The notes under the pieces are model-generated. The model ran no database searches. It worked only from the letters and a program-made list of their open reading frames with translations, and was not told the DNA's origin. From a virus (taxonomy: Duplodnaviria; Caudoviricetes): DNA of 52,733 nucleotides. Position numbers and translations under genes: made by a program. Positions 1 to 52,733 of the stretch are shown here, piece by piece; the first letter of the stretch is position 1; each line of letters starts with the position of its first letter. The stretch covers positions 1-52,733 of IMG/VR virus record IMGVR_UViG_3300025418_000293. One strand, given 5' to 3'.

Positions 1-61
1 ACTTAGTACCACCGCTATGGAAAGGGTGGCCATGATGGGCAATTTTATCGTGATGTTTCAT
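1..61 (-). CDS. Partial His-rich small late protein (N-terminus only; runs off the window)
   Basis: ATG at 61 preceded by AAGGA; reads MKHHDKIAHHGHPFHSGGTK. Confidence 0.6.
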   Translation of the reverse strand, partial: MKHHDKIAHHGHPFHSGGTK

Positions 62-74
62 GATAGATCCTTAA

Positions 75-596
75 TTAACAGGCTTTTCCGCCACGTTTCA
101 TACCCAAGGGCTTAGCTGCACCCATTTTAGGTTCCATACCTTTAGTATGACCTTTCTTTTGGACGCCATGCTCACCGTGTTTGAGCTTACCGCCCATTTC
201 AGCTTTGCCCATCTTAGCAGTAGTAATACCGCTTTTCTCAGCAATGCCGTGCTTACCAGTGGTCATGCCACCAGAAGCCATTTTTTTAACGTGGCCGCCG
301 TGTTTCATCGCCTCTTTCAAGTGATGATGAGCCATTTTCATATGATGCGAGTGCATTTCGTGTTTTTCCATGATTCCACCTTTTTTCATTAAAGCCATTT
401 TGCCGTGTTTGGTCTCAGGCTTGTTGACACGTTGAAGATCAGCTCTGTCACCAGAGCCCTTACCAAATTTCAGCCCCTTGCTGGCCTCGCTGAAATCCTG
501 TCCAACAGACTGGGGAACCCCAACCTGTTTTGCGAATGCAGGGTTATGAGCCACCGCATCCATAAAATTTTTCTGTTTCAAACTAACTGCTGGCAT
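75..596 (-). CDS. Basic Lys/Met/Gly/His-rich phage late protein
   Basis: 173-aa ORF with GGAG RBS, overlapping the upstream gene; repeated MKxGG motifs; His/Met-rich tract. Confidence 0.8.
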   Translation of the reverse strand: MPAVSLKQKNFMDAVAHNPAFAKQVGVPQSVGQDFSEASKGLKFGKGSGDRADLQRVNKPETKHGKMALMKKGGIMEKHEMHSHHMKMAHHHLKEAMKHGGHVKKMASGGMTTGKHGIAEKSGITTAKMGKAEMGGKLKHGEHGVQKKGHTKGMEPKMGAAKPLGMKRGGKAC

Positions 597-828
597 GTTG
601 ATTCTCCATCAGTCTGTCAATCTTTGCTTCCAGCCTGTCTAACCGATCCAGCACTCTGTTGATATCGGCATGGACTTCTGCTTTTGTCACATACTCTTTG
701 GCCATCTCTTCCCGTGTCCGGTTTACCAAAATAGTTACGCGTTGCAATTCTGCTGATTTCTCTCTCAACACCCAGCCTAAAAGCGCGACAAGTAAGGAGA
801 GAACTGCATTCCATACTGGTGTGTCCAT
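583..828 (-). CDS. Small membrane-anchored coiled-coil protein
   Basis: Likely start MDTPVWNAVLSLLVALLGWVL (one hydrophobic helix) coupled to the upstream stop (TGATG); heptad-like C-terminus. Confidence 0.75.
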   Translation of the reverse strand: MDTPVWNAVLSLLVALLGWVLREKSAELQRVTILVNRTREEMAKEYVTKAEVHADINRVLDRLDRLEAKIDRLMENQHASS

Positions 829-1118
829 CAGACATTCTTTCCTTTGGTCAACCCACGCACAGCGCAACCATCAGCACATTTCCATACACGCAAGCTTTTG
901 TTAATCCGGCTGTTTGGGTCGTGGGCAGTTTTTGAGGAAGTTAATTTCTTCTTCATGCCCTCCATCCGAGCACAAAAACTTTTCTTCCTTGATCCGCCCT
1001 CGGGTTGGGGAGCTTTTAAATTCATCCCCTCCTTCTTTGCCGAAGCACGACCCTTGGCGTTTAGACCACCATTCGGATTCTTCCCTTCTTTGCGCTGCCA
1101 TGCTGGTGACTTAGCCAT
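828..1118 (-). CDS. Small basic conserved phage protein (DUF6321-like)
   Basis: AWQRKEGKNPNGGLNAKGR and RKKSFCARM...SRINKSLRVWKC match a motif I recall from aquatic phages; family name from memory. Confidence 0.7.
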   Translation of the reverse strand: MAKSPAWQRKEGKNPNGGLNAKGRASAKKEGMNLKAPQPEGGSRKKSFCARMEGMKKKLTSSKTAHDPNSRINKSLRVWKCADGCAVRGLTKGKNV

Positions 1119-1120
1119 GA

Positions 1121-1894
1121 TTAGGTGTTCCCAGAATCTACGTTAAAGATCTGATAACCTTCAACCACAATACCAGCAGCTACGGTTCCTGTACTTGCTT
1201 TCAATTGCCATTGAATATCAGTCCTTGGGCCAAACTTGAATGGGATTGTTTTGGTCACAATGAAGTTATTGATGAATGGCTCTTGCAAAACACTTAATTG
1301 AACACCGGTTGCATTGTTGTACGCCACAGCTTGATAAGTCAAAGTTGTAGACGATGTGTATGCGTTATTGGTGTTGATGGTGATTTGCGTAAAGTCATAT
1401 TCTGAGTTGTTGGGCACAGAATAAACAGCCATTTGACTTTTGCCAATACCTGCATTGATATAAGCGTACACACTGCTATTTGAAGCAGTGGCGGTGATCT
1501 GGCCTACGTTTGTTTTTTGACCAGAACCGGGAGTGGTTAGTGTCAATCCATTGATGCGTAAATACTTGCCAACGGTTGTACCACTTGGTGTTGAAGTTGT
1601 CATAAGCACTTGCTCAGACAATACGTTGTAGTTTGCGTCCAGTCCAGTCACCAACACCACTGCATTTTGATCTGATGCAGAAGCGCTAGCAATTGTGAAT
1701 GTGGAAGCAGTTGTTAGGTATGCAGGATATGCAGAAGTTACTTCCCAAATTGGGATAAAACTTGTACCGATAGAGGGCTGGTAACCAAAAATGTTAACGC
1801 CACTATGAAACCCAATTTGCCCACGGGCAACTTGCAACTCAAAAGGCTCATACCTTCCTTGTTGCGTAATCGATTTAGCCTTTGGTGTAGCCAT
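1121..1894 (-). CDS. Putative virion structural protein (beta-rich)
   Basis: 257 aa, Thr/Ser/Gly-rich, strong AAGGAG RBS, in the structural operon. Confidence 0.7.
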   Translation of the reverse strand: MATPKAKSITQQGRYEPFELQVARGQIGFHSGVNIFGYQPSIGTSFIPIWEVTSAYPAYLTTASTFTIASASASDQNAVVLVTGLDANYNVLSEQVLMTTSTPSGTTVGKYLRINGLTLTTPGSGQKTNVGQITATASNSSVYAYINAGIGKSQMAVYSVPNNSEYDFTQITINTNNAYTSSTTLTYQAVAYNNATGVQLSVLQEPFINNFIVTKTIPFKFGPRTDIQWQLKASTGTVAAGIVVEGYQIFNVDSGNT

Positions 1895-1915
1895 GAATAA
1901 TCTCCTTAAAGGTTA

Positions 1916-1937
1916 AAGATAGGGGCCGAAGCCCCTA
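1916..1937 (-). terminator. Probable intrinsic terminator or stabilising hairpin
   Basis: TAGGGGC-TTCG-GCCCCTA followed by TCTTT on the minus strand, just after the stop at 1942. Confidence 0.65.
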
Positions 1938-1941
1938 GAGA

Positions 1942-2640
1942 TTAATCAAAGTTACCGTAAGGGTAAGTTGTGGTTGTACCGATGTTTCCGTCAGCCTGTG
2001 TATAACGCACAGTCAAGTACAAAGTACCAGTCGTAGGAGCAGGAGTACCTGTACCTGTAATCACCAAAGTCATCACAACTTGTGAGAATGTAGCTGGCTC
2101 AATTGTACCTGTGGGGTTAGTAAAGTCAGCGGTAGTTGCTTGGATGTTGGTCAACTGTGTACCAGTAAAGGTTGTAGAGTAACGACCTGCCACCAACACG
2201 TTTGTTGTAGCAGTCAAAGTTACTGAACCGTACTGAGTACCGTTGAATTGATTACCAATGTTTACCACGCCAGCAGTGATTGTAGAACCACCTGTAATAC
2301 CTGTACCGATATCAACTAAAAAGTCGTTGATCTGTGAACCTGTGGGCAAATAAAACACTGCGCCACGATACACAGTGGTAGCGGCATCAGCAGTGATTGT
2401 TGCGGCTGTAGGAGGATATACAGAACTAGAGTTTGTATAAACAACAGCGTTTACGTTAGGAATCAAATTACCATTGACAAACTGACCATTACCACCAGGG
2501 TAACCAGCAGTACCATTTCCGCCAGTATTGGCGAAGTTCATGTCAATGTTTTGAGCGAGGTCGGTATAACCTACGTTACGAATTGGGCCAAAGCGTTGAT
2601 CGCCCGATAGGATTGGGCCAGAGAATGTGGAACGAGCCAT
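1942..2640 (-). CDS. Putative virion structural or capsid-associated protein
   Basis: 232 aa starting MARSTFSGPILSG, Thr/Gly-rich, downstream of the capsid gene, AAGGA RBS. Confidence 0.75.
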   Translation of the reverse strand: MARSTFSGPILSGDQRFGPIRNVGYTDLAQNIDMNFANTGGNGTAGYPGGNGQFVNGNLIPNVNAVVYTNSSSVYPPTAATITADAATTVYRGAVFYLPTGSQINDFLVDIGTGITGGSTITAGVVNIGNQFNGTQYGSVTLTATTNVLVAGRYSTTFTGTQLTNIQATTADFTNPTGTIEPATFSQVVMTLVITGTGTPAPTTGTLYLTVRYTQADGNIGTTTTYPYGNFD

Positions 2641-2644
2641 GATA

Positions 2645-2725
2645 ATTCCTTATGCAAAAGTCTCTTGTTAATCGTTGCATCGTGACCCCTGGGCGGGCTG
2701 GCAACAAGAGAAAAATCCCAGACAA
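2645..2725 (-). ncRNA. Structured leader RNA with three interleaved helices (candidate Mu-gpT-DE-like element)
   Basis: Pairings 2721-2717/2693-2689, 2711-2703/2669-2661 and 2680-2675/2657-2652; downstream of a Mu-gpT-like capsid gene. Confidence 0.55.
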
Positions 2726-2730
2726 GTGGC

Positions 2731-2758
2731 AATATACACTATTCTTTGGGTGTGTCAA
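2731..2758 (-). promoter_or_regulatory. Sigma70-like promoter overlapping the HNH 3' end
   Basis: TTGACA (2758-2753), 16-nt spacer, TATATT (2736-2731). Confidence 0.6.
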
Positions 2759-3329
2759 GAAGTTTATTGGACTTTTTTAAGTTTTCTTCCTGAGTGATTA
2801 CACGGAGATTCCAAGGCACATGAAGGCCACAAACATCTTCACCCCGCAAAGGAATAATATGGTCAACGACATATTGTTCCCCAGTTGTTTTAGACATGGT
2901 TATGGCAATTTTATAAAGCTCACGAATTTCTGCTTTTTCTTTTTTGGTCAACCATTTGGGTGTAGCATTTCTATGTTTACGTCTGCGTGCTTTTGTATCG
3001 GCTCGTACCCATGTTGTATTACGTTCCTTCCACGCTTTTTGATACACACGTTTAACTTCTATTGGCCGTGTTTTTGCGGCGTCAATTACTTGCTCTTTGT
3101 GTTCTACATACCATTCATTCTTTTTGTCTTTCACATCTTCACGCTGGTTATATTGCCTAAAGTATTCTGCGCGAGTTTCATTTCCTTTAGCCCATTCAAC
3201 CTTTAAACATTCAACACACGCTCCTTTGGTTTTGCGTAATGCTATGTGCCCATGTTTGCAAGGTATTCCTGTAAAGTAGTGAGTTGCACCTATACGTTTA
3301 GCTTCTTCTCTTGTTGTTGGGTATTCCAT
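2739..3329 (-). CDS. Free-standing HNH homing endonuclease
   Basis: C-terminal [33 protein letters not shown] HNH motif; N-terminal [11 protein letters not shown]...CVEC zinc motif. Confidence 0.9.
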   Translation of the reverse strand: [196 protein letters not shown]

Positions 3330-3377
3330 TTATTACTCCTGTGACTTAGTTACAGGTAATAATAGCATAAGTTTTAG

Positions 3378-3405
3378 AAAAAGAAAAGGGGCCTCAAAAG
3401 GCCCC
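3378..3405 (-). terminator. Intrinsic terminator after the major capsid gene
   Basis: GGGGCCT-TTTG-AGGCCCC followed by TTTTCTTTTT on the minus strand. Confidence 0.8.
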
Positions 3406-3430
3406 AAAAAGTATTAAAAGTAATACTTTA

Positions 3431-4342
3431 TTAGAAAGAACCTGAAGAACCCCAGATTCCAAGTGGATCAGACCATCCAAAAGAGTAACGCTCGCGAGCT
3501 TTATAACGTACGTTACCTGTATCGAAGTCTCCATCCATTGACTGGCTCAAAGGTGTGCGCTCAAAGTGCTTCATACCATTTGGAACGTCAGTGGTTAGGA
3601 ACCAAGCGTTGGGATCTGTCAAGAAGTGATTGACAGTGTAGCCCTCTGGGATTGCGCCCATTTGCTTGATTGCATTGATATCGTTATTTGTGGTAGCGAC
3701 ACGAAGTTCGGTATCCAACAAACGTTTTGCAACGAACATCAATGATGGAGGAATGATCATCTTCTTGGGTCTAGCAGCGATCAAGAGGCCACGCTCGTCT
3801 GTCCAAGCAGCGATCTGAATAACGGCGGCTTCCAAAGAAGTCTCGTTCAAATCAACTTGGGTTGTAGGAGTGTTGGCATTAGTGCCACCGTTCACCAATG
3901 GGTGAGCAGAGTTAAACAAAGAGACACCATCACCACCAATATAGCTAGAGTTGAAGCCGTTGTTAACAACAGCAGCAGCTTTCACTTGTTTGGTGTAAGC
4001 CATACCGCGAGCAAGAGCTTTGGTGTAACGGCCAGACAAGCTGTCGTACAAGTTATCTTCAATCGCCTCTTCGGTGATTGAAAAACCCAAAGCAATGGTT
4101 TCGTGGTTATAGCGAGTTGTCCATGCTTCTTGAGCATTGTCATAAGCGATGGCTGTGCCCTCGTTTTTGACTGGTGCTGCTGAGAAGCCAGACAATTTAG
4201 TCTCTTCCTCGAACGAACGCTCAGAGGTCTCTGTTTCGTAGATCTCTTTGTGTTCTTCACCATAACGTGCATACTCTAAACCGAACAAAGCGTTCAAGCC
4301 TGGGAGCAGCTCTTTCAATAGTTGTGCGCGTGAAATAGCCAT
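3431..4342 (-). CDS. Major capsid protein (Mu gpT-like family)
   Basis: MAISRAQLLKELLPGLNALFG start; GGDGVSLFNSAHP and RYKARERYSFGWSDPLGIWGS motifs; follows scaffold; followed by a terminator. Confidence 0.92.
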   Translation of the reverse strand: MAISRAQLLKELLPGLNALFGLEYARYGEEHKEIYETETSERSFEEETKLSGFSAAPVKNEGTAIAYDNAQEAWTTRYNHETIALGFSITEEAIEDNLYDSLSGRYTKALARGMAYTKQVKAAAVVNNGFNSSYIGGDGVSLFNSAHPLVNGGTNANTPTTQVDLNETSLEAAVIQIAAWTDERGLLIAARPKKMIIPPSLMFVAKRLLDTELRVATTNNDINAIKQMGAIPEGYTVNHFLTDPNAWFLTTDVPNGMKHFERTPLSQSMDGDFDTGNVRYKARERYSFGWSDPLGIWGSSGSF

Positions 4343-4357
4343 TTGTTAGCTCCTTAA

Positions 4358-5218
4358 TTAAACGCCAGTAGCATTGAAGTAACTGTGGAAACCAAAGTTC
4401 CAAGTCACCAATACTTCGGGATAGCCAGTGAATGTAAACGCAGTAGCGGTAGACTGAGCAGTAGAAACTGCGCGGTTAATCGTCACTGTTGTACCGTTTA
4501 CGGTGGTAACGTAGGTATTTGAACCTGCGTTAATGCCTGGGCCAGAAATAACCATACCTGGGTAGATTGCACTGTTAGATGCAGACAATGTGATTGTCGT
4601 AGAGCTAGAAGTAGCATTCTGAACCACGCTGATTGCTGTGTCAGGCACAACACCCACGCAACGGAAGGGAGCACCGCCAGTTGCAGGAGTAACAGATGAA
4701 GTGGTTGTAGCAGAAGCTGACAACGCAACACCACCTAGTGAGTCACCAGTAGTAGTGCTTCCGCCTGGGCCTGAGTAGAACATATTAGCGCCAACATATG
4801 CTGGGTTAGCGTATAGAACCGTTTGGCTTTGTGCAGAACCGCCGTTAACAACGACAGCTTTGAACACAGCTTGAGGATCATCCACAACGTAAGCAATAGC
4901 ATCGGGAGCAGTTGTGCTAGCTTGCCAATATTGGAAACGGTTTTTGCCGTAAATTGGGCCGCCAGTAGTAGAGTACTCACAACCAACAAACACACCAATA
5001 GTTCCAGCTTGGGCTGAAGTAGAGTTGTATGCAAGTTGTGTAGGTGTAACACAGCCAATATTATTGCCTGTGCCAATATCAACAACGTCACCGTTGAAGA
5101 TTGAAGTGCTATAACCATTTAAGATGGGGAACATGCGGGTTGAACCAGCATATACTCGGCCACCAATCAGGTTATACGGTTTCAGCCCGTAAGGGGCTGG
5201 AATAAGCGGATAAGCCAT
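4358..5218 (-). CDS. Putative capsid decoration or stabilising protein
   Basis: APYGLKP, IFNGDVV, GVFVGCEY and VVDDP motifs; immediately upstream of the capsid gene. Confidence 0.7.
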   Translation of the reverse strand: MAYPLIPAPYGLKPYNLIGGRVYAGSTRMFPILNGYSTSIFNGDVVDIGTGNNIGCVTPTQLAYNSTSAQAGTIGVFVGCEYSTTGGPIYGKNRFQYWQASTTAPDAIAYVVDDPQAVFKAVVVNGGSAQSQTVLYANPAYVGANMFYSGPGGSTTTGDSLGGVALSASATTTSSVTPATGGAPFRCVGVVPDTAISVVQNATSSSTTITLSASNSAIYPGMVISGPGINAGSNTYVTTVNGTTVTINRAVSTAQSTATAFTFTGYPEVLVTWNFGFHSYFNATGV

Positions 5219-5234
5219 GTTGTTTCCTTAAAAT

Positions 5235-5684
5235 TTAAGAACCAGAACCAAAACTAACCCTGCTTTCTCTCTGTCTAAAGAGAGGCATGCGAGGATCACT
5301 TTCGCGCATGAATTGATTGTCGACTGAATCCACCTGTGCTTGGTTTTGTTTGCCGTAGTATTCGGCGCGCTGAACCAAAAACTCAGTAGGAATTCTGCAC
5401 AACAACAATCCGCCAATCTCAATATTGCCTTTGAATTGGCCGTCTTGAGTGGCATGTACCATCATCTCAGGATACTCTTCTGCTTTGCAGGGTTCATATC
5501 CTTCGCGCAATTTAGAAGAAATATTAGCGGGATCGGATTGACCCATCATACTAATACGGATATAACGATGCTTCCAACCTGGACGCTCATCGGGCATTGG
5601 GAGAGTCTCGGGGGCGCGCCACTGTTGTGGGCGTTGTGTTGTTGCACGAGTCTCTAATTCGCGAGCCATTCTATTTTGTGACAT
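5235..5684 (-). CDS. Conserved head-module protein
   Basis: 149 aa with RYIRIS...KLREGYEP...GGLLLCRIP; lies between scaffold and capsid genes. Confidence 0.75.
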   Translation of the reverse strand: MSQNRMARELETRATTQRPQQWRAPETLPMPDERPGWKHRYIRISMMGQSDPANISSKLREGYEPCKAEEYPEMMVHATQDGQFKGNIEIGGLLLCRIPTEFLVQRAEYYGKQNQAQVDSVDNQFMRESDPRMPLFRQRESRVSFGSGS

Positions 5685-5685
5685 G

Positions 5686-6648
5686 TTATTTCCTCATTTC
5701 TTCTGCTACTTTACGAGCATAGAGTTCCAATGGAACACCTAGCTTCTTTGCTAATTGAACCTGTGTTGCATTAAGCACGATTTTCTTGGGTGCAGTGCTA
5801 CGCGTCGCAGGGGCAACTACATTTGCTTTTTGGCGCTGAGATTCAGGTGCATCAGCGGATTCCACAGCAGCAAATTTTTCTGGGAATACTTGACGAAGCC
5901 TACTGTTGAGCCTTGTGTAGTACTCATCAGAATTGGGATCGATTCCGTCTTCTATGACCATTTTTTCGTGCAACGTAAGCGCATAGCCAGTCATCTCTCG
6001 GTCTTTCCCATACCATGGGTTGGATTGAAACCAACGTTCTGCTTTGGGGTCAACCTTCGGCGCTTGCGTGAGTTGAGTAGTTTGTACTACGTTCTTGTCG
6101 TCTTGTAAAGGGGTATGCTTAAAATTATTAACTTTATCAGCACGGATTGTTGCTGCAGTGAGATCTTTCTGCGCTTTGATCATGGCATCAGGGTCACCCG
6201 ACTCATAAGCTGCGCGGTATGATCTCTCTGCGGCTTCCACTTCACTCAGAACAACTCTTTTAGCTTGCTCAAGTAATACTTCTTGATTAGTATTAAGCGA
6301 ACCTTTGAGCTTTTTGTTTTCTTCAACAACAGCTTGCGCTAGTCGAAGAGCTTCTTCTTTTTCACGGAACGCGGCCTCTTTGGCGCGACGCTCGTCGTGG
6401 TATCCCTTGCCCAACTTGGCTAGTCTATCCTTCAGACGTTTGTCTGTGTATTTTTCTAGCTCATCGTCGGTAACATCAGCAGGGGGCTCAGCCATGGGCG
6501 TGATATTTCTATCATCCTCTGGCGTATCATCCACCACCTCAATCTCGGGTTTGTCTTCTTCAGCGGCAACAACTTTGCCACCTTTGCGAGACTGTTTATC
6601 TTCCACCTCGTCTGGAAACTCGAATTCAACTTTTTCAAAATCAGCCAT
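5686..6648 (-). CDS. Capsid scaffolding protein
   Basis: Acidic N-terminus, long coiled coil, C-terminal QVQLAKKLGVPLELYAR helix; position upstream of capsid gene. Confidence 0.75.
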   Translation of the reverse strand: MADFEKVEFEFPDEVEDKQSRKGGKVVAAEEDKPEIEVVDDTPEDDRNITPMAEPPADVTDDELEKYTDKRLKDRLAKLGKGYHDERRAKEAAFREKEEALRLAQAVVEENKKLKGSLNTNQEVLLEQAKRVVLSEVEAAERSYRAAYESGDPDAMIKAQKDLTAATIRADKVNNFKHTPLQDDKNVVQTTQLTQAPKVDPKAERWFQSNPWYGKDREMTGYALTLHEKMVIEDGIDPNSDEYYTRLNSRLRQVFPEKFAAVESADAPESQRQKANVVAPATRSTAPKKIVLNATQVQLAKKLGVPLELYARKVAEEMRK

Positions 6649-6658
6649 GGTCTACTCC

Positions 6659-7063
6659 TTATGTTGCGCGGGAAATGCCACGGGGATCTTGAACCACAGC
6701 TTCAACAGAGTCATCATTGATGATCCTGAATTCTTTACCGTGAATCTTTAATCTTGTGCCCGTGTTGGGTCTAACAATCACAAAGTCCCCGACCTTACAA
6801 GAAGGCCCACTGGGAAAACGTGTTGCATCTTTATAGGCATCAGGGCCTAGTTTCACAACAAATAGTACTGGAGACAGCACTTCTTCATAGTGAATAGTTG
6901 TGCCTGACTTAATCAACCCACTCTCATATTTTTCATCAATCTCTGGTAAGACTGTGAGAATCTGAAAACGCACAGGATCAGGCAATTGTTTTGCCTTCTC
7001 ATCAGCCGTTGCGGGAAGTACAGTCGCGGTGGCACCGTCTTGGCTTACGAGTAGTTCACTCAT
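6659..7063 (-). CDS. groES: GroES-like co-chaperonin
   Basis: LPDPVRFQIL, ESGLI, VVKLGPDAY, CKVGDFV and GKEFRIINDDSVEAVV match the Cpn10 pattern. Confidence 0.85.
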   Translation of the reverse strand: MSELLVSQDGATATVLPATADEKAKQLPDPVRFQILTVLPEIDEKYESGLIKSGTTIHYEEVLSPVLFVVKLGPDAYKDATRFPSGPSCKVGDFVIVRPNTGTRLKIHGKEFRIINDDSVEAVVQDPRGISRAT

Positions 7064-7247
7064 TATTTTCCTTCTTTACTTTTTCTTCGAGGTCTTCAAG
7101 GTGGGAGTTGGCTCGGCTAAGACCCCGAATAAATCCGACCAACTCACGATACTCTGCCCAATCTTTGGCCCCGCCACTCACTAGCGGTTTCATGGCCATG
7201 TCGATTAAATCTTGGTTCTGCTTTTTTAAATACTCAATCTCTGTCAT
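7056..7247 (-). CDS. Small conserved helical protein
   Basis: 63 aa, GGAKDWAEYRELVGFIRGL; overlaps both neighbours. Confidence 0.75.
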   Translation of the reverse strand: MTEIEYLKKQNQDLIDMAMKPLVSGGAKDWAEYRELVGFIRGLSRANSHLEDLEEKVKKENNE

Positions 7248-9868
7248 TCAGTCGCTCCTGGTTCTGGCTTGTTCTCAGCCGCTTGCTTGGCCAAGTCCAT
7301 CTGCAACCTAGCTTTCTGTGCAGTGGCTAACAAGTCAGTCAAATGTTTCTGTTTGGTCTGCACTTGCTTTTGGTTTTGGTTGCGCGAATTCAAAGCCAAC
7401 TCCTGTTGCTTTGTTTGTGCACTATGTGCTAACTCCTGCTGCTGAGTCTGCTCGTTGTGCATCATCTGCTGCTGGTGCTGTTGTTGAGCTTGTTGCATCT
7501 GCTGCTGAGCCTGCTGCATCTCCATGGCGTGGCGTTGCGCCATCATCTCTGGAGTCTCGCCTAACTTGCTCTGAAGTTCTTGCGCTTTCAACTGCAACTC
7601 CTGCTGTTTAATCTGCAGCTCGCCTTGAACCTTTTGCTGACTGATCTGAACTTCTTGTTGCTTGATTTGCAACTCAGCTTGCTGCATCTGGATGAGCGGG
7701 TCTTGCGCTTGTTGCAAGGCTTGTTGCTGCGCAGTTTTCTGCTGATTAAGTTGTAACAACTGTGTGCTAGCTTGTGCAACCAACTGAGACAATTGAACCT
7801 CAACTTGCTCTGGCATATCTTCATCAGGTGGTGGCAACAACACACCCAACTGCTCTTGCAATTTCTGTCTATACAAAAACGCAAGATGCTGCGCAATATG
7901 GGCATTTACTGCCGCAGACATCTGCTGAGCCATCGGGTTCTGCCCAATTTGCTGAGCAATCATTGGGTCTTGCAAGAACGTTGTGTGCACTGCAATGTGC
8001 GCATCGTGATCCTGATAGATAAACGCTTTAGTCGGCGAGCCATTCAAGAACGCCATGTTCTCTGATACTGGGTCACGCGGTTTTTGATCCTCGTCAATCG
8101 GCACGAGCTTCTCTGCGTTCGGAACACCCAAGACATCAATCATCTGTCTGTGCAACTGCGCCAAGTTATAAATCTGCGGAGCCTGCGCCGACATCTGCAT
8201 CACAGCTTGGTATTGCATGATGCGTTGAGCCATCGTCGATGTATTGGGATCGCTAACGGGTATGACATCCACCATGTCATAGTCTTCCCTCTTAGCACTC
8301 TTCTTGGCCATGACTGGCTCATAGTCATAAGAGCTTGGGGTGTGATCTCTTATGATTTCTTTGAGTAACTTAAACTCTTCCTTCATCGAGTTGTGCACGC
8401 GAGCTTGCACAGCGCCCATCACTTTGAGTTGCCTCTCCAACAGCGCCAGTGTTGTACCCACAGGAGCTTGGCTCGACATGTCGCTGACCTTCATGTCGGC
8501 GATCGATCCCAATCTTCTAGCTTCGTCGGTGATTTGATTCAAAAGAGCCAACAAAACTTGTGACGGCTCCTTATAGGGAAGCGTCATGATGTTGTCTTTG
8601 ATCGCGCCGCTTGGCACATCAACATCCCTGAACTCTCCTGGGGCGATTGGTGTATCGTCACCCTTGACACGCAAGCCGCGAGATTTTAGCCCACCTGGTA
8701 GGTTAGATAAAGTTCCCGCGTCAACAAGCTGTCTAATGATCGATGTGCCCGCACGCGCGTAGCCACCAATGATATGAATCAAACCCATACCATAAGCACC
8801 GAACCCAGGAATATAACAATAGTCTACAAAGTGATTTCTCTTTTGCTTAAACTCTGTTTTCTTTTCTTCATTCCAATTCTCATAGATTGACAAAACTTTA
8901 TTTGTCCCTCTGTCGATCGAGATAATGTAAGGCTCTGCAACCTCAACATCTTTTTCTCGCTCAGACTTATCAAGCAGCCAATCAATCTGCACTTCATAAA
9001 TCTGATAACGATCATCATCGGTCAGTGAGTAGCCTTCGTCTTCGGCTTTTTTCTTTTCGATATCTGTGTAAAGTTGTTGTGGCTCGCCTAGTTCTATCTC
9101 TCTATAAAAACCTGCGGCTTGTAACTTCTTAATTTCATTTTTGGTCTTACGCATCATGTGAGTGACACGCTCTGCGTTCCTCACACCACTCGTACCATGA
9201 GGAATGATTACATCTTCTGCAGGTACAAACATCGACACCTGCCGACCAAGCCCTGGATCAAAATAAATTTTCTTGAACGCCGATCCCGCAAGCCCCAAAT
9301 TAAAGAGCATCTTCTCATGCTCCATCCTATACTCGGGCATCACCTCAGTCAGCTCATAGTTCATGTCTTCTTGGACACGTCTAGCAGCTTCTTGTTTCAC
9401 CTTATCAATAGCGCCAATGATCTCAGTCTTGACTGGGCCCGCTGGAGGAAACGTTTCCATGATAGATTCAGCCTGGAACCTAATCGCAGCTTCTGTTAAG
9501 ACAGTGCTATAAACTCCACAAGCTCCATTCCAAGGCTCAGTGCGCTCTTCATACTTCATCCCAAGCACTTCTAGACCCTTAACATAGGTCTCAACCCAGT
9601 CTTTTCTGGACGAAATATCGGCTTCAATGAGCCCAACAATCTCGCCCGCCATGCTCTGTAATTCGCTTTCAGACATGTCTTCGGCAAGATTTTTGCTCCT
9701 TTTTGGCCCTTTTTCGGGTATTAAAGTGATCTCAACTGACCCATCTGCCATGTGTACAGCGTCAGGATTCTCTATTTCTATCTCCAAATCGGAGTCATCG
9801 CCAGGGTTTTGACCCATTAAACTGGGCATTCCCTGGGAATAAAGCGCTTTATCTACGTTGGTTGCCAT
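7244..9868 (-). CDS. Portal protein (podovirus type) with Gln-rich C-terminal barrel
   Basis: 874 aa near terminase; GSAFKKIYFD, YGMGLIH and RQLVDAGTLSNLPGG motifs; Q-rich coiled tail. Confidence 0.88.
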   Translation of the reverse strand: MATNVDKALYSQGMPSLMGQNPGDDSDLEIEIENPDAVHMADGSVEITLIPEKGPKRSKNLAEDMSESELQSMAGEIVGLIEADISSRKDWVETYVKGLEVLGMKYEERTEPWNGACGVYSTVLTEAAIRFQAESIMETFPPAGPVKTEIIGAIDKVKQEAARRVQEDMNYELTEVMPEYRMEHEKMLFNLGLAGSAFKKIYFDPGLGRQVSMFVPAEDVIIPHGTSGVRNAERVTHMMRKTKNEIKKLQAAGFYREIELGEPQQLYTDIEKKKAEDEGYSLTDDDRYQIYEVQIDWLLDKSEREKDVEVAEPYIISIDRGTNKVLSIYENWNEEKKTEFKQKRNHFVDYCYIPGFGAYGMGLIHIIGGYARAGTSIIRQLVDAGTLSNLPGGLKSRGLRVKGDDTPIAPGEFRDVDVPSGAIKDNIMTLPYKEPSQVLLALLNQITDEARRLGSIADMKVSDMSSQAPVGTTLALLERQLKVMGAVQARVHNSMKEEFKLLKEIIRDHTPSSYDYEPVMAKKSAKREDYDMVDVIPVSDPNTSTMAQRIMQYQAVMQMSAQAPQIYNLAQLHRQMIDVLGVPNAEKLVPIDEDQKPRDPVSENMAFLNGSPTKAFIYQDHDAHIAVHTTFLQDPMIAQQIGQNPMAQQMSAAVNAHIAQHLAFLYRQKLQEQLGVLLPPPDEDMPEQVEVQLSQLVAQASTQLLQLNQQKTAQQQALQQAQDPLIQMQQAELQIKQQEVQISQQKVQGELQIKQQELQLKAQELQSKLGETPEMMAQRHAMEMQQAQQQMQQAQQQHQQQMMHNEQTQQQELAHSAQTKQQELALNSRNQNQKQVQTKQKHLTDLLATAQKARLQMDLAKQAAENKPEPGATE

Positions 9869-9877
9869 GATTTATCC

Positions 9878-10684
9878 TTAAATTAACTTGCTGTTGCCCT
9901 TGATGGGCTTGTCTACTAAGCCGCCACGCTTGAAAACCTGGTTTCCCATGACGTCTACAGCGGGTTGATTTGAATTATCAGGCGAATTTGCTTGGTCTGT
10001 TGGTTGTTTTACGTCAGGTGTTGTCAAATCTACGGCAGGTTTAGATGGATCCACGTTGGGTGTATTGGCTTCTAGCTGATCGTTGTAGTGATCGGCAATA
10101 AAGTCCAACATCTCTTGGTTCTTTGGATGCGTAGCAGCGTAGCTTTCTGCGTTGGAGTCCGCCGCGTATTTCCTGGCTTTGGGGCCCGCGCCATTCCACA
10201 CCTCTAAAAATTGTTTTTTGCGTCTACCTGCTGTCTCTGATTTACCATAAATAGCAGCGGCAAACTTAGCGGCGTCGTCGTCGTGCCCGTTGCCAACCAA
10301 GTTCTTGTATATCTCAACTTGCTTTTTATTAGCAACATCCATGGCGTTGTAGTTTGTGCCGAAATCATCCCGACCTTCGTGCAGCGCCATGTTTGTTAAT
10401 TGTTCTGGAGTTAATTTAGGCACGCCAAAATGTGTGCCAGCCGCCGCGGCTCTCACAAAAGTCTCCATGGTGGGCGCATGAAACTTCGTAGGCAGGGTTT
10501 CCATCCTGTCTTTTGCACCAAACTTATTCTGCGGGTTTGCTCTATACCCCTGTATAAATTTAGCCTGCCCAGATGAGATGGGAATCGGGGTTGGTGTAAC
10601 GGGCGCTATATCCTCTGGGTCAACAGCATCCACCATAGGTTTCAACAGAGGTATCGAAGCCAATAAATCTCGTAAGCCAGCCAT
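9878..10684 (-). CDS. Hypothetical protein, possible lysozyme/transglycosylase-like fold
   Basis: LTNMALHEGR-DDFG and WNGAGPKARKY resemble lysozyme-superfamily motifs; C-terminal FKRGG. Confidence 0.5.
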   Translation of the reverse strand: MAGLRDLLASIPLLKPMVDAVDPEDIAPVTPTPIPISSGQAKFIQGYRANPQNKFGAKDRMETLPTKFHAPTMETFVRAAAAGTHFGVPKLTPEQLTNMALHEGRDDFGTNYNAMDVANKKQVEIYKNLVGNGHDDDAAKFAAAIYGKSETAGRRKKQFLEVWNGAGPKARKYAADSNAESYAATHPKNQEMLDFIADHYNDQLEANTPNVDPSKPAVDLTTPDVKQPTDQANSPDNSNQPAVDVMGNQVFKRGGLVDKPIKGNSKLI

Positions 10685-10692
10685 ATCCTGTC

Positions 10693-12225
10693 CTAGTAGA
10701 AGACCGCGTTGCGGCGTTTAAAGTATTGTTGTTCTTCAGGCTCATCAATTGGCAGCCTCAAAAACCCACCTTGTCGGAACCGCATCAGCGCTAAAGTCGT
10801 TGCATCAACCAAGTCATCGTGTTCCCCAGATGGGAAAGCAGCTATTTCGTCAACCAATTCTTCAGCCCAGCGTGTTCGTGGCAGATAAACTTTGCCAGAC
10901 GCAATGATATCCGACACTGAGTTCAAGCGGGCAATTTTGTCTTGGCCCCTACTGGGCGTATATTCCTGCACGGGAATACCCATGGCGCGCAACTCATAGA
11001 TCAACGGAGCACCTGTGGCTTTCTTTTCCACGAGTAGCCCATCAGGTTCCCACTCGTTGTACTCCGCCAGCACATCTTTCTTTAACTCTACCCACTCAAC
11101 ACGCTTCTTATAAGTATTAAGTAATATGATATGTGGCTTACTTCTGTCTTCATCTTTATAGAATATCCCCCACGTCGTGCCCGCTGAATAGTCAGCACGC
11201 TGGTTCTTTTCAAATGCAGTATCCCATGTCTGCAAAATGTAATCGCAAGGAGGCGGCACTTCATCTTCCCACCACTGCCACCAATCCCGTTTAACAATCG
11301 CACTCTCATTACCCACTGGGTTTTGCTGATACTGTGCTTGCCACTTACTATTTGGCAACTCATCTCTCAGAGCTTCCAATTCAGGCAGTGACCAAAACTC
11401 TGGCCATACGGGTTTACCCGAAGGCATAATGGCAGGAAACTCAATCACCTCCCATTGTTCTCCGCCACGGGCGGCGGCAGCTTTGAGCACTTGCCCTGTC
11501 AAATCCCGCATCGCCCAGCGCGTCATCACAATCACAATAGCTCCGCCTGGTTGTAGACGTTGACGCGGGCCAGACGTATACCACTCGTACACTTTATCAA
11601 AGACATCTGGGTTACTCGCAGCCAGCGCGGCTTCTTGTTCAGAGTGCGGATCGTCAATGATCAAAAGGTTTGCACCCTTACCTGTAACTGTACCGCCAAC
11701 ACCAATAGCAAAATAATCACCACCCTTGGAAGTGTTCCAGCGGCCCGCTGCTTTGGAATCTTGCTGTAATTGCAAATTGGGAAATATTCCTTTGTAGACT
11801 TCTGAGTCAACTAGGTTCCTAACTTTCCTACCGAATCCAACTGCCAGCTCTCCAGTATTGGAGGATTGGATAACTTTTTTATGGGGGAATCTACCCAGAA
11901 ACCAAGCAGGGAGCAAGTAAGAAGCGAATTCTGACTTAGTATGTCGCGGAGGCATATTAATAATAAGCCTTTTAGTTTCTCCATTCGCGACCCTTTCAAA
12001 AGCCTTCGCCATGATTTTGTGGTGTCGCCCAGATATAAACTCTGGCCAGACTTGATGCACAAAACCCATAAACGTATTTTGCGCAAGCTCTTTCTCCATC
12101 ATCTTCTCACGATGCTCTAGATCGCGGAGGATTTGTTCTTTCTTAGATTGGGGCAGTTTGTCTAGCTGCGCTAAGAGCAGCTTAAATTCAGGATCAAGGG
12201 TTTCTACCAATTGATCATCCCTCAT
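10693..12225 (-). CDS. terL: Terminase large subunit
   Basis: INMPPRHTKS Walker A-like, LLIIDDPH Walker B, VMTRW, QTWDTA and FPSGEHDDLVDA nuclease motifs; start taken at ATG 12225. Confidence 0.95.
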   Translation of the reverse strand: MRDDQLVETLDPEFKLLLAQLDKLPQSKKEQILRDLEHREKMMEKELAQNTFMGFVHQVWPEFISGRHHKIMAKAFERVANGETKRLIINMPPRHTKSEFASYLLPAWFLGRFPHKKVIQSSNTGELAVGFGRKVRNLVDSEVYKGIFPNLQLQQDSKAAGRWNTSKGGDYFAIGVGGTVTGKGANLLIIDDPHSEQEAALAASNPDVFDKVYEWYTSGPRQRLQPGGAIVIVMTRWAMRDLTGQVLKAAAARGGEQWEVIEFPAIMPSGKPVWPEFWSLPELEALRDELPNSKWQAQYQQNPVGNESAIVKRDWWQWWEDEVPPPCDYILQTWDTAFEKNQRADYSAGTTWGIFYKDEDRSKPHIILLNTYKKRVEWVELKKDVLAEYNEWEPDGLLVEKKATGAPLIYELRAMGIPVQEYTPSRGQDKIARLNSVSDIIASGKVYLPRTRWAEELVDEIAAFPSGEHDDLVDATTLALMRFRQGGFLRLPIDEPEEQQYFKRRNAVFY

Positions 12226-12943
12226 AGGAATTTTCCTCTGAAGGTTTATTTTCAATAACTAGGGTTTCCTCTAATTCCTCTTTAACATCTAGATCAATGG
12301 TGGTGACCTCTTGGGCATGCAGTCTCATCATCTTTCTGATCTTATCCTTGATGGCGTTGTCTATATCATTGACCGAGTTATACGTCACAGTAATTTCAGT
12401 CTTCTCAGTGAATAAGCCAACGTCGGATACTTTACCCAATAGCTCAGTTGCCTTGATCTCAATCCGTGGGTCACCGCACATTGTTAGATCAAGCAGTTTA
12501 TTAATAGTCACTTGGCGTAGCTCGGCGGCATCAGCGACTATCTGGCTGTTGTACTCCTGCAGCATGGAACCAATTCGTTCGGCGACAGAACGTTTCTCTA
12601 GCTCTCGGGGATTAGCAGATGGTTTTGGTTCTTTTCGTTTCTTTGGCTTCTCGGCCATCGCATCTTCGTATTGTTGCTTAGCCAGCGTTGCGAAGTCCTC
12701 AAATACTTTGTCCGCTTCTTGCTGGGCAGTGGGATCTGTTTCTATTGTGGTGCCTTCTAGTTCACCGCCCTCCAATTCGCTGAGCCCGCGTAGCAGCGCC
12801 GCCGTGTTGGCAGCGATCTGCATATTTTCACGAAGAGTAGAAGCAACCTCTGGCGCTGCAGAAGTTGGATATGGAACCGTATGTTCGGGGTGAAGAGGTA
12901 TAGCCATGGAGGAAAGTGGGCACTCCAAAAAAGATGTTTGCAT
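12215..12943 (-). CDS. terS: Putative terminase small subunit
   Basis: Directly upstream of and overlapping terL; IKATELLGKVSDVGLFTEK motif; start may be 12907. Confidence 0.65.
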   Translation of the reverse strand: MQTSFLECPLSSMAIPLHPEHTVPYPTSAAPEVASTLRENMQIAANTAALLRGLSELEGGELEGTTIETDPTAQQEADKVFEDFATLAKQQYEDAMAEKPKKRKEPKPSANPRELEKRSVAERIGSMLQEYNSQIVADAAELRQVTINKLLDLTMCGDPRIEIKATELLGKVSDVGLFTEKTEITVTYNSVNDIDNAIKDKIRKMMRLHAQEVTTIDLDVKEELEETLVIENKPSEENSYEG

Positions 12944-13141
12944 TGTAGCAGCATGGAACCAAAAAATGCAAGGGGGGTGTTTTTGGTAGTACCTTTTTAG
13001 TGACGGGGGGTGTTTTTTAAAATTTGCTGATCAATTGTACGGAATACTGTGTATGTGTGCGGGGTGTACCTTTCCCGCAGTTTGGGGGGTGCCCAGGTAG
13101 TGGGGGTCGCCGTGTCCCCGAATTTTTTTCTCTATCGTCAA

Positions 13142-13223
13142 AGGTCTAGTCGGAGAAGATCGTTTTTATTTTCGAGGTTTAGTCGGAGAAGATCGTTTTT
13201 ATTTTCGAGGTTTAGTCGGAGAA
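13142..13223 (+). repeat. 33-bp tandem repeat, about 2.5 copies
   Basis: AGGT(C/T)TAGTCGGAGAAGATCGTTTTTATTTTCG at 13142 and 13175, partial copy at 13208. Confidence 0.95.
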
Positions 13224-13329
13224 AAGCGAAATTTTTTTTCTGGTGCTTTGTTACCCTGTGTGGAATTTTCCCCTGCTTTCTGTGGTTATGTCATACTAAA
13301 CACATGGGGAAATTGATTGCTTCCCCGTC

Positions 13330-13358
13330 GGAAACATCGACACAATGTCGATTGTTCC
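13330..13358. promoter_or_regulatory. Dyad site copy 1
   Basis: GGAA-ACA-TCGACA-CAA-TGTCGA-TTG-TTCC. Confidence 0.85.
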
Positions 13359-13397
13359 GTGAGCGTTTTGCTCGTTCCTTTATTTGGAGAATTAATC

Positions 13398-14054
13398 ATG
13401 ACTAAAAATCAAAACCCTGTTGCATCGGCTACGGCTGTTGTTGTTCAAACCATTGCGGGCAAACCTGCTATCGAGTTGCAAGATACGATCTTCACTATCG
13501 GTGAAGAATCGTTGATCGCTGAAAAGAAAATGTCTGAGGGCAAGCAAGCTCTCGATGTGCTCGATGCGAACCTCAACGATATCATCAAGGGCTTGCCTTA
13601 CGCTGAGTTCATGCTTGTTCGTGACTTCTACAAAGCGGGCGTGATCGACAAAGGCGTGAGCGACGATGGTGCTCAGAAACAATGGGAGCGCGCGGTCAAT
13701 CGTTGCGTGTCGACTTTTAATTTCATTAAGCCCAAGTCGCAAAGCGCCGACGCGTTGCGCAAAGCTGAAGCGAAGAAGAAGAAAATCGAAGAGCTCGCAA
13801 AGTTTGACGATGAGAAAATCGAAGAGAAAAAAGCTGAGCTCATTGCGCAGGGTACTGTGCAAGCGTTAAAGCAAGCGCAAGTTATCGCTCAGGAAATCGA
13901 GCGCCGTAACTCTGATGTACTTGAAGCTGAGAAGGCTCGCCGTAAAGAGCAAGCCGAAGCTATCATCAAGCGTATTCGTGAGTTAGTCAAGGCGGGCACG
14001 CCTGATGCTGATGATATCTTGTTTCAGTTGCACGCTATCGCGTCTGTTTATTAA
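13398..14054 (+). CDS. First early gene, helical/coiled-coil hypothetical protein
   Basis: GGAGA RBS before ATG 13398; 218 aa, Ala/Lys/Glu-rich. Confidence 0.85.
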   Translation: MTKNQNPVASATAVVVQTIAGKPAIELQDTIFTIGEESLIAEKKMSEGKQALDVLDANLNDIIKGLPYAEFMLVRDFYKAGVIDKGVSDDGAQKQWERAVNRCVSTFNFIKPKSQSADALRKAEAKKKKIEELAKFDDEKIEEKKAELIAQGTVQALKQAQVIAQEIERRNSDVLEAEKARRKEQAEAIIKRIRELVKAGTPDADDILFQLHAIASVY

Positions 14055-14064
14055 TTAACCTTTG

Positions 14065-14092
14065 GGAAATGTCGACACTTGTCGATGTTTCC
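14065..14092. promoter_or_regulatory. Dyad site copy 2 (2-nt centre variant)
   Basis: GGAA-ATG-TCGACA-CT-TGTCGA-TGT-TTCC. Confidence 0.8.
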
Positions 14093-14115
14093 CTTTTCTT
14101 TATTTGGAATTTATT

Positions 14116-14217
14116 ATGTTTGATTTTAATTCTTTTATGGCGCTCCTTATATTGGCGTGCGGGTTTGTTTTGTTTCTTTGGGCGTTGCTCATTATTTTGG
14201 AGGACTTAATGAAATAG
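14116..14217 (+). CDS. 33-aa single-helix membrane peptide (below the ORF-track cutoff)
   Basis: MFDFNSFMALLILACGFVLFLWALLIILEDLMK; leader TTTATTTGGA shared with the gene at 13398; followed by a terminator. Confidence 0.6.
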   Translation: MFDFNSFMALLILACGFVLFLWALLIILEDLMK

Positions 14218-14237
14218 TTTGCGCTGAGTAAACTCGC

Positions 14238-14277
14238 GCCCGCCTCGGACTTCGGTTCGGGGCGGGCATTTTTTTTT
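14238..14277 (+). terminator. Intrinsic terminator
   Basis: GCCCGCCTCGGAC-TTCG-GTTCGGGGCGGGC then A and T9. Confidence 0.9.
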
Positions 14278-14448
14278 GGCCCGCTTTTTGCTTGGCCGTT
14301 CCGCGCCCTCGCGTGTCGCGCGCGACACCAGTTCCCGTGAAGTAACGTGATAGCTCGTTGCCCAGCGGGCGATGCTTAGCGTGGAGTTTCCCCGCATTCC
14401 CTGATTCTATGTTACCAGTTCCCGAAGCAACGGCCTAGCCCGCGATGC

Positions 14449-14477
14449 GGAACAATCGACACGTTGTCGTTTTTTCC
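14449..14477. promoter_or_regulatory. Dyad site copy 3
   Basis: GGAA-CAA-TCGACA-CGT-TGTCGT-TTT-TTCC. Confidence 0.8.
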
Positions 14478-14639
14478 CAGCCGTGCTCGCGAAGAGTGCT
14501 CGGCTAGTGCAACCGTAGTTAAGCATCAACCTATTCTACAAAATGGATTACGAATGAACGGACTAGCTCAGCGCGGGCCCAGCTAGCTTCGCGGAGGGGT
14601 ATGCACAGAGGGAAAACCCCGTCTGAACGGCCTAGCATA

Positions 14640-15060
14640 TATCGTACCAATAATACATAACGTATCGCTCAAAACGTATATAACGGAGTTTTGAATCTCC
14701 CCAGCAACGTTATGCTCATTTAATGTTATTCTTTTACTAGATCATATGCAGAGGCTCAAATTCTCTAAGTCCTTGTTATATATATATATTTTAATAAAAA
14801 TAATAATAATAGAGTAAAAAATATCAAATATCATAGCCTTTTTTTAGGAATTATGAAGCCCCAAATTTGTCTCCACCCAAACACAGAAAAAGTTGAGAAT
14901 CAGGTGTTTTGACGAAAAATGTTTTTCTTAACCCTTTCATAATTCCGAAAAGTGGTCAATGGTATTTATTATTTATTATCTAAAAATAACAAAAATCTAT
15001 GTATTTCGGGGTAAACCTGTTGACAAACGTAATATACAAAGATAACATATCTAAGCCATA
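14640..15060. other. AT-rich non-coding region, possible replication origin
   Basis: No long ORF; (TA)n run near 14778-14789; A/T tracts; spaced inverted repeat. Confidence 0.4.
15020..15048 (+). promoter_or_regulatory. Sigma70-like promoter
   Basis: TTGACA-17 nt-TAACAT upstream of the gene at 15152. Confidence 0.6.
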
Positions 15061-15151
15061 ACGTTGTTGAACACCCCCAAAACTACCCCCAAAAAGGGTG
15101 GTGTTGGCCACGCGCAACAGTCATTTTACCCACCAACTAGGAGAAACCCTA

Positions 15152-15820
15152 ATGAGAACCGCGAAGTACACCAATGCCGATACCTTGCTCGACAACTGCA
15201 CCATTCATGCCGACACTTGTTGTTGGACATGGCCCGAAGCCAACTTGCCGATCCCGCAGATCAGCCCTACCGCCCCGATGGCGAAGTTGATGGGTACAAA
15301 CTCCGTTACCCGTATTCTTTTCTGCATACTCCGACACCCGCCCGCATGCCGACGTCTGGTGTCCCGTTGCTCCACACCATTCTGTGTTAACCCCTACCAT
15401 CACGCAGAATCCTATAAGGTGTTACGCAAACGCAAACAAATCGAATCCTTGGGTTTGCCTTTTGATACCCCAATCAAAGACACAATTGACCGAAGCGTTT
15501 ATCCTGACGATGATGTGCTTAGATCACTAGTGTTTAAAAACCCAGTATATGTTAAAGCGTTGGGCGAAGCCGCGATGCGGGCAGGGACACATGGCAACAT
15601 GATTAGTAGGAGCGCAACTGCGCCTCGCCCCAAAATAAAGATAGCTATAAAGCGCAATATCGAGAAGCCCGTTCAGCGCGAGCTAAGCGAAGAGGACAAA
15701 AAGCTAGCCGAGATGGATATAGATCAGATATTCGACGCCGTGATGATGAAGAAAAAACGAAAAATGATTGAAGACTGGGATGACAGCTATTCCACCCCTA
15801 AAAACGGCGCAGGTGCTTAA
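15152..15820 (+). CDS. Degenerate HNH / zinc-binding-loop endonuclease-like protein
   Basis: DTCCWTW...RCSTPFCVNPYH pattern; AGGAG RBS before ATG 15152. Confidence 0.65.
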   Translation: MRTAKYTNADTLLDNCTIHADTCCWTWPEANLPIPQISPTAPMAKLMGTNSVTRILFCILRHPPACRRLVSRCSTPFCVNPYHHAESYKVLRKRKQIESLGLPFDTPIKDTIDRSVYPDDDVLRSLVFKNPVYVKALGEAAMRAGTHGNMISRSATAPRPKIKIAIKRNIEKPVQRELSEEDKKLAEMDIDQIFDAVMMKKKRKMIEDWDDSYSTPKNGAGA

Positions 15821-15833
15821 AACCCGACCAAGG

Positions 15834-15864
15834 ACTTGACAAAGTCTAGTTTTTGTGGTATACT
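15834..15864 (+). promoter_or_regulatory. Sigma70-like promoter, shared-motif class (copy A)
   Basis: ACTTGACAAAGTCTAG; TTGACA-17 nt-TATACT with extended TGn. Confidence 0.85.
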
Positions 15865-15918
15865 CTACTATGTAGAGTAAAAACTACAGGGTTATTCATG
15901 CGCAACACAACAACAATC

Positions 15919-15947
15919 GGAATAGTCGACACCATGTCGATTATTCC
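15919..15947. promoter_or_regulatory. Dyad site copy 4
   Basis: GGAA-TAG-TCGACA-CCA-TGTCGA-TTA-TTCC. Confidence 0.85.
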
Positions 15948-15965
15948 CTTCCAAAGGAAAACAAA

Positions 15966-16133
15966 ATGGGAACACCTTACTACCACACCGCCGAGTCTGT
16001 GTTTGAAACAATCAAACGCTACAAAGATCTTCATGGGTTCGAGACCATCGAAGAAGCAATCGAGGACATGGCATCTTGCTATGACGACTTGGATGCTGAA
16101 GACAAGAGTGCATACGATTACACGAGTAATTAA
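15966..16133 (+). CDS. 55-aa acidic hypothetical protein (not in the ORF track)
   Basis: AAAGGA RBS; MGTPYYHTAESVFETIKRYKDLHGFETIEEAIEDMASCYDDLDAEDKSAYDYTSN; stop 1 nt before the next ATG. Confidence 0.75.
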   Translation: MGTPYYHTAESVFETIKRYKDLHGFETIEEAIEDMASCYDDLDAEDKSAYDYTSN

Positions 16134-16134
16134 T

Positions 16135-16428
16135 ATGAAGTTCCTATTATCACGCAATTCTAAAGAATCAGATGACGATGAAGGCAGCAGCGCGTCCTCG
16201 TCACTTACCCCATTTCATCCCTGCACACGATGCGGAGATGATGTCCCCGCACAGCGTTGGTACAAAATATCAAAGCTGTGCTTATTCTGCGGTGAAGAAG
16301 CCGCAGTTCTTGAACGTGCCTCTTGGTGCGTTGTTCAACCCTACAACAAAGGGCCTTATATGCTAGTGACTGTAAGTTCTGCACCGCAGACGCTCATGGA
16401 CACGAACCAAAAGGCAACGCGTTCGTAG
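16135..16428 (+). CDS. DksA/TraR-type C4 zinc-finger protein
   Basis: CTRCGDDVPAQRW...LCLFC matches CxxCGxxIPxxR...CxxC; start re-assigned to ATG 16135. Confidence 0.65.
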   Translation: MKFLLSRNSKESDDDEGSSASSSLTPFHPCTRCGDDVPAQRWYKISKLCLFCGEEAAVLERASWCVVQPYNKGPYMLVTVSSAPQTLMDTNQKATRS

Positions 16429-16432
16429 TATC

Positions 16433-16461
16433 GGAATCTTCGACACGGTGTCGATTATTCT
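16433..16461. promoter_or_regulatory. Dyad site copy 5
   Basis: GGAA-TCT-TCGACA-CGG-TGTCGA-TTA-TTCT. Confidence 0.85.
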
Positions 16462-16492
16462 TTTTTATCTCAATCTTTAATTGGAAAATAAA

Positions 16493-17569
16493 ATGTCAGA
16501 AATCAAATTCTCTCGTCGCGTCAACTTCGCAGAAGCGGTTGACATCATACTCAACTCTGGTAACAACTCAGTTCACCTTACTGGCGAGCCAGGCGTTGGC
16601 AAGACTGCAATCCAAGACGTCATCGTCGAGCGCACAGGCTTTCACAAAGTCTACATCGACGGGCCAAACACCGACGTAGGCCAAGCGGGCATGCCGATCC
16701 CCAATCACACGACTCGCACCTTGGACTTCTACCCTGCGGAAAACTTTAAGTTGCATCTCAACGAGCCATGCGTAATCATGATCGACGAGTGGACTAAGAC
16801 CGACGACTATGTGCGCAACACTTTGCATCCCCTCTTGCATGAGCGTCGCATGAGTGATCGTTATCTGCATCCTAAGTCAATTGTCTTCACTACTGGTAAC
16901 AACGACGGCGATGGCGTCGGTGACTCAGCCAAGGCGCATACTCGCAATCGTCAGACATGGCTCACCTACATGAAGCCCACCGCAGAAGAGTGGCTCAAAT
17001 GGGCTATCAATAACGGAGTAGCAGAAGAGTTACTTGCATGGGTTACTGAGTATCCTCATTGCCTAGCATCCTACATAGATGGCGGGCAGAAAGAAAACCC
17101 TTACATCTTCAACCCATCGGATGCGTCGCAGATTGCGTTCGTGTCGCCTCGCTCTTTATTCAAGGCGTCGCATTGGGTCAAACGTCGTGACGTGATAACA
17201 GAGAACGCATTGATTGCGTGTCTCGACGGCACTCTTGGCTTTGCCGCATCGCGGGATCTGCAAGCCTATATCTCCATGGCTGATCAGCTACCTACGCGTG
17301 AGGCGATATCCAATAATCCTGAAACTGCTTTGATTCCAACGAGTCCTGCGGCTCTTTGTATCTTAGCTTTCAAGATCGTAACTGCATCCACCCGTGAAAC
17401 ATTCGGTACTTGGATGAAATACATACGTCGCATGCCCAAGGAAACGCAAGCGGTGTTCGTCAATACTTTGCTCGAAGATCAAAGTAAAAAGAACTGGGCC
17501 CTATCGCATCCTGCGTTTGTGACGTGGGCCCGTGAGAATCAATATATGTTTGCAGGATTGAAAGGATAA
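16493..17569 (+). CDS. MoxR/AAA_5-like AAA+ ATPase
   Basis: GEPGVGKT Walker A, IMIDE Walker B, TGN sensor, SPRS motif. Confidence 0.9.
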   Translation: MSEIKFSRRVNFAEAVDIILNSGNNSVHLTGEPGVGKTAIQDVIVERTGFHKVYIDGPNTDVGQAGMPIPNHTTRTLDFYPAENFKLHLNEPCVIMIDEWTKTDDYVRNTLHPLLHERRMSDRYLHPKSIVFTTGNNDGDGVGDSAKAHTRNRQTWLTYMKPTAEEWLKWAINNGVAEELLAWVTEYPHCLASYIDGGQKENPYIFNPSDASQIAFVSPRSLFKASHWVKRRDVITENALIACLDGTLGFAASRDLQAYISMADQLPTREAISNNPETALIPTSPAALCILAFKIVTASTRETFGTWMKYIRRMPKETQAVFVNTLLEDQSKKNWALSHPAFVTWARENQYMFAGLKG

Positions 17570-17572
17570 ATC

Positions 17573-17830
17573 ATGAGTATCAAAATTGGAACAGCAACAC
17601 GCGAAGAAGTAGAAGATGAAATGGCGGATCAGACGCGTAACTTGTACATAGCCATTGGTGCGGTGCTTGACTCGCGCCGCATTGATGTTGTGCTATCTGC
17701 ATTGAGCAAGCACTTCATTGAGACTTGCTTAGAGGTAGGCATGAACCGAGATGACTTCACCGAGGTCGCTCTGCGTGTCTACGATGTAATCAAAGAAAGC
17801 AACGAAGAGGAAAACAAATATGTTAACTAA
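17573..17830 (+). CDS. Hypothetical protein
   Basis: 85 aa, AAAGGA RBS, tightly packed in the operon. Confidence 0.75.
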   Translation: MSIKIGTATREEVEDEMADQTRNLYIAIGAVLDSRRIDVVLSALSKHFIETCLEVGMNRDDFTEVALRVYDVIKESNEEENKYVN

Positions 17831-19106
17831 ATCCAAACTAACTGCGGAGCAACGCATTGAGCTGGTGCATGTCAGCCTTATGCGTTCAAGGGAGTTCGCG
17901 TTGTTCGCGGGCTTGTTCATGGTCGGCTCGGTCGAGGTGATCGACGCGCCCGTTACTGCGTGTACGAATGGTCGTGACGTCAAGTATGGTCGAGAGTTCA
18001 TCGCTGAGCTAACCGATAAAGAGTTGGCCTTTCTTGTTCTGCATGAGAATATGCACAAGTGCTACCGCCATCTCACAACGTGGGCGAAGCTATACGAAAC
18101 CCATCGTGCATGTGCCAACATGGCATGCGACTATGTCATCAACATCCAACTGTGCGATCTTGACCCGCATGGCAAGCTCATCTCGTTTCCTATTAACAAG
18201 GAAACAGGAGAGCGTATGGGTCTGGTCGATGAGAAGTATCGTGGGTGGGATGCCAAGCAAGTCTTTGATGACTTGATGAAGCACGCCAAGCCCATTCCTC
18301 CCCGTAGCGGGCAGGGCGAGGATGGCGAAGGCCAAGGTCAAACCCAAGGAGATGGGAATAATCGACAAGATGTCGAAGATTCCGATGGCGTACCATCGTT
18401 CGATGAGCATGACTGGGAGAATGCGAAAGAGATGACCGAGAAGGAGAAAGACGAACTCGGTAAAGAGATCGACAGTGCATTGCGCCAAGGTTCTATCTAC
18501 GCGGGCAAGGTCGGTGCTAACGTACCACGAGAGATCGGCGAGCTTCTGGCCCCGAAGATCGATTGGCGGGCGGTGCTACGTCGGTTCGTCAAGACGCATC
18601 TCAAAGATCGTGACGCACCATCGTGGCGTAAGGCTCATCGTAATTACTTATGGCAAGACGTCATACTGCCAAGCATCATTGGCAAACGCGTCAAGCATCT
18701 TGTGATTGCAATGGACACATCAGGCTCGGTCGCGGGCAGACTGCTCGACATGTTCCTCACCGAACTTAATAAGATCGTTGTGGATACGCGGGCTGAGCGC
18801 GTCGACGTCTTGTACTGGGACACAAGCATATGTGGTCATGAGACTTACAAGAGCACTGATAACAAGTCTATTGTGCATCGCACTAACCCACGCGGGGGTG
18901 GCGGGACTAACCCCGACTGTATTGCTGACTTCTTCCGCGCCGAGCAACTCAAGCCCGACGCGTTGGTCGTTATCACAGATGGGTATATGCACAGCAAGCC
19001 AGAGAACTGGCGTCACGTCGGCGTTCCGTCGCTGTGGTGTGTGATCGGCAACGACAGTTATAAGCCACCACATGGTCAGTTGTTAACCATTAAGGATGAA
19101 TCATGA
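17820..19106 (+). CDS. Putative metallopeptidase plus VWA domain protein (DUF2201-like)
   Basis: TACTNG, LHENMH (HExxH), NMACDYVIN; VWA MIDAS DTSGS, GGGGTN and VITDGY. Confidence 0.9.
   Translation: MLTKSKLTAEQRIELVHVSLMRSREFALFAGLFMVGSVEVIDAPVTACTNGRDVKYGREFIAELTDKELAFLVLHENMHKCYRHLTTWAKLYETHRACANMACDYVINIQLCDLDPHGKLISFPINKETGERMGLVDEKYRGWDAKQVFDDLMKHAKPIPPRSGQGEDGEGQGQTQGDGNNRQDVEDSDGVPSFDEHDWENAKEMTEKEKDELGKEIDSALRQGSIYAGKVGANVPREIGELLAPKIDWRAVLRRFVKTHLKDRDAPSWRKAHRNYLWQDVILPSIIGKRVKHLVIAMDTSGSVAGRLLDMFLTELNKIVVDTRAERVDVLYWDTSICGHETYKSTDNKSIVHRTNPRGGGGTNPDCIADFFRAEQLKPDALVVITDGYMHSKPENWRHVGVPSLWCVIGNDSYKPPHGQLLTIKDES
18355..18383. promoter_or_regulatory. Dyad site copy 6 (inside CDS, in the low-complexity linker)
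   Basis: GGAA-TAA-TCGACA-AGA-TGTCGA-AGA-TTCC. Confidence 0.85.
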
Positions 19107-19258
19107 GCCAAGCCGCTTATTCTATTAATCTCAATCGGGAAACTTTCGAGTTGCTCGAAGATGTACGCGAACGCCTAGTCGCTGAACTAGGGTTCGAGCC
19201 AACTCTCGGTCAGGTGGTTCGCCACTTGATTGCCATTTACCATGCAAGAAAGGTGTAA
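19103..19258 (+). CDS. 51-aa putative ribbon-helix-helix DNA-binding protein (not in the ORF track)
   Basis: ATGA overlap, AAGGA RBS; YSINLNRETFELLEDVRERL...PTLGQVVRHLI has a strand-helix-helix pattern. Confidence 0.55.
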   Translation: MSQAAYSINLNRETFELLEDVRERLVAELGFEPTLGQVVRHLIAIYHARKV

Positions 19259-19260
19259 CC

Positions 19261-19443
19261 ATGCCACTCATCGCACTTGGTAAAGGGCAGGTCGTTTACG
19301 AGCGACCTAGTGAGCGCGTTCGCATTGGCAGACTTGTTTGTATTAACGAGATCGTCAACGCACGCAAACGTAGGAATGCGACCGAACAACTCTCGGTCAG
19401 CATGTCCATTATCCAAAAAGCATATCTTTTCAAAGGAAAATAA
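19261..19443 (+). CDS. Hypothetical protein
   Basis: 60 aa, AAGGTG RBS, fills the gap between coupled genes. Confidence 0.55.
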   Translation: MPLIALGKGQVVYERPSERVRIGRLVCINEIVNARKRRNATEQLSVSMSIIQKAYLFKGK

Positions 19444-19444
19444 A

Positions 19445-20512
19445 ATGGGTTGGAATACTGCGCGAGTATCGAAACTTAATAGTTTCGACGAAGCGAGAAA
19501 GAGATTTCTCGATACACCACCGATAAAGGGCAATCCTCTCAAGGTTCGCCCTCTCGGAGCGAGACGTTATTACAGGTTGGCGAGCATCTCGATGCCCAAC
19601 GACAGCACTGTGAGTCTCGACTACTGTGGCAGACCACTTGTGGTTTGGCATAGCGACAATACGTTTGAAGTGCATTATCCGTATTACACATCTGCGTATG
19701 TGCCCGACAACATCTTCAACTACGTTCCTATTGGGTTCGGGTTTGGGTGGTCGAAGTCTCGTCTGACGTTGCGCATGAGCGGGGAAGAGTTTGTTATGGA
19801 ACGTGGCGAAGTGTATAAATTTCAAAACATCAAAAACAAATTCTTTTTCTTGAATGCCCCTACGTCATACAACTATCGGTTGAATGTGCGTGAGTTCAAG
19901 CAAAAGTTTGACCCTGTGCAGAAGTTCTTGGACTGGTTCAACATTGTGTCTGCTATCAATAACGAGCACACTTCATTAGCTATTCAAGAAGTCTATGCAA
20001 ACTTCAAACTTGCACATGAAGTACCGCCTTTGTTGCTTTTCGATGAACTCAGAGAACGATGCCAAAAGCATCGTAATAACGACGAATTGAATAAGATCTG
20101 CATGCAATGCTGGGATGAGCAACGCGACTCTGAATGGTTACCCGTTGGGGGCAATCAACGTTACCATCATCGGTACACTGGGTTTCATCGCCCAACGGCA
20201 GAGACGTTATACAACTGGATCATTGATCGCGATGGCGAGCATTGGACTGAGGCGTTATACGTCATACTCAATTCGCAAGGCACACGCGTTGATCGCGGAG
20301 ATTCATTCACAATTACGCAGAAGGATTTGCGTGAGTATGTGGTGAACATCGTTAAGTTCTTGTTTCGTGACGAGGTGTTCAACCGCGTGCGTCTAGACAA
20401 GGGCGTGGTTGCGTCGAAGACCAACTACAACTTCTTTGAACCCGAAACAGTGTTCAGTATCAACAGCGGAACAATCGACATCGTGTCGAAAATTCTTGGA
20501 GAACTAAAATGA
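19445..20512 (+). CDS. Hypothetical early protein
   Basis: AAAGGA RBS before ATG 19445 (MGWNTARV); 355 aa. Confidence 0.8.
   Translation: MGWNTARVSKLNSFDEARKRFLDTPPIKGNPLKVRPLGARRYYRLASISMPNDSTVSLDYCGRPLVVWHSDNTFEVHYPYYTSAYVPDNIFNYVPIGFGFGWSKSRLTLRMSGEEFVMERGEVYKFQNIKNKFFFLNAPTSYNYRLNVREFKQKFDPVQKFLDWFNIVSAINNEHTSLAIQEVYANFKLAHEVPPLLLFDELRERCQKHRNNDELNKICMQCWDEQRDSEWLPVGGNQRYHHRYTGFHRPTAETLYNWIIDRDGEHWTEALYVILNSQGTRVDRGDSFTITQKDLREYVVNIVKFLFRDEVFNRVRLDKGVVASKTNYNFFEPETVFSINSGTIDIVSKILGELK
20468..20496. promoter_or_regulatory. Dyad site copy 7 (in the CDS 3' end, abutting the next RBS)
   Basis: GGAA-CAA-TCGACA-TCG-TGTCGA-AAA-TTCT. Confidence 0.85.
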
Positions 20513-21366
20513 ATGCAATATCTTTATCCTCAATGGCAATGTTAGTGGAACTGCGTATCAGCACATGGACTGCACGCAAGCGTGACAACGAGACGACTAT
20601 GGATGTCAACACCGAGAAGAACGCAGATCAGGATGCGGGCTCGGTGTATAAGTATCTCATGGCGGGCAGTGATCACCTCAAGAAGATCGAGAAGTATGCG
20701 GCGAAGGCTAGGGCTTGGAACTCGTCGCAGACTCTCCCTTGGATGAAGGGTGTTAGCCTTTTACCCATGGAGAACTTCTTCAAGTACCGCGAGCAACTCG
20801 GTACGATGGAGTCAAACTTCTATGCGCTTGTCGATGAGTTCATCATTGCGTATCCCAAATTGAAAAGCGATCAGGCTTTCAAGCTGGGCAAGTACTACAA
20901 GGCTGAAGAGTTCCCCGACGTGGAGACGCTACCGCGTCGCTTCAAGTTCGAGTATAACTTTCTCCCTGTTCCAGAGAAGGGTGACTTCCGCATCAACTGC
21001 GAAGACCGCGTGCGCGCTGACCTTGCTCAGCAGTACGAGAAGATGTACACGGACAAGCTGGCCGAAGCTATGCGTGAACCATGGAACAGACTGCATGAGG
21101 TGCTGACTCACATCAGCATGACCATGACTGACAAGCAAAACGGTGATCGTCGGATCTTCCGCGACACGCTTGTAGATAACGCAACAGGTCTTTGTGATCT
21201 GCTGACTAGACTCAACGTGACCAATGATCCAGAACTTGAGAGCGCTCGTCGTTTGCTAGAACAGGCAATCGTTGGAGTCGATCCCCAGGATCTCCGCGAA
21301 TCATCTCATGCTAGGCTAGAACTGAAAGCGTCTGTCGACGATATCCTCAACAAATTTAAATGGTGA
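20509..21366 (+). CDS. Conserved phage protein (DUF3150-like)
   Basis: MLVELRISTWTARKRD start, TLPW, FRDTLVDN and LNVTNDPELE motifs; family name from memory. Confidence 0.6.
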   Translation: MNAISLSSMAMLVELRISTWTARKRDNETTMDVNTEKNADQDAGSVYKYLMAGSDHLKKIEKYAAKARAWNSSQTLPWMKGVSLLPMENFFKYREQLGTMESNFYALVDEFIIAYPKLKSDQAFKLGKYYKAEEFPDVETLPRRFKFEYNFLPVPEKGDFRINCEDRVRADLAQQYEKMYTDKLAEAMREPWNRLHEVLTHISMTMTDKQNGDRRIFRDTLVDNATGLCDLLTRLNVTNDPELESARRLLEQAIVGVDPQDLRESSHARLELKASVDDILNKFKW

Positions 21367-21370
21367 AAAC

Positions 21371-22240
21371 ATGATACCTACAAACATTAAACTAACAGAC
21401 GACCTCGTCTTAGATCCATCCTTTGCGTTGTTCCTCGAACCGCTAGCGTTGGCTAACCCTAACTGGGAGTTCACACCGCAGACTGCGAACTACAACGACA
21501 CGCGCACTACGGCTCATGTTCAACGTGACGAAGACAATCAGTATCTTTCCGCGCCTGCTGGTACTAAGTTTCTGAACAACGTCAAAGTAAAGCAAGACGG
21601 GCAGAGACTAGGTTTCTTGAAAATGGATAGTAAGCATACGGCAGAAGGCCATGTGCCCAACTACATTATTAAGTCGTGGCGTATCCACAAGTCGCGCGGG
21701 ACTTACGACGAGACAGAGACAACTAAACTTAAAATTGCACTACGCAATGCGAAGAAGTTTCTCAAGCCTCGAACGTTGGTAGAGTTATTCACTAAGAAAA
21801 GCAACGAACTCCAGAGTGGTTTTGTTAATGCGACAGCATCGCTTGTGCAAGCGTTTCGATACATTGGGCAAGACTTTTCTGGCGATGTACAACTGTATGC
21901 GTATTGTATACTGACCAATCGAGACGTACCACAAAAAACAAAAGCAAACGTGGAGAAAGTCATGACAGCATCTACTTACGAGAGACAGATCGGTGACTAC
22001 CAACTTGCCCTTAACATGAAAGAGTTGGAGAGTGCAGGTCGTTTGATGAGTATTGTCAAGACGCGAGACGACAAGTATATGTACGCATCCAAAAACGCTG
22101 ACCCTATCGTTGTAGAGTATGAAGAACTACCTGTGCCGTGGCAGGAGAAGCTGGCTGTGTTACAGCTCTTGCAAAACGACGAGTTAGCTGGAGATATCGG
22201 CTACCGACATACGAGTCACACGTTCATGATCGTGACATAA
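21371..22240 (+). CDS. Hypothetical protein
   Basis: 289-aa ORF, last gene before a terminator. Confidence 0.8.
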   Translation: MIPTNIKLTDDLVLDPSFALFLEPLALANPNWEFTPQTANYNDTRTTAHVQRDEDNQYLSAPAGTKFLNNVKVKQDGQRLGFLKMDSKHTAEGHVPNYIIKSWRIHKSRGTYDETETTKLKIALRNAKKFLKPRTLVELFTKKSNELQSGFVNATASLVQAFRYIGQDFSGDVQLYAYCILTNRDVPQKTKANVEKVMTASTYERQIGDYQLALNMKELESAGRLMSIVKTRDDKYMYASKNADPIVVEYEELPVPWQEKLAVLQLLQNDELAGDIGYRHTSHTFMIVT

Positions 22241-22257
22241 TAATTTGCTAACCAACT

Positions 22258-22282
22258 GACCCGCTTCGGCGGGTCTTTTTTT
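22258..22282 (+). terminator. Intrinsic terminator ending the early operon
   Basis: GACCCGC-TTCG-GCGGGTC-T7. Confidence 0.92.
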
Positions 22283-22286
22283 GCTC

Positions 22287-22315
22287 GGAATAATCGACAC
22301 GATGTCGGTATTTCC
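22287..22315. promoter_or_regulatory. Dyad site copy 8
   Basis: GGAA-TAA-TCGACA-CGA-TGTCGG-TAT-TTCC. Confidence 0.85.
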
Positions 22316-22340
22316 CCCTATAAAATATTTTTAAAATACT

Positions 22341-22371
22341 ACTTGACAAAGTCTAGACATGCCACTATATT
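22341..22371 (+). promoter_or_regulatory. Sigma70-like promoter, shared-motif class (copy B)
   Basis: ACTTGACAAAGTCTAG; TTGACA-17 nt-TATATT; AT-rich UP-like tract upstream. Confidence 0.85.
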
Positions 22372-22377
22372 CTAGGC

Positions 22378-22731
22378 ATGGCACAAACACCTGAATCAAA
22401 AGTTAAAGCAAAAGTAAAAGCCGTGCTTGATTTTCACGGCGCATACTATTTCTTCCCCGCTAGTAATGGCTATGGTCATGCGGGCATACCCGACATCATA
22501 GTATGCCACTGCGGATACTTCTTTGCAATAGAATGCAAAGCGGGCAAGAAACAACCAACAGCATTACAAGAACGAGAACTACGGCGCATCCGTGAACACG
22601 GAGGCGTAGCACTCGTCATCAACGAAAGCAATATCAACGATATTGAAATTTACCTCAACTACGCAAAGGAAGAATATGATAGAACGACTAATGCGATTAC
22701 CTCTCGCGCCACAAATACAAGCCTTATGTGA
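22378..22731 (+). CDS. VRR-NUC domain nuclease (Holliday junction resolvase-like)
   Basis: PESKVK...GIPDII...FAIECKA...PTALQ. Confidence 0.9.
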   Translation: MAQTPESKVKAKVKAVLDFHGAYYFFPASNGYGHAGIPDIIVCHCGYFFAIECKAGKKQPTALQERELRRIREHGGVALVINESNINDIEIYLNYAKEEYDRTTNAITSRATNTSLM

Positions 22732-23026
22732 AAAGATCGATGTTTACGAGCCCAACGACACCAGTTCCGATGATTCATTTGTGCTTCATGTTGAAAAGTT
22801 ATCCAAACATTTAGGTTTTTGGGAGCGTCGTTGTGTTACTCGCGCTTTGAATAAAAACAAACGCTCTCGCGTACTCAATCGTGCTATGGAGCTTGTGATT
22901 GGTAAAGAAACCCAAGAGCAACCAATTAGAGATGTGTACAGGTGGACGACTCTAAGGAATGATAACTTGCGTGACATGCTCGAAGCCCACGAAGAATATG
23001 TTGCTAAATTAAACGGCGCACAATGA
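22676..23026 (+). CDS. Hypothetical protein
   Basis: AAAGGA RBS before ATG 22676; ATGA overlap with the polymerase gene. Confidence 0.65.
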   Translation: MIERLMRLPLAPQIQALCEKIDVYEPNDTSSDDSFVLHVEKLSKHLGFWERRCVTRALNKNKRSRVLNRAMELVIGKETQEQPIRDVYRWTTLRNDNLRDMLEAHEEYVAKLNGAQ

Positions 23027-24849
23027 TTACAATAGATTTTGAAACGTATTACGACAAGGACTATTCTTTGTCGAAGCTAACGACTGAGGAGTACGTTCGC
23101 GACCCTCAGTTCGAGGTCATTGGTGTGGGCGTCAAAGTAAACGACGAGCCCAGCGTTTGGTTCTCAGGAACGTTTGAAGAAACGGCAGAGTTCCTTGCGC
23201 AATACGACTGGGGCGATCATTTCGTATTGGCCCACAATGCTATGTTTGACTCGGCTATTCTGACATGGCTCTTTGGGCAGAAGCCCAAGGCGTGGCTTGA
23301 TACCCTATCCATGGCGCGGGCGTTGTTCGGCACGCAGGTGGGGGGCAGTCTTAAATCTTTGGTTCAGCACTTTGGGTTGGGCGAAAAGGGTGTTGAGGTT
23401 GAGGACGCTAAGGGATTGAGGCGCCAGGAGTTTCCCCCTCAACAGTTAACACAGTATGGTGAGTATTGTAAGAACGACGTAGAGCTAACCTATTCTTTGT
23501 TTAAAGAGCTTGACCGAGCTTTTCCCGTAAAGGAAAAACGTCTCATAGATATAACTCTGCGTATGTTCAGCGACCCACTGCTAGAGCTAGATGTGGACAG
23601 ATTGGAAGATCATCTGCAAGGCGTGCGTGACCGCAAGGAAAAACTATTTGCCGACGCCAAGATTACAAAGGAAGTCCTTAGTTCGAGTAACCAGTTTTCC
23701 GAGTTGCTGATTGCGAACGGGGTAACCCCGCCAATGAAGATCAGCCCCGCGACGGGCAAGGAGACCTTTGCGTTCGCCAAGAGCGACGAGGAATTTACAG
23801 CCTTACTTGAACATCCGAACGAGGTAGTCCAAGCCTTGGTCGCGGCGAGGCTAGGCGCAAAATCGACGCTGGAGGAAACAAGAACGGAGCGTTTCATAGC
23901 TATAGCCCGTCGTGGTCATATTTGTGGGGCGTTGCGCCGTGTGCCAATTCCTCTCAAATATTACGCGGCTCATACGGGGCGGTGGGGTGGCGCGGATAAG
24001 ATTAACTTGCAGAACTTGCCTAGCCGTGGATCAGAGGGTGGTAAGTTGAAGAGGTGCATTGTCGCCCCGCGCGGGCATGTCATCATTGACTGCGACTCGT
24101 CTCAGATCGAGGCACGCGTGTTAGCTTACCTGACTGGATCGCGCGACTTGTTGAATATGTTTAGTAATAAAGCAGATGTGTACAAGTACATGGCTATGAT
24201 GATCTATGGAAAACCGCCCGAATACATTACACCCGAAGAACGATTCATTGGTAAGACCACAGTGCTTGGCGCGGGCTACGGCATGGGTGGGGAAAAGTTT
24301 CAACGCCAGTTAAAAAGCATGGGCAAAGACTTGGATTTGGATATGTGCAAATACATTATCAAGACCTATCGTGCTAACGCTAGCAACATTGCAAGTTGGT
24401 GGCTACATCTGACCAATGTATTGGATGCAATGACCAAAGGCAAGGAGTTGATCATTGATTACCTAGATATCATGACGCTCGACCCGTTCACTGGAATCAA
24501 ACTGCCGAACGGCCTGTCTTTGACTTATCCCGAACTAACTCGTCATAGCTCGGGAGAATTTACCTATAAGACACGCATGGGAATCAACAAAATCTATGGT
24601 GGCAAAGTAGCTGAAAACCTATGTCAAGCAGTGGCAAGGTGCATCATTGGCGAGCAGATTATTGAGATCGAAAAGAAATACCGTGTGGTGCTGACTGTGC
24701 ATGACGCCATCGCTTGCGTCGTCCCTGACGAAGAAGCGCATACGGCTAGAGCATACATTGAAGAATGCATGAGAACTCCCCCTAGGTGGGCGCCTGAGTT
24801 ACCCCTTGATTGTGAGTCAGGCATGGCTCAAAACTATGGAGATTGTTAA
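23023..24849 (+). CDS. polA: Family A DNA polymerase with 3'-5' exonuclease
   Basis: DFETY, AHNAMFD and YCKND exonuclease motifs; HTGRW, NLQNLP, DSSQIEAR (A), KTTVLGAGYG (B), VHDAI (C). Confidence 0.95.
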   Translation: MITIDFETYYDKDYSLSKLTTEEYVRDPQFEVIGVGVKVNDEPSVWFSGTFEETAEFLAQYDWGDHFVLAHNAMFDSAILTWLFGQKPKAWLDTLSMARALFGTQVGGSLKSLVQHFGLGEKGVEVEDAKGLRRQEFPPQQLTQYGEYCKNDVELTYSLFKELDRAFPVKEKRLIDITLRMFSDPLLELDVDRLEDHLQGVRDRKEKLFADAKITKEVLSSSNQFSELLIANGVTPPMKISPATGKETFAFAKSDEEFTALLEHPNEVVQALVAARLGAKSTLEETRTERFIAIARRGHICGALRRVPIPLKYYAAHTGRWGGADKINLQNLPSRGSEGGKLKRCIVAPRGHVIIDCDSSQIEARVLAYLTGSRDLLNMFSNKADVYKYMAMMIYGKPPEYITPEERFIGKTTVLGAGYGMGGEKFQRQLKSMGKDLDLDMCKYIIKTYRANASNIASWWLHLTNVLDAMTKGKELIIDYLDIMTLDPFTGIKLPNGLSLTYPELTRHSSGEFTYKTRMGINKIYGGKVAENLCQAVARCIIGEQIIEIEKKYRVVLTVHDAIACVVPDEEAHTARAYIEECMRTPPRWAPELPLDCESGMAQNYGDC

Positions 24850-25511
24850 TGGGAAATATAACGTGGTCATATAGTAGCTTGAGCCTGTACCAACAATGCC
24901 CCAAAAAGTATTATCACTTGCGGGTTGCCAAAGATGTGAAAGAACCGTTAAGCGAAGCGATATCGTTTGGTAATGAGATTCACAAGATTGCGCATCAATA
25001 TGTACAAGATGGTGTTCCTGTTCCTGAGAAGCACAAGAAGATTGAGGCAGCTTTGGAATCAGTACGCAAAATGGAAGGCGAGAAGTTGTGCGAGAACAAG
25101 CTCGGCCTTACCGCTGATCTTGATCCCTGCGGGTTCTTTGACAAGAAAGTATGGTGGCGCGGCATTGCAGACATTATTATTTTGCAGGGCGACAAGGCGG
25201 TCACGATTGATTACAAAACGGGCAAAAGCAAATTCCCCGATTTGAAGCAGTTGGAGATTGTTTCGTTGGCAATTTTTAAGCACTTCCCACAAGTTAAGAA
25301 AGTCAGAGCGGGCTTGATGTTCTTGTTTGCAGATGACCTAGTCAAAGCAACATACGATGCTAAAGATCAGGAAACGATGTGGGGCCCATGGATAGCAGAC
25401 ACGAGTCAGTTGCAAAGCGCAGTTGAGCATAACATTTGGAACGCTAAACCAAACTTCACATGTCGTGGTTGGTGTCCCGTTAAAGACTGCTTGCATAACG
25501 AGGGGAATTGA
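24849..25511 (+). CDS. PD-(D/E)XK / Cas4-like exonuclease
   Basis: WSYSSL...CP, GNEIH, GIAD, IDYKTG, QL and C-terminal CRGWCPVKDC. Confidence 0.9.
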   Translation: MGNITWSYSSLSLYQQCPKKYYHLRVAKDVKEPLSEAISFGNEIHKIAHQYVQDGVPVPEKHKKIEAALESVRKMEGEKLCENKLGLTADLDPCGFFDKKVWWRGIADIIILQGDKAVTIDYKTGKSKFPDLKQLEIVSLAIFKHFPQVKKVRAGLMFLFADDLVKATYDAKDQETMWGPWIADTSQLQSAVEHNIWNAKPNFTCRGWCPVKDCLHNEGN

Positions 25512-25512
25512 T

Positions 25513-25620
25513 ATGGTAGATGCATTAGTTTGGGCGTTGGCATTTGGTGGTGTGATTGCCGTCGTTATTTATGCGGCGGTATTGGCATGGATGTTTGTGC
25601 AGGAGCATAAAGATGACTAA
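25513..25620 (+). CDS. 35-aa membrane peptide
   Basis: MVDALVWALAFGGVIAVVIYAAVLAWMFV; GAGGGG RBS. Confidence 0.55.
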   Translation: MVDALVWALAFGGVIAVVIYAAVLAWMFVQEHKDD

Positions 25621-25858
25621 AGAAGAAATTTTAAAGATAGCACAAGAATGCAATTTATTAGGAATGCGCCCACATCTTGATGGTATTTATTCTGAATCAC
25701 TTGAAGCCTTTGCCAAACTGGTAGCAGAAAAAGAACGTGAGGCGTGTGCTGAAATTTGTGATGGTTTTTACTTATCATGGATAGACATACAAGGTAGATA
25801 TGAATTCATGGGTGAGGGAGCAAGCGAATGTGCTGGTGCAATCAGAGCAAGGAAATAA
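25613..25858 (+). CDS. Mini-gene array member (MTKEE / FAKLVA-KEREACA type)
   Basis: AGGAG RBS; modules shared with neighbours. Confidence 0.75.
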   Translation: MTKEEILKIAQECNLLGMRPHLDGIYSESLEAFAKLVAEKEREACAEICDGFYLSWIDIQGRYEFMGEGASECAGAIRARK

Positions 25859-25860
25859 TA

Positions 25861-26040
25861 ATGACTAAAGAAGAAATTGATTATTTTTTAATACAAGAAC
25901 ATTTTGTAAAACTTTGTAGATGGATAGCAGAACTAGAACGTGAAGAGTGTGCCAAGATTTGCGATGAATATGCGCTAGAAGATGAGAATTGGGCAGGCGG
26001 TTGTGCTTTCGCTATTCGTAAAAGGGGAAAAAATGACTAA
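25861..26040 (+). CDS. Mini-gene array member (MTKEE / EREECA type)
   Basis: AAGGA RBS; EREECAKICD...CAFAIR. Confidence 0.7.
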   Translation: MTKEEIDYFLIQEHFVKLCRWIAELEREECAKICDEYALEDENWAGGCAFAIRKRGKND

Positions 26041-26587
26041 AGAAGAACTATTTGATATTGCAGATCAAATATTAACCATGCCATACAAAAAAGAAGATGT
26101 ATTGTATTTGGCAAATTATTTGATGGAAAACGGCAGGCAAATGATGTTGAAAAACGCAGAGTTACAAATCGAAGTGGCAATACTAAAAGAACGTGAGGCG
26201 TGTGCTGATTTACTTATGGGATTACATGAGGCGCAAAGTAACAATGACAACCATAACTATTACCACTTTGCTTCAAACGCCATCAAGGAATTAAGAGGCA
26301 AGACTATTACCATTAAAACTAAACAATATAAACCACAACGCACATGGGTAGGACTAACTGAACTAGACTGCGTAGGTTGGTTTGGCTATGACACGGGAGT
26401 TGGCGCTTGGTTTGAAACAAACAAAGGTGATGATGACTCTATTCCGTTATACAAAGAACCACCACAGCGTGAATGGGTAGGACTGACTGATGAAGAGATA
26501 CAAGAATGTCTGCAAGGTTTGCCAACACAGACCATCGATGTGTATGCAAGACGCATTGAAATTAAGATTAAGGAGAAGAACACATGA
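26033..26587 (+). CDS. Mini-gene array member, chimera of an EREACA and two WVGLT modules
   Basis: MTKEE...KEREACA...QRTWVGLT...QREWVGLTDEE...IEIKIKEKNT. Confidence 0.75.
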   Translation: MTKEELFDIADQILTMPYKKEDVLYLANYLMENGRQMMLKNAELQIEVAILKEREACADLLMGLHEAQSNNDNHNYYHFASNAIKELRGKTITIKTKQYKPQRTWVGLTELDCVGWFGYDTGVGAWFETNKGDDDSIPLYKEPPQREWVGLTDEEIQECLQGLPTQTIDVYARRIEIKIKEKNT

Positions 26588-26967
26588 CTGACGAAGAAAT
26601 ACACAACATTTATTTGCACATGAGTGGCAAAGCGGAAGGGTTAGTTGAAGCGACTGGCACGGCTGACTTTCCTGTATTGTTTGCTAGAGCAATACTTGAG
26701 TACGAAGGACTGACAAAAGATATGCAAAACATGGCATCTAAATCTACTTATAAAGAACAACTAGAAACAAAAAATGAACCTGTGGCGTGGGAACAGTTCC
26801 ATGAACACATGGCGGGGCCAAATTATGTTGCACCACAACGCACATGGGTAGGACTGACAGAAGAAGATTTAAAACTACTATCTGCTGAATGGCGAATTGT
26901 TTATGGCGCATGGATGGATGACTTTGCCAAAGACATTGAAGCCAAGCTGAAGGAGCGTAACACATGA
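26584..26967 (+). CDS. Mini-gene array member (EPVAW / WVGLT type)
   Basis: ATGA overlap; LETKNEPVAW, QRTWVGLT, IEAKLKERNT. Confidence 0.75.
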   Translation: MTDEEIHNIYLHMSGKAEGLVEATGTADFPVLFARAILEYEGLTKDMQNMASKSTYKEQLETKNEPVAWEQFHEHMAGPNYVAPQRTWVGLTEEDLKLLSAEWRIVYGAWMDDFAKDIEAKLKERNT

Positions 26968-27293
26968 CTAAAGAAGCATTACAAATTGCATTAAATGCGT
27001 TGACTGATTTTGATTACGACAAACGCATCAAGGCTATTGAAATTATTAAAGAAGCACTAGAAACAAAAGATGAGCCTGTGGCGTGGATGAACAGACACGG
27101 TGCTTGTAAGACTTCTTTGTTTAGGGAGATGGAAGCTGGCGCAAAAGAAGAATACACCATTCCTCTTTACACCACAACACAACGCACATGGGTAGGACTG
27201 ACGGATGACGATGAAATTCCTTGGGATGGGGTCGATGCCAAGTCTTTTGCCAGAGCCATTGAAGCCAAGCTGAAGGATAAGAACAATGGATGA
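26964..27293 (+). CDS. Mini-gene array member (EPVAW / WVGLT type)
   Basis: ATGA overlap; LETKDEPVAW, IPLY, QRTWVGLT, IEAKLKDKN. Confidence 0.75.
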   Translation: MTKEALQIALNALTDFDYDKRIKAIEIIKEALETKDEPVAWMNRHGACKTSLFREMEAGAKEEYTIPLYTTTQRTWVGLTDDDEIPWDGVDAKSFARAIEAKLKDKNNG

Positions 27294-27597
27294 AAATACA
27301 CGCCCTTGGTACACCATTGATGAACTAAATGCGTGGGCTGATAATTACCAAAATGAGCAGTGGCATAAAGCCGCAATCAGGCTTGGAGAAGAATTAGCAT
27401 CTGTTGGGCCTGTTGGCTATTACGAAATGGACGCAAAAGAATGGCTTGATTGGGCTATGTCAACCGTACAAACTCGCACATGGGTAGGACTGACGGATGA
27501 TGAATTTAATGAACTTTACGATAAATATGTTCCAGAATCTTGCTACGCATTGTTAATTGAAAAAGTAGAAGCCAAGCTGAAGGAGCGCAACACATGA
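27286..27597 (+). CDS. Mini-gene array member (WVGLT type)
   Basis: RTWVGLTDDE...VEAKLKERNT. Confidence 0.75.
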   Translation: MDENTRPWYTIDELNAWADNYQNEQWHKAAIRLGEELASVGPVGYYEMDAKEWLDWAMSTVQTRTWVGLTDDEFNELYDKYVPESCYALLIEKVEAKLKERNT

Positions 27598-27779
27598 AGA
27601 AACCTGAAGACGATGGTTATGAATACAAAATATATGACATGGCAAGATTTTATGTACCCGAAGGTTTGTATTCAATTGAAGATATTGAAAAAATGCTTGT
27701 TCACATGAAAAAAACAAAACAAAAAACAGAAGCATACCTTGCAAAAACATTAGAGCCAATTAAGGAGAAGAAAACATGA
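27594..27779 (+). CDS. Hypothetical mini-gene
   Basis: ATGA overlap; ends IKEKKT with the same DNA tail as 26567-26587. Confidence 0.65.
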   Translation: MKKPEDDGYEYKIYDMARFYVPEGLYSIEDIEKMLVHMKKTKQKTEAYLAKTLEPIKEKKT

Positions 27780-27949
27780 TTAGAAAAGACATACAAAAAG
27801 CATGGAACATGATGTCTATGCATAACAGTGAATTGTTGTTGGAGAACTATGAGCTGAAGGAGCGCATCAATAAATTAGAAGCACAACTATTTAAAAGAAC
27901 ATTTTGGGGGTACATCAAATGTTTGTGGGTTAATAGGAGGGTGTTATGA
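27776..27949 (+). CDS. 57-aa hypothetical protein (not in the ORF track)
   Basis: AAGGAG RBS, ATGA overlaps at both ends; MIRKDIQKAWNMMSMHNSELLLENYELKERINKLE. Confidence 0.65.
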   Translation: MIRKDIQKAWNMMSMHNSELLLENYELKERINKLEAQLFKRTFWGYIKCLWVNRRVL

Positions 27950-28158
27950 CTGAAGAAGATGAAGAGTTTGATCGTATACAAAAACGCATTGATCGGTACA
28001 AAGAAAATCCACGATGGAGAGACCACAGTATTTGGGTAGGATTAACGCCTGATGAATTGAATGAAATTTTTGATTCGTTTAAGACATGGAACAGTTTTCA
28101 AATAACAGATGTTTATTTTGCAATTGAAACTAAATTAAAGGATAAAAATGGATACTGA
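27946..28158 (+). CDS. Mini-gene array member (WVGLT type)
   Basis: AGGAGG RBS; IWVGLTPDE...IETKLKDKN. Confidence 0.7.
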   Translation: MTEEDEEFDRIQKRIDRYKENPRWRDHSIWVGLTPDELNEIFDSFKTWNSFQITDVYFAIETKLKDKNGY

Positions 28159-28387
28159 AGAAATTATTGAGTTGGCTAAACAAGCGGGGTTTTTTATTAA
28201 CGATGAACTGACAATTACATCTCCATTTATTGAAGATATTTGTATTTCGCCGATGCTTAAAGAGTTTGCCAAGTTGGTAGCGCAAAAAGAACGCGAAATC
28301 TGCGCTGACTTTGTAGCGGGCTGGACGGGCCCTGATGGTAAGCATGGCTGTGCTAGAGCATTACGAGGTCGGTCTGATGGAGAATGA
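28148..28387 (+). CDS. Mini-gene array member (FAKLVA-KERE type)
   Basis: EEIIELAKQAGF...FAKLVAQKEREICA. Confidence 0.7.
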   Translation: MDTEEIIELAKQAGFFINDELTITSPFIEDICISPMLKEFAKLVAQKEREICADFVAGWTGPDGKHGCARALRGRSDGE

Positions 28388-28547
28388 TTTCCCATTGAAC
28401 CTACGCGATTACTTTGCATCAGCGGCAATGCAGGGCATGTTGGCTAACCCAAATTTAGAAAACACATCTGCTTTTGACATAGCAGACTGGGCGTACTACC
28501 AAGCAGACGCAATGATTGAAGCAAGGAAAGCAAATGAGGTGTCCTGA
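28377..28547 (+). CDS. Small conserved phage protein (LRDYFA...AYxxADAM family)
   Basis: LRDYFASAAMQGML...AYYQADAMIEAR. Confidence 0.75.
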   Translation: MENDFPLNLRDYFASAAMQGMLANPNLENTSAFDIADWAYYQADAMIEARKANEVS

Positions 28548-28770
28548 ATGCGCAGTATGGACAATAGTAGTATCGACAAGACAGACTGCTAAAAGCTATA
28601 CTAGACGGCGAGAATGTGCAAATGGGCACAGATTCACAACCCATGAAACGGTAATTAAAAAGGAGAAACAAAATGCCTTACGTCAACACGCCGAGACCAT
28701 ACAAGAAAGAGTATCAGGAACAGAAAGCAAGGGGCGAGGAGAAACGCAGAGCGGAACGCCAAAGAGCTAG
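28534..28770 (+). CDS. NrdR-N-terminal-like zinc-ribbon protein
   Basis: MRCPEC...STR...RRRECANGHRFTTHE. Confidence 0.7.
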   Translation: MRCPECAVWTIVVSTRQTAKSYTRRRECANGHRFTTHETVIKKEKQNALRQHAETIQERVSGTESKGRGETQSGTPKS

Positions 28771-29017
28771 ACGCGCTATCGACAAAATGTATCCCGATAG
28801 GGACAAAAACGGAGAAGCCGATATTCGCCAGGGCAAAGACGTTGCCCATGTTAAAGCATTAGATAAAGGTGGCTCGAACAAAGCGGGCGTCTTTATTGAA
28901 AGCGCACATGGCAACAGATCATTCAAGCGCGACTCTAAGAGAAACCTTGTCTCTGAGACTACCAAGTCCGAGAAAGGCGAAAAGAAACTAAGCAAAGTAA
29001 TAAAGTTAAAAAAATGA
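28673..29017 (+). CDS. Small basic HNH-like protein
   Basis: RPYKKEY...RQRARR...GKDVAHVKALDKGGSN...NRSF; AAGGAG RBS. Confidence 0.7.
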   Translation: MPYVNTPRPYKKEYQEQKARGEEKRRAERQRARRAIDKMYPDRDKNGEADIRQGKDVAHVKALDKGGSNKAGVFIESAHGNRSFKRDSKRNLVSETTKSEKGEKKLSKVIKLKK

Positions 29018-30393
29018 TATTGCAAAATTACAAGTGGCCTAGACCGATGGGGTTTACGCCATTTGAACATCAAAAAGTAACTGCGGATTTCTTGGCTAAC
29101 AACACCCGTGCGTTTTGTTTTAACGAGCAAGGCACTGGCAAGACTGCTTCTGTAATTTGGGCCGCTGACTATCTAATGTCAGCAAAGATCATTAAGCGTG
29201 TGCTTGTGATTTGCCCTTTGTCCATCATGCAATCCGCATGGCAAAACGATTTGTTCAAGTTTGCTGTACACCGCACTGTTGATGTAGCGTATGGTAGCGT
29301 GGATAAGCGAAACAAAATAGTTAATGGGTCGGCTGAATTTGTAATCATTAACTATGACGGCATACCATCTATTGCTGAGTCTGCATTAGATAAGTTTGAT
29401 TTGATTGTGATTGACGAAGCCAACGCATACAAGAATGTGCAGACCAAAAGGTGGAAGACCATGCGTAAGCTAGTCACTCCTAATACTTGGGTTTGGATGC
29501 TAACTGGAACGCCAGCGGCTCAGTCGCCTGTGGATGCGTATGGCTTGGCTAAATTGTGTGTGCCCAATAGCGCGCCTAGATTCTTTGGCGATTACCGCGA
29601 GTCAGTAATGCAAAAGATCAGCATGTACAAGTGGATACCACGGCCTGATTCAAACGCCACAGTATTTAATTTACTTCAGCCCGCGATTAGATTTGAGAAG
29701 TCTCAGTGTCTTGACCTGCCTGATAAAATGTACATCAGTAGACATGCACCACTAACAAGCCAACAGGAAAGATACTATAAAGAGTTGAAAACAAAACTTC
29801 TAATGGAAGCGGCGGGCGAGGAGATTAGTTCTATAAACGCGGCGTCCAAGATGAGCAAACTATTGCAAATATCTTGTGGTTCTGTATATTCAGATAGTGG
29901 TGCGGTGATTGACTTTGATGTATCAACACGACTCAACGCTATCGAGGAAGTTATCAATGAGGCGAGCCATAAGGTTCTAATCTTTGTGCCGTTTAGGCAT
30001 ACGATAGAACTACTCAGCGCTCACTTGAAGAAGGCGGGCATAGAGATCGATGAGATACACGGCGACGTACCAGTGCGCAAGCGCACAGAAATCTTTAAAC
30101 AATTCCAAGAAGGGACTAGACTCAAAGCACTTGTAATCCAACCCCAAGCGGCGGCGCACGGTGTTACCCTAACTGCCGCTGACACTATCATATGGTATGC
30201 TCCTGTGACGTCATGCGAAACGTACTTGCAAGCAAATGCACGCATCGATAGGCCAGGCCAAAAGAACGCCATGACTATTGTGCATATCGAAGGTAGCCCA
30301 ATAGAGCGTAAGCTCTACGCTATGCTCCAGAACAATATCAACAATCACGAAAAGATTGTTGAGTTGTACAAAAAAGAACTCGAAGACACTTGA
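29014..30393 (+). CDS. SNF2-family helicase
   Basis: EQGTGKT, VIDEA, LTGTP, HGVTLT and QANARIDRPGQ motifs. Confidence 0.93.
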   Translation: MILQNYKWPRPMGFTPFEHQKVTADFLANNTRAFCFNEQGTGKTASVIWAADYLMSAKIIKRVLVICPLSIMQSAWQNDLFKFAVHRTVDVAYGSVDKRNKIVNGSAEFVIINYDGIPSIAESALDKFDLIVIDEANAYKNVQTKRWKTMRKLVTPNTWVWMLTGTPAAQSPVDAYGLAKLCVPNSAPRFFGDYRESVMQKISMYKWIPRPDSNATVFNLLQPAIRFEKSQCLDLPDKMYISRHAPLTSQQERYYKELKTKLLMEAAGEEISSINAASKMSKLLQISCGSVYSDSGAVIDFDVSTRLNAIEEVINEASHKVLIFVPFRHTIELLSAHLKKAGIEIDEIHGDVPVRKRTEIFKQFQEGTRLKALVIQPQAAAHGVTLTAADTIIWYAPVTSCETYLQANARIDRPGQKNAMTIVHIEGSPIERKLYAMLQNNINNHEKIVELYKKELEDT

Positions 30394-30417
30394 CAAAGTC
30401 TAAAGAGTTCCTACAAT
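30388..30417 (+). promoter_or_regulatory. Sigma70-like promoter, shared-motif class (copy C)
   Basis: ACTTGACAAAGTCTA; TTGACA-16 nt-TACAAT; the helicase stop TGA lies inside the -35. Confidence 0.75.
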
Positions 30418-30442
30418 AATCTTTCACTTCAAAGGAAATAAT

Positions 30443-30844
30443 ATGGATGAACAATCTGTAGAAGAACTGTCCACTGAATATCTCAAGATACGCAAAGAGC
30501 GTGAAGAGATTAAACAGTACTACGATCATATGGACAAACTGCTCGTCGATAAGATGGCAGACGTAGAAACTAAATTGTTGGATATTTTGAATGCGCAAAA
30601 CGCAAGCAGTATATCTACAAAGACTGCAACAGTAGTGCGTCGCATTACAAGCAGATACAACCCATCAAACTGGGATGCTGTATATGACATGATATACAAG
30701 TACAAAGCGTTTGGGTTGCTTCACAAAAGAGTGCATGACACAAACATGAAGCAGTTTTTAGAAGAAAACCCCGACGTGTATCCCGAGGGTTTAAATGTTG
30801 ACAGTCGGTACACAGTAGTAGTTAAACGTAAATCACAGGAGTAA
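30443..30844 (+). CDS. Conserved replication-module protein
   Basis: 133 aa; N-terminal coiled coil YLKIRKER; WDAVYDMI...LLHKRV...PEGLN. Confidence 0.75.
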   Translation: MDEQSVEELSTEYLKIRKEREEIKQYYDHMDKLLVDKMADVETKLLDILNAQNASSISTKTATVVRRITSRYNPSNWDAVYDMIYKYKAFGLLHKRVHDTNMKQFLEENPDVYPEGLNVDSRYTVVVKRKSQE

Positions 30845-30846
30845 TC

Positions 30847-31713
30847 ATGGGTAACATCACCACATTCAAAGACAATCTTCCCGCCCACTTACAAAACGTA
30901 AAGTTGGATGACTTCACCAAAGCATTCACTTCAAGCGGTGGCTCAAGCAAGCGCATCTCGTTGCGTGGCCGTGTATTCCGTCTTGTTGACGGCGGTAAAG
31001 AGATTGCAAAAAATACTGACCCGCATTTAGATGTAGTAATTGTCAACGGCAGTAAATCTGTACAGAAGAAATATTTTGCAACAGACTACAATCCTGATGA
31101 GGCCGCACAACCCGATTGCTGGTCTAGCAATGGCGAGCGCCCCGACGCAGAAGTGGCTGACCCACAGGCTGACCACTGCAAAGAATGCAAGCGCGCTATC
31201 AAAGGCTCTGCGAGCGGTGGCAAAACACAATGTAAGTTTTCATGGAATCTTGCATTAGTTTTGAAGAACAACATGGCGGGCGACATTTACCAATTGGTTG
31301 TGCCATCCAAGTCTTTGTTCGGCACGGGCGACGTTGACCATATGCCCTTTATTCAATACGCTAAGTATGTTGCGCAGTCAGGCTACAACTTGAACATGCT
31401 CACAACACGTTTGACGTTTGATACGGATTCTGATTATCCCAAACTTACATTCAGCAATGTAGCGTTTCTTGATAGCGACGACTACGATATCTCTGTTAAG
31501 CAAGGCGAGTCGCAGATTGCCGTCAACGCAAGTAAGCTAAGTTTCAGCGGTAAGAAACCTGAACCCACATTGCCTAAGATGGTGGCTCCAGCGGGCTCGG
31601 CCGCAGCGGCTTTAACAGCTCCTACTAAGAGAGCAGAGACAAAGAAGGCAGACGCGCCAAAGCCTAAGACTGGTCTGGCTACTATGGTTGACGACTGGGG
31701 AGATGATGCGTAA
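30847..31713 (+). CDS. Putative ssDNA-binding protein
   Basis: PDCWSSNG...CKEC...C metal motif, Ala/Pro/Lys linker, acidic-aromatic tail DDWGDDA; between helicase and primase. Confidence 0.55.
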   Translation: MGNITTFKDNLPAHLQNVKLDDFTKAFTSSGGSSKRISLRGRVFRLVDGGKEIAKNTDPHLDVVIVNGSKSVQKKYFATDYNPDEAAQPDCWSSNGERPDAEVADPQADHCKECKRAIKGSASGGKTQCKFSWNLALVLKNNMAGDIYQLVVPSKSLFGTGDVDHMPFIQYAKYVAQSGYNLNMLTTRLTFDTDSDYPKLTFSNVAFLDSDDYDISVKQGESQIAVNASKLSFSGKKPEPTLPKMVAPAGSAAAALTAPTKRAETKKADAPKPKTGLATMVDDWGDDA

Positions 31714-31940
31714 TGATTGGTTACTCACAGCAAACTGTTCGTTTGAATAGAGATGCTGATGGGAAATCGCTGGGAGTAAAGCTCGGGCGAGTTTGCATCG
31801 CCCGAGACATCCCAGTCTCTGATGTCATGGAATTTTTTAGCGTCTCAAAACAAACTGTTTACAATTGGTTTTGTGGCGTCCATGTCCCAGGAAAAACCCA
31901 TGCGGCTAGTATTCAAGATTTTTTAAACCGCGTCAGATAA
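31713..31940 (+). CDS. Cro/XRE-like helix-turn-helix protein
   Basis: VSDVMEFFSVSKQTVYNWFCG HTH pattern. Confidence 0.8.
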   Translation: MIGYSQQTVRLNRDADGKSLGVKLGRVCIARDIPVSDVMEFFSVSKQTVYNWFCGVHVPGKTHAASIQDFLNRVR

Positions 31941-31955
31941 CCGTGAGAGTTTCCT

Positions 31956-34778
31956 ATGGCAGACACCAAACTACTTGAAAATGTAGTTCCGCAGGGTCTG
32001 GGTTGGTATGTTGTTCTTGGATTAGCAAAAGACAAAAAGTCAATCCAAACTTTTCATAAGACCCTTGAAGAGGTTGAAGCACAAGCCGAGGATTTAGTTT
32101 CACGGTCATACAACGCTTTCTTTGGTTGCGGTAAATATAAAACAAGTGATAACAGAGAAGCCACAAATTGTGGTTGGATGCAGTCATTCTTCTTAGATAT
32201 TGACTGCGGGCAAGACAAGGCTATGCCTGACAAGACGGGCAGGATCAAAGGCTACATAGACCAGCAGACTGGAATGCAAGCCATCAAAGAACTGTGCAAG
32301 ATACTCAAGCTACCTAGACCAACTGTGGTTGACTCGGGGCGTGGGTGGCATATCTATTGGCCTTTGACTGAGCCTGTTGAGATTAGCAAGTGGCTTCCTG
32401 TTGCACATACATTCAAAGCCCGTTGCATAGAATCCAAGATCATTATTGATCCTGATGTACCCGCCGATGCCGCGCGGGTGTTGCGTATTCCAAGTACCAA
32501 GAACTTCAAGGACGATCCTCCTAATGATGTTGTCTTGATGTACGAAGCTAAGCCTATGCGGTTTGAGGACTTTGCGGGCTTGATGGGGCCGCTTGTTCCT
32601 ATTAAACCAGCGCACGTTCCCAAGCAGTTGGATGAACTAACCAAGGCGGTGATCGGTAACAAGCAATCTAGGTTTAGGCTTATCTTTGATAAAACACTTG
32701 AAGGCACGGGATGTGAGCAGTTGCGTTACATCATGGAGCACCAAGATCAGATTGAGGAGCCGTTATGGCGTGCGGGTCTCTCCATTGCAAAGCATTGTGT
32801 GGATGGTGATAAGGCTATCCATATCATCTCCAATAAGCATCCACAGTACAGCAAGAGCGAGACTGAGCGCAAGGCGCATTTGATTAAAGGCCCGTACACC
32901 TGCGAGACTTTCAACGACTTCAGACCCAATGTTTGTACTGTATGCCCGCACTGGCAGACTATCAAGTCTCCTATTGTGATTGGACACGAGATTGCTAAGT
33001 CCGAAGAGAATGTGGTAATAGGTAATGGTGAGGTTGAATTTGTCGCGCCGACGTTGCCCAATGGATATTTCCGAGGGCGCAACGGCGGTATTTATTTCAC
33101 GGCAAAAAAGAAGAAAGCCGACGACGCAGACAAAGAAGAAGATGTGGTTGTGTGCGTGTACAAGTACGACTTGTTCGTAACTAAAAGATTAAACGATCCC
33201 ATACACGGCGAAACTATTTTGATCAGACGCACGTTGCCACGCGACGGGCATAAAGAATTTCCGATAACAATTGTTGATACGTTAAGCAAAGATGAGTTTA
33301 AAAAAGTCATGGCGTTTAACGGCATCATTGAGTTGCCCGATAAGATGCAACACATTCTCGGGTATATCGTGGCTTGCGCCAAAGAACTACAAATAATCCA
33401 AGAGGTTGAAACTATGCGACTACAGTTTGGTTGGACAGATGACGACGATAAATTTATTTTGGGAACTAGAGAGATTGGCCCGAGCTATGTACGCTACAGC
33501 CCTCCTTCTAAAGCAACAGGTGAGATTGCCAACGCGCTACGGCCAGTTGGCGATCTAGATACATGGAAGAATATTGTTAACGTCTATGACCTGCCTGGGT
33601 TTGAACCGCATGCGTTTGCGTTATTCAGTGCATTCGGCGCGCCTTTGATTAAATTCATGGGCATCAAGGGTGGCATCATCAACTTGATTAACAACAAATC
33701 AGGTACGGGTAAGTCAACCATTTTGCAGGTGATGAATAGCGTATGGGGCCATCCTGATGAGCTTATGCTATCGTGGAGAGACACGATGAATGTGAAGATG
33801 CACCGCCTAGCAGTCATGTGTAACCTACCTATTGGCGTAGATGAGATCACTAAGATGAGTGGGGATGAGTTTTCTGATATGGCGTACAGCGCAACGCAGG
33901 GCGCACCTAGGCGCAGGATGAAAGCAAATGCAAATGAAGAACGATTAGCCGAAGGCTTTTGGGCTACGCTCATGGTTTGCACTTCTAACTCCAGCATGAT
34001 TGATAAGCTACAGGCATTAAAGAGCACCTCAGAGGGTGAACTAATGAGGCTGATGCAGTACAAGATTGAGCCTACAAACAACCTTGACAAGCGCGAAGCC
34101 AAGAGATTGTTTGGTAAACTGCAGAGTAACTATGGCCTTGCAGGTCAGCCGTACGCCCAATACTTGGTGCAGAATTTAGAAGAAGTTATAGACACGGCTA
34201 TGAACATCCAAGCAAAGTTTGATAGTAGAGCAAACGTAGAAACCCGAGAACGGTTTTGGTCTGCTATTACTGCCAGCAATATTGCGGGTGCCATGGTTGC
34301 TAAGAAGCTAGGGCTTCACGACATAAATACCAAGCGTGTATTTGACTGGGCGGTATCACAGGTGGGGGATATGCAGGTGGAAACCCAATTGTCGATGGAT
34401 GATTACGCGGGCGTAATCGGCGAATTTATGTTGAGATATAACGCTAATATTTTAGTTATCAACCATAATAGTACATCCAGAGCGGGCATCGCGGCCGCGC
34501 CTATCTCGAACCCCAAGGGTGCGATTATGATACGCTATGAGCCAGACACTCAGCGTCTCCTGATTCTAAGAAATCCCCTGCGTGAGTTTTGTGTGGAACG
34601 CCAAGTTACATTCACCGACTTGCTCGCCGCGCTTAACAAAGAAGGCTCGTTCATTGGCGTCAACCGCGCCCGTATGGAGGTTGGAACGGACATGAAAGCG
34701 CCGCCCGTAGAAGTGTTGGAGTTTGATTCCAACAAACTTGGAATAGCCCCTGATGTTGCTGTGACCAATGAGGATTGA
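31956..34778 (+). CDS. Primase-helicase (AEP/RepB-like primase, Cys cluster, DUF927-like ATPase)
   Basis: FLDIDC, SGRGWHIYW, ARVLRIP; PYTC...CTVCPH; SGTGKST Walker A, VDE Walker B. Confidence 0.88.
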   Translation: MADTKLLENVVPQGLGWYVVLGLAKDKKSIQTFHKTLEEVEAQAEDLVSRSYNAFFGCGKYKTSDNREATNCGWMQSFFLDIDCGQDKAMPDKTGRIKGYIDQQTGMQAIKELCKILKLPRPTVVDSGRGWHIYWPLTEPVEISKWLPVAHTFKARCIESKIIIDPDVPADAARVLRIPSTKNFKDDPPNDVVLMYEAKPMRFEDFAGLMGPLVPIKPAHVPKQLDELTKAVIGNKQSRFRLIFDKTLEGTGCEQLRYIMEHQDQIEEPLWRAGLSIAKHCVDGDKAIHIISNKHPQYSKSETERKAHLIKGPYTCETFNDFRPNVCTVCPHWQTIKSPIVIGHEIAKSEENVVIGNGEVEFVAPTLPNGYFRGRNGGIYFTAKKKKADDADKEEDVVVCVYKYDLFVTKRLNDPIHGETILIRRTLPRDGHKEFPITIVDTLSKDEFKKVMAFNGIIELPDKMQHILGYIVACAKELQIIQEVETMRLQFGWTDDDDKFILGTREIGPSYVRYSPPSKATGEIANALRPVGDLDTWKNIVNVYDLPGFEPHAFALFSAFGAPLIKFMGIKGGIINLINNKSGTGKSTILQVMNSVWGHPDELMLSWRDTMNVKMHRLAVMCNLPIGVDEITKMSGDEFSDMAYSATQGAPRRRMKANANEERLAEGFWATLMVCTSNSSMIDKLQALKSTSEGELMRLMQYKIEPTNNLDKREAKRLFGKLQSNYGLAGQPYAQYLVQNLEEVIDTAMNIQAKFDSRANVETRERFWSAITASNIAGAMVAKKLGLHDINTKRVFDWAVSQVGDMQVETQLSMDDYAGVIGEFMLRYNANILVINHNSTSRAGIAAAPISNPKGAIMIRYEPDTQRLLILRNPLREFCVERQVTFTDLLAALNKEGSFIGVNRARMEVGTDMKAPPVEVLEFDSNKLGIAPDVAVTNED

Positions 34779-35007
34779 CGGAATAGATTACGATTTAAAC
34801 TGGCAAGAATTTACAATAGGTAGTTCTTTTTTCGTACCTTGCCTTGCCGTTACCCATGGCAAAAGGGATATTGTGCGTAAGATGAAGCGGCTTAGATATG
34901 CCGTTATTGTAAAAATTGTTATAGAAGATGGAATAAAAGGCTTGCGCGTTTGGCGGATTCCTCGTAAACTGTCTATGCAACCGCAGTTGCTTTTTCCTTT
35001 GGATTGA
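34768..35007 (+). CDS. Small conserved hypothetical protein
   Basis: W-EF-IGSSFFVPC...GLRVWR; last plus-strand gene. Confidence 0.7.
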   Translation: MRIDGIDYDLNWQEFTIGSSFFVPCLAVTHGKRDIVRKMKRLRYAVIVKIVIEDGIKGLRVWRIPRKLSMQPQLLFPLD

Positions 35008-35014
35008 GGTATTT

Positions 35015-35046
35015 ACCCCGCTAAGTAATATTAGCGGGGTTTTTTT
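35015..35046 (+). terminator. Terminator at the convergence of the two transcription units
   Basis: ACCCCGCTAA-GTAATA-TTAGCGGGGT followed by a T run. Confidence 0.88.
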
Positions 35047-38000
35047 AATCCATATAGTCTTTGTTACCCAACAAATCTACTAAACGTTTGTCTACAAACA
35101 AACCATGCTCTGTTTGGTCAGATTTAGTCATACGTTCTTTAATAGAATTATTTAAACTTTTTAAAGGTATTCCGACATCTGGGTAGTTACTATTAAATTT
35201 ATCAATTTTTTCCATAGCAGTATCCAAAGATTCATCATCGTTGGACATAAAAGATATTGCATAAAGATTTAATAAATTTTGGCGTTTAGATAATATGGCT
35301 TGTTCTTGGCTCTTAACAGTGATGTTGTAGAACTGACGCTCAGATAGTTCTGAAGAGCGAATACCAAGAGATTGCATAAGCAAGTAGAACGGGCTTACTT
35401 CTTCCATTAGTGGATCGCCACGCAAAGTATTGACACCTTCATTAGCATAGCGGGCGGCGACCATTGGGTTTTTAATGAAAGCTGGCATTAGGGTTTCTAA
35501 TCCTCTATCCGCTTGCCCTTGGTTAAATAATTTTATAGCCTGTGCTACGTTAATGCCAAGACCAACAGTTGGGCCCAAGGCATCAATTAAATGACTTTGT
35601 AACCATTCAACTTCATCTTGATTTTTGCGGTTATCGCGGAACCACATGTCGTCTAGTTTAACGCGATCGGCAAGGTCAATACCTGCTGCGTTACCAATAC
35701 CACGGGTAAGCAATGTACCTACGTTTTGGCCAAACGTTTCAACCATTGTATTAACAAACTCTAGTTCAAAATCAAACGGTTCTTCGTCATCATCGTCGTC
35801 TCTTAAACCATTGATCACAGCGTTAGCAATCAATGATACTGTTGAGAAGCCCCAGAGACCAGTTCCCCCCGCAAATATGCCCGCCATACCCATCGTACCA
35901 ACAAATCTTGCAGTAGCTTCACGTTTTACTTCAGGTGATGCCCCTTTAAACATATTGACAAAATTATGCATTATAAAAAATGTCATTTGTTGCGGGAATT
36001 GTTTGAACTGCAATACCACGCGGGCAGTGGGATTTTGAAAATAACGCGGTTTGTTTGGTGAAGAGTAGTCAAACATTGAACGAGTGGTTGCATCTTTTGC
36101 TTCTGCAACAGATTCAGCAAACGCCCTTTGTTGATCGGGATAACTCTTACGTTTTTCCATGGCCGCGCGGAACGCTGACATCGCAACAACTTCACGGTTA
36201 AATCGTTCTGTGTTATGGAATAACGAAGTTAGGGCTTCCATAATCCTATGAGACGCACCAAAATATTTATCCGTTGGGGCAGATGCAAGACCAGATTGAT
36301 CATAAGTTGCAGTAATATCGATAAGCCCGTCTGCTACAAATCGTCTATATGCCGCTTGGTCTAGTCTAGACATTTTGTTTGATCGGTCTAGCGTGGGGAA
36401 CAATACGCGGTTATCGCGCAGACGCGCACCTGTTTCTAGCCCAAATCCTGTGCCTAATATTTGACCTGTTACTTTACCCATTTCGCCAAGAGCTTTTACA
36501 GTGGCTTTGGTATAGCTCATGTTTGGGTTTGCTTTAACATATTGACCCACCAATGTGGGCAAGCCAATCATCATACCACCTACCACGTTAACAATGGCAG
36601 AAGCGGGCGCAGTCAAATACCAGATAAAACCAACATTAGATAACAAAGAAGGTATTTTGCCTATATCTGTAGGGTTTAGCATCAATTTAAGACGCTTGTC
36701 CATTTCGTCTACATAATCGCTTAGCTCATTGTTTTCCCGCACTGTGCCTATTTCTAAGCCTTTATTAACATCAATTCTGTTTTTGATTTGAGCTTTTGCG
36801 GCTTCAATTTGTGAGAACATTTCAGGTGCATGTTCTAAGCGGGCTAGTTGATACGCCATTTGAAACGACGATGCAGCAAAATTACGCAGAGCATCTTCAG
36901 AGTAACCAGCTATGTTTTGACGATGCACAAACTGATTACGGAAACTACGCTCGGGTTGTATAGACAAAAAAGATTGATAAATACTATCTTTTAATTCTTG
37001 CTTTTGGTCTGTTGTAGTTGCTCCAGAAAAATCAGCTTTTTCCACTGCGTCAAATACAGACTTTAAGAAATTAGATTCTTTAGCATGATGGTCTTGTTGT
37101 TCTGCATAATTGTAGAATGGTTTGACTGTAGTTTCTAATTCTGGGTTCTCAGCCAAACGCCATTCTAAATGAGCTTCCATTTGCCCCAAGGATTCAAACA
37201 TATAGTACTCACGCGTAGCGCCTTTGCCAATCTGATAGGCAAAACGACCATGACGCATTAGCGGGAAGTACGGCCCTTTCATCTTAGTCTTTTCAAATTC
37301 ATTGCGGATTTCTAAAAGAGTTGCTTCAGAAATACCGTGTTTACGCATCATAATGATGCGCTTATTCATGTAGTTTCTATATTCGCTAAATCTATTTTCA
37401 TAGAAATTACGCACATCCTGATAAATTTTTATTGCTTCAGGATGTTTTTTTAATTCTTTCCAATCTGCAAATAGTTCTGAATTATTAACGTCGTTTCTTT
37501 CTGCGTTAGATGGCTTATCTGGATCAACTTCTTTAATCGTTGCAGCATGCATAACCTTAGCCAACAACTTAGAAACCTCTGGCTTAGCAGCCTGCATACG
37601 TTCCCAGCGCTTAGATATGTCGCCTGATACGCGCAAAATATTATTTTTGCGGGCAAGGAAATCTTCAGTAACGCGGACAAAGTTATCTATCTGTGGTATG
37701 CGTTTAGCAACCAAATCACCAATTTGACGTAAAGTTAACGCACCCAATAATGCTGGTCTAAGAGATGCTTTAGCACTGTTGTAAAAAATTGGGAATCTTT
37801 CTTTAACTTCGTTCCAGTTTGATGAATTTAATAACCGTCTAAATGAAGACTGCTGAATACCCATACCCTTGGGTACTACTGTAATTCGTTTTGCAGCGCG
37901 TAGCGCTTTTGGTGTGGAAACAGTTTCTTTGCCTGTCACACCGCCAGATAGCAACAAGTCCGTAGCCCGCATGGCTTCAACCATGACGTTGCTTTCATGG

Positions 38001-41000
38001 CCAGGTTTGACACCAAATAATTTAGAGATTGAATTGGTAAATTGAGTCCACAACGAGAACGGCGCGGCTTTGTAACGTAGCCCGCGTAATAAGTATTGAA
38101 ACTCAGGGTTGGTCATTGCCTCTGACACAAACTCGTGCAAGTCTTGTAGACCATAGATGTTATCGTCGGTCATACCTTGCAAAGACAACACACCCTTGGC
38201 GTGATTGTACAACTCTAAGAGTTTGTCGTAGCCTTCTTTGCGAGCACCTGTCAACTCATCTGGGTTGTCAATCAATCCGATTGTTGCCGCATGTAACGCT
38301 TCGTGTAGAAATAGATGATCAGTTATGCCCGCGCTACTGCCGCGCAATACTATTTCATCAGTGCTTGGGTCGTATTTACCAATCCAAGCAAATTGTTTTT
38401 GAACTAATTCGGCCGTCTGTTGCAATATTTCATTATGCGCGCTATCAGGCTTAAACGAACCTTTTAGTCGTTCAAGTGCTGCTTGAATCTCATTGAGCTT
38501 ATTTGAATTAAGCAATGACAAAAGAACTGCGTGTTCACTAGCGGGTAAAAGTGCAACCACTCCATCTGACAACGCTTTTAATTGCCCGTTTAAAGTTTCT
38601 TTAACTTTTGGGTCGCTAGATAAAGACTCAACGGCGTCTTTGCTAATCAATCTTGATGTAGCAGTAATACCTGCGTCAAGCAAACGATTGGCCAACTCTT
38701 TATAGTAAGTATTACCTTCAGCTTCGGCTACAAGTTGCAGTGCTTGTTTAACATTACCACTTTCCAGCAAACGTCGAATGGCTGGATGCACTGAAGAAAT
38801 TTCTCTAACGTGAGGCAGATTACGCCTAGAAGTTTTTGGTTCTTCTATTTCTTCCTGTTCACCTGCTTCAGTTTCAGCTTCTTTTATAGCTTCATATTTA
38901 GGAGCTCTAGGTATTTTGCGGCTTGAAGATTTTTCAGCGCGCTTAATTTTGTTTTCTGTTTTTTGCAGTCTTCTATCAATATTGTATTTTGAAACTGCAT
39001 TGGCGTGTTTTTGTTGCTCTGCAATATGGTCGCGTTGTTCTTGAATTAATTTTTTAAGAACTTCAACTGTGTCTTTGCTTAAATTTTGTTCAATCCATTC
39101 TTTAAATCTAAGCGCATATTTTCCGCCTTCGCCATGAAAAGTAGAGTTAGCGCCGTGATTTTTAGGGTAGGCTTCAAAGTGTGCAATATCATAAGCTAAG
39201 TCAGTCAACGCATCGCCAAATGATTTACGGCTCATATTGTTTAAATATGAGAACGCAGCTAACGCATTTTTTGAAGGTTGATAATATACAACATCCGCCA
39301 AACTTCTTATTGCTGCCCTTAACTTAGGGTCTTGAATAAGATGTTTTTTTTCTACGTTGCGTATGCTGGGCCTGCGTGGAGAACCGTCAGGCATTTTACC
39401 TGGAGCTACGGACTCACCAACAATGTGAGACACTTCTTCGGGATGAGGCATTATGGCCCTGTGCTCACCTGTCCCATACACGGGTGTGTTTCTACGGGGT
39501 ATATTTATACCTGTTCCGCTATTTTTTATGTTGTCTAATCGACGTTGCAATTCGCCGCTAAATTCTTGCAATCCACGACGAGTTGTTAAATCAGGTAGAT
39601 TGTGGTCTTTAAATAGTCTTGACTGCTGAAAGATAGTTGAATTTTTCAAACGCGCCATTAACGCTTTTAATTTTTTCGCGCCACCCACACGGTCGGCAAG
39701 AAAATCTAATACTTGTTTTAGACCTTCACTTGTTCTTTCACCTGGTTTTGCAATATCAAATTCAAATGTTTTGTTTGTAAGAACTTTTTTTAGATCGGCG
39801 TGTTTCTTTTTTTCGTCTTCTGTTTCGGAAGCAGATTTAATATCATCAAAAAAACCTTTGATGATTTGGCCTTCTTCTGTTTCGGCTATATGCTCTTCTT
39901 CTGCTTCTTTATCAGGCGCACGATTTGATGTTTCTTTTTCTCCTTCTTCTCTTTCTTCACCTATTAATTCAGTTTCTTCTGGCTCTTCTAACTCTTTTGG
40001 TTCTTCAAAATCTTCTTCGGTTAAATTTTCATTTGCATGTGCGCCAAACTCTTCAGCTTTAGCTTGTCTTTCTTGGCGTTTCTTTTCAATCTTTTCTTTT
40101 AGCTCTTCAGCTTGAGCTTGTGTCTCAGCTCTCTTTTTGCGCTGATCCTCAGTAAGCATCATGTCCAACATATCGTATTGTGTTGGAAATCTTTCTCTAG
40201 CAGTTTTTGGTTTAGGTGGTGCGTTTTTAGCTTCTATATCTTTAGATAATTCTTGCGCACGTTCATTGGCTAAGTCTTCTTTTGTTTTACCAAATACAGA
40301 ACCAAGACTTTCTGGTTCTTCTATACCAACTTTTTCTTCCTTACTGCCTTTGAACAGTTCGCCCTGCATAGCACGGGGTTTACTTACTACTTTTTCCCCA
40401 AACTTTAAATGCATTGCAGTTGTATTGTCTAAACCTTGCGCATCTACCAATTTACGCAAATCCGCCTGCATCTTATAAAGAGTATCAAACTGACTTTCCG
40501 TTTTATTGGGTTTATCATTAAGTTCGATTATTCTATTTAGCAAATAATCGTAAGAATCTACAAAATCAGTTGTAGCCAAAGGCTTGGTAGCGGGCGTTGC
40601 TTGTCCTTGCGGCGTTGTTTGCTGGGTTTCAGAGGTTTGAGTGCCACTTACTGTTGTTCCTTGTTCAATTTTTTCGTTCTTAGGTATTACACCTAATTTT
40701 TTACCAGCCTCAAAAATTTGATTTTTTACTTCAGCAGTAATAGACGGATCATTTGCAATAGACTGTCTAAAATCTGCATTGCCTAAATCAACGGGAACAA
40801 AAGGCCAATCTGGATTCCATCCCGCTTTCTTTTGCTCGTCTAAAGCTAGTTGACGTACTGTACTTACTGCAGGGGGTTGGCCCGCTTCTCCAGCATTAGG
40901 TGATCCAACATTCGCTCCAGGAGAAACCACTCCTGCGGTTTGAGTTGCTGGAGCTCCTGCGGGAGGGGCCACGTTTGTACTGGGTTGTCCAGCCAGTCCA

Positions 41001-42058
41001 GTGCTTGTTCCACTTGGTGGATTGATAGGTTGTTTAACATCTTCTGGTTCCTTTGTCATTTGGTCTATTACAGACCCTTGAGATACGCCTTTTAATATGT
41101 TTTGTGCGCCAGGTTTCTGGCGGGCATTGTAGGTATCGGAAACATGACTATACGCTCCCATGGGGCCACCTAGCAATAGGGCTCCGCCCGCAGCATCCAT
41201 ATATTCTTTGGCTGCGTCGGGGTCAGAAAATGGGTTTAATGGTAGCCCTGCTTGCCAGCGCTCCAACACTTGCTGTGCAACTTCTTGAGGAACCTCAAAC
41301 GCCAAGCCTTCTGCAGCTCCTTTAGCCACGGCGCGTCTGTAAGCGCCAGGTTTTGTAGCTGCTTGAACAATTTCCATTGCTGTCTTTTCAGCAGCTTCTT
41401 TGCCCTCTATGCCAACCAAGCGGCCAAGTGGTTTGAAAAACTTGAAGCCCATAACATCAAGCGCCGTCTGACCTGCCGCCGCTACTAGTGCGGGCATGCG
41501 GTTGATGTCTTCGTATTTCTTACCAGCTTTCTCCTGTTCTTGCTTTTGGCGAGATATGTTATCTGCCAGGTAAGAACCAAGAGCGGTCAAACCAAACGCA
41601 GCCGTACCAATTGCAGCGGCGGGTAATTCAAGTGGCGCGGCCAGCACAGTCGCTGCGCCAAGACCAGCCGCATAGGCTGGGGCCATTGTGCCTAGTGATG
41701 ATCCTGCGACTTCTTTGAACTTATCAACTGTTTGACCAAGAGCTTGACCATAGTTGCCTTCGTTGAAGGCTTTACCAATGTCGCTAAATTGAGTCTGTTT
41801 ATAAGCATTATCTGATTCCTGACTGGCTTTGAGGATGTCATTTGTTGCTTTCTTTTGTCCTACGCCCGCAAACAACGCAAGGGTAGGTATGGCAGTTTTA
41901 GCACGTTCTCTTAATGAAGTTCCAAATGATCCAAAGAACCCACCTTTTTCTGTGGGTTCTTGCTTTTGTTCAAAAGGATCCACAATAGGTGTTTGCGTTT
42001 CCGCAAACGAATCTACAATAGATGGTTCTTTTGCAGCAAATGGATCAACAATCGCCAT
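35045..42058 (-). CDS. Large internal virion (ejection) protein, polyvalent type
   Basis: 2337 aa; Ala/Gly-rich hydrophobic N-region; central FLHEALHAA...LHEFVSEAMTNPEFQ zincin-like motif; helical C-terminal domain. Confidence 0.8.
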   Translation of the reverse strand: MAIVDPFAAKEPSIVDSFAETQTPIVDPFEQKQEPTEKGGFFGSFGTSLRERAKTAIPTLALFAGVGQKKATNDILKASQESDNAYKQTQFSDIGKAFNEGNYGQALGQTVDKFKEVAGSSLGTMAPAYAAGLGAATVLAAPLELPAAAIGTAAFGLTALGSYLADNISRQKQEQEKAGKKYEDINRMPALVAAAGQTALDVMGFKFFKPLGRLVGIEGKEAAEKTAMEIVQAATKPGAYRRAVAKGAAEGLAFEVPQEVAQQVLERWQAGLPLNPFSDPDAAKEYMDAAGGALLLGGPMGAYSHVSDTYNARQKPGAQNILKGVSQGSVIDQMTKEPEDVKQPINPPSGTSTGLAGQPSTNVAPPAGAPATQTAGVVSPGANVGSPNAGEAGQPPAVSTVRQLALDEQKKAGWNPDWPFVPVDLGNADFRQSIANDPSITAEVKNQIFEAGKKLGVIPKNEKIEQGTTVSGTQTSETQQTTPQGQATPATKPLATTDFVDSYDYLLNRIIELNDKPNKTESQFDTLYKMQADLRKLVDAQGLDNTTAMHLKFGEKVVSKPRAMQGELFKGSKEEKVGIEEPESLGSVFGKTKEDLANERAQELSKDIEAKNAPPKPKTARERFPTQYDMLDMMLTEDQRKKRAETQAQAEELKEKIEKKRQERQAKAEEFGAHANENLTEEDFEEPKELEEPEETELIGEEREEGEKETSNRAPDKEAEEEHIAETEEGQIIKGFFDDIKSASETEDEKKKHADLKKVLTNKTFEFDIAKPGERTSEGLKQVLDFLADRVGGAKKLKALMARLKNSTIFQQSRLFKDHNLPDLTTRRGLQEFSGELQRRLDNIKNSGTGINIPRRNTPVYGTGEHRAIMPHPEEVSHIVGESVAPGKMPDGSPRRPSIRNVEKKHLIQDPKLRAAIRSLADVVYYQPSKNALAAFSYLNNMSRKSFGDALTDLAYDIAHFEAYPKNHGANSTFHGEGGKYALRFKEWIEQNLSKDTVEVLKKLIQEQRDHIAEQQKHANAVSKYNIDRRLQKTENKIKRAEKSSSRKIPRAPKYEAIKEAETEAGEQEEIEEPKTSRRNLPHVREISSVHPAIRRLLESGNVKQALQLVAEAEGNTYYKELANRLLDAGITATSRLISKDAVESLSSDPKVKETLNGQLKALSDGVVALLPASEHAVLLSLLNSNKLNEIQAALERLKGSFKPDSAHNEILQQTAELVQKQFAWIGKYDPSTDEIVLRGSSAGITDHLFLHEALHAATIGLIDNPDELTGARKEGYDKLLELYNHAKGVLSLQGMTDDNIYGLQDLHEFVSEAMTNPEFQYLLRGLRYKAAPFSLWTQFTNSISKLFGVKPGHESNVMVEAMRATDLLLSGGVTGKETVSTPKALRAAKRITVVPKGMGIQQSSFRRLLNSSNWNEVKERFPIFYNSAKASLRPALLGALTLRQIGDLVAKRIPQIDNFVRVTEDFLARKNNILRVSGDISKRWERMQAAKPEVSKLLAKVMHAATIKEVDPDKPSNAERNDVNNSELFADWKELKKHPEAIKIYQDVRNFYENRFSEYRNYMNKRIIMMRKHGISEATLLEIRNEFEKTKMKGPYFPLMRHGRFAYQIGKGATREYYMFESLGQMEAHLEWRLAENPELETTVKPFYNYAEQQDHHAKESNFLKSVFDAVEKADFSGATTTDQKQELKDSIYQSFLSIQPERSFRNQFVHRQNIAGYSEDALRNFAASSFQMAYQLARLEHAPEMFSQIEAAKAQIKNRIDVNKGLEIGTVRENNELSDYVDEMDKRLKLMLNPTDIGKIPSLLSNVGFIWYLTAPASAIVNVVGGMMIGLPTLVGQYVKANPNMSYTKATVKALGEMGKVTGQILGTGFGLETGARLRDNRVLFPTLDRSNKMSRLDQAAYRRFVADGLIDITATYDQSGLASAPTDKYFGASHRIMEALTSLFHNTERFNREVVAMSAFRAAMEKRKSYPDQQRAFAESVAEAKDATTRSMFDYSSPNKPRYFQNPTARVVLQFKQFPQQMTFFIMHNFVNMFKGASPEVKREATARFVGTMGMAGIFAGGTGLWGFSTVSLIANAVINGLRDDDDDEEPFDFELEFVNTMVETFGQNVGTLLTRGIGNAAGIDLADRVKLDDMWFRDNRKNQDEVEWLQSHLIDALGPTVGLGINVAQAIKLFNQGQADRGLETLMPAFIKNPMVAARYANEGVNTLRGDPLMEEVSPFYLLMQSLGIRSSELSERQFYNITVKSQEQAILSKRQNLLNLYAISFMSNDDESLDTAMEKIDKFNSNYPDVGIPLKSLNNSIKERMTKSDQTEHGLFVDKRLVDLLGNKDYMD

Positions 42059-42069
42059 ATTAAATTCCT

Positions 42070-44364
42070 TTATTTATATTTGGAATTGTAATACGTTGTT
42101 AGTGCTGCGTCTGAAACTCCTGGGTTCAATGTTCTAGCTGCGTTTAAAAAAGTATCTAAATCAGGTTTATTCCCTGGTGGTGGCATATTAGTTTCTGGTT
42201 TAAATGGAAATTCTCTTCGCACATCTTTTTCAATTTCTCTTCTTGCAGCCAGTAGTTTATCGCGATCTTCTGGTTTTAATTTAGGACTTTGTAATTTACT
42301 GTCAATGAGCCCAACACGCTTATCTATTTGCGTTTGAATCATATTTTCATGTTCAACTTTTTTATCTGGCTGATCATATTTTTTACCTTGCACTGCAGAT
42401 TCTGCGGTCGCGCGAGTTTTAACTAATGCTTCAACAGCAGCAGTTCCAGAACCAGGCTTTGCTTTTTCTGCAGCAGCATATGTTTCATTCATTTGTTTTT
42501 CAAAACGTTCTGCTTCAGAAGGTTTATTTGCTGTAACTTGTGCAGCTAAAAGATGCAACTGAGCCGATCTAAGTTGGAAGTCTCCACTAATTTGTTGGCC
42601 AATAATATGACCAGCAGTTTGTTGCGCCGCAGCATCGGAAGAACCACGAGTTTTAGCAAGCGTTTCTATAAGGGAAACTCCTTTATTGTTCCATTCTTGT
42701 AAGCCTTTAGCTTTTTCTTTTCTAATAGCACGAAGTTCTGTAACATTACCAACCCGTATTGCTTGATCTTCTTTTTCAATAGACTCCAAAACTTTGTCTT
42801 TGGCTTCAGCAAATTGCATTTGTGCTTCGCGTTCTTCGCGCATTTGTTTAGCACCTGTTGCGCCAACATCCCCATAGCGGGCACCGCGTGCAGAGTAAGT
42901 ATGACCTAATTCAAGCAATTGCTCTAATGTAGATGGCCTATTGGCTTGGAACATTTTTTCTAAATTGTCCAATTGAGCACGGCGGTTTTCACTAAACTTG
43001 CCAAGGTCAAAAGCGTTTCCTTCAGATTTTAGTCTTTCCACTTCATTTTTTTGACTATATTCTTCAGGTTTAGTTTTTTCGTGTTCCGCTATTGCTTGGG
43101 CTTCAAATGGATTAGCCATTTTTAAAGCATTAGTTAACTTAAGAATACCAGCAGGAGTAGCGTCTACATTACTAGATTGTAATTTTGGTAGACCAGAAAT
43201 ACCAGGAGCTCCAGCAGCGGGTGCTGCGCTAGCGCCAGGAGCAGCAACGGGCGCGGGTTTCCCATTTTGTGTATTTTGTATAGCTTCTAAAATAGCTCTT
43301 TGTTTTGGATCAGTAACTGCTTTTACACCTAGTCCAGGATTTGCTGGAGTATTGTCAACGGGCATAACACTTGTATTACCAAATGGTGCAGGTTGTATAG
43401 TAGGCGCAGCGGGCGTCGTTGTTGGCGCAGCGGGCGTTAAATTAGCGGGGCCTTGGGCCGCTATATTTCTTTGAGATCCAGTATTTGTATTACCAAAATA
43501 GTCAAGTACGCTGTTTAATTGATTTAAAGCTGAACCTTGGCCACGAGGCAAAAGATTGGTACGTTGAATAGCGCCACTTGCTTCTCCTGGAGGAGCTGCA
43601 TAATCTTGGGAGTTAAGCAAAGCAGCAAGAATTGCAGGGTCTATATTCCTGCGTGCTGTATTTGCTGCTGCGCCTTCTTCGGGGGTCACTAAAAGTCTAT
43701 CTTTACCTAATGGTAAAGTTTGACCATCGTTGCTTAGTTGAGCAATACCGCCTAAAGCAGGTTGATTGCTGTCATCAGAAGGCAAAGTTTGATTGTCATT
43801 ACTTAGCTGTGGGATTACTAATTTGTCTTCTACTTTACCTTTGCTGGCAAACGCAACAATACCACCATCAGCAAAGTTAAACATGCGAGGATCAACGGGC
43901 GCATGCATAATGCCACCACCAGCAGCAGCTTGTTCTGCTGGTGCCTGTTCAGGTTCAGCTTGTTCTTCTTGCGCTCCCATATTTGGGGTTGCAGAAGGCT
44001 GGGGGACAGGATGAGGAATGCCGCCTGAAGGCACAACAGCCCCAGGTACAGGCGCGCCCATAGCATTTCGTTGTGCGTTTTGCAAAGCCAAGATACCAGA
44101 CATCTGCTGGGTCTTTTGGGCGATTGTGGGGGGAGGCCCGCCTTGGTCGCCTTGCAATGCTTTTTGTCTAGCGTCGGCCGCTAGAGCTTTATTGATCTGT
44201 TCTTGTTTTCCAAGCAACAAAAACTGCGCAAACGGCGAAGTAGGATTGCTTAAAAGTTTTTGTATTTCTTGAAGCGAAGAAGTATTGTTGGGCATACCCT
44301 CCAACAAAGCCTGTTGCTTGTCGTAGTTTATTTGCCCAGGTTGGGGAATGTTAGAGCCGTACAT
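42070..44364 (-). CDS. Putative internal virion protein
   Basis: 764 aa, Pro/Ala/Gln-rich then coiled coil; adjacent to the giant ejection protein. Confidence 0.7.
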   Translation of the reverse strand: MYGSNIPQPGQINYDKQQALLEGMPNNTSSLQEIQKLLSNPTSPFAQFLLLGKQEQINKALAADARQKALQGDQGGPPPTIAQKTQQMSGILALQNAQRNAMGAPVPGAVVPSGGIPHPVPQPSATPNMGAQEEQAEPEQAPAEQAAAGGGIMHAPVDPRMFNFADGGIVAFASKGKVEDKLVIPQLSNDNQTLPSDDSNQPALGGIAQLSNDGQTLPLGKDRLLVTPEEGAAANTARRNIDPAILAALLNSQDYAAPPGEASGAIQRTNLLPRGQGSALNQLNSVLDYFGNTNTGSQRNIAAQGPANLTPAAPTTTPAAPTIQPAPFGNTSVMPVDNTPANPGLGVKAVTDPKQRAILEAIQNTQNGKPAPVAAPGASAAPAAGAPGISGLPKLQSSNVDATPAGILKLTNALKMANPFEAQAIAEHEKTKPEEYSQKNEVERLKSEGNAFDLGKFSENRRAQLDNLEKMFQANRPSTLEQLLELGHTYSARGARYGDVGATGAKQMREEREAQMQFAEAKDKVLESIEKEDQAIRVGNVTELRAIRKEKAKGLQEWNNKGVSLIETLAKTRGSSDAAAQQTAGHIIGQQISGDFQLRSAQLHLLAAQVTANKPSEAERFEKQMNETYAAAEKAKPGSGTAAVEALVKTRATAESAVQGKKYDQPDKKVEHENMIQTQIDKRVGLIDSKLQSPKLKPEDRDKLLAARREIEKDVRREFPFKPETNMPPPGNKPDLDTFLNAARTLNPGVSDAALTTYYNSKYK

Positions 44365-45317
44365 TATTTGCCCCCAGTAGTTCCACTAGATGTTGATGAT
44401 GTTGTTGGCGTTGTATTGTATAACCCTAATGTTTTTAACAATGTAGCCATATCTGTTGTTGCGCCAATAAGTTGTTGCGTTGGCGTTTGCTGCATCGGTA
44501 TGTTGGATACAGTAGAAATTGGCAATCCAGTTAATAATGATTGCAAAAACTGCACTTGCTGTTCTGGGTAGTTTCGTTGGTTTACAAACTCATTGTAATC
44601 CGCAGTGACGCCCGCTTGGTTAAGAGCTTGCTGTTGACCACCAATACCAGCCAATGTGTTAGCCAAATTTTGGCCTTGAGTTTGCTCAGTATTAAATTGA
44701 TTAACTGCGTTGTTATACGCAGTGTTATAGCCTTGACCAATCAAACCTGCTTGTTGAGCCAATAAATTACCTTCACCAACACCTTGCGCCACGGCTTGGC
44801 GGCTACCACCAAATGCGCCTTGGCTAGTTAGATTACCCAACAACTTTTGTTGATCTTGCTGAGATTGATATGTTAATGCATCAAGCTGGGGTTGCAATGA
44901 AGCCTGCAAATAAGGGTTCATGTATTGGCTAGCAATACTGTTATTTGCACCACCTGTTACGTTTGGCGTCTGCCCAAACCCACCTGTTTGTCCTGCACCT
45001 GCTTGTGAAACTAACGAAGTTTCAGAAGGCGTATTTGTATTAGGAGCAGCAGGTGCACCTGCGCTAGAGAAACTTTGACCATAGTTTTGAGGCAAATTAA
45101 TACTACCTAAACCTTGGAATAAATTCTGTTGCAGACTAGATGGGCCAGCAGTCAGTGGGCCTTGATATGTCTGATAAGGCATGTTGGCAAGGGCTTGACC
45201 TTGTGCCAACATACCTGTTACATAGGGGCCCGCCCATGAAGATACATTACCTTCATTAGCTGATCCAGCATTGGGAGAACCTTGAGCGCCTGGGGCTACG
45301 ACTGATGTAGTTGTCAT
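44364..45317 (-). CDS. Putative DNA ejection / pilot protein
   Basis: YMNPY...GAFGGSRQAV...GYNTA motif, Gln/Gly-rich. Confidence 0.7.
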   Translation of the reverse strand: MTTTSVVAPGAQGSPNAGSANEGNVSSWAGPYVTGMLAQGQALANMPYQTYQGPLTAGPSSLQQNLFQGLGSINLPQNYGQSFSSAGAPAAPNTNTPSETSLVSQAGAGQTGGFGQTPNVTGGANNSIASQYMNPYLQASLQPQLDALTYQSQQDQQKLLGNLTSQGAFGGSRQAVAQGVGEGNLLAQQAGLIGQGYNTAYNNAVNQFNTEQTQGQNLANTLAGIGGQQQALNQAGVTADYNEFVNQRNYPEQQVQFLQSLLTGLPISTVSNIPMQQTPTQQLIGATTDMATLLKTLGLYNTTPTTSSTSSGTTGGK

Positions 45318-45326
45318 GATTGATCC

Positions 45327-47636
45327 TTATCCTGGAAGATACTTCTCTGCCCTAGTATTGGCAGCAACATTTTTGGTTGTTTTTTTACGCGCATTTTGAA
45401 TACGATCCATCATAGCGTAAAGTTTGCGTGCCCCTGCGTCACTTGATCCATTTCCAATCTCAGACACAATGCGGGCTGGGATAACAAATTCTCCGTCGGC
45501 CAGCGCTGCTTTTTGATGCCCGCCTATGGTAGCAGGGATTGAATCAGATACGCCATCTCCTGGGCCTTTGAGCATGCGTCCACCATCTGAATATGTACCC
45601 AACGATGATATGCCACCTTGGGCATAACCGCCTCTAGCATAACGCTTTGTAGTCATTAGGCCACCAGCGGCGGCAGTATCGTACCCAAACGATGCGCTAT
45701 TATCAACAGGAGGTGTGTAATATGAAACGGCTGGGCTGACAGTTGATGTATCAAACCCAGGGAACATATTTGAAATATCAGTAGATGTCAATTGATTCGA
45801 TGCAAGAATATTATTGACGGTGCTTATATCCCCAGAATTGTATGCGCTGGCTAATTGGTCGGCTACGCTTGGAGCTGGTGCGGGAGCAGCAGATGTACTG
45901 ACTGGTGCGGGAGCAACAGATGTATCGACTGGTGTGGGAGTAGGTGTAGCCGCTATTCCCGTGGGAGTAGAAACAGAATTACCTACGGCATTATTTGTTG
46001 CAGCAACAGATGCGGGAGTTGCAGGTGTAGCAGGTGTCGCTGGAGATGGAGGAACGGTAGATACTACTGTGCCAGGCGGTGTCGAAGCAGCAATAGCAGC
46101 TTGTAAAGCGGCCAAATTAGATGGGGTTGAAGTTGCGGATGAAGACGCTGTGGGCGTTGGCGGTTGATATGTTGAAGCACCAACTGCTCCTGATCCTATA
46201 CCTGCTTTAAGATATGGTGTTAAATCAGCGCCAGGAAACATCGATTGAATTTGGCTGATAGTGATGCCAGGATTGGCAGCAATAATGTTATTTATTGTAG
46301 CTCCACCGCCAGTCTTATCTGTCGTGTTGTACGCATTCGCAGCATTCGTCAATTGACTTTGTATGTCGCTCAATGAAGTTGTTTGAGGTGTTGCTGTAAT
46401 GCCTTTAGCTTGGTTATACAAGTTAGTAATTTCACCAGTACTTAGCCCAGTGGCTGCAGCCATTTCTGCTGGAGTTACTTTCCAAGTATCCATCAAATTA
46501 GCAATTGTTTTATTAGTTGCTGGTGTCCCAGGGGAACCCACGGCGTTCAATGCATTTTGAATACCAGATGTAATTTGTGATGGCGTACCTGCTTGAAATT
46601 GGGCAATACCCGAAGCTGTAGGGTTTTGCAAACTAGCAAGGAGTTGTTGAGCAGGAGTCAACGTAGTTGTTGTGGGTTTATTAACTGTTGTGTTATTAGT
46701 GTCAGTATTTGTAGTACCAGTATTTGTAGTACCAGTATTTGTAGTACCAGTATTTGTAGTAGTTGTGGTTGTAGTTGGTGGCACATAAGTATTGCCCACA
46801 GTAGTAATACCACCAGGCAATAATGTATTAGTTGGTGTTAAAGAACCAGCAGATGTTGGGCCTGTAATATTACCTGTTGCGTCTCCCTTGTTCATGGGCG
46901 AGCCACTACCTGCAACACCTGACACTACATTACCACTAGAGTCTGTAAATGTTACAGGAGAAAAATAACTCATTCCTCCACCACCTGGCCTGTAGTTGGC
47001 AGGTATTTGATTCATGTTGCGCGATGCGGTCAACGTTGGAATACCACCTTGATATCCACGATAAACACCTGCAGTTCCGCCCGCTAAACCACTGCTTGAT
47101 CCGCCGCCCAAAGCCTTTGCTAACGCAGCTAATCCTGCGGTAGTAGCGGCTGAGCCAAGCCCGCCACCTTTTAAAAGGTTTTGGATTTGAGTGCCTAGAT
47201 TTGTAAGTGGGTTTGTTGGTGGGGGAGTCGAAGAAGCTGGAGTTGATGCTACTGCAGAAGGGTCACTTGCATTTTTATTAAACTCATCTGCGCTTGAATT
47301 GTAAACATTGCCCGCTTCATCTACATACTGATAACTACCATCTTTATACTGATAATAAGTGTTACCGTTTAAAGTATATTGTTTAGCAACCCCAGATGAG
47401 TTAGGGGTAACACCTGAACTATTATCTGTTGTACCACTTGAGGTCGAATCGTTTGATGAAGAACTTGGTAAAGATCTTGATGAAGAATTAGGTGTAACAT
47501 CAGACCCTGTAGCCTGACCATTGCTATCGCCGATGCTAGGGGGGCTATCAGTAGTTATATTATTAACTGTACCATCGTCGTAAGTAACTTCATAAGTTTG
47601 GTCACCTGTATCAACAACGTTTGTTACTTTAGCCAT
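45327..47636 (-). CDS. Ser/Thr/Pro-rich virion protein with a conserved C-terminal domain
   Basis: 769 aa, low complexity; C-terminal GPGDGVSDSIPA...LADGEFVIPA...GNGSSDAGARKLYAMM. Confidence 0.75.
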   Translation of the reverse strand: MAKVTNVVDTGDQTYEVTYDDGTVNNITTDSPPSIGDSNGQATGSDVTPNSSSRSLPSSSSNDSTSSGTTDNSSGVTPNSSGVAKQYTLNGNTYYQYKDGSYQYVDEAGNVYNSSADEFNKNASDPSAVASTPASSTPPPTNPLTNLGTQIQNLLKGGGLGSAATTAGLAALAKALGGGSSSGLAGGTAGVYRGYQGGIPTLTASRNMNQIPANYRPGGGGMSYFSPVTFTDSSGNVVSGVAGSGSPMNKGDATGNITGPTSAGSLTPTNTLLPGGITTVGNTYVPPTTTTTTTNTGTTNTGTTNTGTTNTDTNNTTVNKPTTTTLTPAQQLLASLQNPTASGIAQFQAGTPSQITSGIQNALNAVGSPGTPATNKTIANLMDTWKVTPAEMAAATGLSTGEITNLYNQAKGITATPQTTSLSDIQSQLTNAANAYNTTDKTGGGATINNIIAANPGITISQIQSMFPGADLTPYLKAGIGSGAVGASTYQPPTPTASSSATSTPSNLAALQAAIAASTPPGTVVSTVPPSPATPATPATPASVAATNNAVGNSVSTPTGIAATPTPTPVDTSVAPAPVSTSAAPAPAPSVADQLASAYNSGDISTVNNILASNQLTSTDISNMFPGFDTSTVSPAVSYYTPPVDNSASFGYDTAAAGGLMTTKRYARGGYAQGGISSLGTYSDGGRMLKGPGDGVSDSIPATIGGHQKAALADGEFVIPARIVSEIGNGSSDAGARKLYAMMDRIQNARKKTTKNVAANTRAEKYLPG
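46705..46760 (-). repeat. 15-bp coding tandem repeat (TTNTG)n
   Basis: CAGTATTTGTAGTAC repeated about 4 times. Confidence 0.9.
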
Positions 47637-47637
47637 A

Positions 47638-48906
47638 TCAGCCTCTCAAAATATTTAAAATATCGTCAAAAGTGACATCACTACTGGCGATGTTGTCAAC
47701 AGAAGGCGTTGACGCATTTTCGCTGGTTTGCGTTGTATTTGCAACAGGCGTATCGGTTACGCCAGCAGAAGGTACAGGGGGCAAAGTGCTGGGGTCAGCG
47801 TTTACAAATTTTACTTGACCTGTCTGTGGGTCAATCTCTTCAACACTCGCCCCAAAATATTTCGGCTTTTTAAATATTGCAGACGTAGGAATCCCTAAAG
47901 CGCTTGCCAGTTGCATGGATTGTATTACATTTGGCCCCCCAGAACTTTGGGAAGATTGGCTAGTTTGAGCAGGCGCTGGCTGAGTAGGCGCTGGCTGAGT
48001 AGGCGCTGGCTGAGCAGGTTGTGCTGATGTAGCGCTAGGAGTTGTTGAGCCAGATGTTAAAGCGGATGTCGCTGCGGATATTGCTGGTACTACAGTATTA
48101 CCAGAAATACTGGGGTCAATTTGCTTTAGTACGGTTGTAGCTAAACTAGCTACTTTAGGGTCTACACTATTTGTTAGATTATTTAGTGCATTTAGCGCCC
48201 CAGCTACGTCACCTTTTTGCAAAGCTGTGGCGGCATTCATGCCATTCATAACCGCTTTAACATCAGACGATGCGCCAGTCATCTGAATTACGCTGTTAAT
48301 TAAACCAGTTACATTGCCTGTTTTTAATGCATTTGCGACAGATAGTGCCTGATTTGCTGTTTTAAGGGCGGTCGCTGCTTCTGGCGGAATAATATTTGTG
48401 CCTGATAATGCGGTAGCGGCATTTAATACCGTGCCTATATTAAGAGGTTTACCACTTAAAATACTATTAGCTGCGTTGAGTCCTGCCACAACAGGCGCTA
48501 CACCTGGTATAAAAGTAGCTCCAGGTAGCCCAGCTACCATTTGATTTACTGCGTTTGTAGTAGATGCTAAAAAACTGCCAGGTGAACCACCTGTATACCC
48601 TACTTGTTGGTTGTAGTCAGTAATAGGCGCAACTACACCAGTCTTAGGGTCAACACTAACTGTTGTATGGATTGTGCCGCCCGCTGAACCTATTTGAATT
48701 TGGTACTGACCATTAGAGCCAGGAACTACGGCATCAACAGGTAATTGATTACCCTTGGCATCAACCAATACAGTCTGTGTTGATTCTGCGCCTGTATTAT
48801 CATCAAATACAGGCACTTGGGTAACTTTAGCTGACCCTGTTTGGATAGCGCCATAAGTCTGGTTAAACGCCTGACTTGGGTCATTAACTGTTGCTGGTGC
48901 TGCCAT
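47638..48906 (-). CDS. Ala/Thr-rich putative virion protein
   Basis: 422 aa with amphipathic repeats and a (QPAPT)n linker encoded by a 15-bp repeat near 47971-48014. Confidence 0.7.
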   Translation of the reverse strand: MAAPATVNDPSQAFNQTYGAIQTGSAKVTQVPVFDDNTGAESTQTVLVDAKGNQLPVDAVVPGSNGQYQIQIGSAGGTIHTTVSVDPKTGVVAPITDYNQQVGYTGGSPGSFLASTTNAVNQMVAGLPGATFIPGVAPVVAGLNAANSILSGKPLNIGTVLNAATALSGTNIIPPEAATALKTANQALSVANALKTGNVTGLINSVIQMTGASSDVKAVMNGMNAATALQKGDVAGALNALNNLTNSVDPKVASLATTVLKQIDPSISGNTVVPAISAATSALTSGSTTPSATSAQPAQPAPTQPAPTQPAPAQTSQSSQSSGGPNVIQSMQLASALGIPTSAIFKKPKYFGASVEEIDPQTGQVKFVNADPSTLPPVPSAGVTDTPVANTTQTSENASTPSVDNIASSDVTFDDILNILRG

Positions 48907-49256
48907 TAAACCGCCTCACCACCGCTAATGGTAATAGTTAGTCCAGTAGTTGAAGCCTTGGCAGATATAAAAGAACTTGTAGGAAGAACCTGTACGCCTG
49001 CATAGGAAAACGTAGTATTGGCTGCTACGTTTTGAGTATAAAAAAGCGCATTTCCTGTGCCCGCTGCACCGCTTACAGGAACAATATGCAGGTTAAAAGT
49101 GGCCGCAGAACCTGTTGTATTGCACACATCAATCTGTTTTAAATATGTTCTAGTCGGCGTAGTTGCATTGGTTGGAACTGTGTATAGCGTAGCATAGCTA
49201 GTCGTTAACGCAGCCTGCGCAATCTGTACTGGGGTTACATTTTGATAGGCGGCCAT
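48906..49256 (-). CDS. Small beta-rich virion protein
   Basis: TLYTVP...IDVCNTTG...TISGGE; TAATG coupling at both ends. Confidence 0.75.
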   Translation of the reverse strand: MAAYQNVTPVQIAQAALTTSYATLYTVPTNATTPTRTYLKQIDVCNTTGSAATFNLHIVPVSGAAGTGNALFYTQNVAANTTFSYAGVQVLPTSSFISAKASTTGLTITISGGEAV

Positions 49257-49438
49257 TAGACCCCCAGCCAAATAAGAGTTTGATTGGTGGAGACTTGGTT
49301 CATACCAATTTGATTGACGTTATCATTGCTCACAAAATATAAACGAAGCACTTTGGTTAAGGTATCAAAGTATGCTTGATCATATTCTTTAGGAGGCAGC
49401 GGTAAGTTAGGAGAAACATTAATGACTGGAATACTCAT
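49256..49438 (-). CDS. Small tail-module protein
   Basis: PNLPLPPKEYDQAYFD...LRLYF; coupled to both neighbours. Confidence 0.7.
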   Translation of the reverse strand: MSIPVINVSPNLPLPPKEYDQAYFDTLTKVLRLYFVSNDNVNQIGMNQVSTNQTLIWLGV

Positions 49439-51363
49439 GTGTTGCCCCTTCTACCGTCAAGTTTCAATTCAATCCTAGGCGTACCGATTTGCCACTGCAA
49501 GCCTAACTGATTTCCTTCGATCTGGAAGATCATTTGGCGGCCACGAACACGCAAAAATACTTGTCCAGTAAATTGTTCAATAGGTGCTGTAGCCGTGCGA
49601 GTCACCGTAGCTATGTTAGTACCGCCTGTAGCCTGTGGTGAGTTGTATCCTGAACCTGAGTTTTGCATTGGGGTCAAAGTCATAATCACTTGAGGATTCG
49701 CCGCAGTAGACTTTCTAAAGGTAACATCAGGAAGAATGCGGTTAATAAAAGCAAAACTATTACCAAACTGAACATCAAACTCAGAAGACTGAATATACGA
49801 GTCAATAGGGTTATCTGTGCCTGTTGTGTTGTCATTTAAGCCATACTCATGGAATACCAAGGTGTTGTTGTAGGTAGCTGCAACGGGGTATGTAAGTACA
49901 GTTGAATCAATCCAAGCTGTCCTACCCATCTGCCCATAGTACCAAATATCGTCTTGATAGTTGTAGATTACATAGTTGTTAATCGTGGTGCTTGTACCCG
50001 AGCAGTAGAACCACCAAACTTCGTTGTATCCTTCGTTAGTACCAGAGAATACTTGCTGTGACTGTTGCTGATTAATATTAGCAAAGATGTATTCACGCAA
50101 GTCACAACGAAGCGTAGATACTGTACCGTTGTACTTATAGAACTTGTCAATACCCATCCAATAGGTCGTGCCCGCCGCCAAAACCGCAGAGTTTTGACTC
50201 AAGATAGAGATATTGTCACCCACAATGTTAGAACCCCAGACACCTGGCGTTCCGATGTATTGGAATGAATAGACTGAAGTATCAGTAAAAACAATAATCT
50301 CTTGTCTGTTTTGCACGCAACTGATGATCTGCGAACCACGAGATAGCCTGATATCTCCTGCTTGATTGGTCGCAGCGGGTGTCCACATGGTCACAGATTC
50401 CTGATCAGACCAACGAACCAGCATAGGATCGATAGTAGAAGTACCCAATGCGTTAGTACCAAATGCAAACACAAAACGACTAGCATCGGAGACAAAGATA
50501 AAATTAGCAACAATCGGTACATCTGACGCTCCCGATAATGTTGAAATGTTTACTGCTGGGCTGGTAATACTAGTGGTATAACTCCAATAATATACACCGC
50601 CACCTCTAGGGCAAAAAATTAAATCTTGGCCAAAATTGGATTGACTCCATAGCCGCAGGCTAATTGTAGTATTTGTACCATTTCCCCATGTCCCAGCGCC
50701 CCATGCCCCAGCGCCCCAACCAGATAAAGGCACTTCAATTGCTGGGCCAGTATTAATTTGATAAGTTGCTGTAACTGTACCACCGCCAGGTGAACCAGAT
50801 GCATCCGTGGAATTTGCTGTAGCTGTGGCTGTAAATGTAAATGTATTAGCATTTAATACAATTACTTGGTATTGTTGGTTTAAAACGGCTGCGGTTATAT
50901 TACCGCCTAAACCAGTAGCCCCACTAAATGTTACAAAATCTCCTGTTATAGCGCCGTGTGCAGTGGCTGATACTGTAATTGTAGATTGTCCAGCTACAGC
51001 CGTAAATGGATTAGTTAATGTAGCTGTGCCACGAACAGGTGTGATATCAAAATAAATACCAGCCTTAGTAATATAAAATTTTAAATTTGTACCTACACCG
51101 ATCAGTGAAGTGCCATCAAGAGCAGACCAATTAAACAATGACCTGCATGTGCCTTGGTAAGTGGAAATACTAAGGGGATACCAGCCCCCTATTTTTTCGG
51201 GAAAACCTTGGCGAAACCGCACATTTTGAGATGCGTACCAACCCCCAGCAATTGAAAAATTAGCTGAGATTGTGCCTACTGTTTCGGCAGTATATTGGGT
51301 TTGCTCCCGATTTACACCAGGGCGAAACACCATTGGGAGCATTTGATAGGGTGCTGTGGCCAT
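49435..51363 (-). CDS. Tail nozzle / packaged-DNA stabilisation-type protein
   Basis: 642 aa; FRPGVNRE, VRFRQGFPEKIGGW, VRWSDQE and EVWWFY beta-propeller-like motifs; inserted AHGAITGDFVTFSG beta domain. Confidence 0.7.
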   Translation of the reverse strand: MATAPYQMLPMVFRPGVNREQTQYTAETVGTISANFSIAGGWYASQNVRFRQGFPEKIGGWYPLSISTYQGTCRSLFNWSALDGTSLIGVGTNLKFYITKAGIYFDITPVRGTATLTNPFTAVAGQSTITVSATAHGAITGDFVTFSGATGLGGNITAAVLNQQYQVIVLNANTFTFTATATANSTDASGSPGGGTVTATYQINTGPAIEVPLSGWGAGAWGAGTWGNGTNTTISLRLWSQSNFGQDLIFCPRGGGVYYWSYTTSITSPAVNISTLSGASDVPIVANFIFVSDASRFVFAFGTNALGTSTIDPMLVRWSDQESVTMWTPAATNQAGDIRLSRGSQIISCVQNRQEIIVFTDTSVYSFQYIGTPGVWGSNIVGDNISILSQNSAVLAAGTTYWMGIDKFYKYNGTVSTLRCDLREYIFANINQQQSQQVFSGTNEGYNEVWWFYCSGTSTTINNYVIYNYQDDIWYYGQMGRTAWIDSTVLTYPVAATYNNTLVFHEYGLNDNTTGTDNPIDSYIQSSEFDVQFGNSFAFINRILPDVTFRKSTAANPQVIMTLTPMQNSGSGYNSPQATGGTNIATVTRTATAPIEQFTGQVFLRVRGRQMIFQIEGNQLGLQWQIGTPRIELKLDGRRGNT

Positions 51364-51377
51364 TACTTATTCTCGCA

Positions 51378-51974
51378 TTAGGAGGCTAAAACGGCAAGGG
51401 CTTTACGGGTTAATTCATTGCGTTCATTGAGGCCAAAAAGCCCTCCGTTGATACGTTTACATAGTCCCTCGTTATTACCGCTTTCAGCCAATTCATTGCA
51501 TCCGTGGGTTCTCCAGAACCACCCTGCGCTTAGAGCAGCATACATGGGAGTAGCAACCAACTGGGGATTTATCACAAAATTCTGATTAAGTGCTTGCCCG
51601 CAGTGGAAATAGTTATCGTGAAATGTGAGCTGGATACAGCCTCGTCCGTGGAAGCGATGCCCATCTCCTGACGCCTCATCTCGATTACCGCCTCGATTGG
51701 CGTAAATACGATTGGCGATTTTCTCGGGATTGTGAGCGTAAAGCTCAACTTCTCCTGCTTTGAACTTATGACCGAACAACTTTTGAAGGGTTTCGGCTCT
51801 ATAGTTGAGATTTTCTTCCAGAGTTTTGAAATGGTTGCACTCATGGCTGCATTGCCCTATAAAAGCCGCCTGTTCTTTGGCGGTAAAAATAGTGAAGGTA
51901 ACAAATGTTGTGGTCAATGGCTCAGACCACTCAGGCCCAATACCAAGCGCATGGAGCTTCTCAGGGCTTAACAT
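51378..51974 (-). CDS. Glycoside hydrolase family 19 endolysin
   Basis: AAFIGQCSHEC, ENLNY, FHGRGCIQLT..DNY, SAGWFW and RINGG motifs. Confidence 0.92.
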   Translation of the reverse strand: MLSPEKLHALGIGPEWSEPLTTTFVTFTIFTAKEQAAFIGQCSHECNHFKTLEENLNYRAETLQKLFGHKFKAGEVELYAHNPEKIANRIYANRGGNRDEASGDGHRFHGRGCIQLTFHDNYFHCGQALNQNFVINPQLVATPMYAALSAGWFWRTHGCNELAESGNNEGLCKRINGGLFGLNERNELTRKALAVLAS

Positions 51975-52428
51975 TGACCATCTCCCTTACTTTATTGTAG
52001 GTGTCGATGCAGGCGTTGAGTTGGGTGATGGCGATGTCCCCGTCTGCTGCGATGGCTGCAATAGTCTTAAGAGTCTCTCGCTCAGATTGGCCGTCATTGG
52101 TTGAATCTCCTCTGGCAGGGGTGGCATCTGGACTGGCTTGAACGGGACATTGGGGACTGAGGCGCAACTCGCCAGAGTCAATCCTAGAGTTAATACTAGA
52201 CTGCTTCGTTTTAACATCATTTCTCGCCTTTACAAGTGCCGTGGTTACGCCTGTTAACTTTTTGTTCAGTTCGGCTTCTTTGGCACGAGCTTCGTCATTA
52301 AGTCGGATAATTTCTGCTTGATCTTCAGCAACGCGTTCTTGATAGCCTGCATGGTGTCCATAAAAATATACTCCTAAGACGGCGCAGATAGCGCCTAAAA
52401 TAAACCAAGGATTGAGGAAACTAAACAT
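51961..52428 (-). CDS. Rz: Inner-membrane spanin (Rz-like)
   Basis: N-terminal TM helix, coiled coil, GELRLS and ADGD...QLNAC; adjacent to the endolysin. Confidence 0.85.
   Translation of the reverse strand: MFSFLNPWFILGAICAVLGVYFYGHHAGYQERVAEDQAEIIRLNDEARAKEAELNKKLTGVTTALVKARNDVKTKQSSINSRIDSGELRLSPQCPVQASPDATPARGDSTNDGQSERETLKTIAAIAADGDIAITQLNACIDTYNKVREMVNVKP
51987..52220 (-). CDS. Rz1: Outer-membrane lipoprotein spanin (Rz1-like), fully embedded in Rz
   Basis: MLKRSSLVLTLGLTLASC signal with lipobox LASC; Pro-rich mature region; alternate frame inside Rz. Confidence 0.8.
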   Translation of the reverse strand: MMLKRSSLVLTLGLTLASCASVPNVPFKPVQMPPLPEEIQPMTANLSERLLRLLQPSQQTGTSPSPNSTPASTPTIK

Positions 52429-52733
52429 TGCTAGCCCTCGCATGTGCCATTCTCTCACGTTCTGCGTCATCTTCCAAGGTGGGGTGAGACATGGGTGGAG
52501 GGGGTGGAGTCCAGCCAGACGGAGAAGATGGAGCCATCATAACAACTGGAGCTGGCGGTGGGGGAGGAGGTGCAACGTAAGCATCCTTATTGGCCTTGGC
52601 TGCATTCATCATGTTGGTTGCCTCATTGGTTAAACCCTTGGTCAAAATACCGCCTATCCCGCCCACGATCAGTAACACGATATCATTAAGCATCTTGGTG
52701 TATGCTTGATCAATGGGAGCCATAGCCTTGATC
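52421..52733 (-). CDS. Membrane protein of the lysis module, possible holin (5'-truncated)
   Basis: Hydrophobic IVLLIVGGIGGIL segment and poly-Pro tail; upstream of spanins; frame open to the window edge. Confidence 0.5.
   Translation of the reverse strand, partial: IKAMAPIDQAYTKMLNDIVLLIVGGIGGILTKGLTNEATNMMNAAKANKDAYVAPPPPPPAPVVMMAPSSPSGWTPPPPPMSHPTLEDDAERERMAHARASNV

Follow-up and report, generated by a model that had tools for sequence, protein, structure and literature searches.

A 29-bp dyad with one dialect per genome punctuates the early gene region of a phage and its relatives

The early genes of an uncultured phage, whose whole IMG/VR record IMGVR_UViG_3300025418_000293 (52,733 bp) is the window analysed here, are marked by eight copies of a 29-bp dyad, GGAA-N3-TCGACA-N3-TGTCGA-N3-TTCC, all within positions 13330-22315. 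The same sites recur in related phages, where each genome writes them in its own symmetric dialect. We tentatively propose that the dyads are double-stranded DNA sites for a phage-encoded protein with two-fold symmetry, for which a homodimer of the 218-aa first early protein would be the likeliest candidate, and that together they form an array that may act as a roadblock or shut-off of early transcription, in the manner of mycobacteriophage stoperators.

When the window was searched with the 29-bp pattern, allowing up to three mismatches, seven matches were recovered (copies 1 and 3 to 8 in the table), three of them exact and four with a single mismatch. The eighth, copy 2, was located by a separate search, and its inner arms (14072-14085) flank a 2-nt centre; the other seven have 6-bp arms and a 3-nt centre. 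Beyond these copies there were no more matches anywhere in the window, and none arose in 100 dinucleotide-preserving shuffles or with the reversed pattern, which served as a control. An earlier note on this DNA, which had reported eight dyads here and none elsewhere, was thus accurate. In each half-site an A/T-rich spacer of 3 bp separates the outer block (GGAA) from the inner arm (TCGACA), and the early gene region that the copies mark spans roughly 9 kb.

Table. Dyad copies and associated features of the early region (window coordinates)
Feature	Position	Strand	Remarks
Dyad copy 1	13330..13358	.	exact; 39 nt 5' of first early gene (ATG 13398)
First early gene	13398..14054	+	218 aa, no known family; best reader candidate
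Dyad copy 2	14065..14092	.	28 bp, 2-nt centre; fully paired arms, T-rich tail
Strong intrinsic terminator	14238..14267	+	13 pairs, T9; follows small membrane-protein gene
Dyad copy 3	14449..14477	.	1 mismatch; conserved GC-rich non-coding stretch
Sigma70-like promoter	15836..15864	+	TTGACA-17-TATACT with TG, 11/12; upstream of copy 4
Dyad copy 4	15919..15947	.	exact; 18 nt before ATG 15966
Dyad copy 5	16433..16461	.	1 mismatch; 31 nt 5' of MoxR-type AAA ATPase gene
Dyad copy 6	18355..18383	.	exact; in linker of metallopeptidase/VWA gene
Dyad copy 7	20468..20496	.	1 mismatch; final codons of 356-aa gene ending 20512
Intrinsic terminator	22258..22275	+	closes early operon
Dyad copy 8	22287..22315	.	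1 mismatch; right behind early terminator
Sigma70-like promoter	22343..22371	+	TTGACA-17-TATATT, 11/12; next gene block

Gene mapping confirmed the placements that the note had described, with copy 1 preceding the first early gene, copy 6 falling in a linker, copy 7 overlapping the last codons of a gene and copy 8 lying behind the terminator, where it begins 12 nt past the stem and ends 27 nt 5' of the next promoter's -35. Five of the eight copies lie 12-39 nt 5' of a start codon, copy 7 being 12 nt ahead of the next ATG, and three have no start codon after them. Copy 6 sits within the G/D/E-rich linker of a DUF2201_N/DUF2201 gene (17820-19106), and in the true frame of that gene is translated as G-N-N-R-Q-D-V-E-D-S. 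Copy 3 lies 180 nt 3' of the preceding terminator. Because the arms of copy 2 pair fully, forming a 13-pair stem at 14064-14093 (folding z = -5.6), and are followed by a T-rich tail, this copy also resembles an intrinsic terminator.

We then compared the sites with predicted transcription signals, both in the window and in the relatives compared, and found no dyad that overlaps a predicted -35 or -10 element. The dyads start either 24-72 nt past predicted transcription starts, as with copy 4 at about +47, or ahead of the next -35, at a distance of 56-75 nt. A promoter equivalent to that upstream of copy 4 precedes a dyad in four relatives (G001, G002, G010 and G006). At the far end of the region, the order of terminator, dyad and promoter is repeated in all six genomes in which the junction was found, with the last dyad 4-18 nt beyond the terminator's T-run; the gene block that follows encodes an Hjc-like nuclease, a DNA polymerase and onwards. 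In loci L042-L045 the sequence gggtcttttttt is conserved ahead of the last dyad, and the same loci carry a syntenic dyad ahead of the homologue of the first early gene. Neighbouring sites are no more than about 2.6 kb apart when intragenic ones are counted. Since the sites avoid the sigma70-like promoters, they fit a region-wide system better than a set of simple operators, as the note had supposed.

The motif recurs in the relatives. Although their early proteins share only 28-89% identity with those encoded here, they carry 7-10 dyads each at the same positions, always inside one region of about 10 kb; in three relatives that are 100% complete, all 8-9 sites fall inside one such stretch of a genome of about 64 kb. 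The sites are therefore confined to the early region and strongly conserved in position, not spread evenly over the genome. Upstream of the MoxR-type AAA ATPase gene, at least 22 loci have a dyad in the dialect of their own genome, and the linker dyad corresponding to copy 6 is kept in 27 of the 30 loci that cover the linker, where it is translated in either of two frames and the resulting peptide differs from dialect to dialect. Such intragenic conservation and synteny, in the face of low protein identity, amount to purifying selection on the nucleotides themselves. Across 34 sources, all sites of a genome share a single dialect and the types are mutually exclusive. Inner arms read TCGACA, CCGACA, TCGAAT or CCCTGA and outer blocks GGAA, GGAC or GAAC, with dyad symmetry retained in both blocks of every dialect. 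One symmetric dialect per genome, with mutually exclusive types, speaks for a sequence-specific reader that evolves together with its sites, and the recurrence of the same sites in relatives, each in its own dialect, points to a phage-encoded reader that would control the early genes. Together these sequence comparisons support the view that the motif is a genuine functional element, probably read by a sequence-specific trans-acting factor of two-fold symmetry, as the note had also suggested. We found no support for the dyads being the sites of a host regulator: among 185,579 species genomes, type I had no exact match and type II gave five scattered, unrelated singletons. On genomic spread, host sites and conservation in relatives, the tests by which the note had proposed to refute itself came out in its favour.

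Whether this reader sees DNA or RNA was weighed from base pairing and site positions. The transcripts of all eight copies are predicted to fold into hairpins. It is possible, though rather unlikely, that a phage RNA-binding protein or nuclease recognises these hairpins (an upper stem of 6 bp joined through an internal loop to a lower stem of 4 bp) in a sequence-specific way, and thereby controls the processing, stability, translation or termination of early mRNAs. The position of dyads in 5' leaders and of five copies shortly before start codons would suit such a role, as would the preservation of complementarity in both helices across dialects, the compensatory GGAG..CTCC variants, and the likeness of copy 2 and its L044 counterpart to intrinsic terminators. 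In addition, within the arms sense-strand G-T pairs exceed A-C pairs by 58 to 32, a mild excess which, taken with a bias of the central base to G (50 to 31) and an asymmetry of type II at positions 6/22, hints at some strand-specific constraint. Most departures within the arms are uncompensated, however, and pairing is broken outright in 128 of the 218 non-Watson-Crick arm pairs (neither G-T nor A-C). The N3 spacers lack covariation, as the note had observed: Watson-Crick pairs number 26, 20 and 37 of 94 against 31, 27 and 45 expected, pairing is likewise rarer than chance when dialects are analysed separately, and in types II and III nothing but A or T occurs there. Loop bases are unconserved, base preferences are mirror-symmetric (for type I at every one of the 13 position pairs, p > 0.01), and the distance to the start codon varies, with three copies having none to precede. 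Furthermore, copy 3 lies well past a strong terminator, and the last site follows directly behind a T-run in the six genomes with that junction, where little RNA is expected, which favours duplex over hairpin. On this pattern, we infer that the dyads are more probably read as duplex DNA than as RNA.

Processing by host RNase III, as between the early genes of T7, would likewise act on hairpins lying between the genes of an early operon, but we regard it as extremely improbable. RNase III substrates comprise about two helical turns, whereas the helices here measure 10-13 bp and never extend past the 29 nt into the flanks; intragenic and post-terminator sites also speak against it, and a reader of structure only would not impose one dialect throughout a genome. 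Were the hairpins instead extruded from the DNA, they might serve as promoters for an N4-type virion RNA polymerase, or as a priming, nicking or resolution signal. Arms of 6 bp around a 3-nt loop, which agree with the 5-7 bp stems and 3-nt loops of N4 promoters, a genome layout and AAA/VWA genes reminiscent of N4-like phages, and a giant virion protein gene at the place of the N4 polymerase all invite this comparison, and yet it seems very unlikely to hold. No RNA polymerase signal was detected in the giant protein or other large proteins (2337, 764 and 769 aa), homologues of the giant protein contain only LPD39, LPD38 or ParBc domains, and PF00940 was without a match, although its control also matched nowhere. 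N4 promoters depend on conserved bases in the loop and on closure by a G:C pair (PMC4496689); here the loop varies and the closing pair is A:T. There is, moreover, no conserved element at a set distance downstream of the dyads, and the region already has strong sigma70-like promoters.

An array on duplex DNA could also have a role outside transcription, for instance in parS-like loading, in condensing the DNA, in protecting the part that enters first or in controlling DNA entry, with a reader that is possibly injected. The evidence from the sites themselves is the same as for a roadblock, the close spacing holds even inside genes, as though coverage counts, the region begins at a divergent junction carrying repeats, and among 117 homologues that the giant ejection protein has on other contigs, three carry a ParB-like domain (PF02195). 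Against this, a Pfam scan of 33 window proteins found no ParB-family domain (PF02195), the giant protein shows poor conservation of its N-terminal part even among type I genomes, and the sites are linked to gene starts and terminators, making this role improbable in our view. It is the location of the sites past host-type promoters, before nearly every early gene, within two genes and behind terminators that leads us towards a roadblock array. Under this proposal, a symmetric phage-encoded protein would bind the dyads on double-stranded DNA, and the bound array would slow or shut down transcription of the early genes and might keep it from running on into the next gene block; autoregulation would follow from site 1, if the first early protein is the reader.

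Several lines of evidence point to that 218-aa protein. Its distances between genomes correlate with the distances between half-site matrices (r = 0.78, n = 25), compared with r of 0.06-0.64 for ten other families; the comparison of middle and late proteins covered 8 genomes only. For the 356-aa protein, too, there is a correlation with the motif (r = 0.64), and because the genomes are related none of these correlations rests on independent samples. The 218-aa protein shows the fewest nearest-neighbour type violations (one), and its residues R98 and R102 follow the inner-arm class, being unchanged in all 26 CGACA genomes, whereas the other three genomes have different residues there. Modelled as a homodimer, it scored 0.74, a level that 20 of 30 solved homodimers attained, as did 1 of 23 single chains, while the best control scored 0.00; runs agreed on at least 97% of contacts, with partner pLDDT of at least 82. 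Family and fold searches returned no DNA-binding fold or family and no HTH match for this protein, and type II genomes carry it in two very different N-terminal forms. As a homodimer it is, on this combination of covariation and modelling, the best candidate for the dyad reader. Of the proteins that the note had nominated as binders, those encoded at 13398, 15152, 19103 and 31713, the first therefore fared best and the other three departed from the dialect pattern.

A close parallel comes from Cluster A mycobacteriophages, whose stoperators (L5 gp71, Bxb1 gp69) are many copies of a short site, mostly away from promoters, that are located between genes and block elongation (PMC6550527), with a consensus that is group-specific and paired with its own repressor (PMC6550527; PMC9283540). 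The window similarly holds eight copies of one site, none on a predicted -35 or -10, and its dialects would parallel the group-specific consensus if the 218-aa candidate, with which they covary, proves to be their reader. Stoperators differ in being 13 bp long, asymmetric and oriented with transcription, as opposed to a 29-bp composite dyad, and in being read by a monomeric repressor where we propose a symmetric dimer. They also span the whole genome of a temperate phage and serve lysogeny, whereas the dyads are confined to about 10 kb of early genes in phages with no recognisable repressor; the integrase family PF00589, the one searched for, had no match in five genomes (control 14/14).

Other known systems share single features with the array. 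For the phiC31 repressor, with its conserved inverted repeats, and for the P1 C1 operators, one regulator has sites scattered through early regions, many of them away from promoters. The dyads resemble these in being repeated sites dispersed in an early region, and differ in that the known sites are shorter (17 bp) and belong to temperate phages; we know of no dialect series or intragenic conservation in either. If the 218-aa protein is the reader, a dyad-binding dimer produced first from its operon would also recall early shut-off by Cro, except that Cro operators overlap promoters, whereas the dyads are clear of predicted -35 and -10 elements and the candidate lacks an HTH match. The likeness to N4 lies in short inverted repeats centred on 3 nt, found in the early region of a phage with a similar gene layout, and is set against an unconserved loop, the lack of a polymerase match, 8-10 sites as opposed to three, and symmetric outer blocks.

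In the broadest reading, which we advance as speculation and think unlikely in full, the dyads would constitute a new early-region code of virulent phages, in which a helical homodimer of no known family coats or punctuates the first 10 kb or so through half-sites of two modules, outer block and inner arm, that vary semi-independently, and in which fast-changing dialects render co-infecting relatives mutually blind or inhibitory, an immunity-like effect without lysogeny that is perhaps tied to DNA entry. At least four dialects, with 7-10 syntenic sites per genome in dozens of genomes, form a natural series for following the joint change in specificity of a regulator and its sites, which until now has been examined chiefly in temperate mycobacteriophages. 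The array further suggests that apparently virulent phages of N4-like layout may use dispersed roadblocks in place of promoter operators or a polymerase switch, and makes the 218-aa protein a candidate, open to test, for a new family of DNA-binding proteins. At the intragenic sites, constraint at the level of DNA overrides protein sequence and even reading frame.

All eight copies of the 29-bp dyad GGAA-N3-TCGACA-N3-TGTCGA-N3-TTCC described in the earlier note were recovered: a scan of the window allowing up to 3 mismatches returned 7 matches, all within 13330-22315, and none in 100 shuffles, and the copy claimed at 14065, with a 2-nt centre, is present as the eighth. The places that the note had assigned to the copies relative to the genes and the early terminator also proved correct. 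The window covers one IMG/VR virus record in full (linear; 52,733 bp; CheckV 84%), in which the rightward block starts with ~9 kb of mostly unknown genes, among them those for a MoxR-type AAA ATPase, a metallopeptidase/VWA protein and a weak DUF3150 match. The terminator closing this stretch is followed by a consensus sigma70-like promoter and the genes for an Hjc-like nuclease, DNA polymerase A, a PD-(D/E)XK nuclease, an SNF2 helicase and a DUF927 primase-helicase.

Positions of the dyads, gene blocks and neighbouring elements in the window
Feature	Coordinates	Strand or direction	Remarks
Head and packaging block	1-12943	leftward	large terminase, portal, head protein
Divergent junction, packaging/early genes	12944-13397		33-bp tandem repeat, 2.5 copies, 13142-13223
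Dyad copies 1-8	13330, 14065, 14449, 15919, 16433, 18355, 20468, 22287		
Second block	13398-35007	rightward	
First early gene	13398-14054	+	218-aa protein
GC-rich non-coding stretch	14270-14700		
AT-rich stretch	14700-15010		3' of the GC-rich stretch
Sigma70-like promoter	15020-15048		follows the AT-rich stretch
Cys-rich protein gene	15152-15820		222 aa
Longer TTG-started frame	15853-16428		spans dyad 4
Cys4 protein gene	16135-16428		97 aa, nested in the longer frame
Conserved early module	16493-21366		ATPase, metallopeptidase/VWA protein, weak DUF3150 match
Metallopeptidase/VWA gene	17820-19106		linker holds copy 6
51-aa protein gene	19103-19258		
356-aa protein gene	ends at 20512		holds copy 7
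Strong terminator	22258-22275		closes the ~9-kb early stretch
HTH protein gene	31713-31940		
2337-aa protein gene	35045-42058	-	polyvalent virion/ejection protein
Third block	35045-52733	leftward	begins with the 2337-aa protein

No record near-identical to the window was found, and cultured relatives are distant (DNA polymerase identity at most 35%; ATPase identity at most 26%, the closest being mostly N4-like phages of Pseudomonas, Vibrio and Achromobacter); no dyad repeated at least 3 times occurs in the early region of Roseobacter phage CRP-7. Scanning IMG/VR with the exact pattern returned 37 stretches on 28 contigs. With up to 3 mismatches allowed, four larger relatives carry 8-9 copies apiece, each set within one ~10-kb region, and a fifth, truncated record carries 1. 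The confinement of the dyads to a single region, as first noted for the window, extends to three 100%-complete ~64-kb genomes, in which none lies outside it. The sites are also conserved: they are syntenic despite early-protein identities of 28-89% to the window, which is about equally distant from all relatives compared. Shared sites lie upstream of the first early gene, a small gene and the ATPase gene, within the conserved non-coding stretch and the VWA-gene linker, at the 3' end of the 356-aa gene, past the early terminator and, in some genomes, at the stop codon of the ATPase gene. In several relatives an extra dyad shares bases with the stop codon of the ATPase gene (GGA TAA...; 7318-7346 in the related locus L042, and the equivalent place in L043 and L045), an overlap that accounts for the GGAT form of the outer block; no dyad can be recognised there in the window.

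The key result of the analysis is that the dyads come in dialects, versions of the sequence used at all sites of one genome. Among 35 loci collected by a search with an ATPase alignment, about half hold no match to the window motif even at 4 mismatches, and these loci hold another dyad of identical geometry in equivalent places. The window motif is type I, from which type Ib, with outer blocks GGAC..GTCC, differs by one base per half-site; type II is GAAC-N3-CCGACA-N3-TGTCGG-N3-GTTC, type III is GAAC-N3-TCGAAT-N3-ATTCGA-N3-GTTC, and type IV combines GGAA with the inner arms CCCTGA/TCAGGG (conserved core ACCCT..AGGGT), so that outer block and inner arm vary semi-independently. Counts of each pattern across 34 sources, with up to 2 mismatches allowed, show that every genome uses a single motif family without mixtures, types I and Ib excepted. 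Since one dialect is common to all 7-10 sites of a genome, the reader, the protein presumed to recognise the dyads, has to be sequence-specific and different from one of these phages to another; recognition of structure alone would not force one dialect on all sites.

On balance, the evidence favours recognition of duplex DNA by a symmetric protein over an RNA or strand-specific element, without settling the matter. Base preferences in type I are mirror-symmetric at 13/13 position pairs, including unpaired positions and loop edges, although positions 6/22 break the symmetry in type II, as they could in a strand-specific element. The N3 positions, as had been claimed, lack compensatory pairing, all three N3 pairs being complementary less often than by chance, and in types II and III they are A/T-only, as expected for an indirectly read spacer. 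In the arms, 218 of 1980 pairs are non-Watson-Crick, and 128 of these are neither G-T nor A-C, so departures are mostly one-sided and uncompensated; an RNA reading can nevertheless draw on the excess of G-T over A-C on the sense strand (58 vs 32), on compensatory GGAG..CTCC variants and on a dyad centre that leans to G. It is likewise consistent with the hairpin fold at every copy, the presence of sites in 5' leaders and the position of 5 copies 12-39 nt upstream of start codons. The last site, however, lies 4-18 nt after the T-run of the early terminator and at a variable distance from the next promoter in the 6 genomes where this junction was found, and copy 3 is 180 nt 3' of another strong terminator. 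Within the VWA linker, 27 of the 30 loci covering it have a dyad (8 or more of 10 pairs mirrored; offset 489-622 nt) and the remaining 3 have degenerate versions. The linker peptide differs between dialects and the type II dyad is read in two different frames; it is therefore the DNA, and not the peptide, that is conserved.

A host regulator site, which the earlier note had listed for checking, was rejected, as 185,579 species, searched with one genome each, yielded 0 matches to the type I pattern in its exact form and, for type II, 5 singletons in unrelated taxa. According to the excerpted text of PMC4496689, N4 promoters depend on conserved bases in the loop and on closure by a G:C pair. An N4-type promoter was rejected because the dyad loop varies and its closing pair is A:T, no conserved element lies at a fixed distance downstream, and no polymerase was found among the phage proteins examined. 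A search for a T7-like RNA polymerase was also negative, a weak result given that its control gave no hit anywhere. RNase III sites were rejected on helices that end at 10-13 bp, and helical phasing of the last site with the next promoter on centre to -35 distances of 42, 61, 61, 52, 46 and 50 nt.

Candidate readers were compared by the Spearman correlation of pairwise protein distance with the distance of symmetrised half-site matrices. This gave r = 0.78 for the 218-aa first early protein (n = 25), 0.64 for the 356-aa protein, 0.55 and 0.45 for proteins of 285 and 289 aa, 0.43 for the 51-aa protein, 0.36 for the VWA protein, 0.27 for DNA polymerase, 0.19 for the Hjc-like nuclease, 0.13 for the ATPase, 0.07 for the Cys4 protein and 0.06 for the Cys-rich protein, values that come from related genomes and hence not from independent samples, with middle and late proteins compared across 8 genomes only. 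The type II genome L063, otherwise closest to type III genomes, joins its own type only in the 218-aa family. In this protein R98 and R102, on one predicted helix, are invariant in all 26 genomes with CGACA arms and replaced in the two CGAAW genomes and the one CCCT genome. Its homodimer model scored 0.74 against 0.00 for the best control, a mark that 20 of 30 solved homodimers but 1 of only 23 single chains attained; runs agreed in at least 97% of contacts, with partner pLDDT of at least 82. Among type II genomes its N-terminal part exists in two very different forms. The protein matched no Pfam or PHROG family, and its predicted fold has no PDB match.

Other candidates were rejected: a type II and a type III genome share the 51-aa protein at 98% identity, the putative recognition helix of the HTH protein is almost invariant across dialects, the Cys4 proteins of type IV and type I genomes are near-identical, and the Cys-rich protein adds 5 neighbour violations to its r of 0.06. 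The 51-aa protein, conserved in relatives, looks ribbon-helix-helix-like in its AF2 model (pLDDT 88; extended, strand-like N-terminus and two helices), and Foldseek returned no match to it.

We propose that host polymerase would initiate at the strong sigma70-like promoters and that the first early product would accumulate and then occupy the dyads in dimeric form. Whether in a leader, between two genes, within a long gene or behind a terminator, an occupied dyad would block elongation, which would turn the early region down and insulate the next gene block. Such an array would work like stoperators as described in the excerpted text of PMC6550527, but falls outside that family, given its symmetric, composite and confined sites and the absence of any sign of lysogeny in the phage. 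A tyrosine integrase was not found in the window or four related genomes, a control being detected in 14/14.

At several points in the divergent junction, near 12972, 13007 and 13083, a run of G leads into a run of T (GGGGGGTGTTTTT-like); the junction could serve as an origin or pac site or mark a genome end. The GC-rich non-coding stretch is kept in four relatives and holds a duplicated box (ACCAGTTCC...GCAACGG..TAG), the second copy directly before dyad 3, with a conserved GCTCGGCAAGTGC after it. This stretch has no Rfam match; Rfam gave none at gathering score in the window and none at E up to 1 in 14200-15160, and no tRNAs were found in the window. The Cys4 protein (CxxCG...CxxCG) is conserved in 33/34 sources and has no Pfam match; we take its cysteine pattern to recall TraR/DksA-type zinc fingers, without Pfam support. 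The Cys-rich protein, very divergent among relatives (31-37% identity), has its own sigma70-like promoter with no dyad between promoter and gene; its C..C.NP.H pattern, with no Pfam match, presumably recalls His-Me/HNH-type endonucleases. The 2337-aa protein has an LPD39 domain, an N-terminal part that varies strongly among relatives and a DarB-like C-terminus; phage protein families of 2400-4600 aa end in sequence that matches its C-terminal ~750 aa, and 3 of its 117 homologues carry a ParB-like domain.
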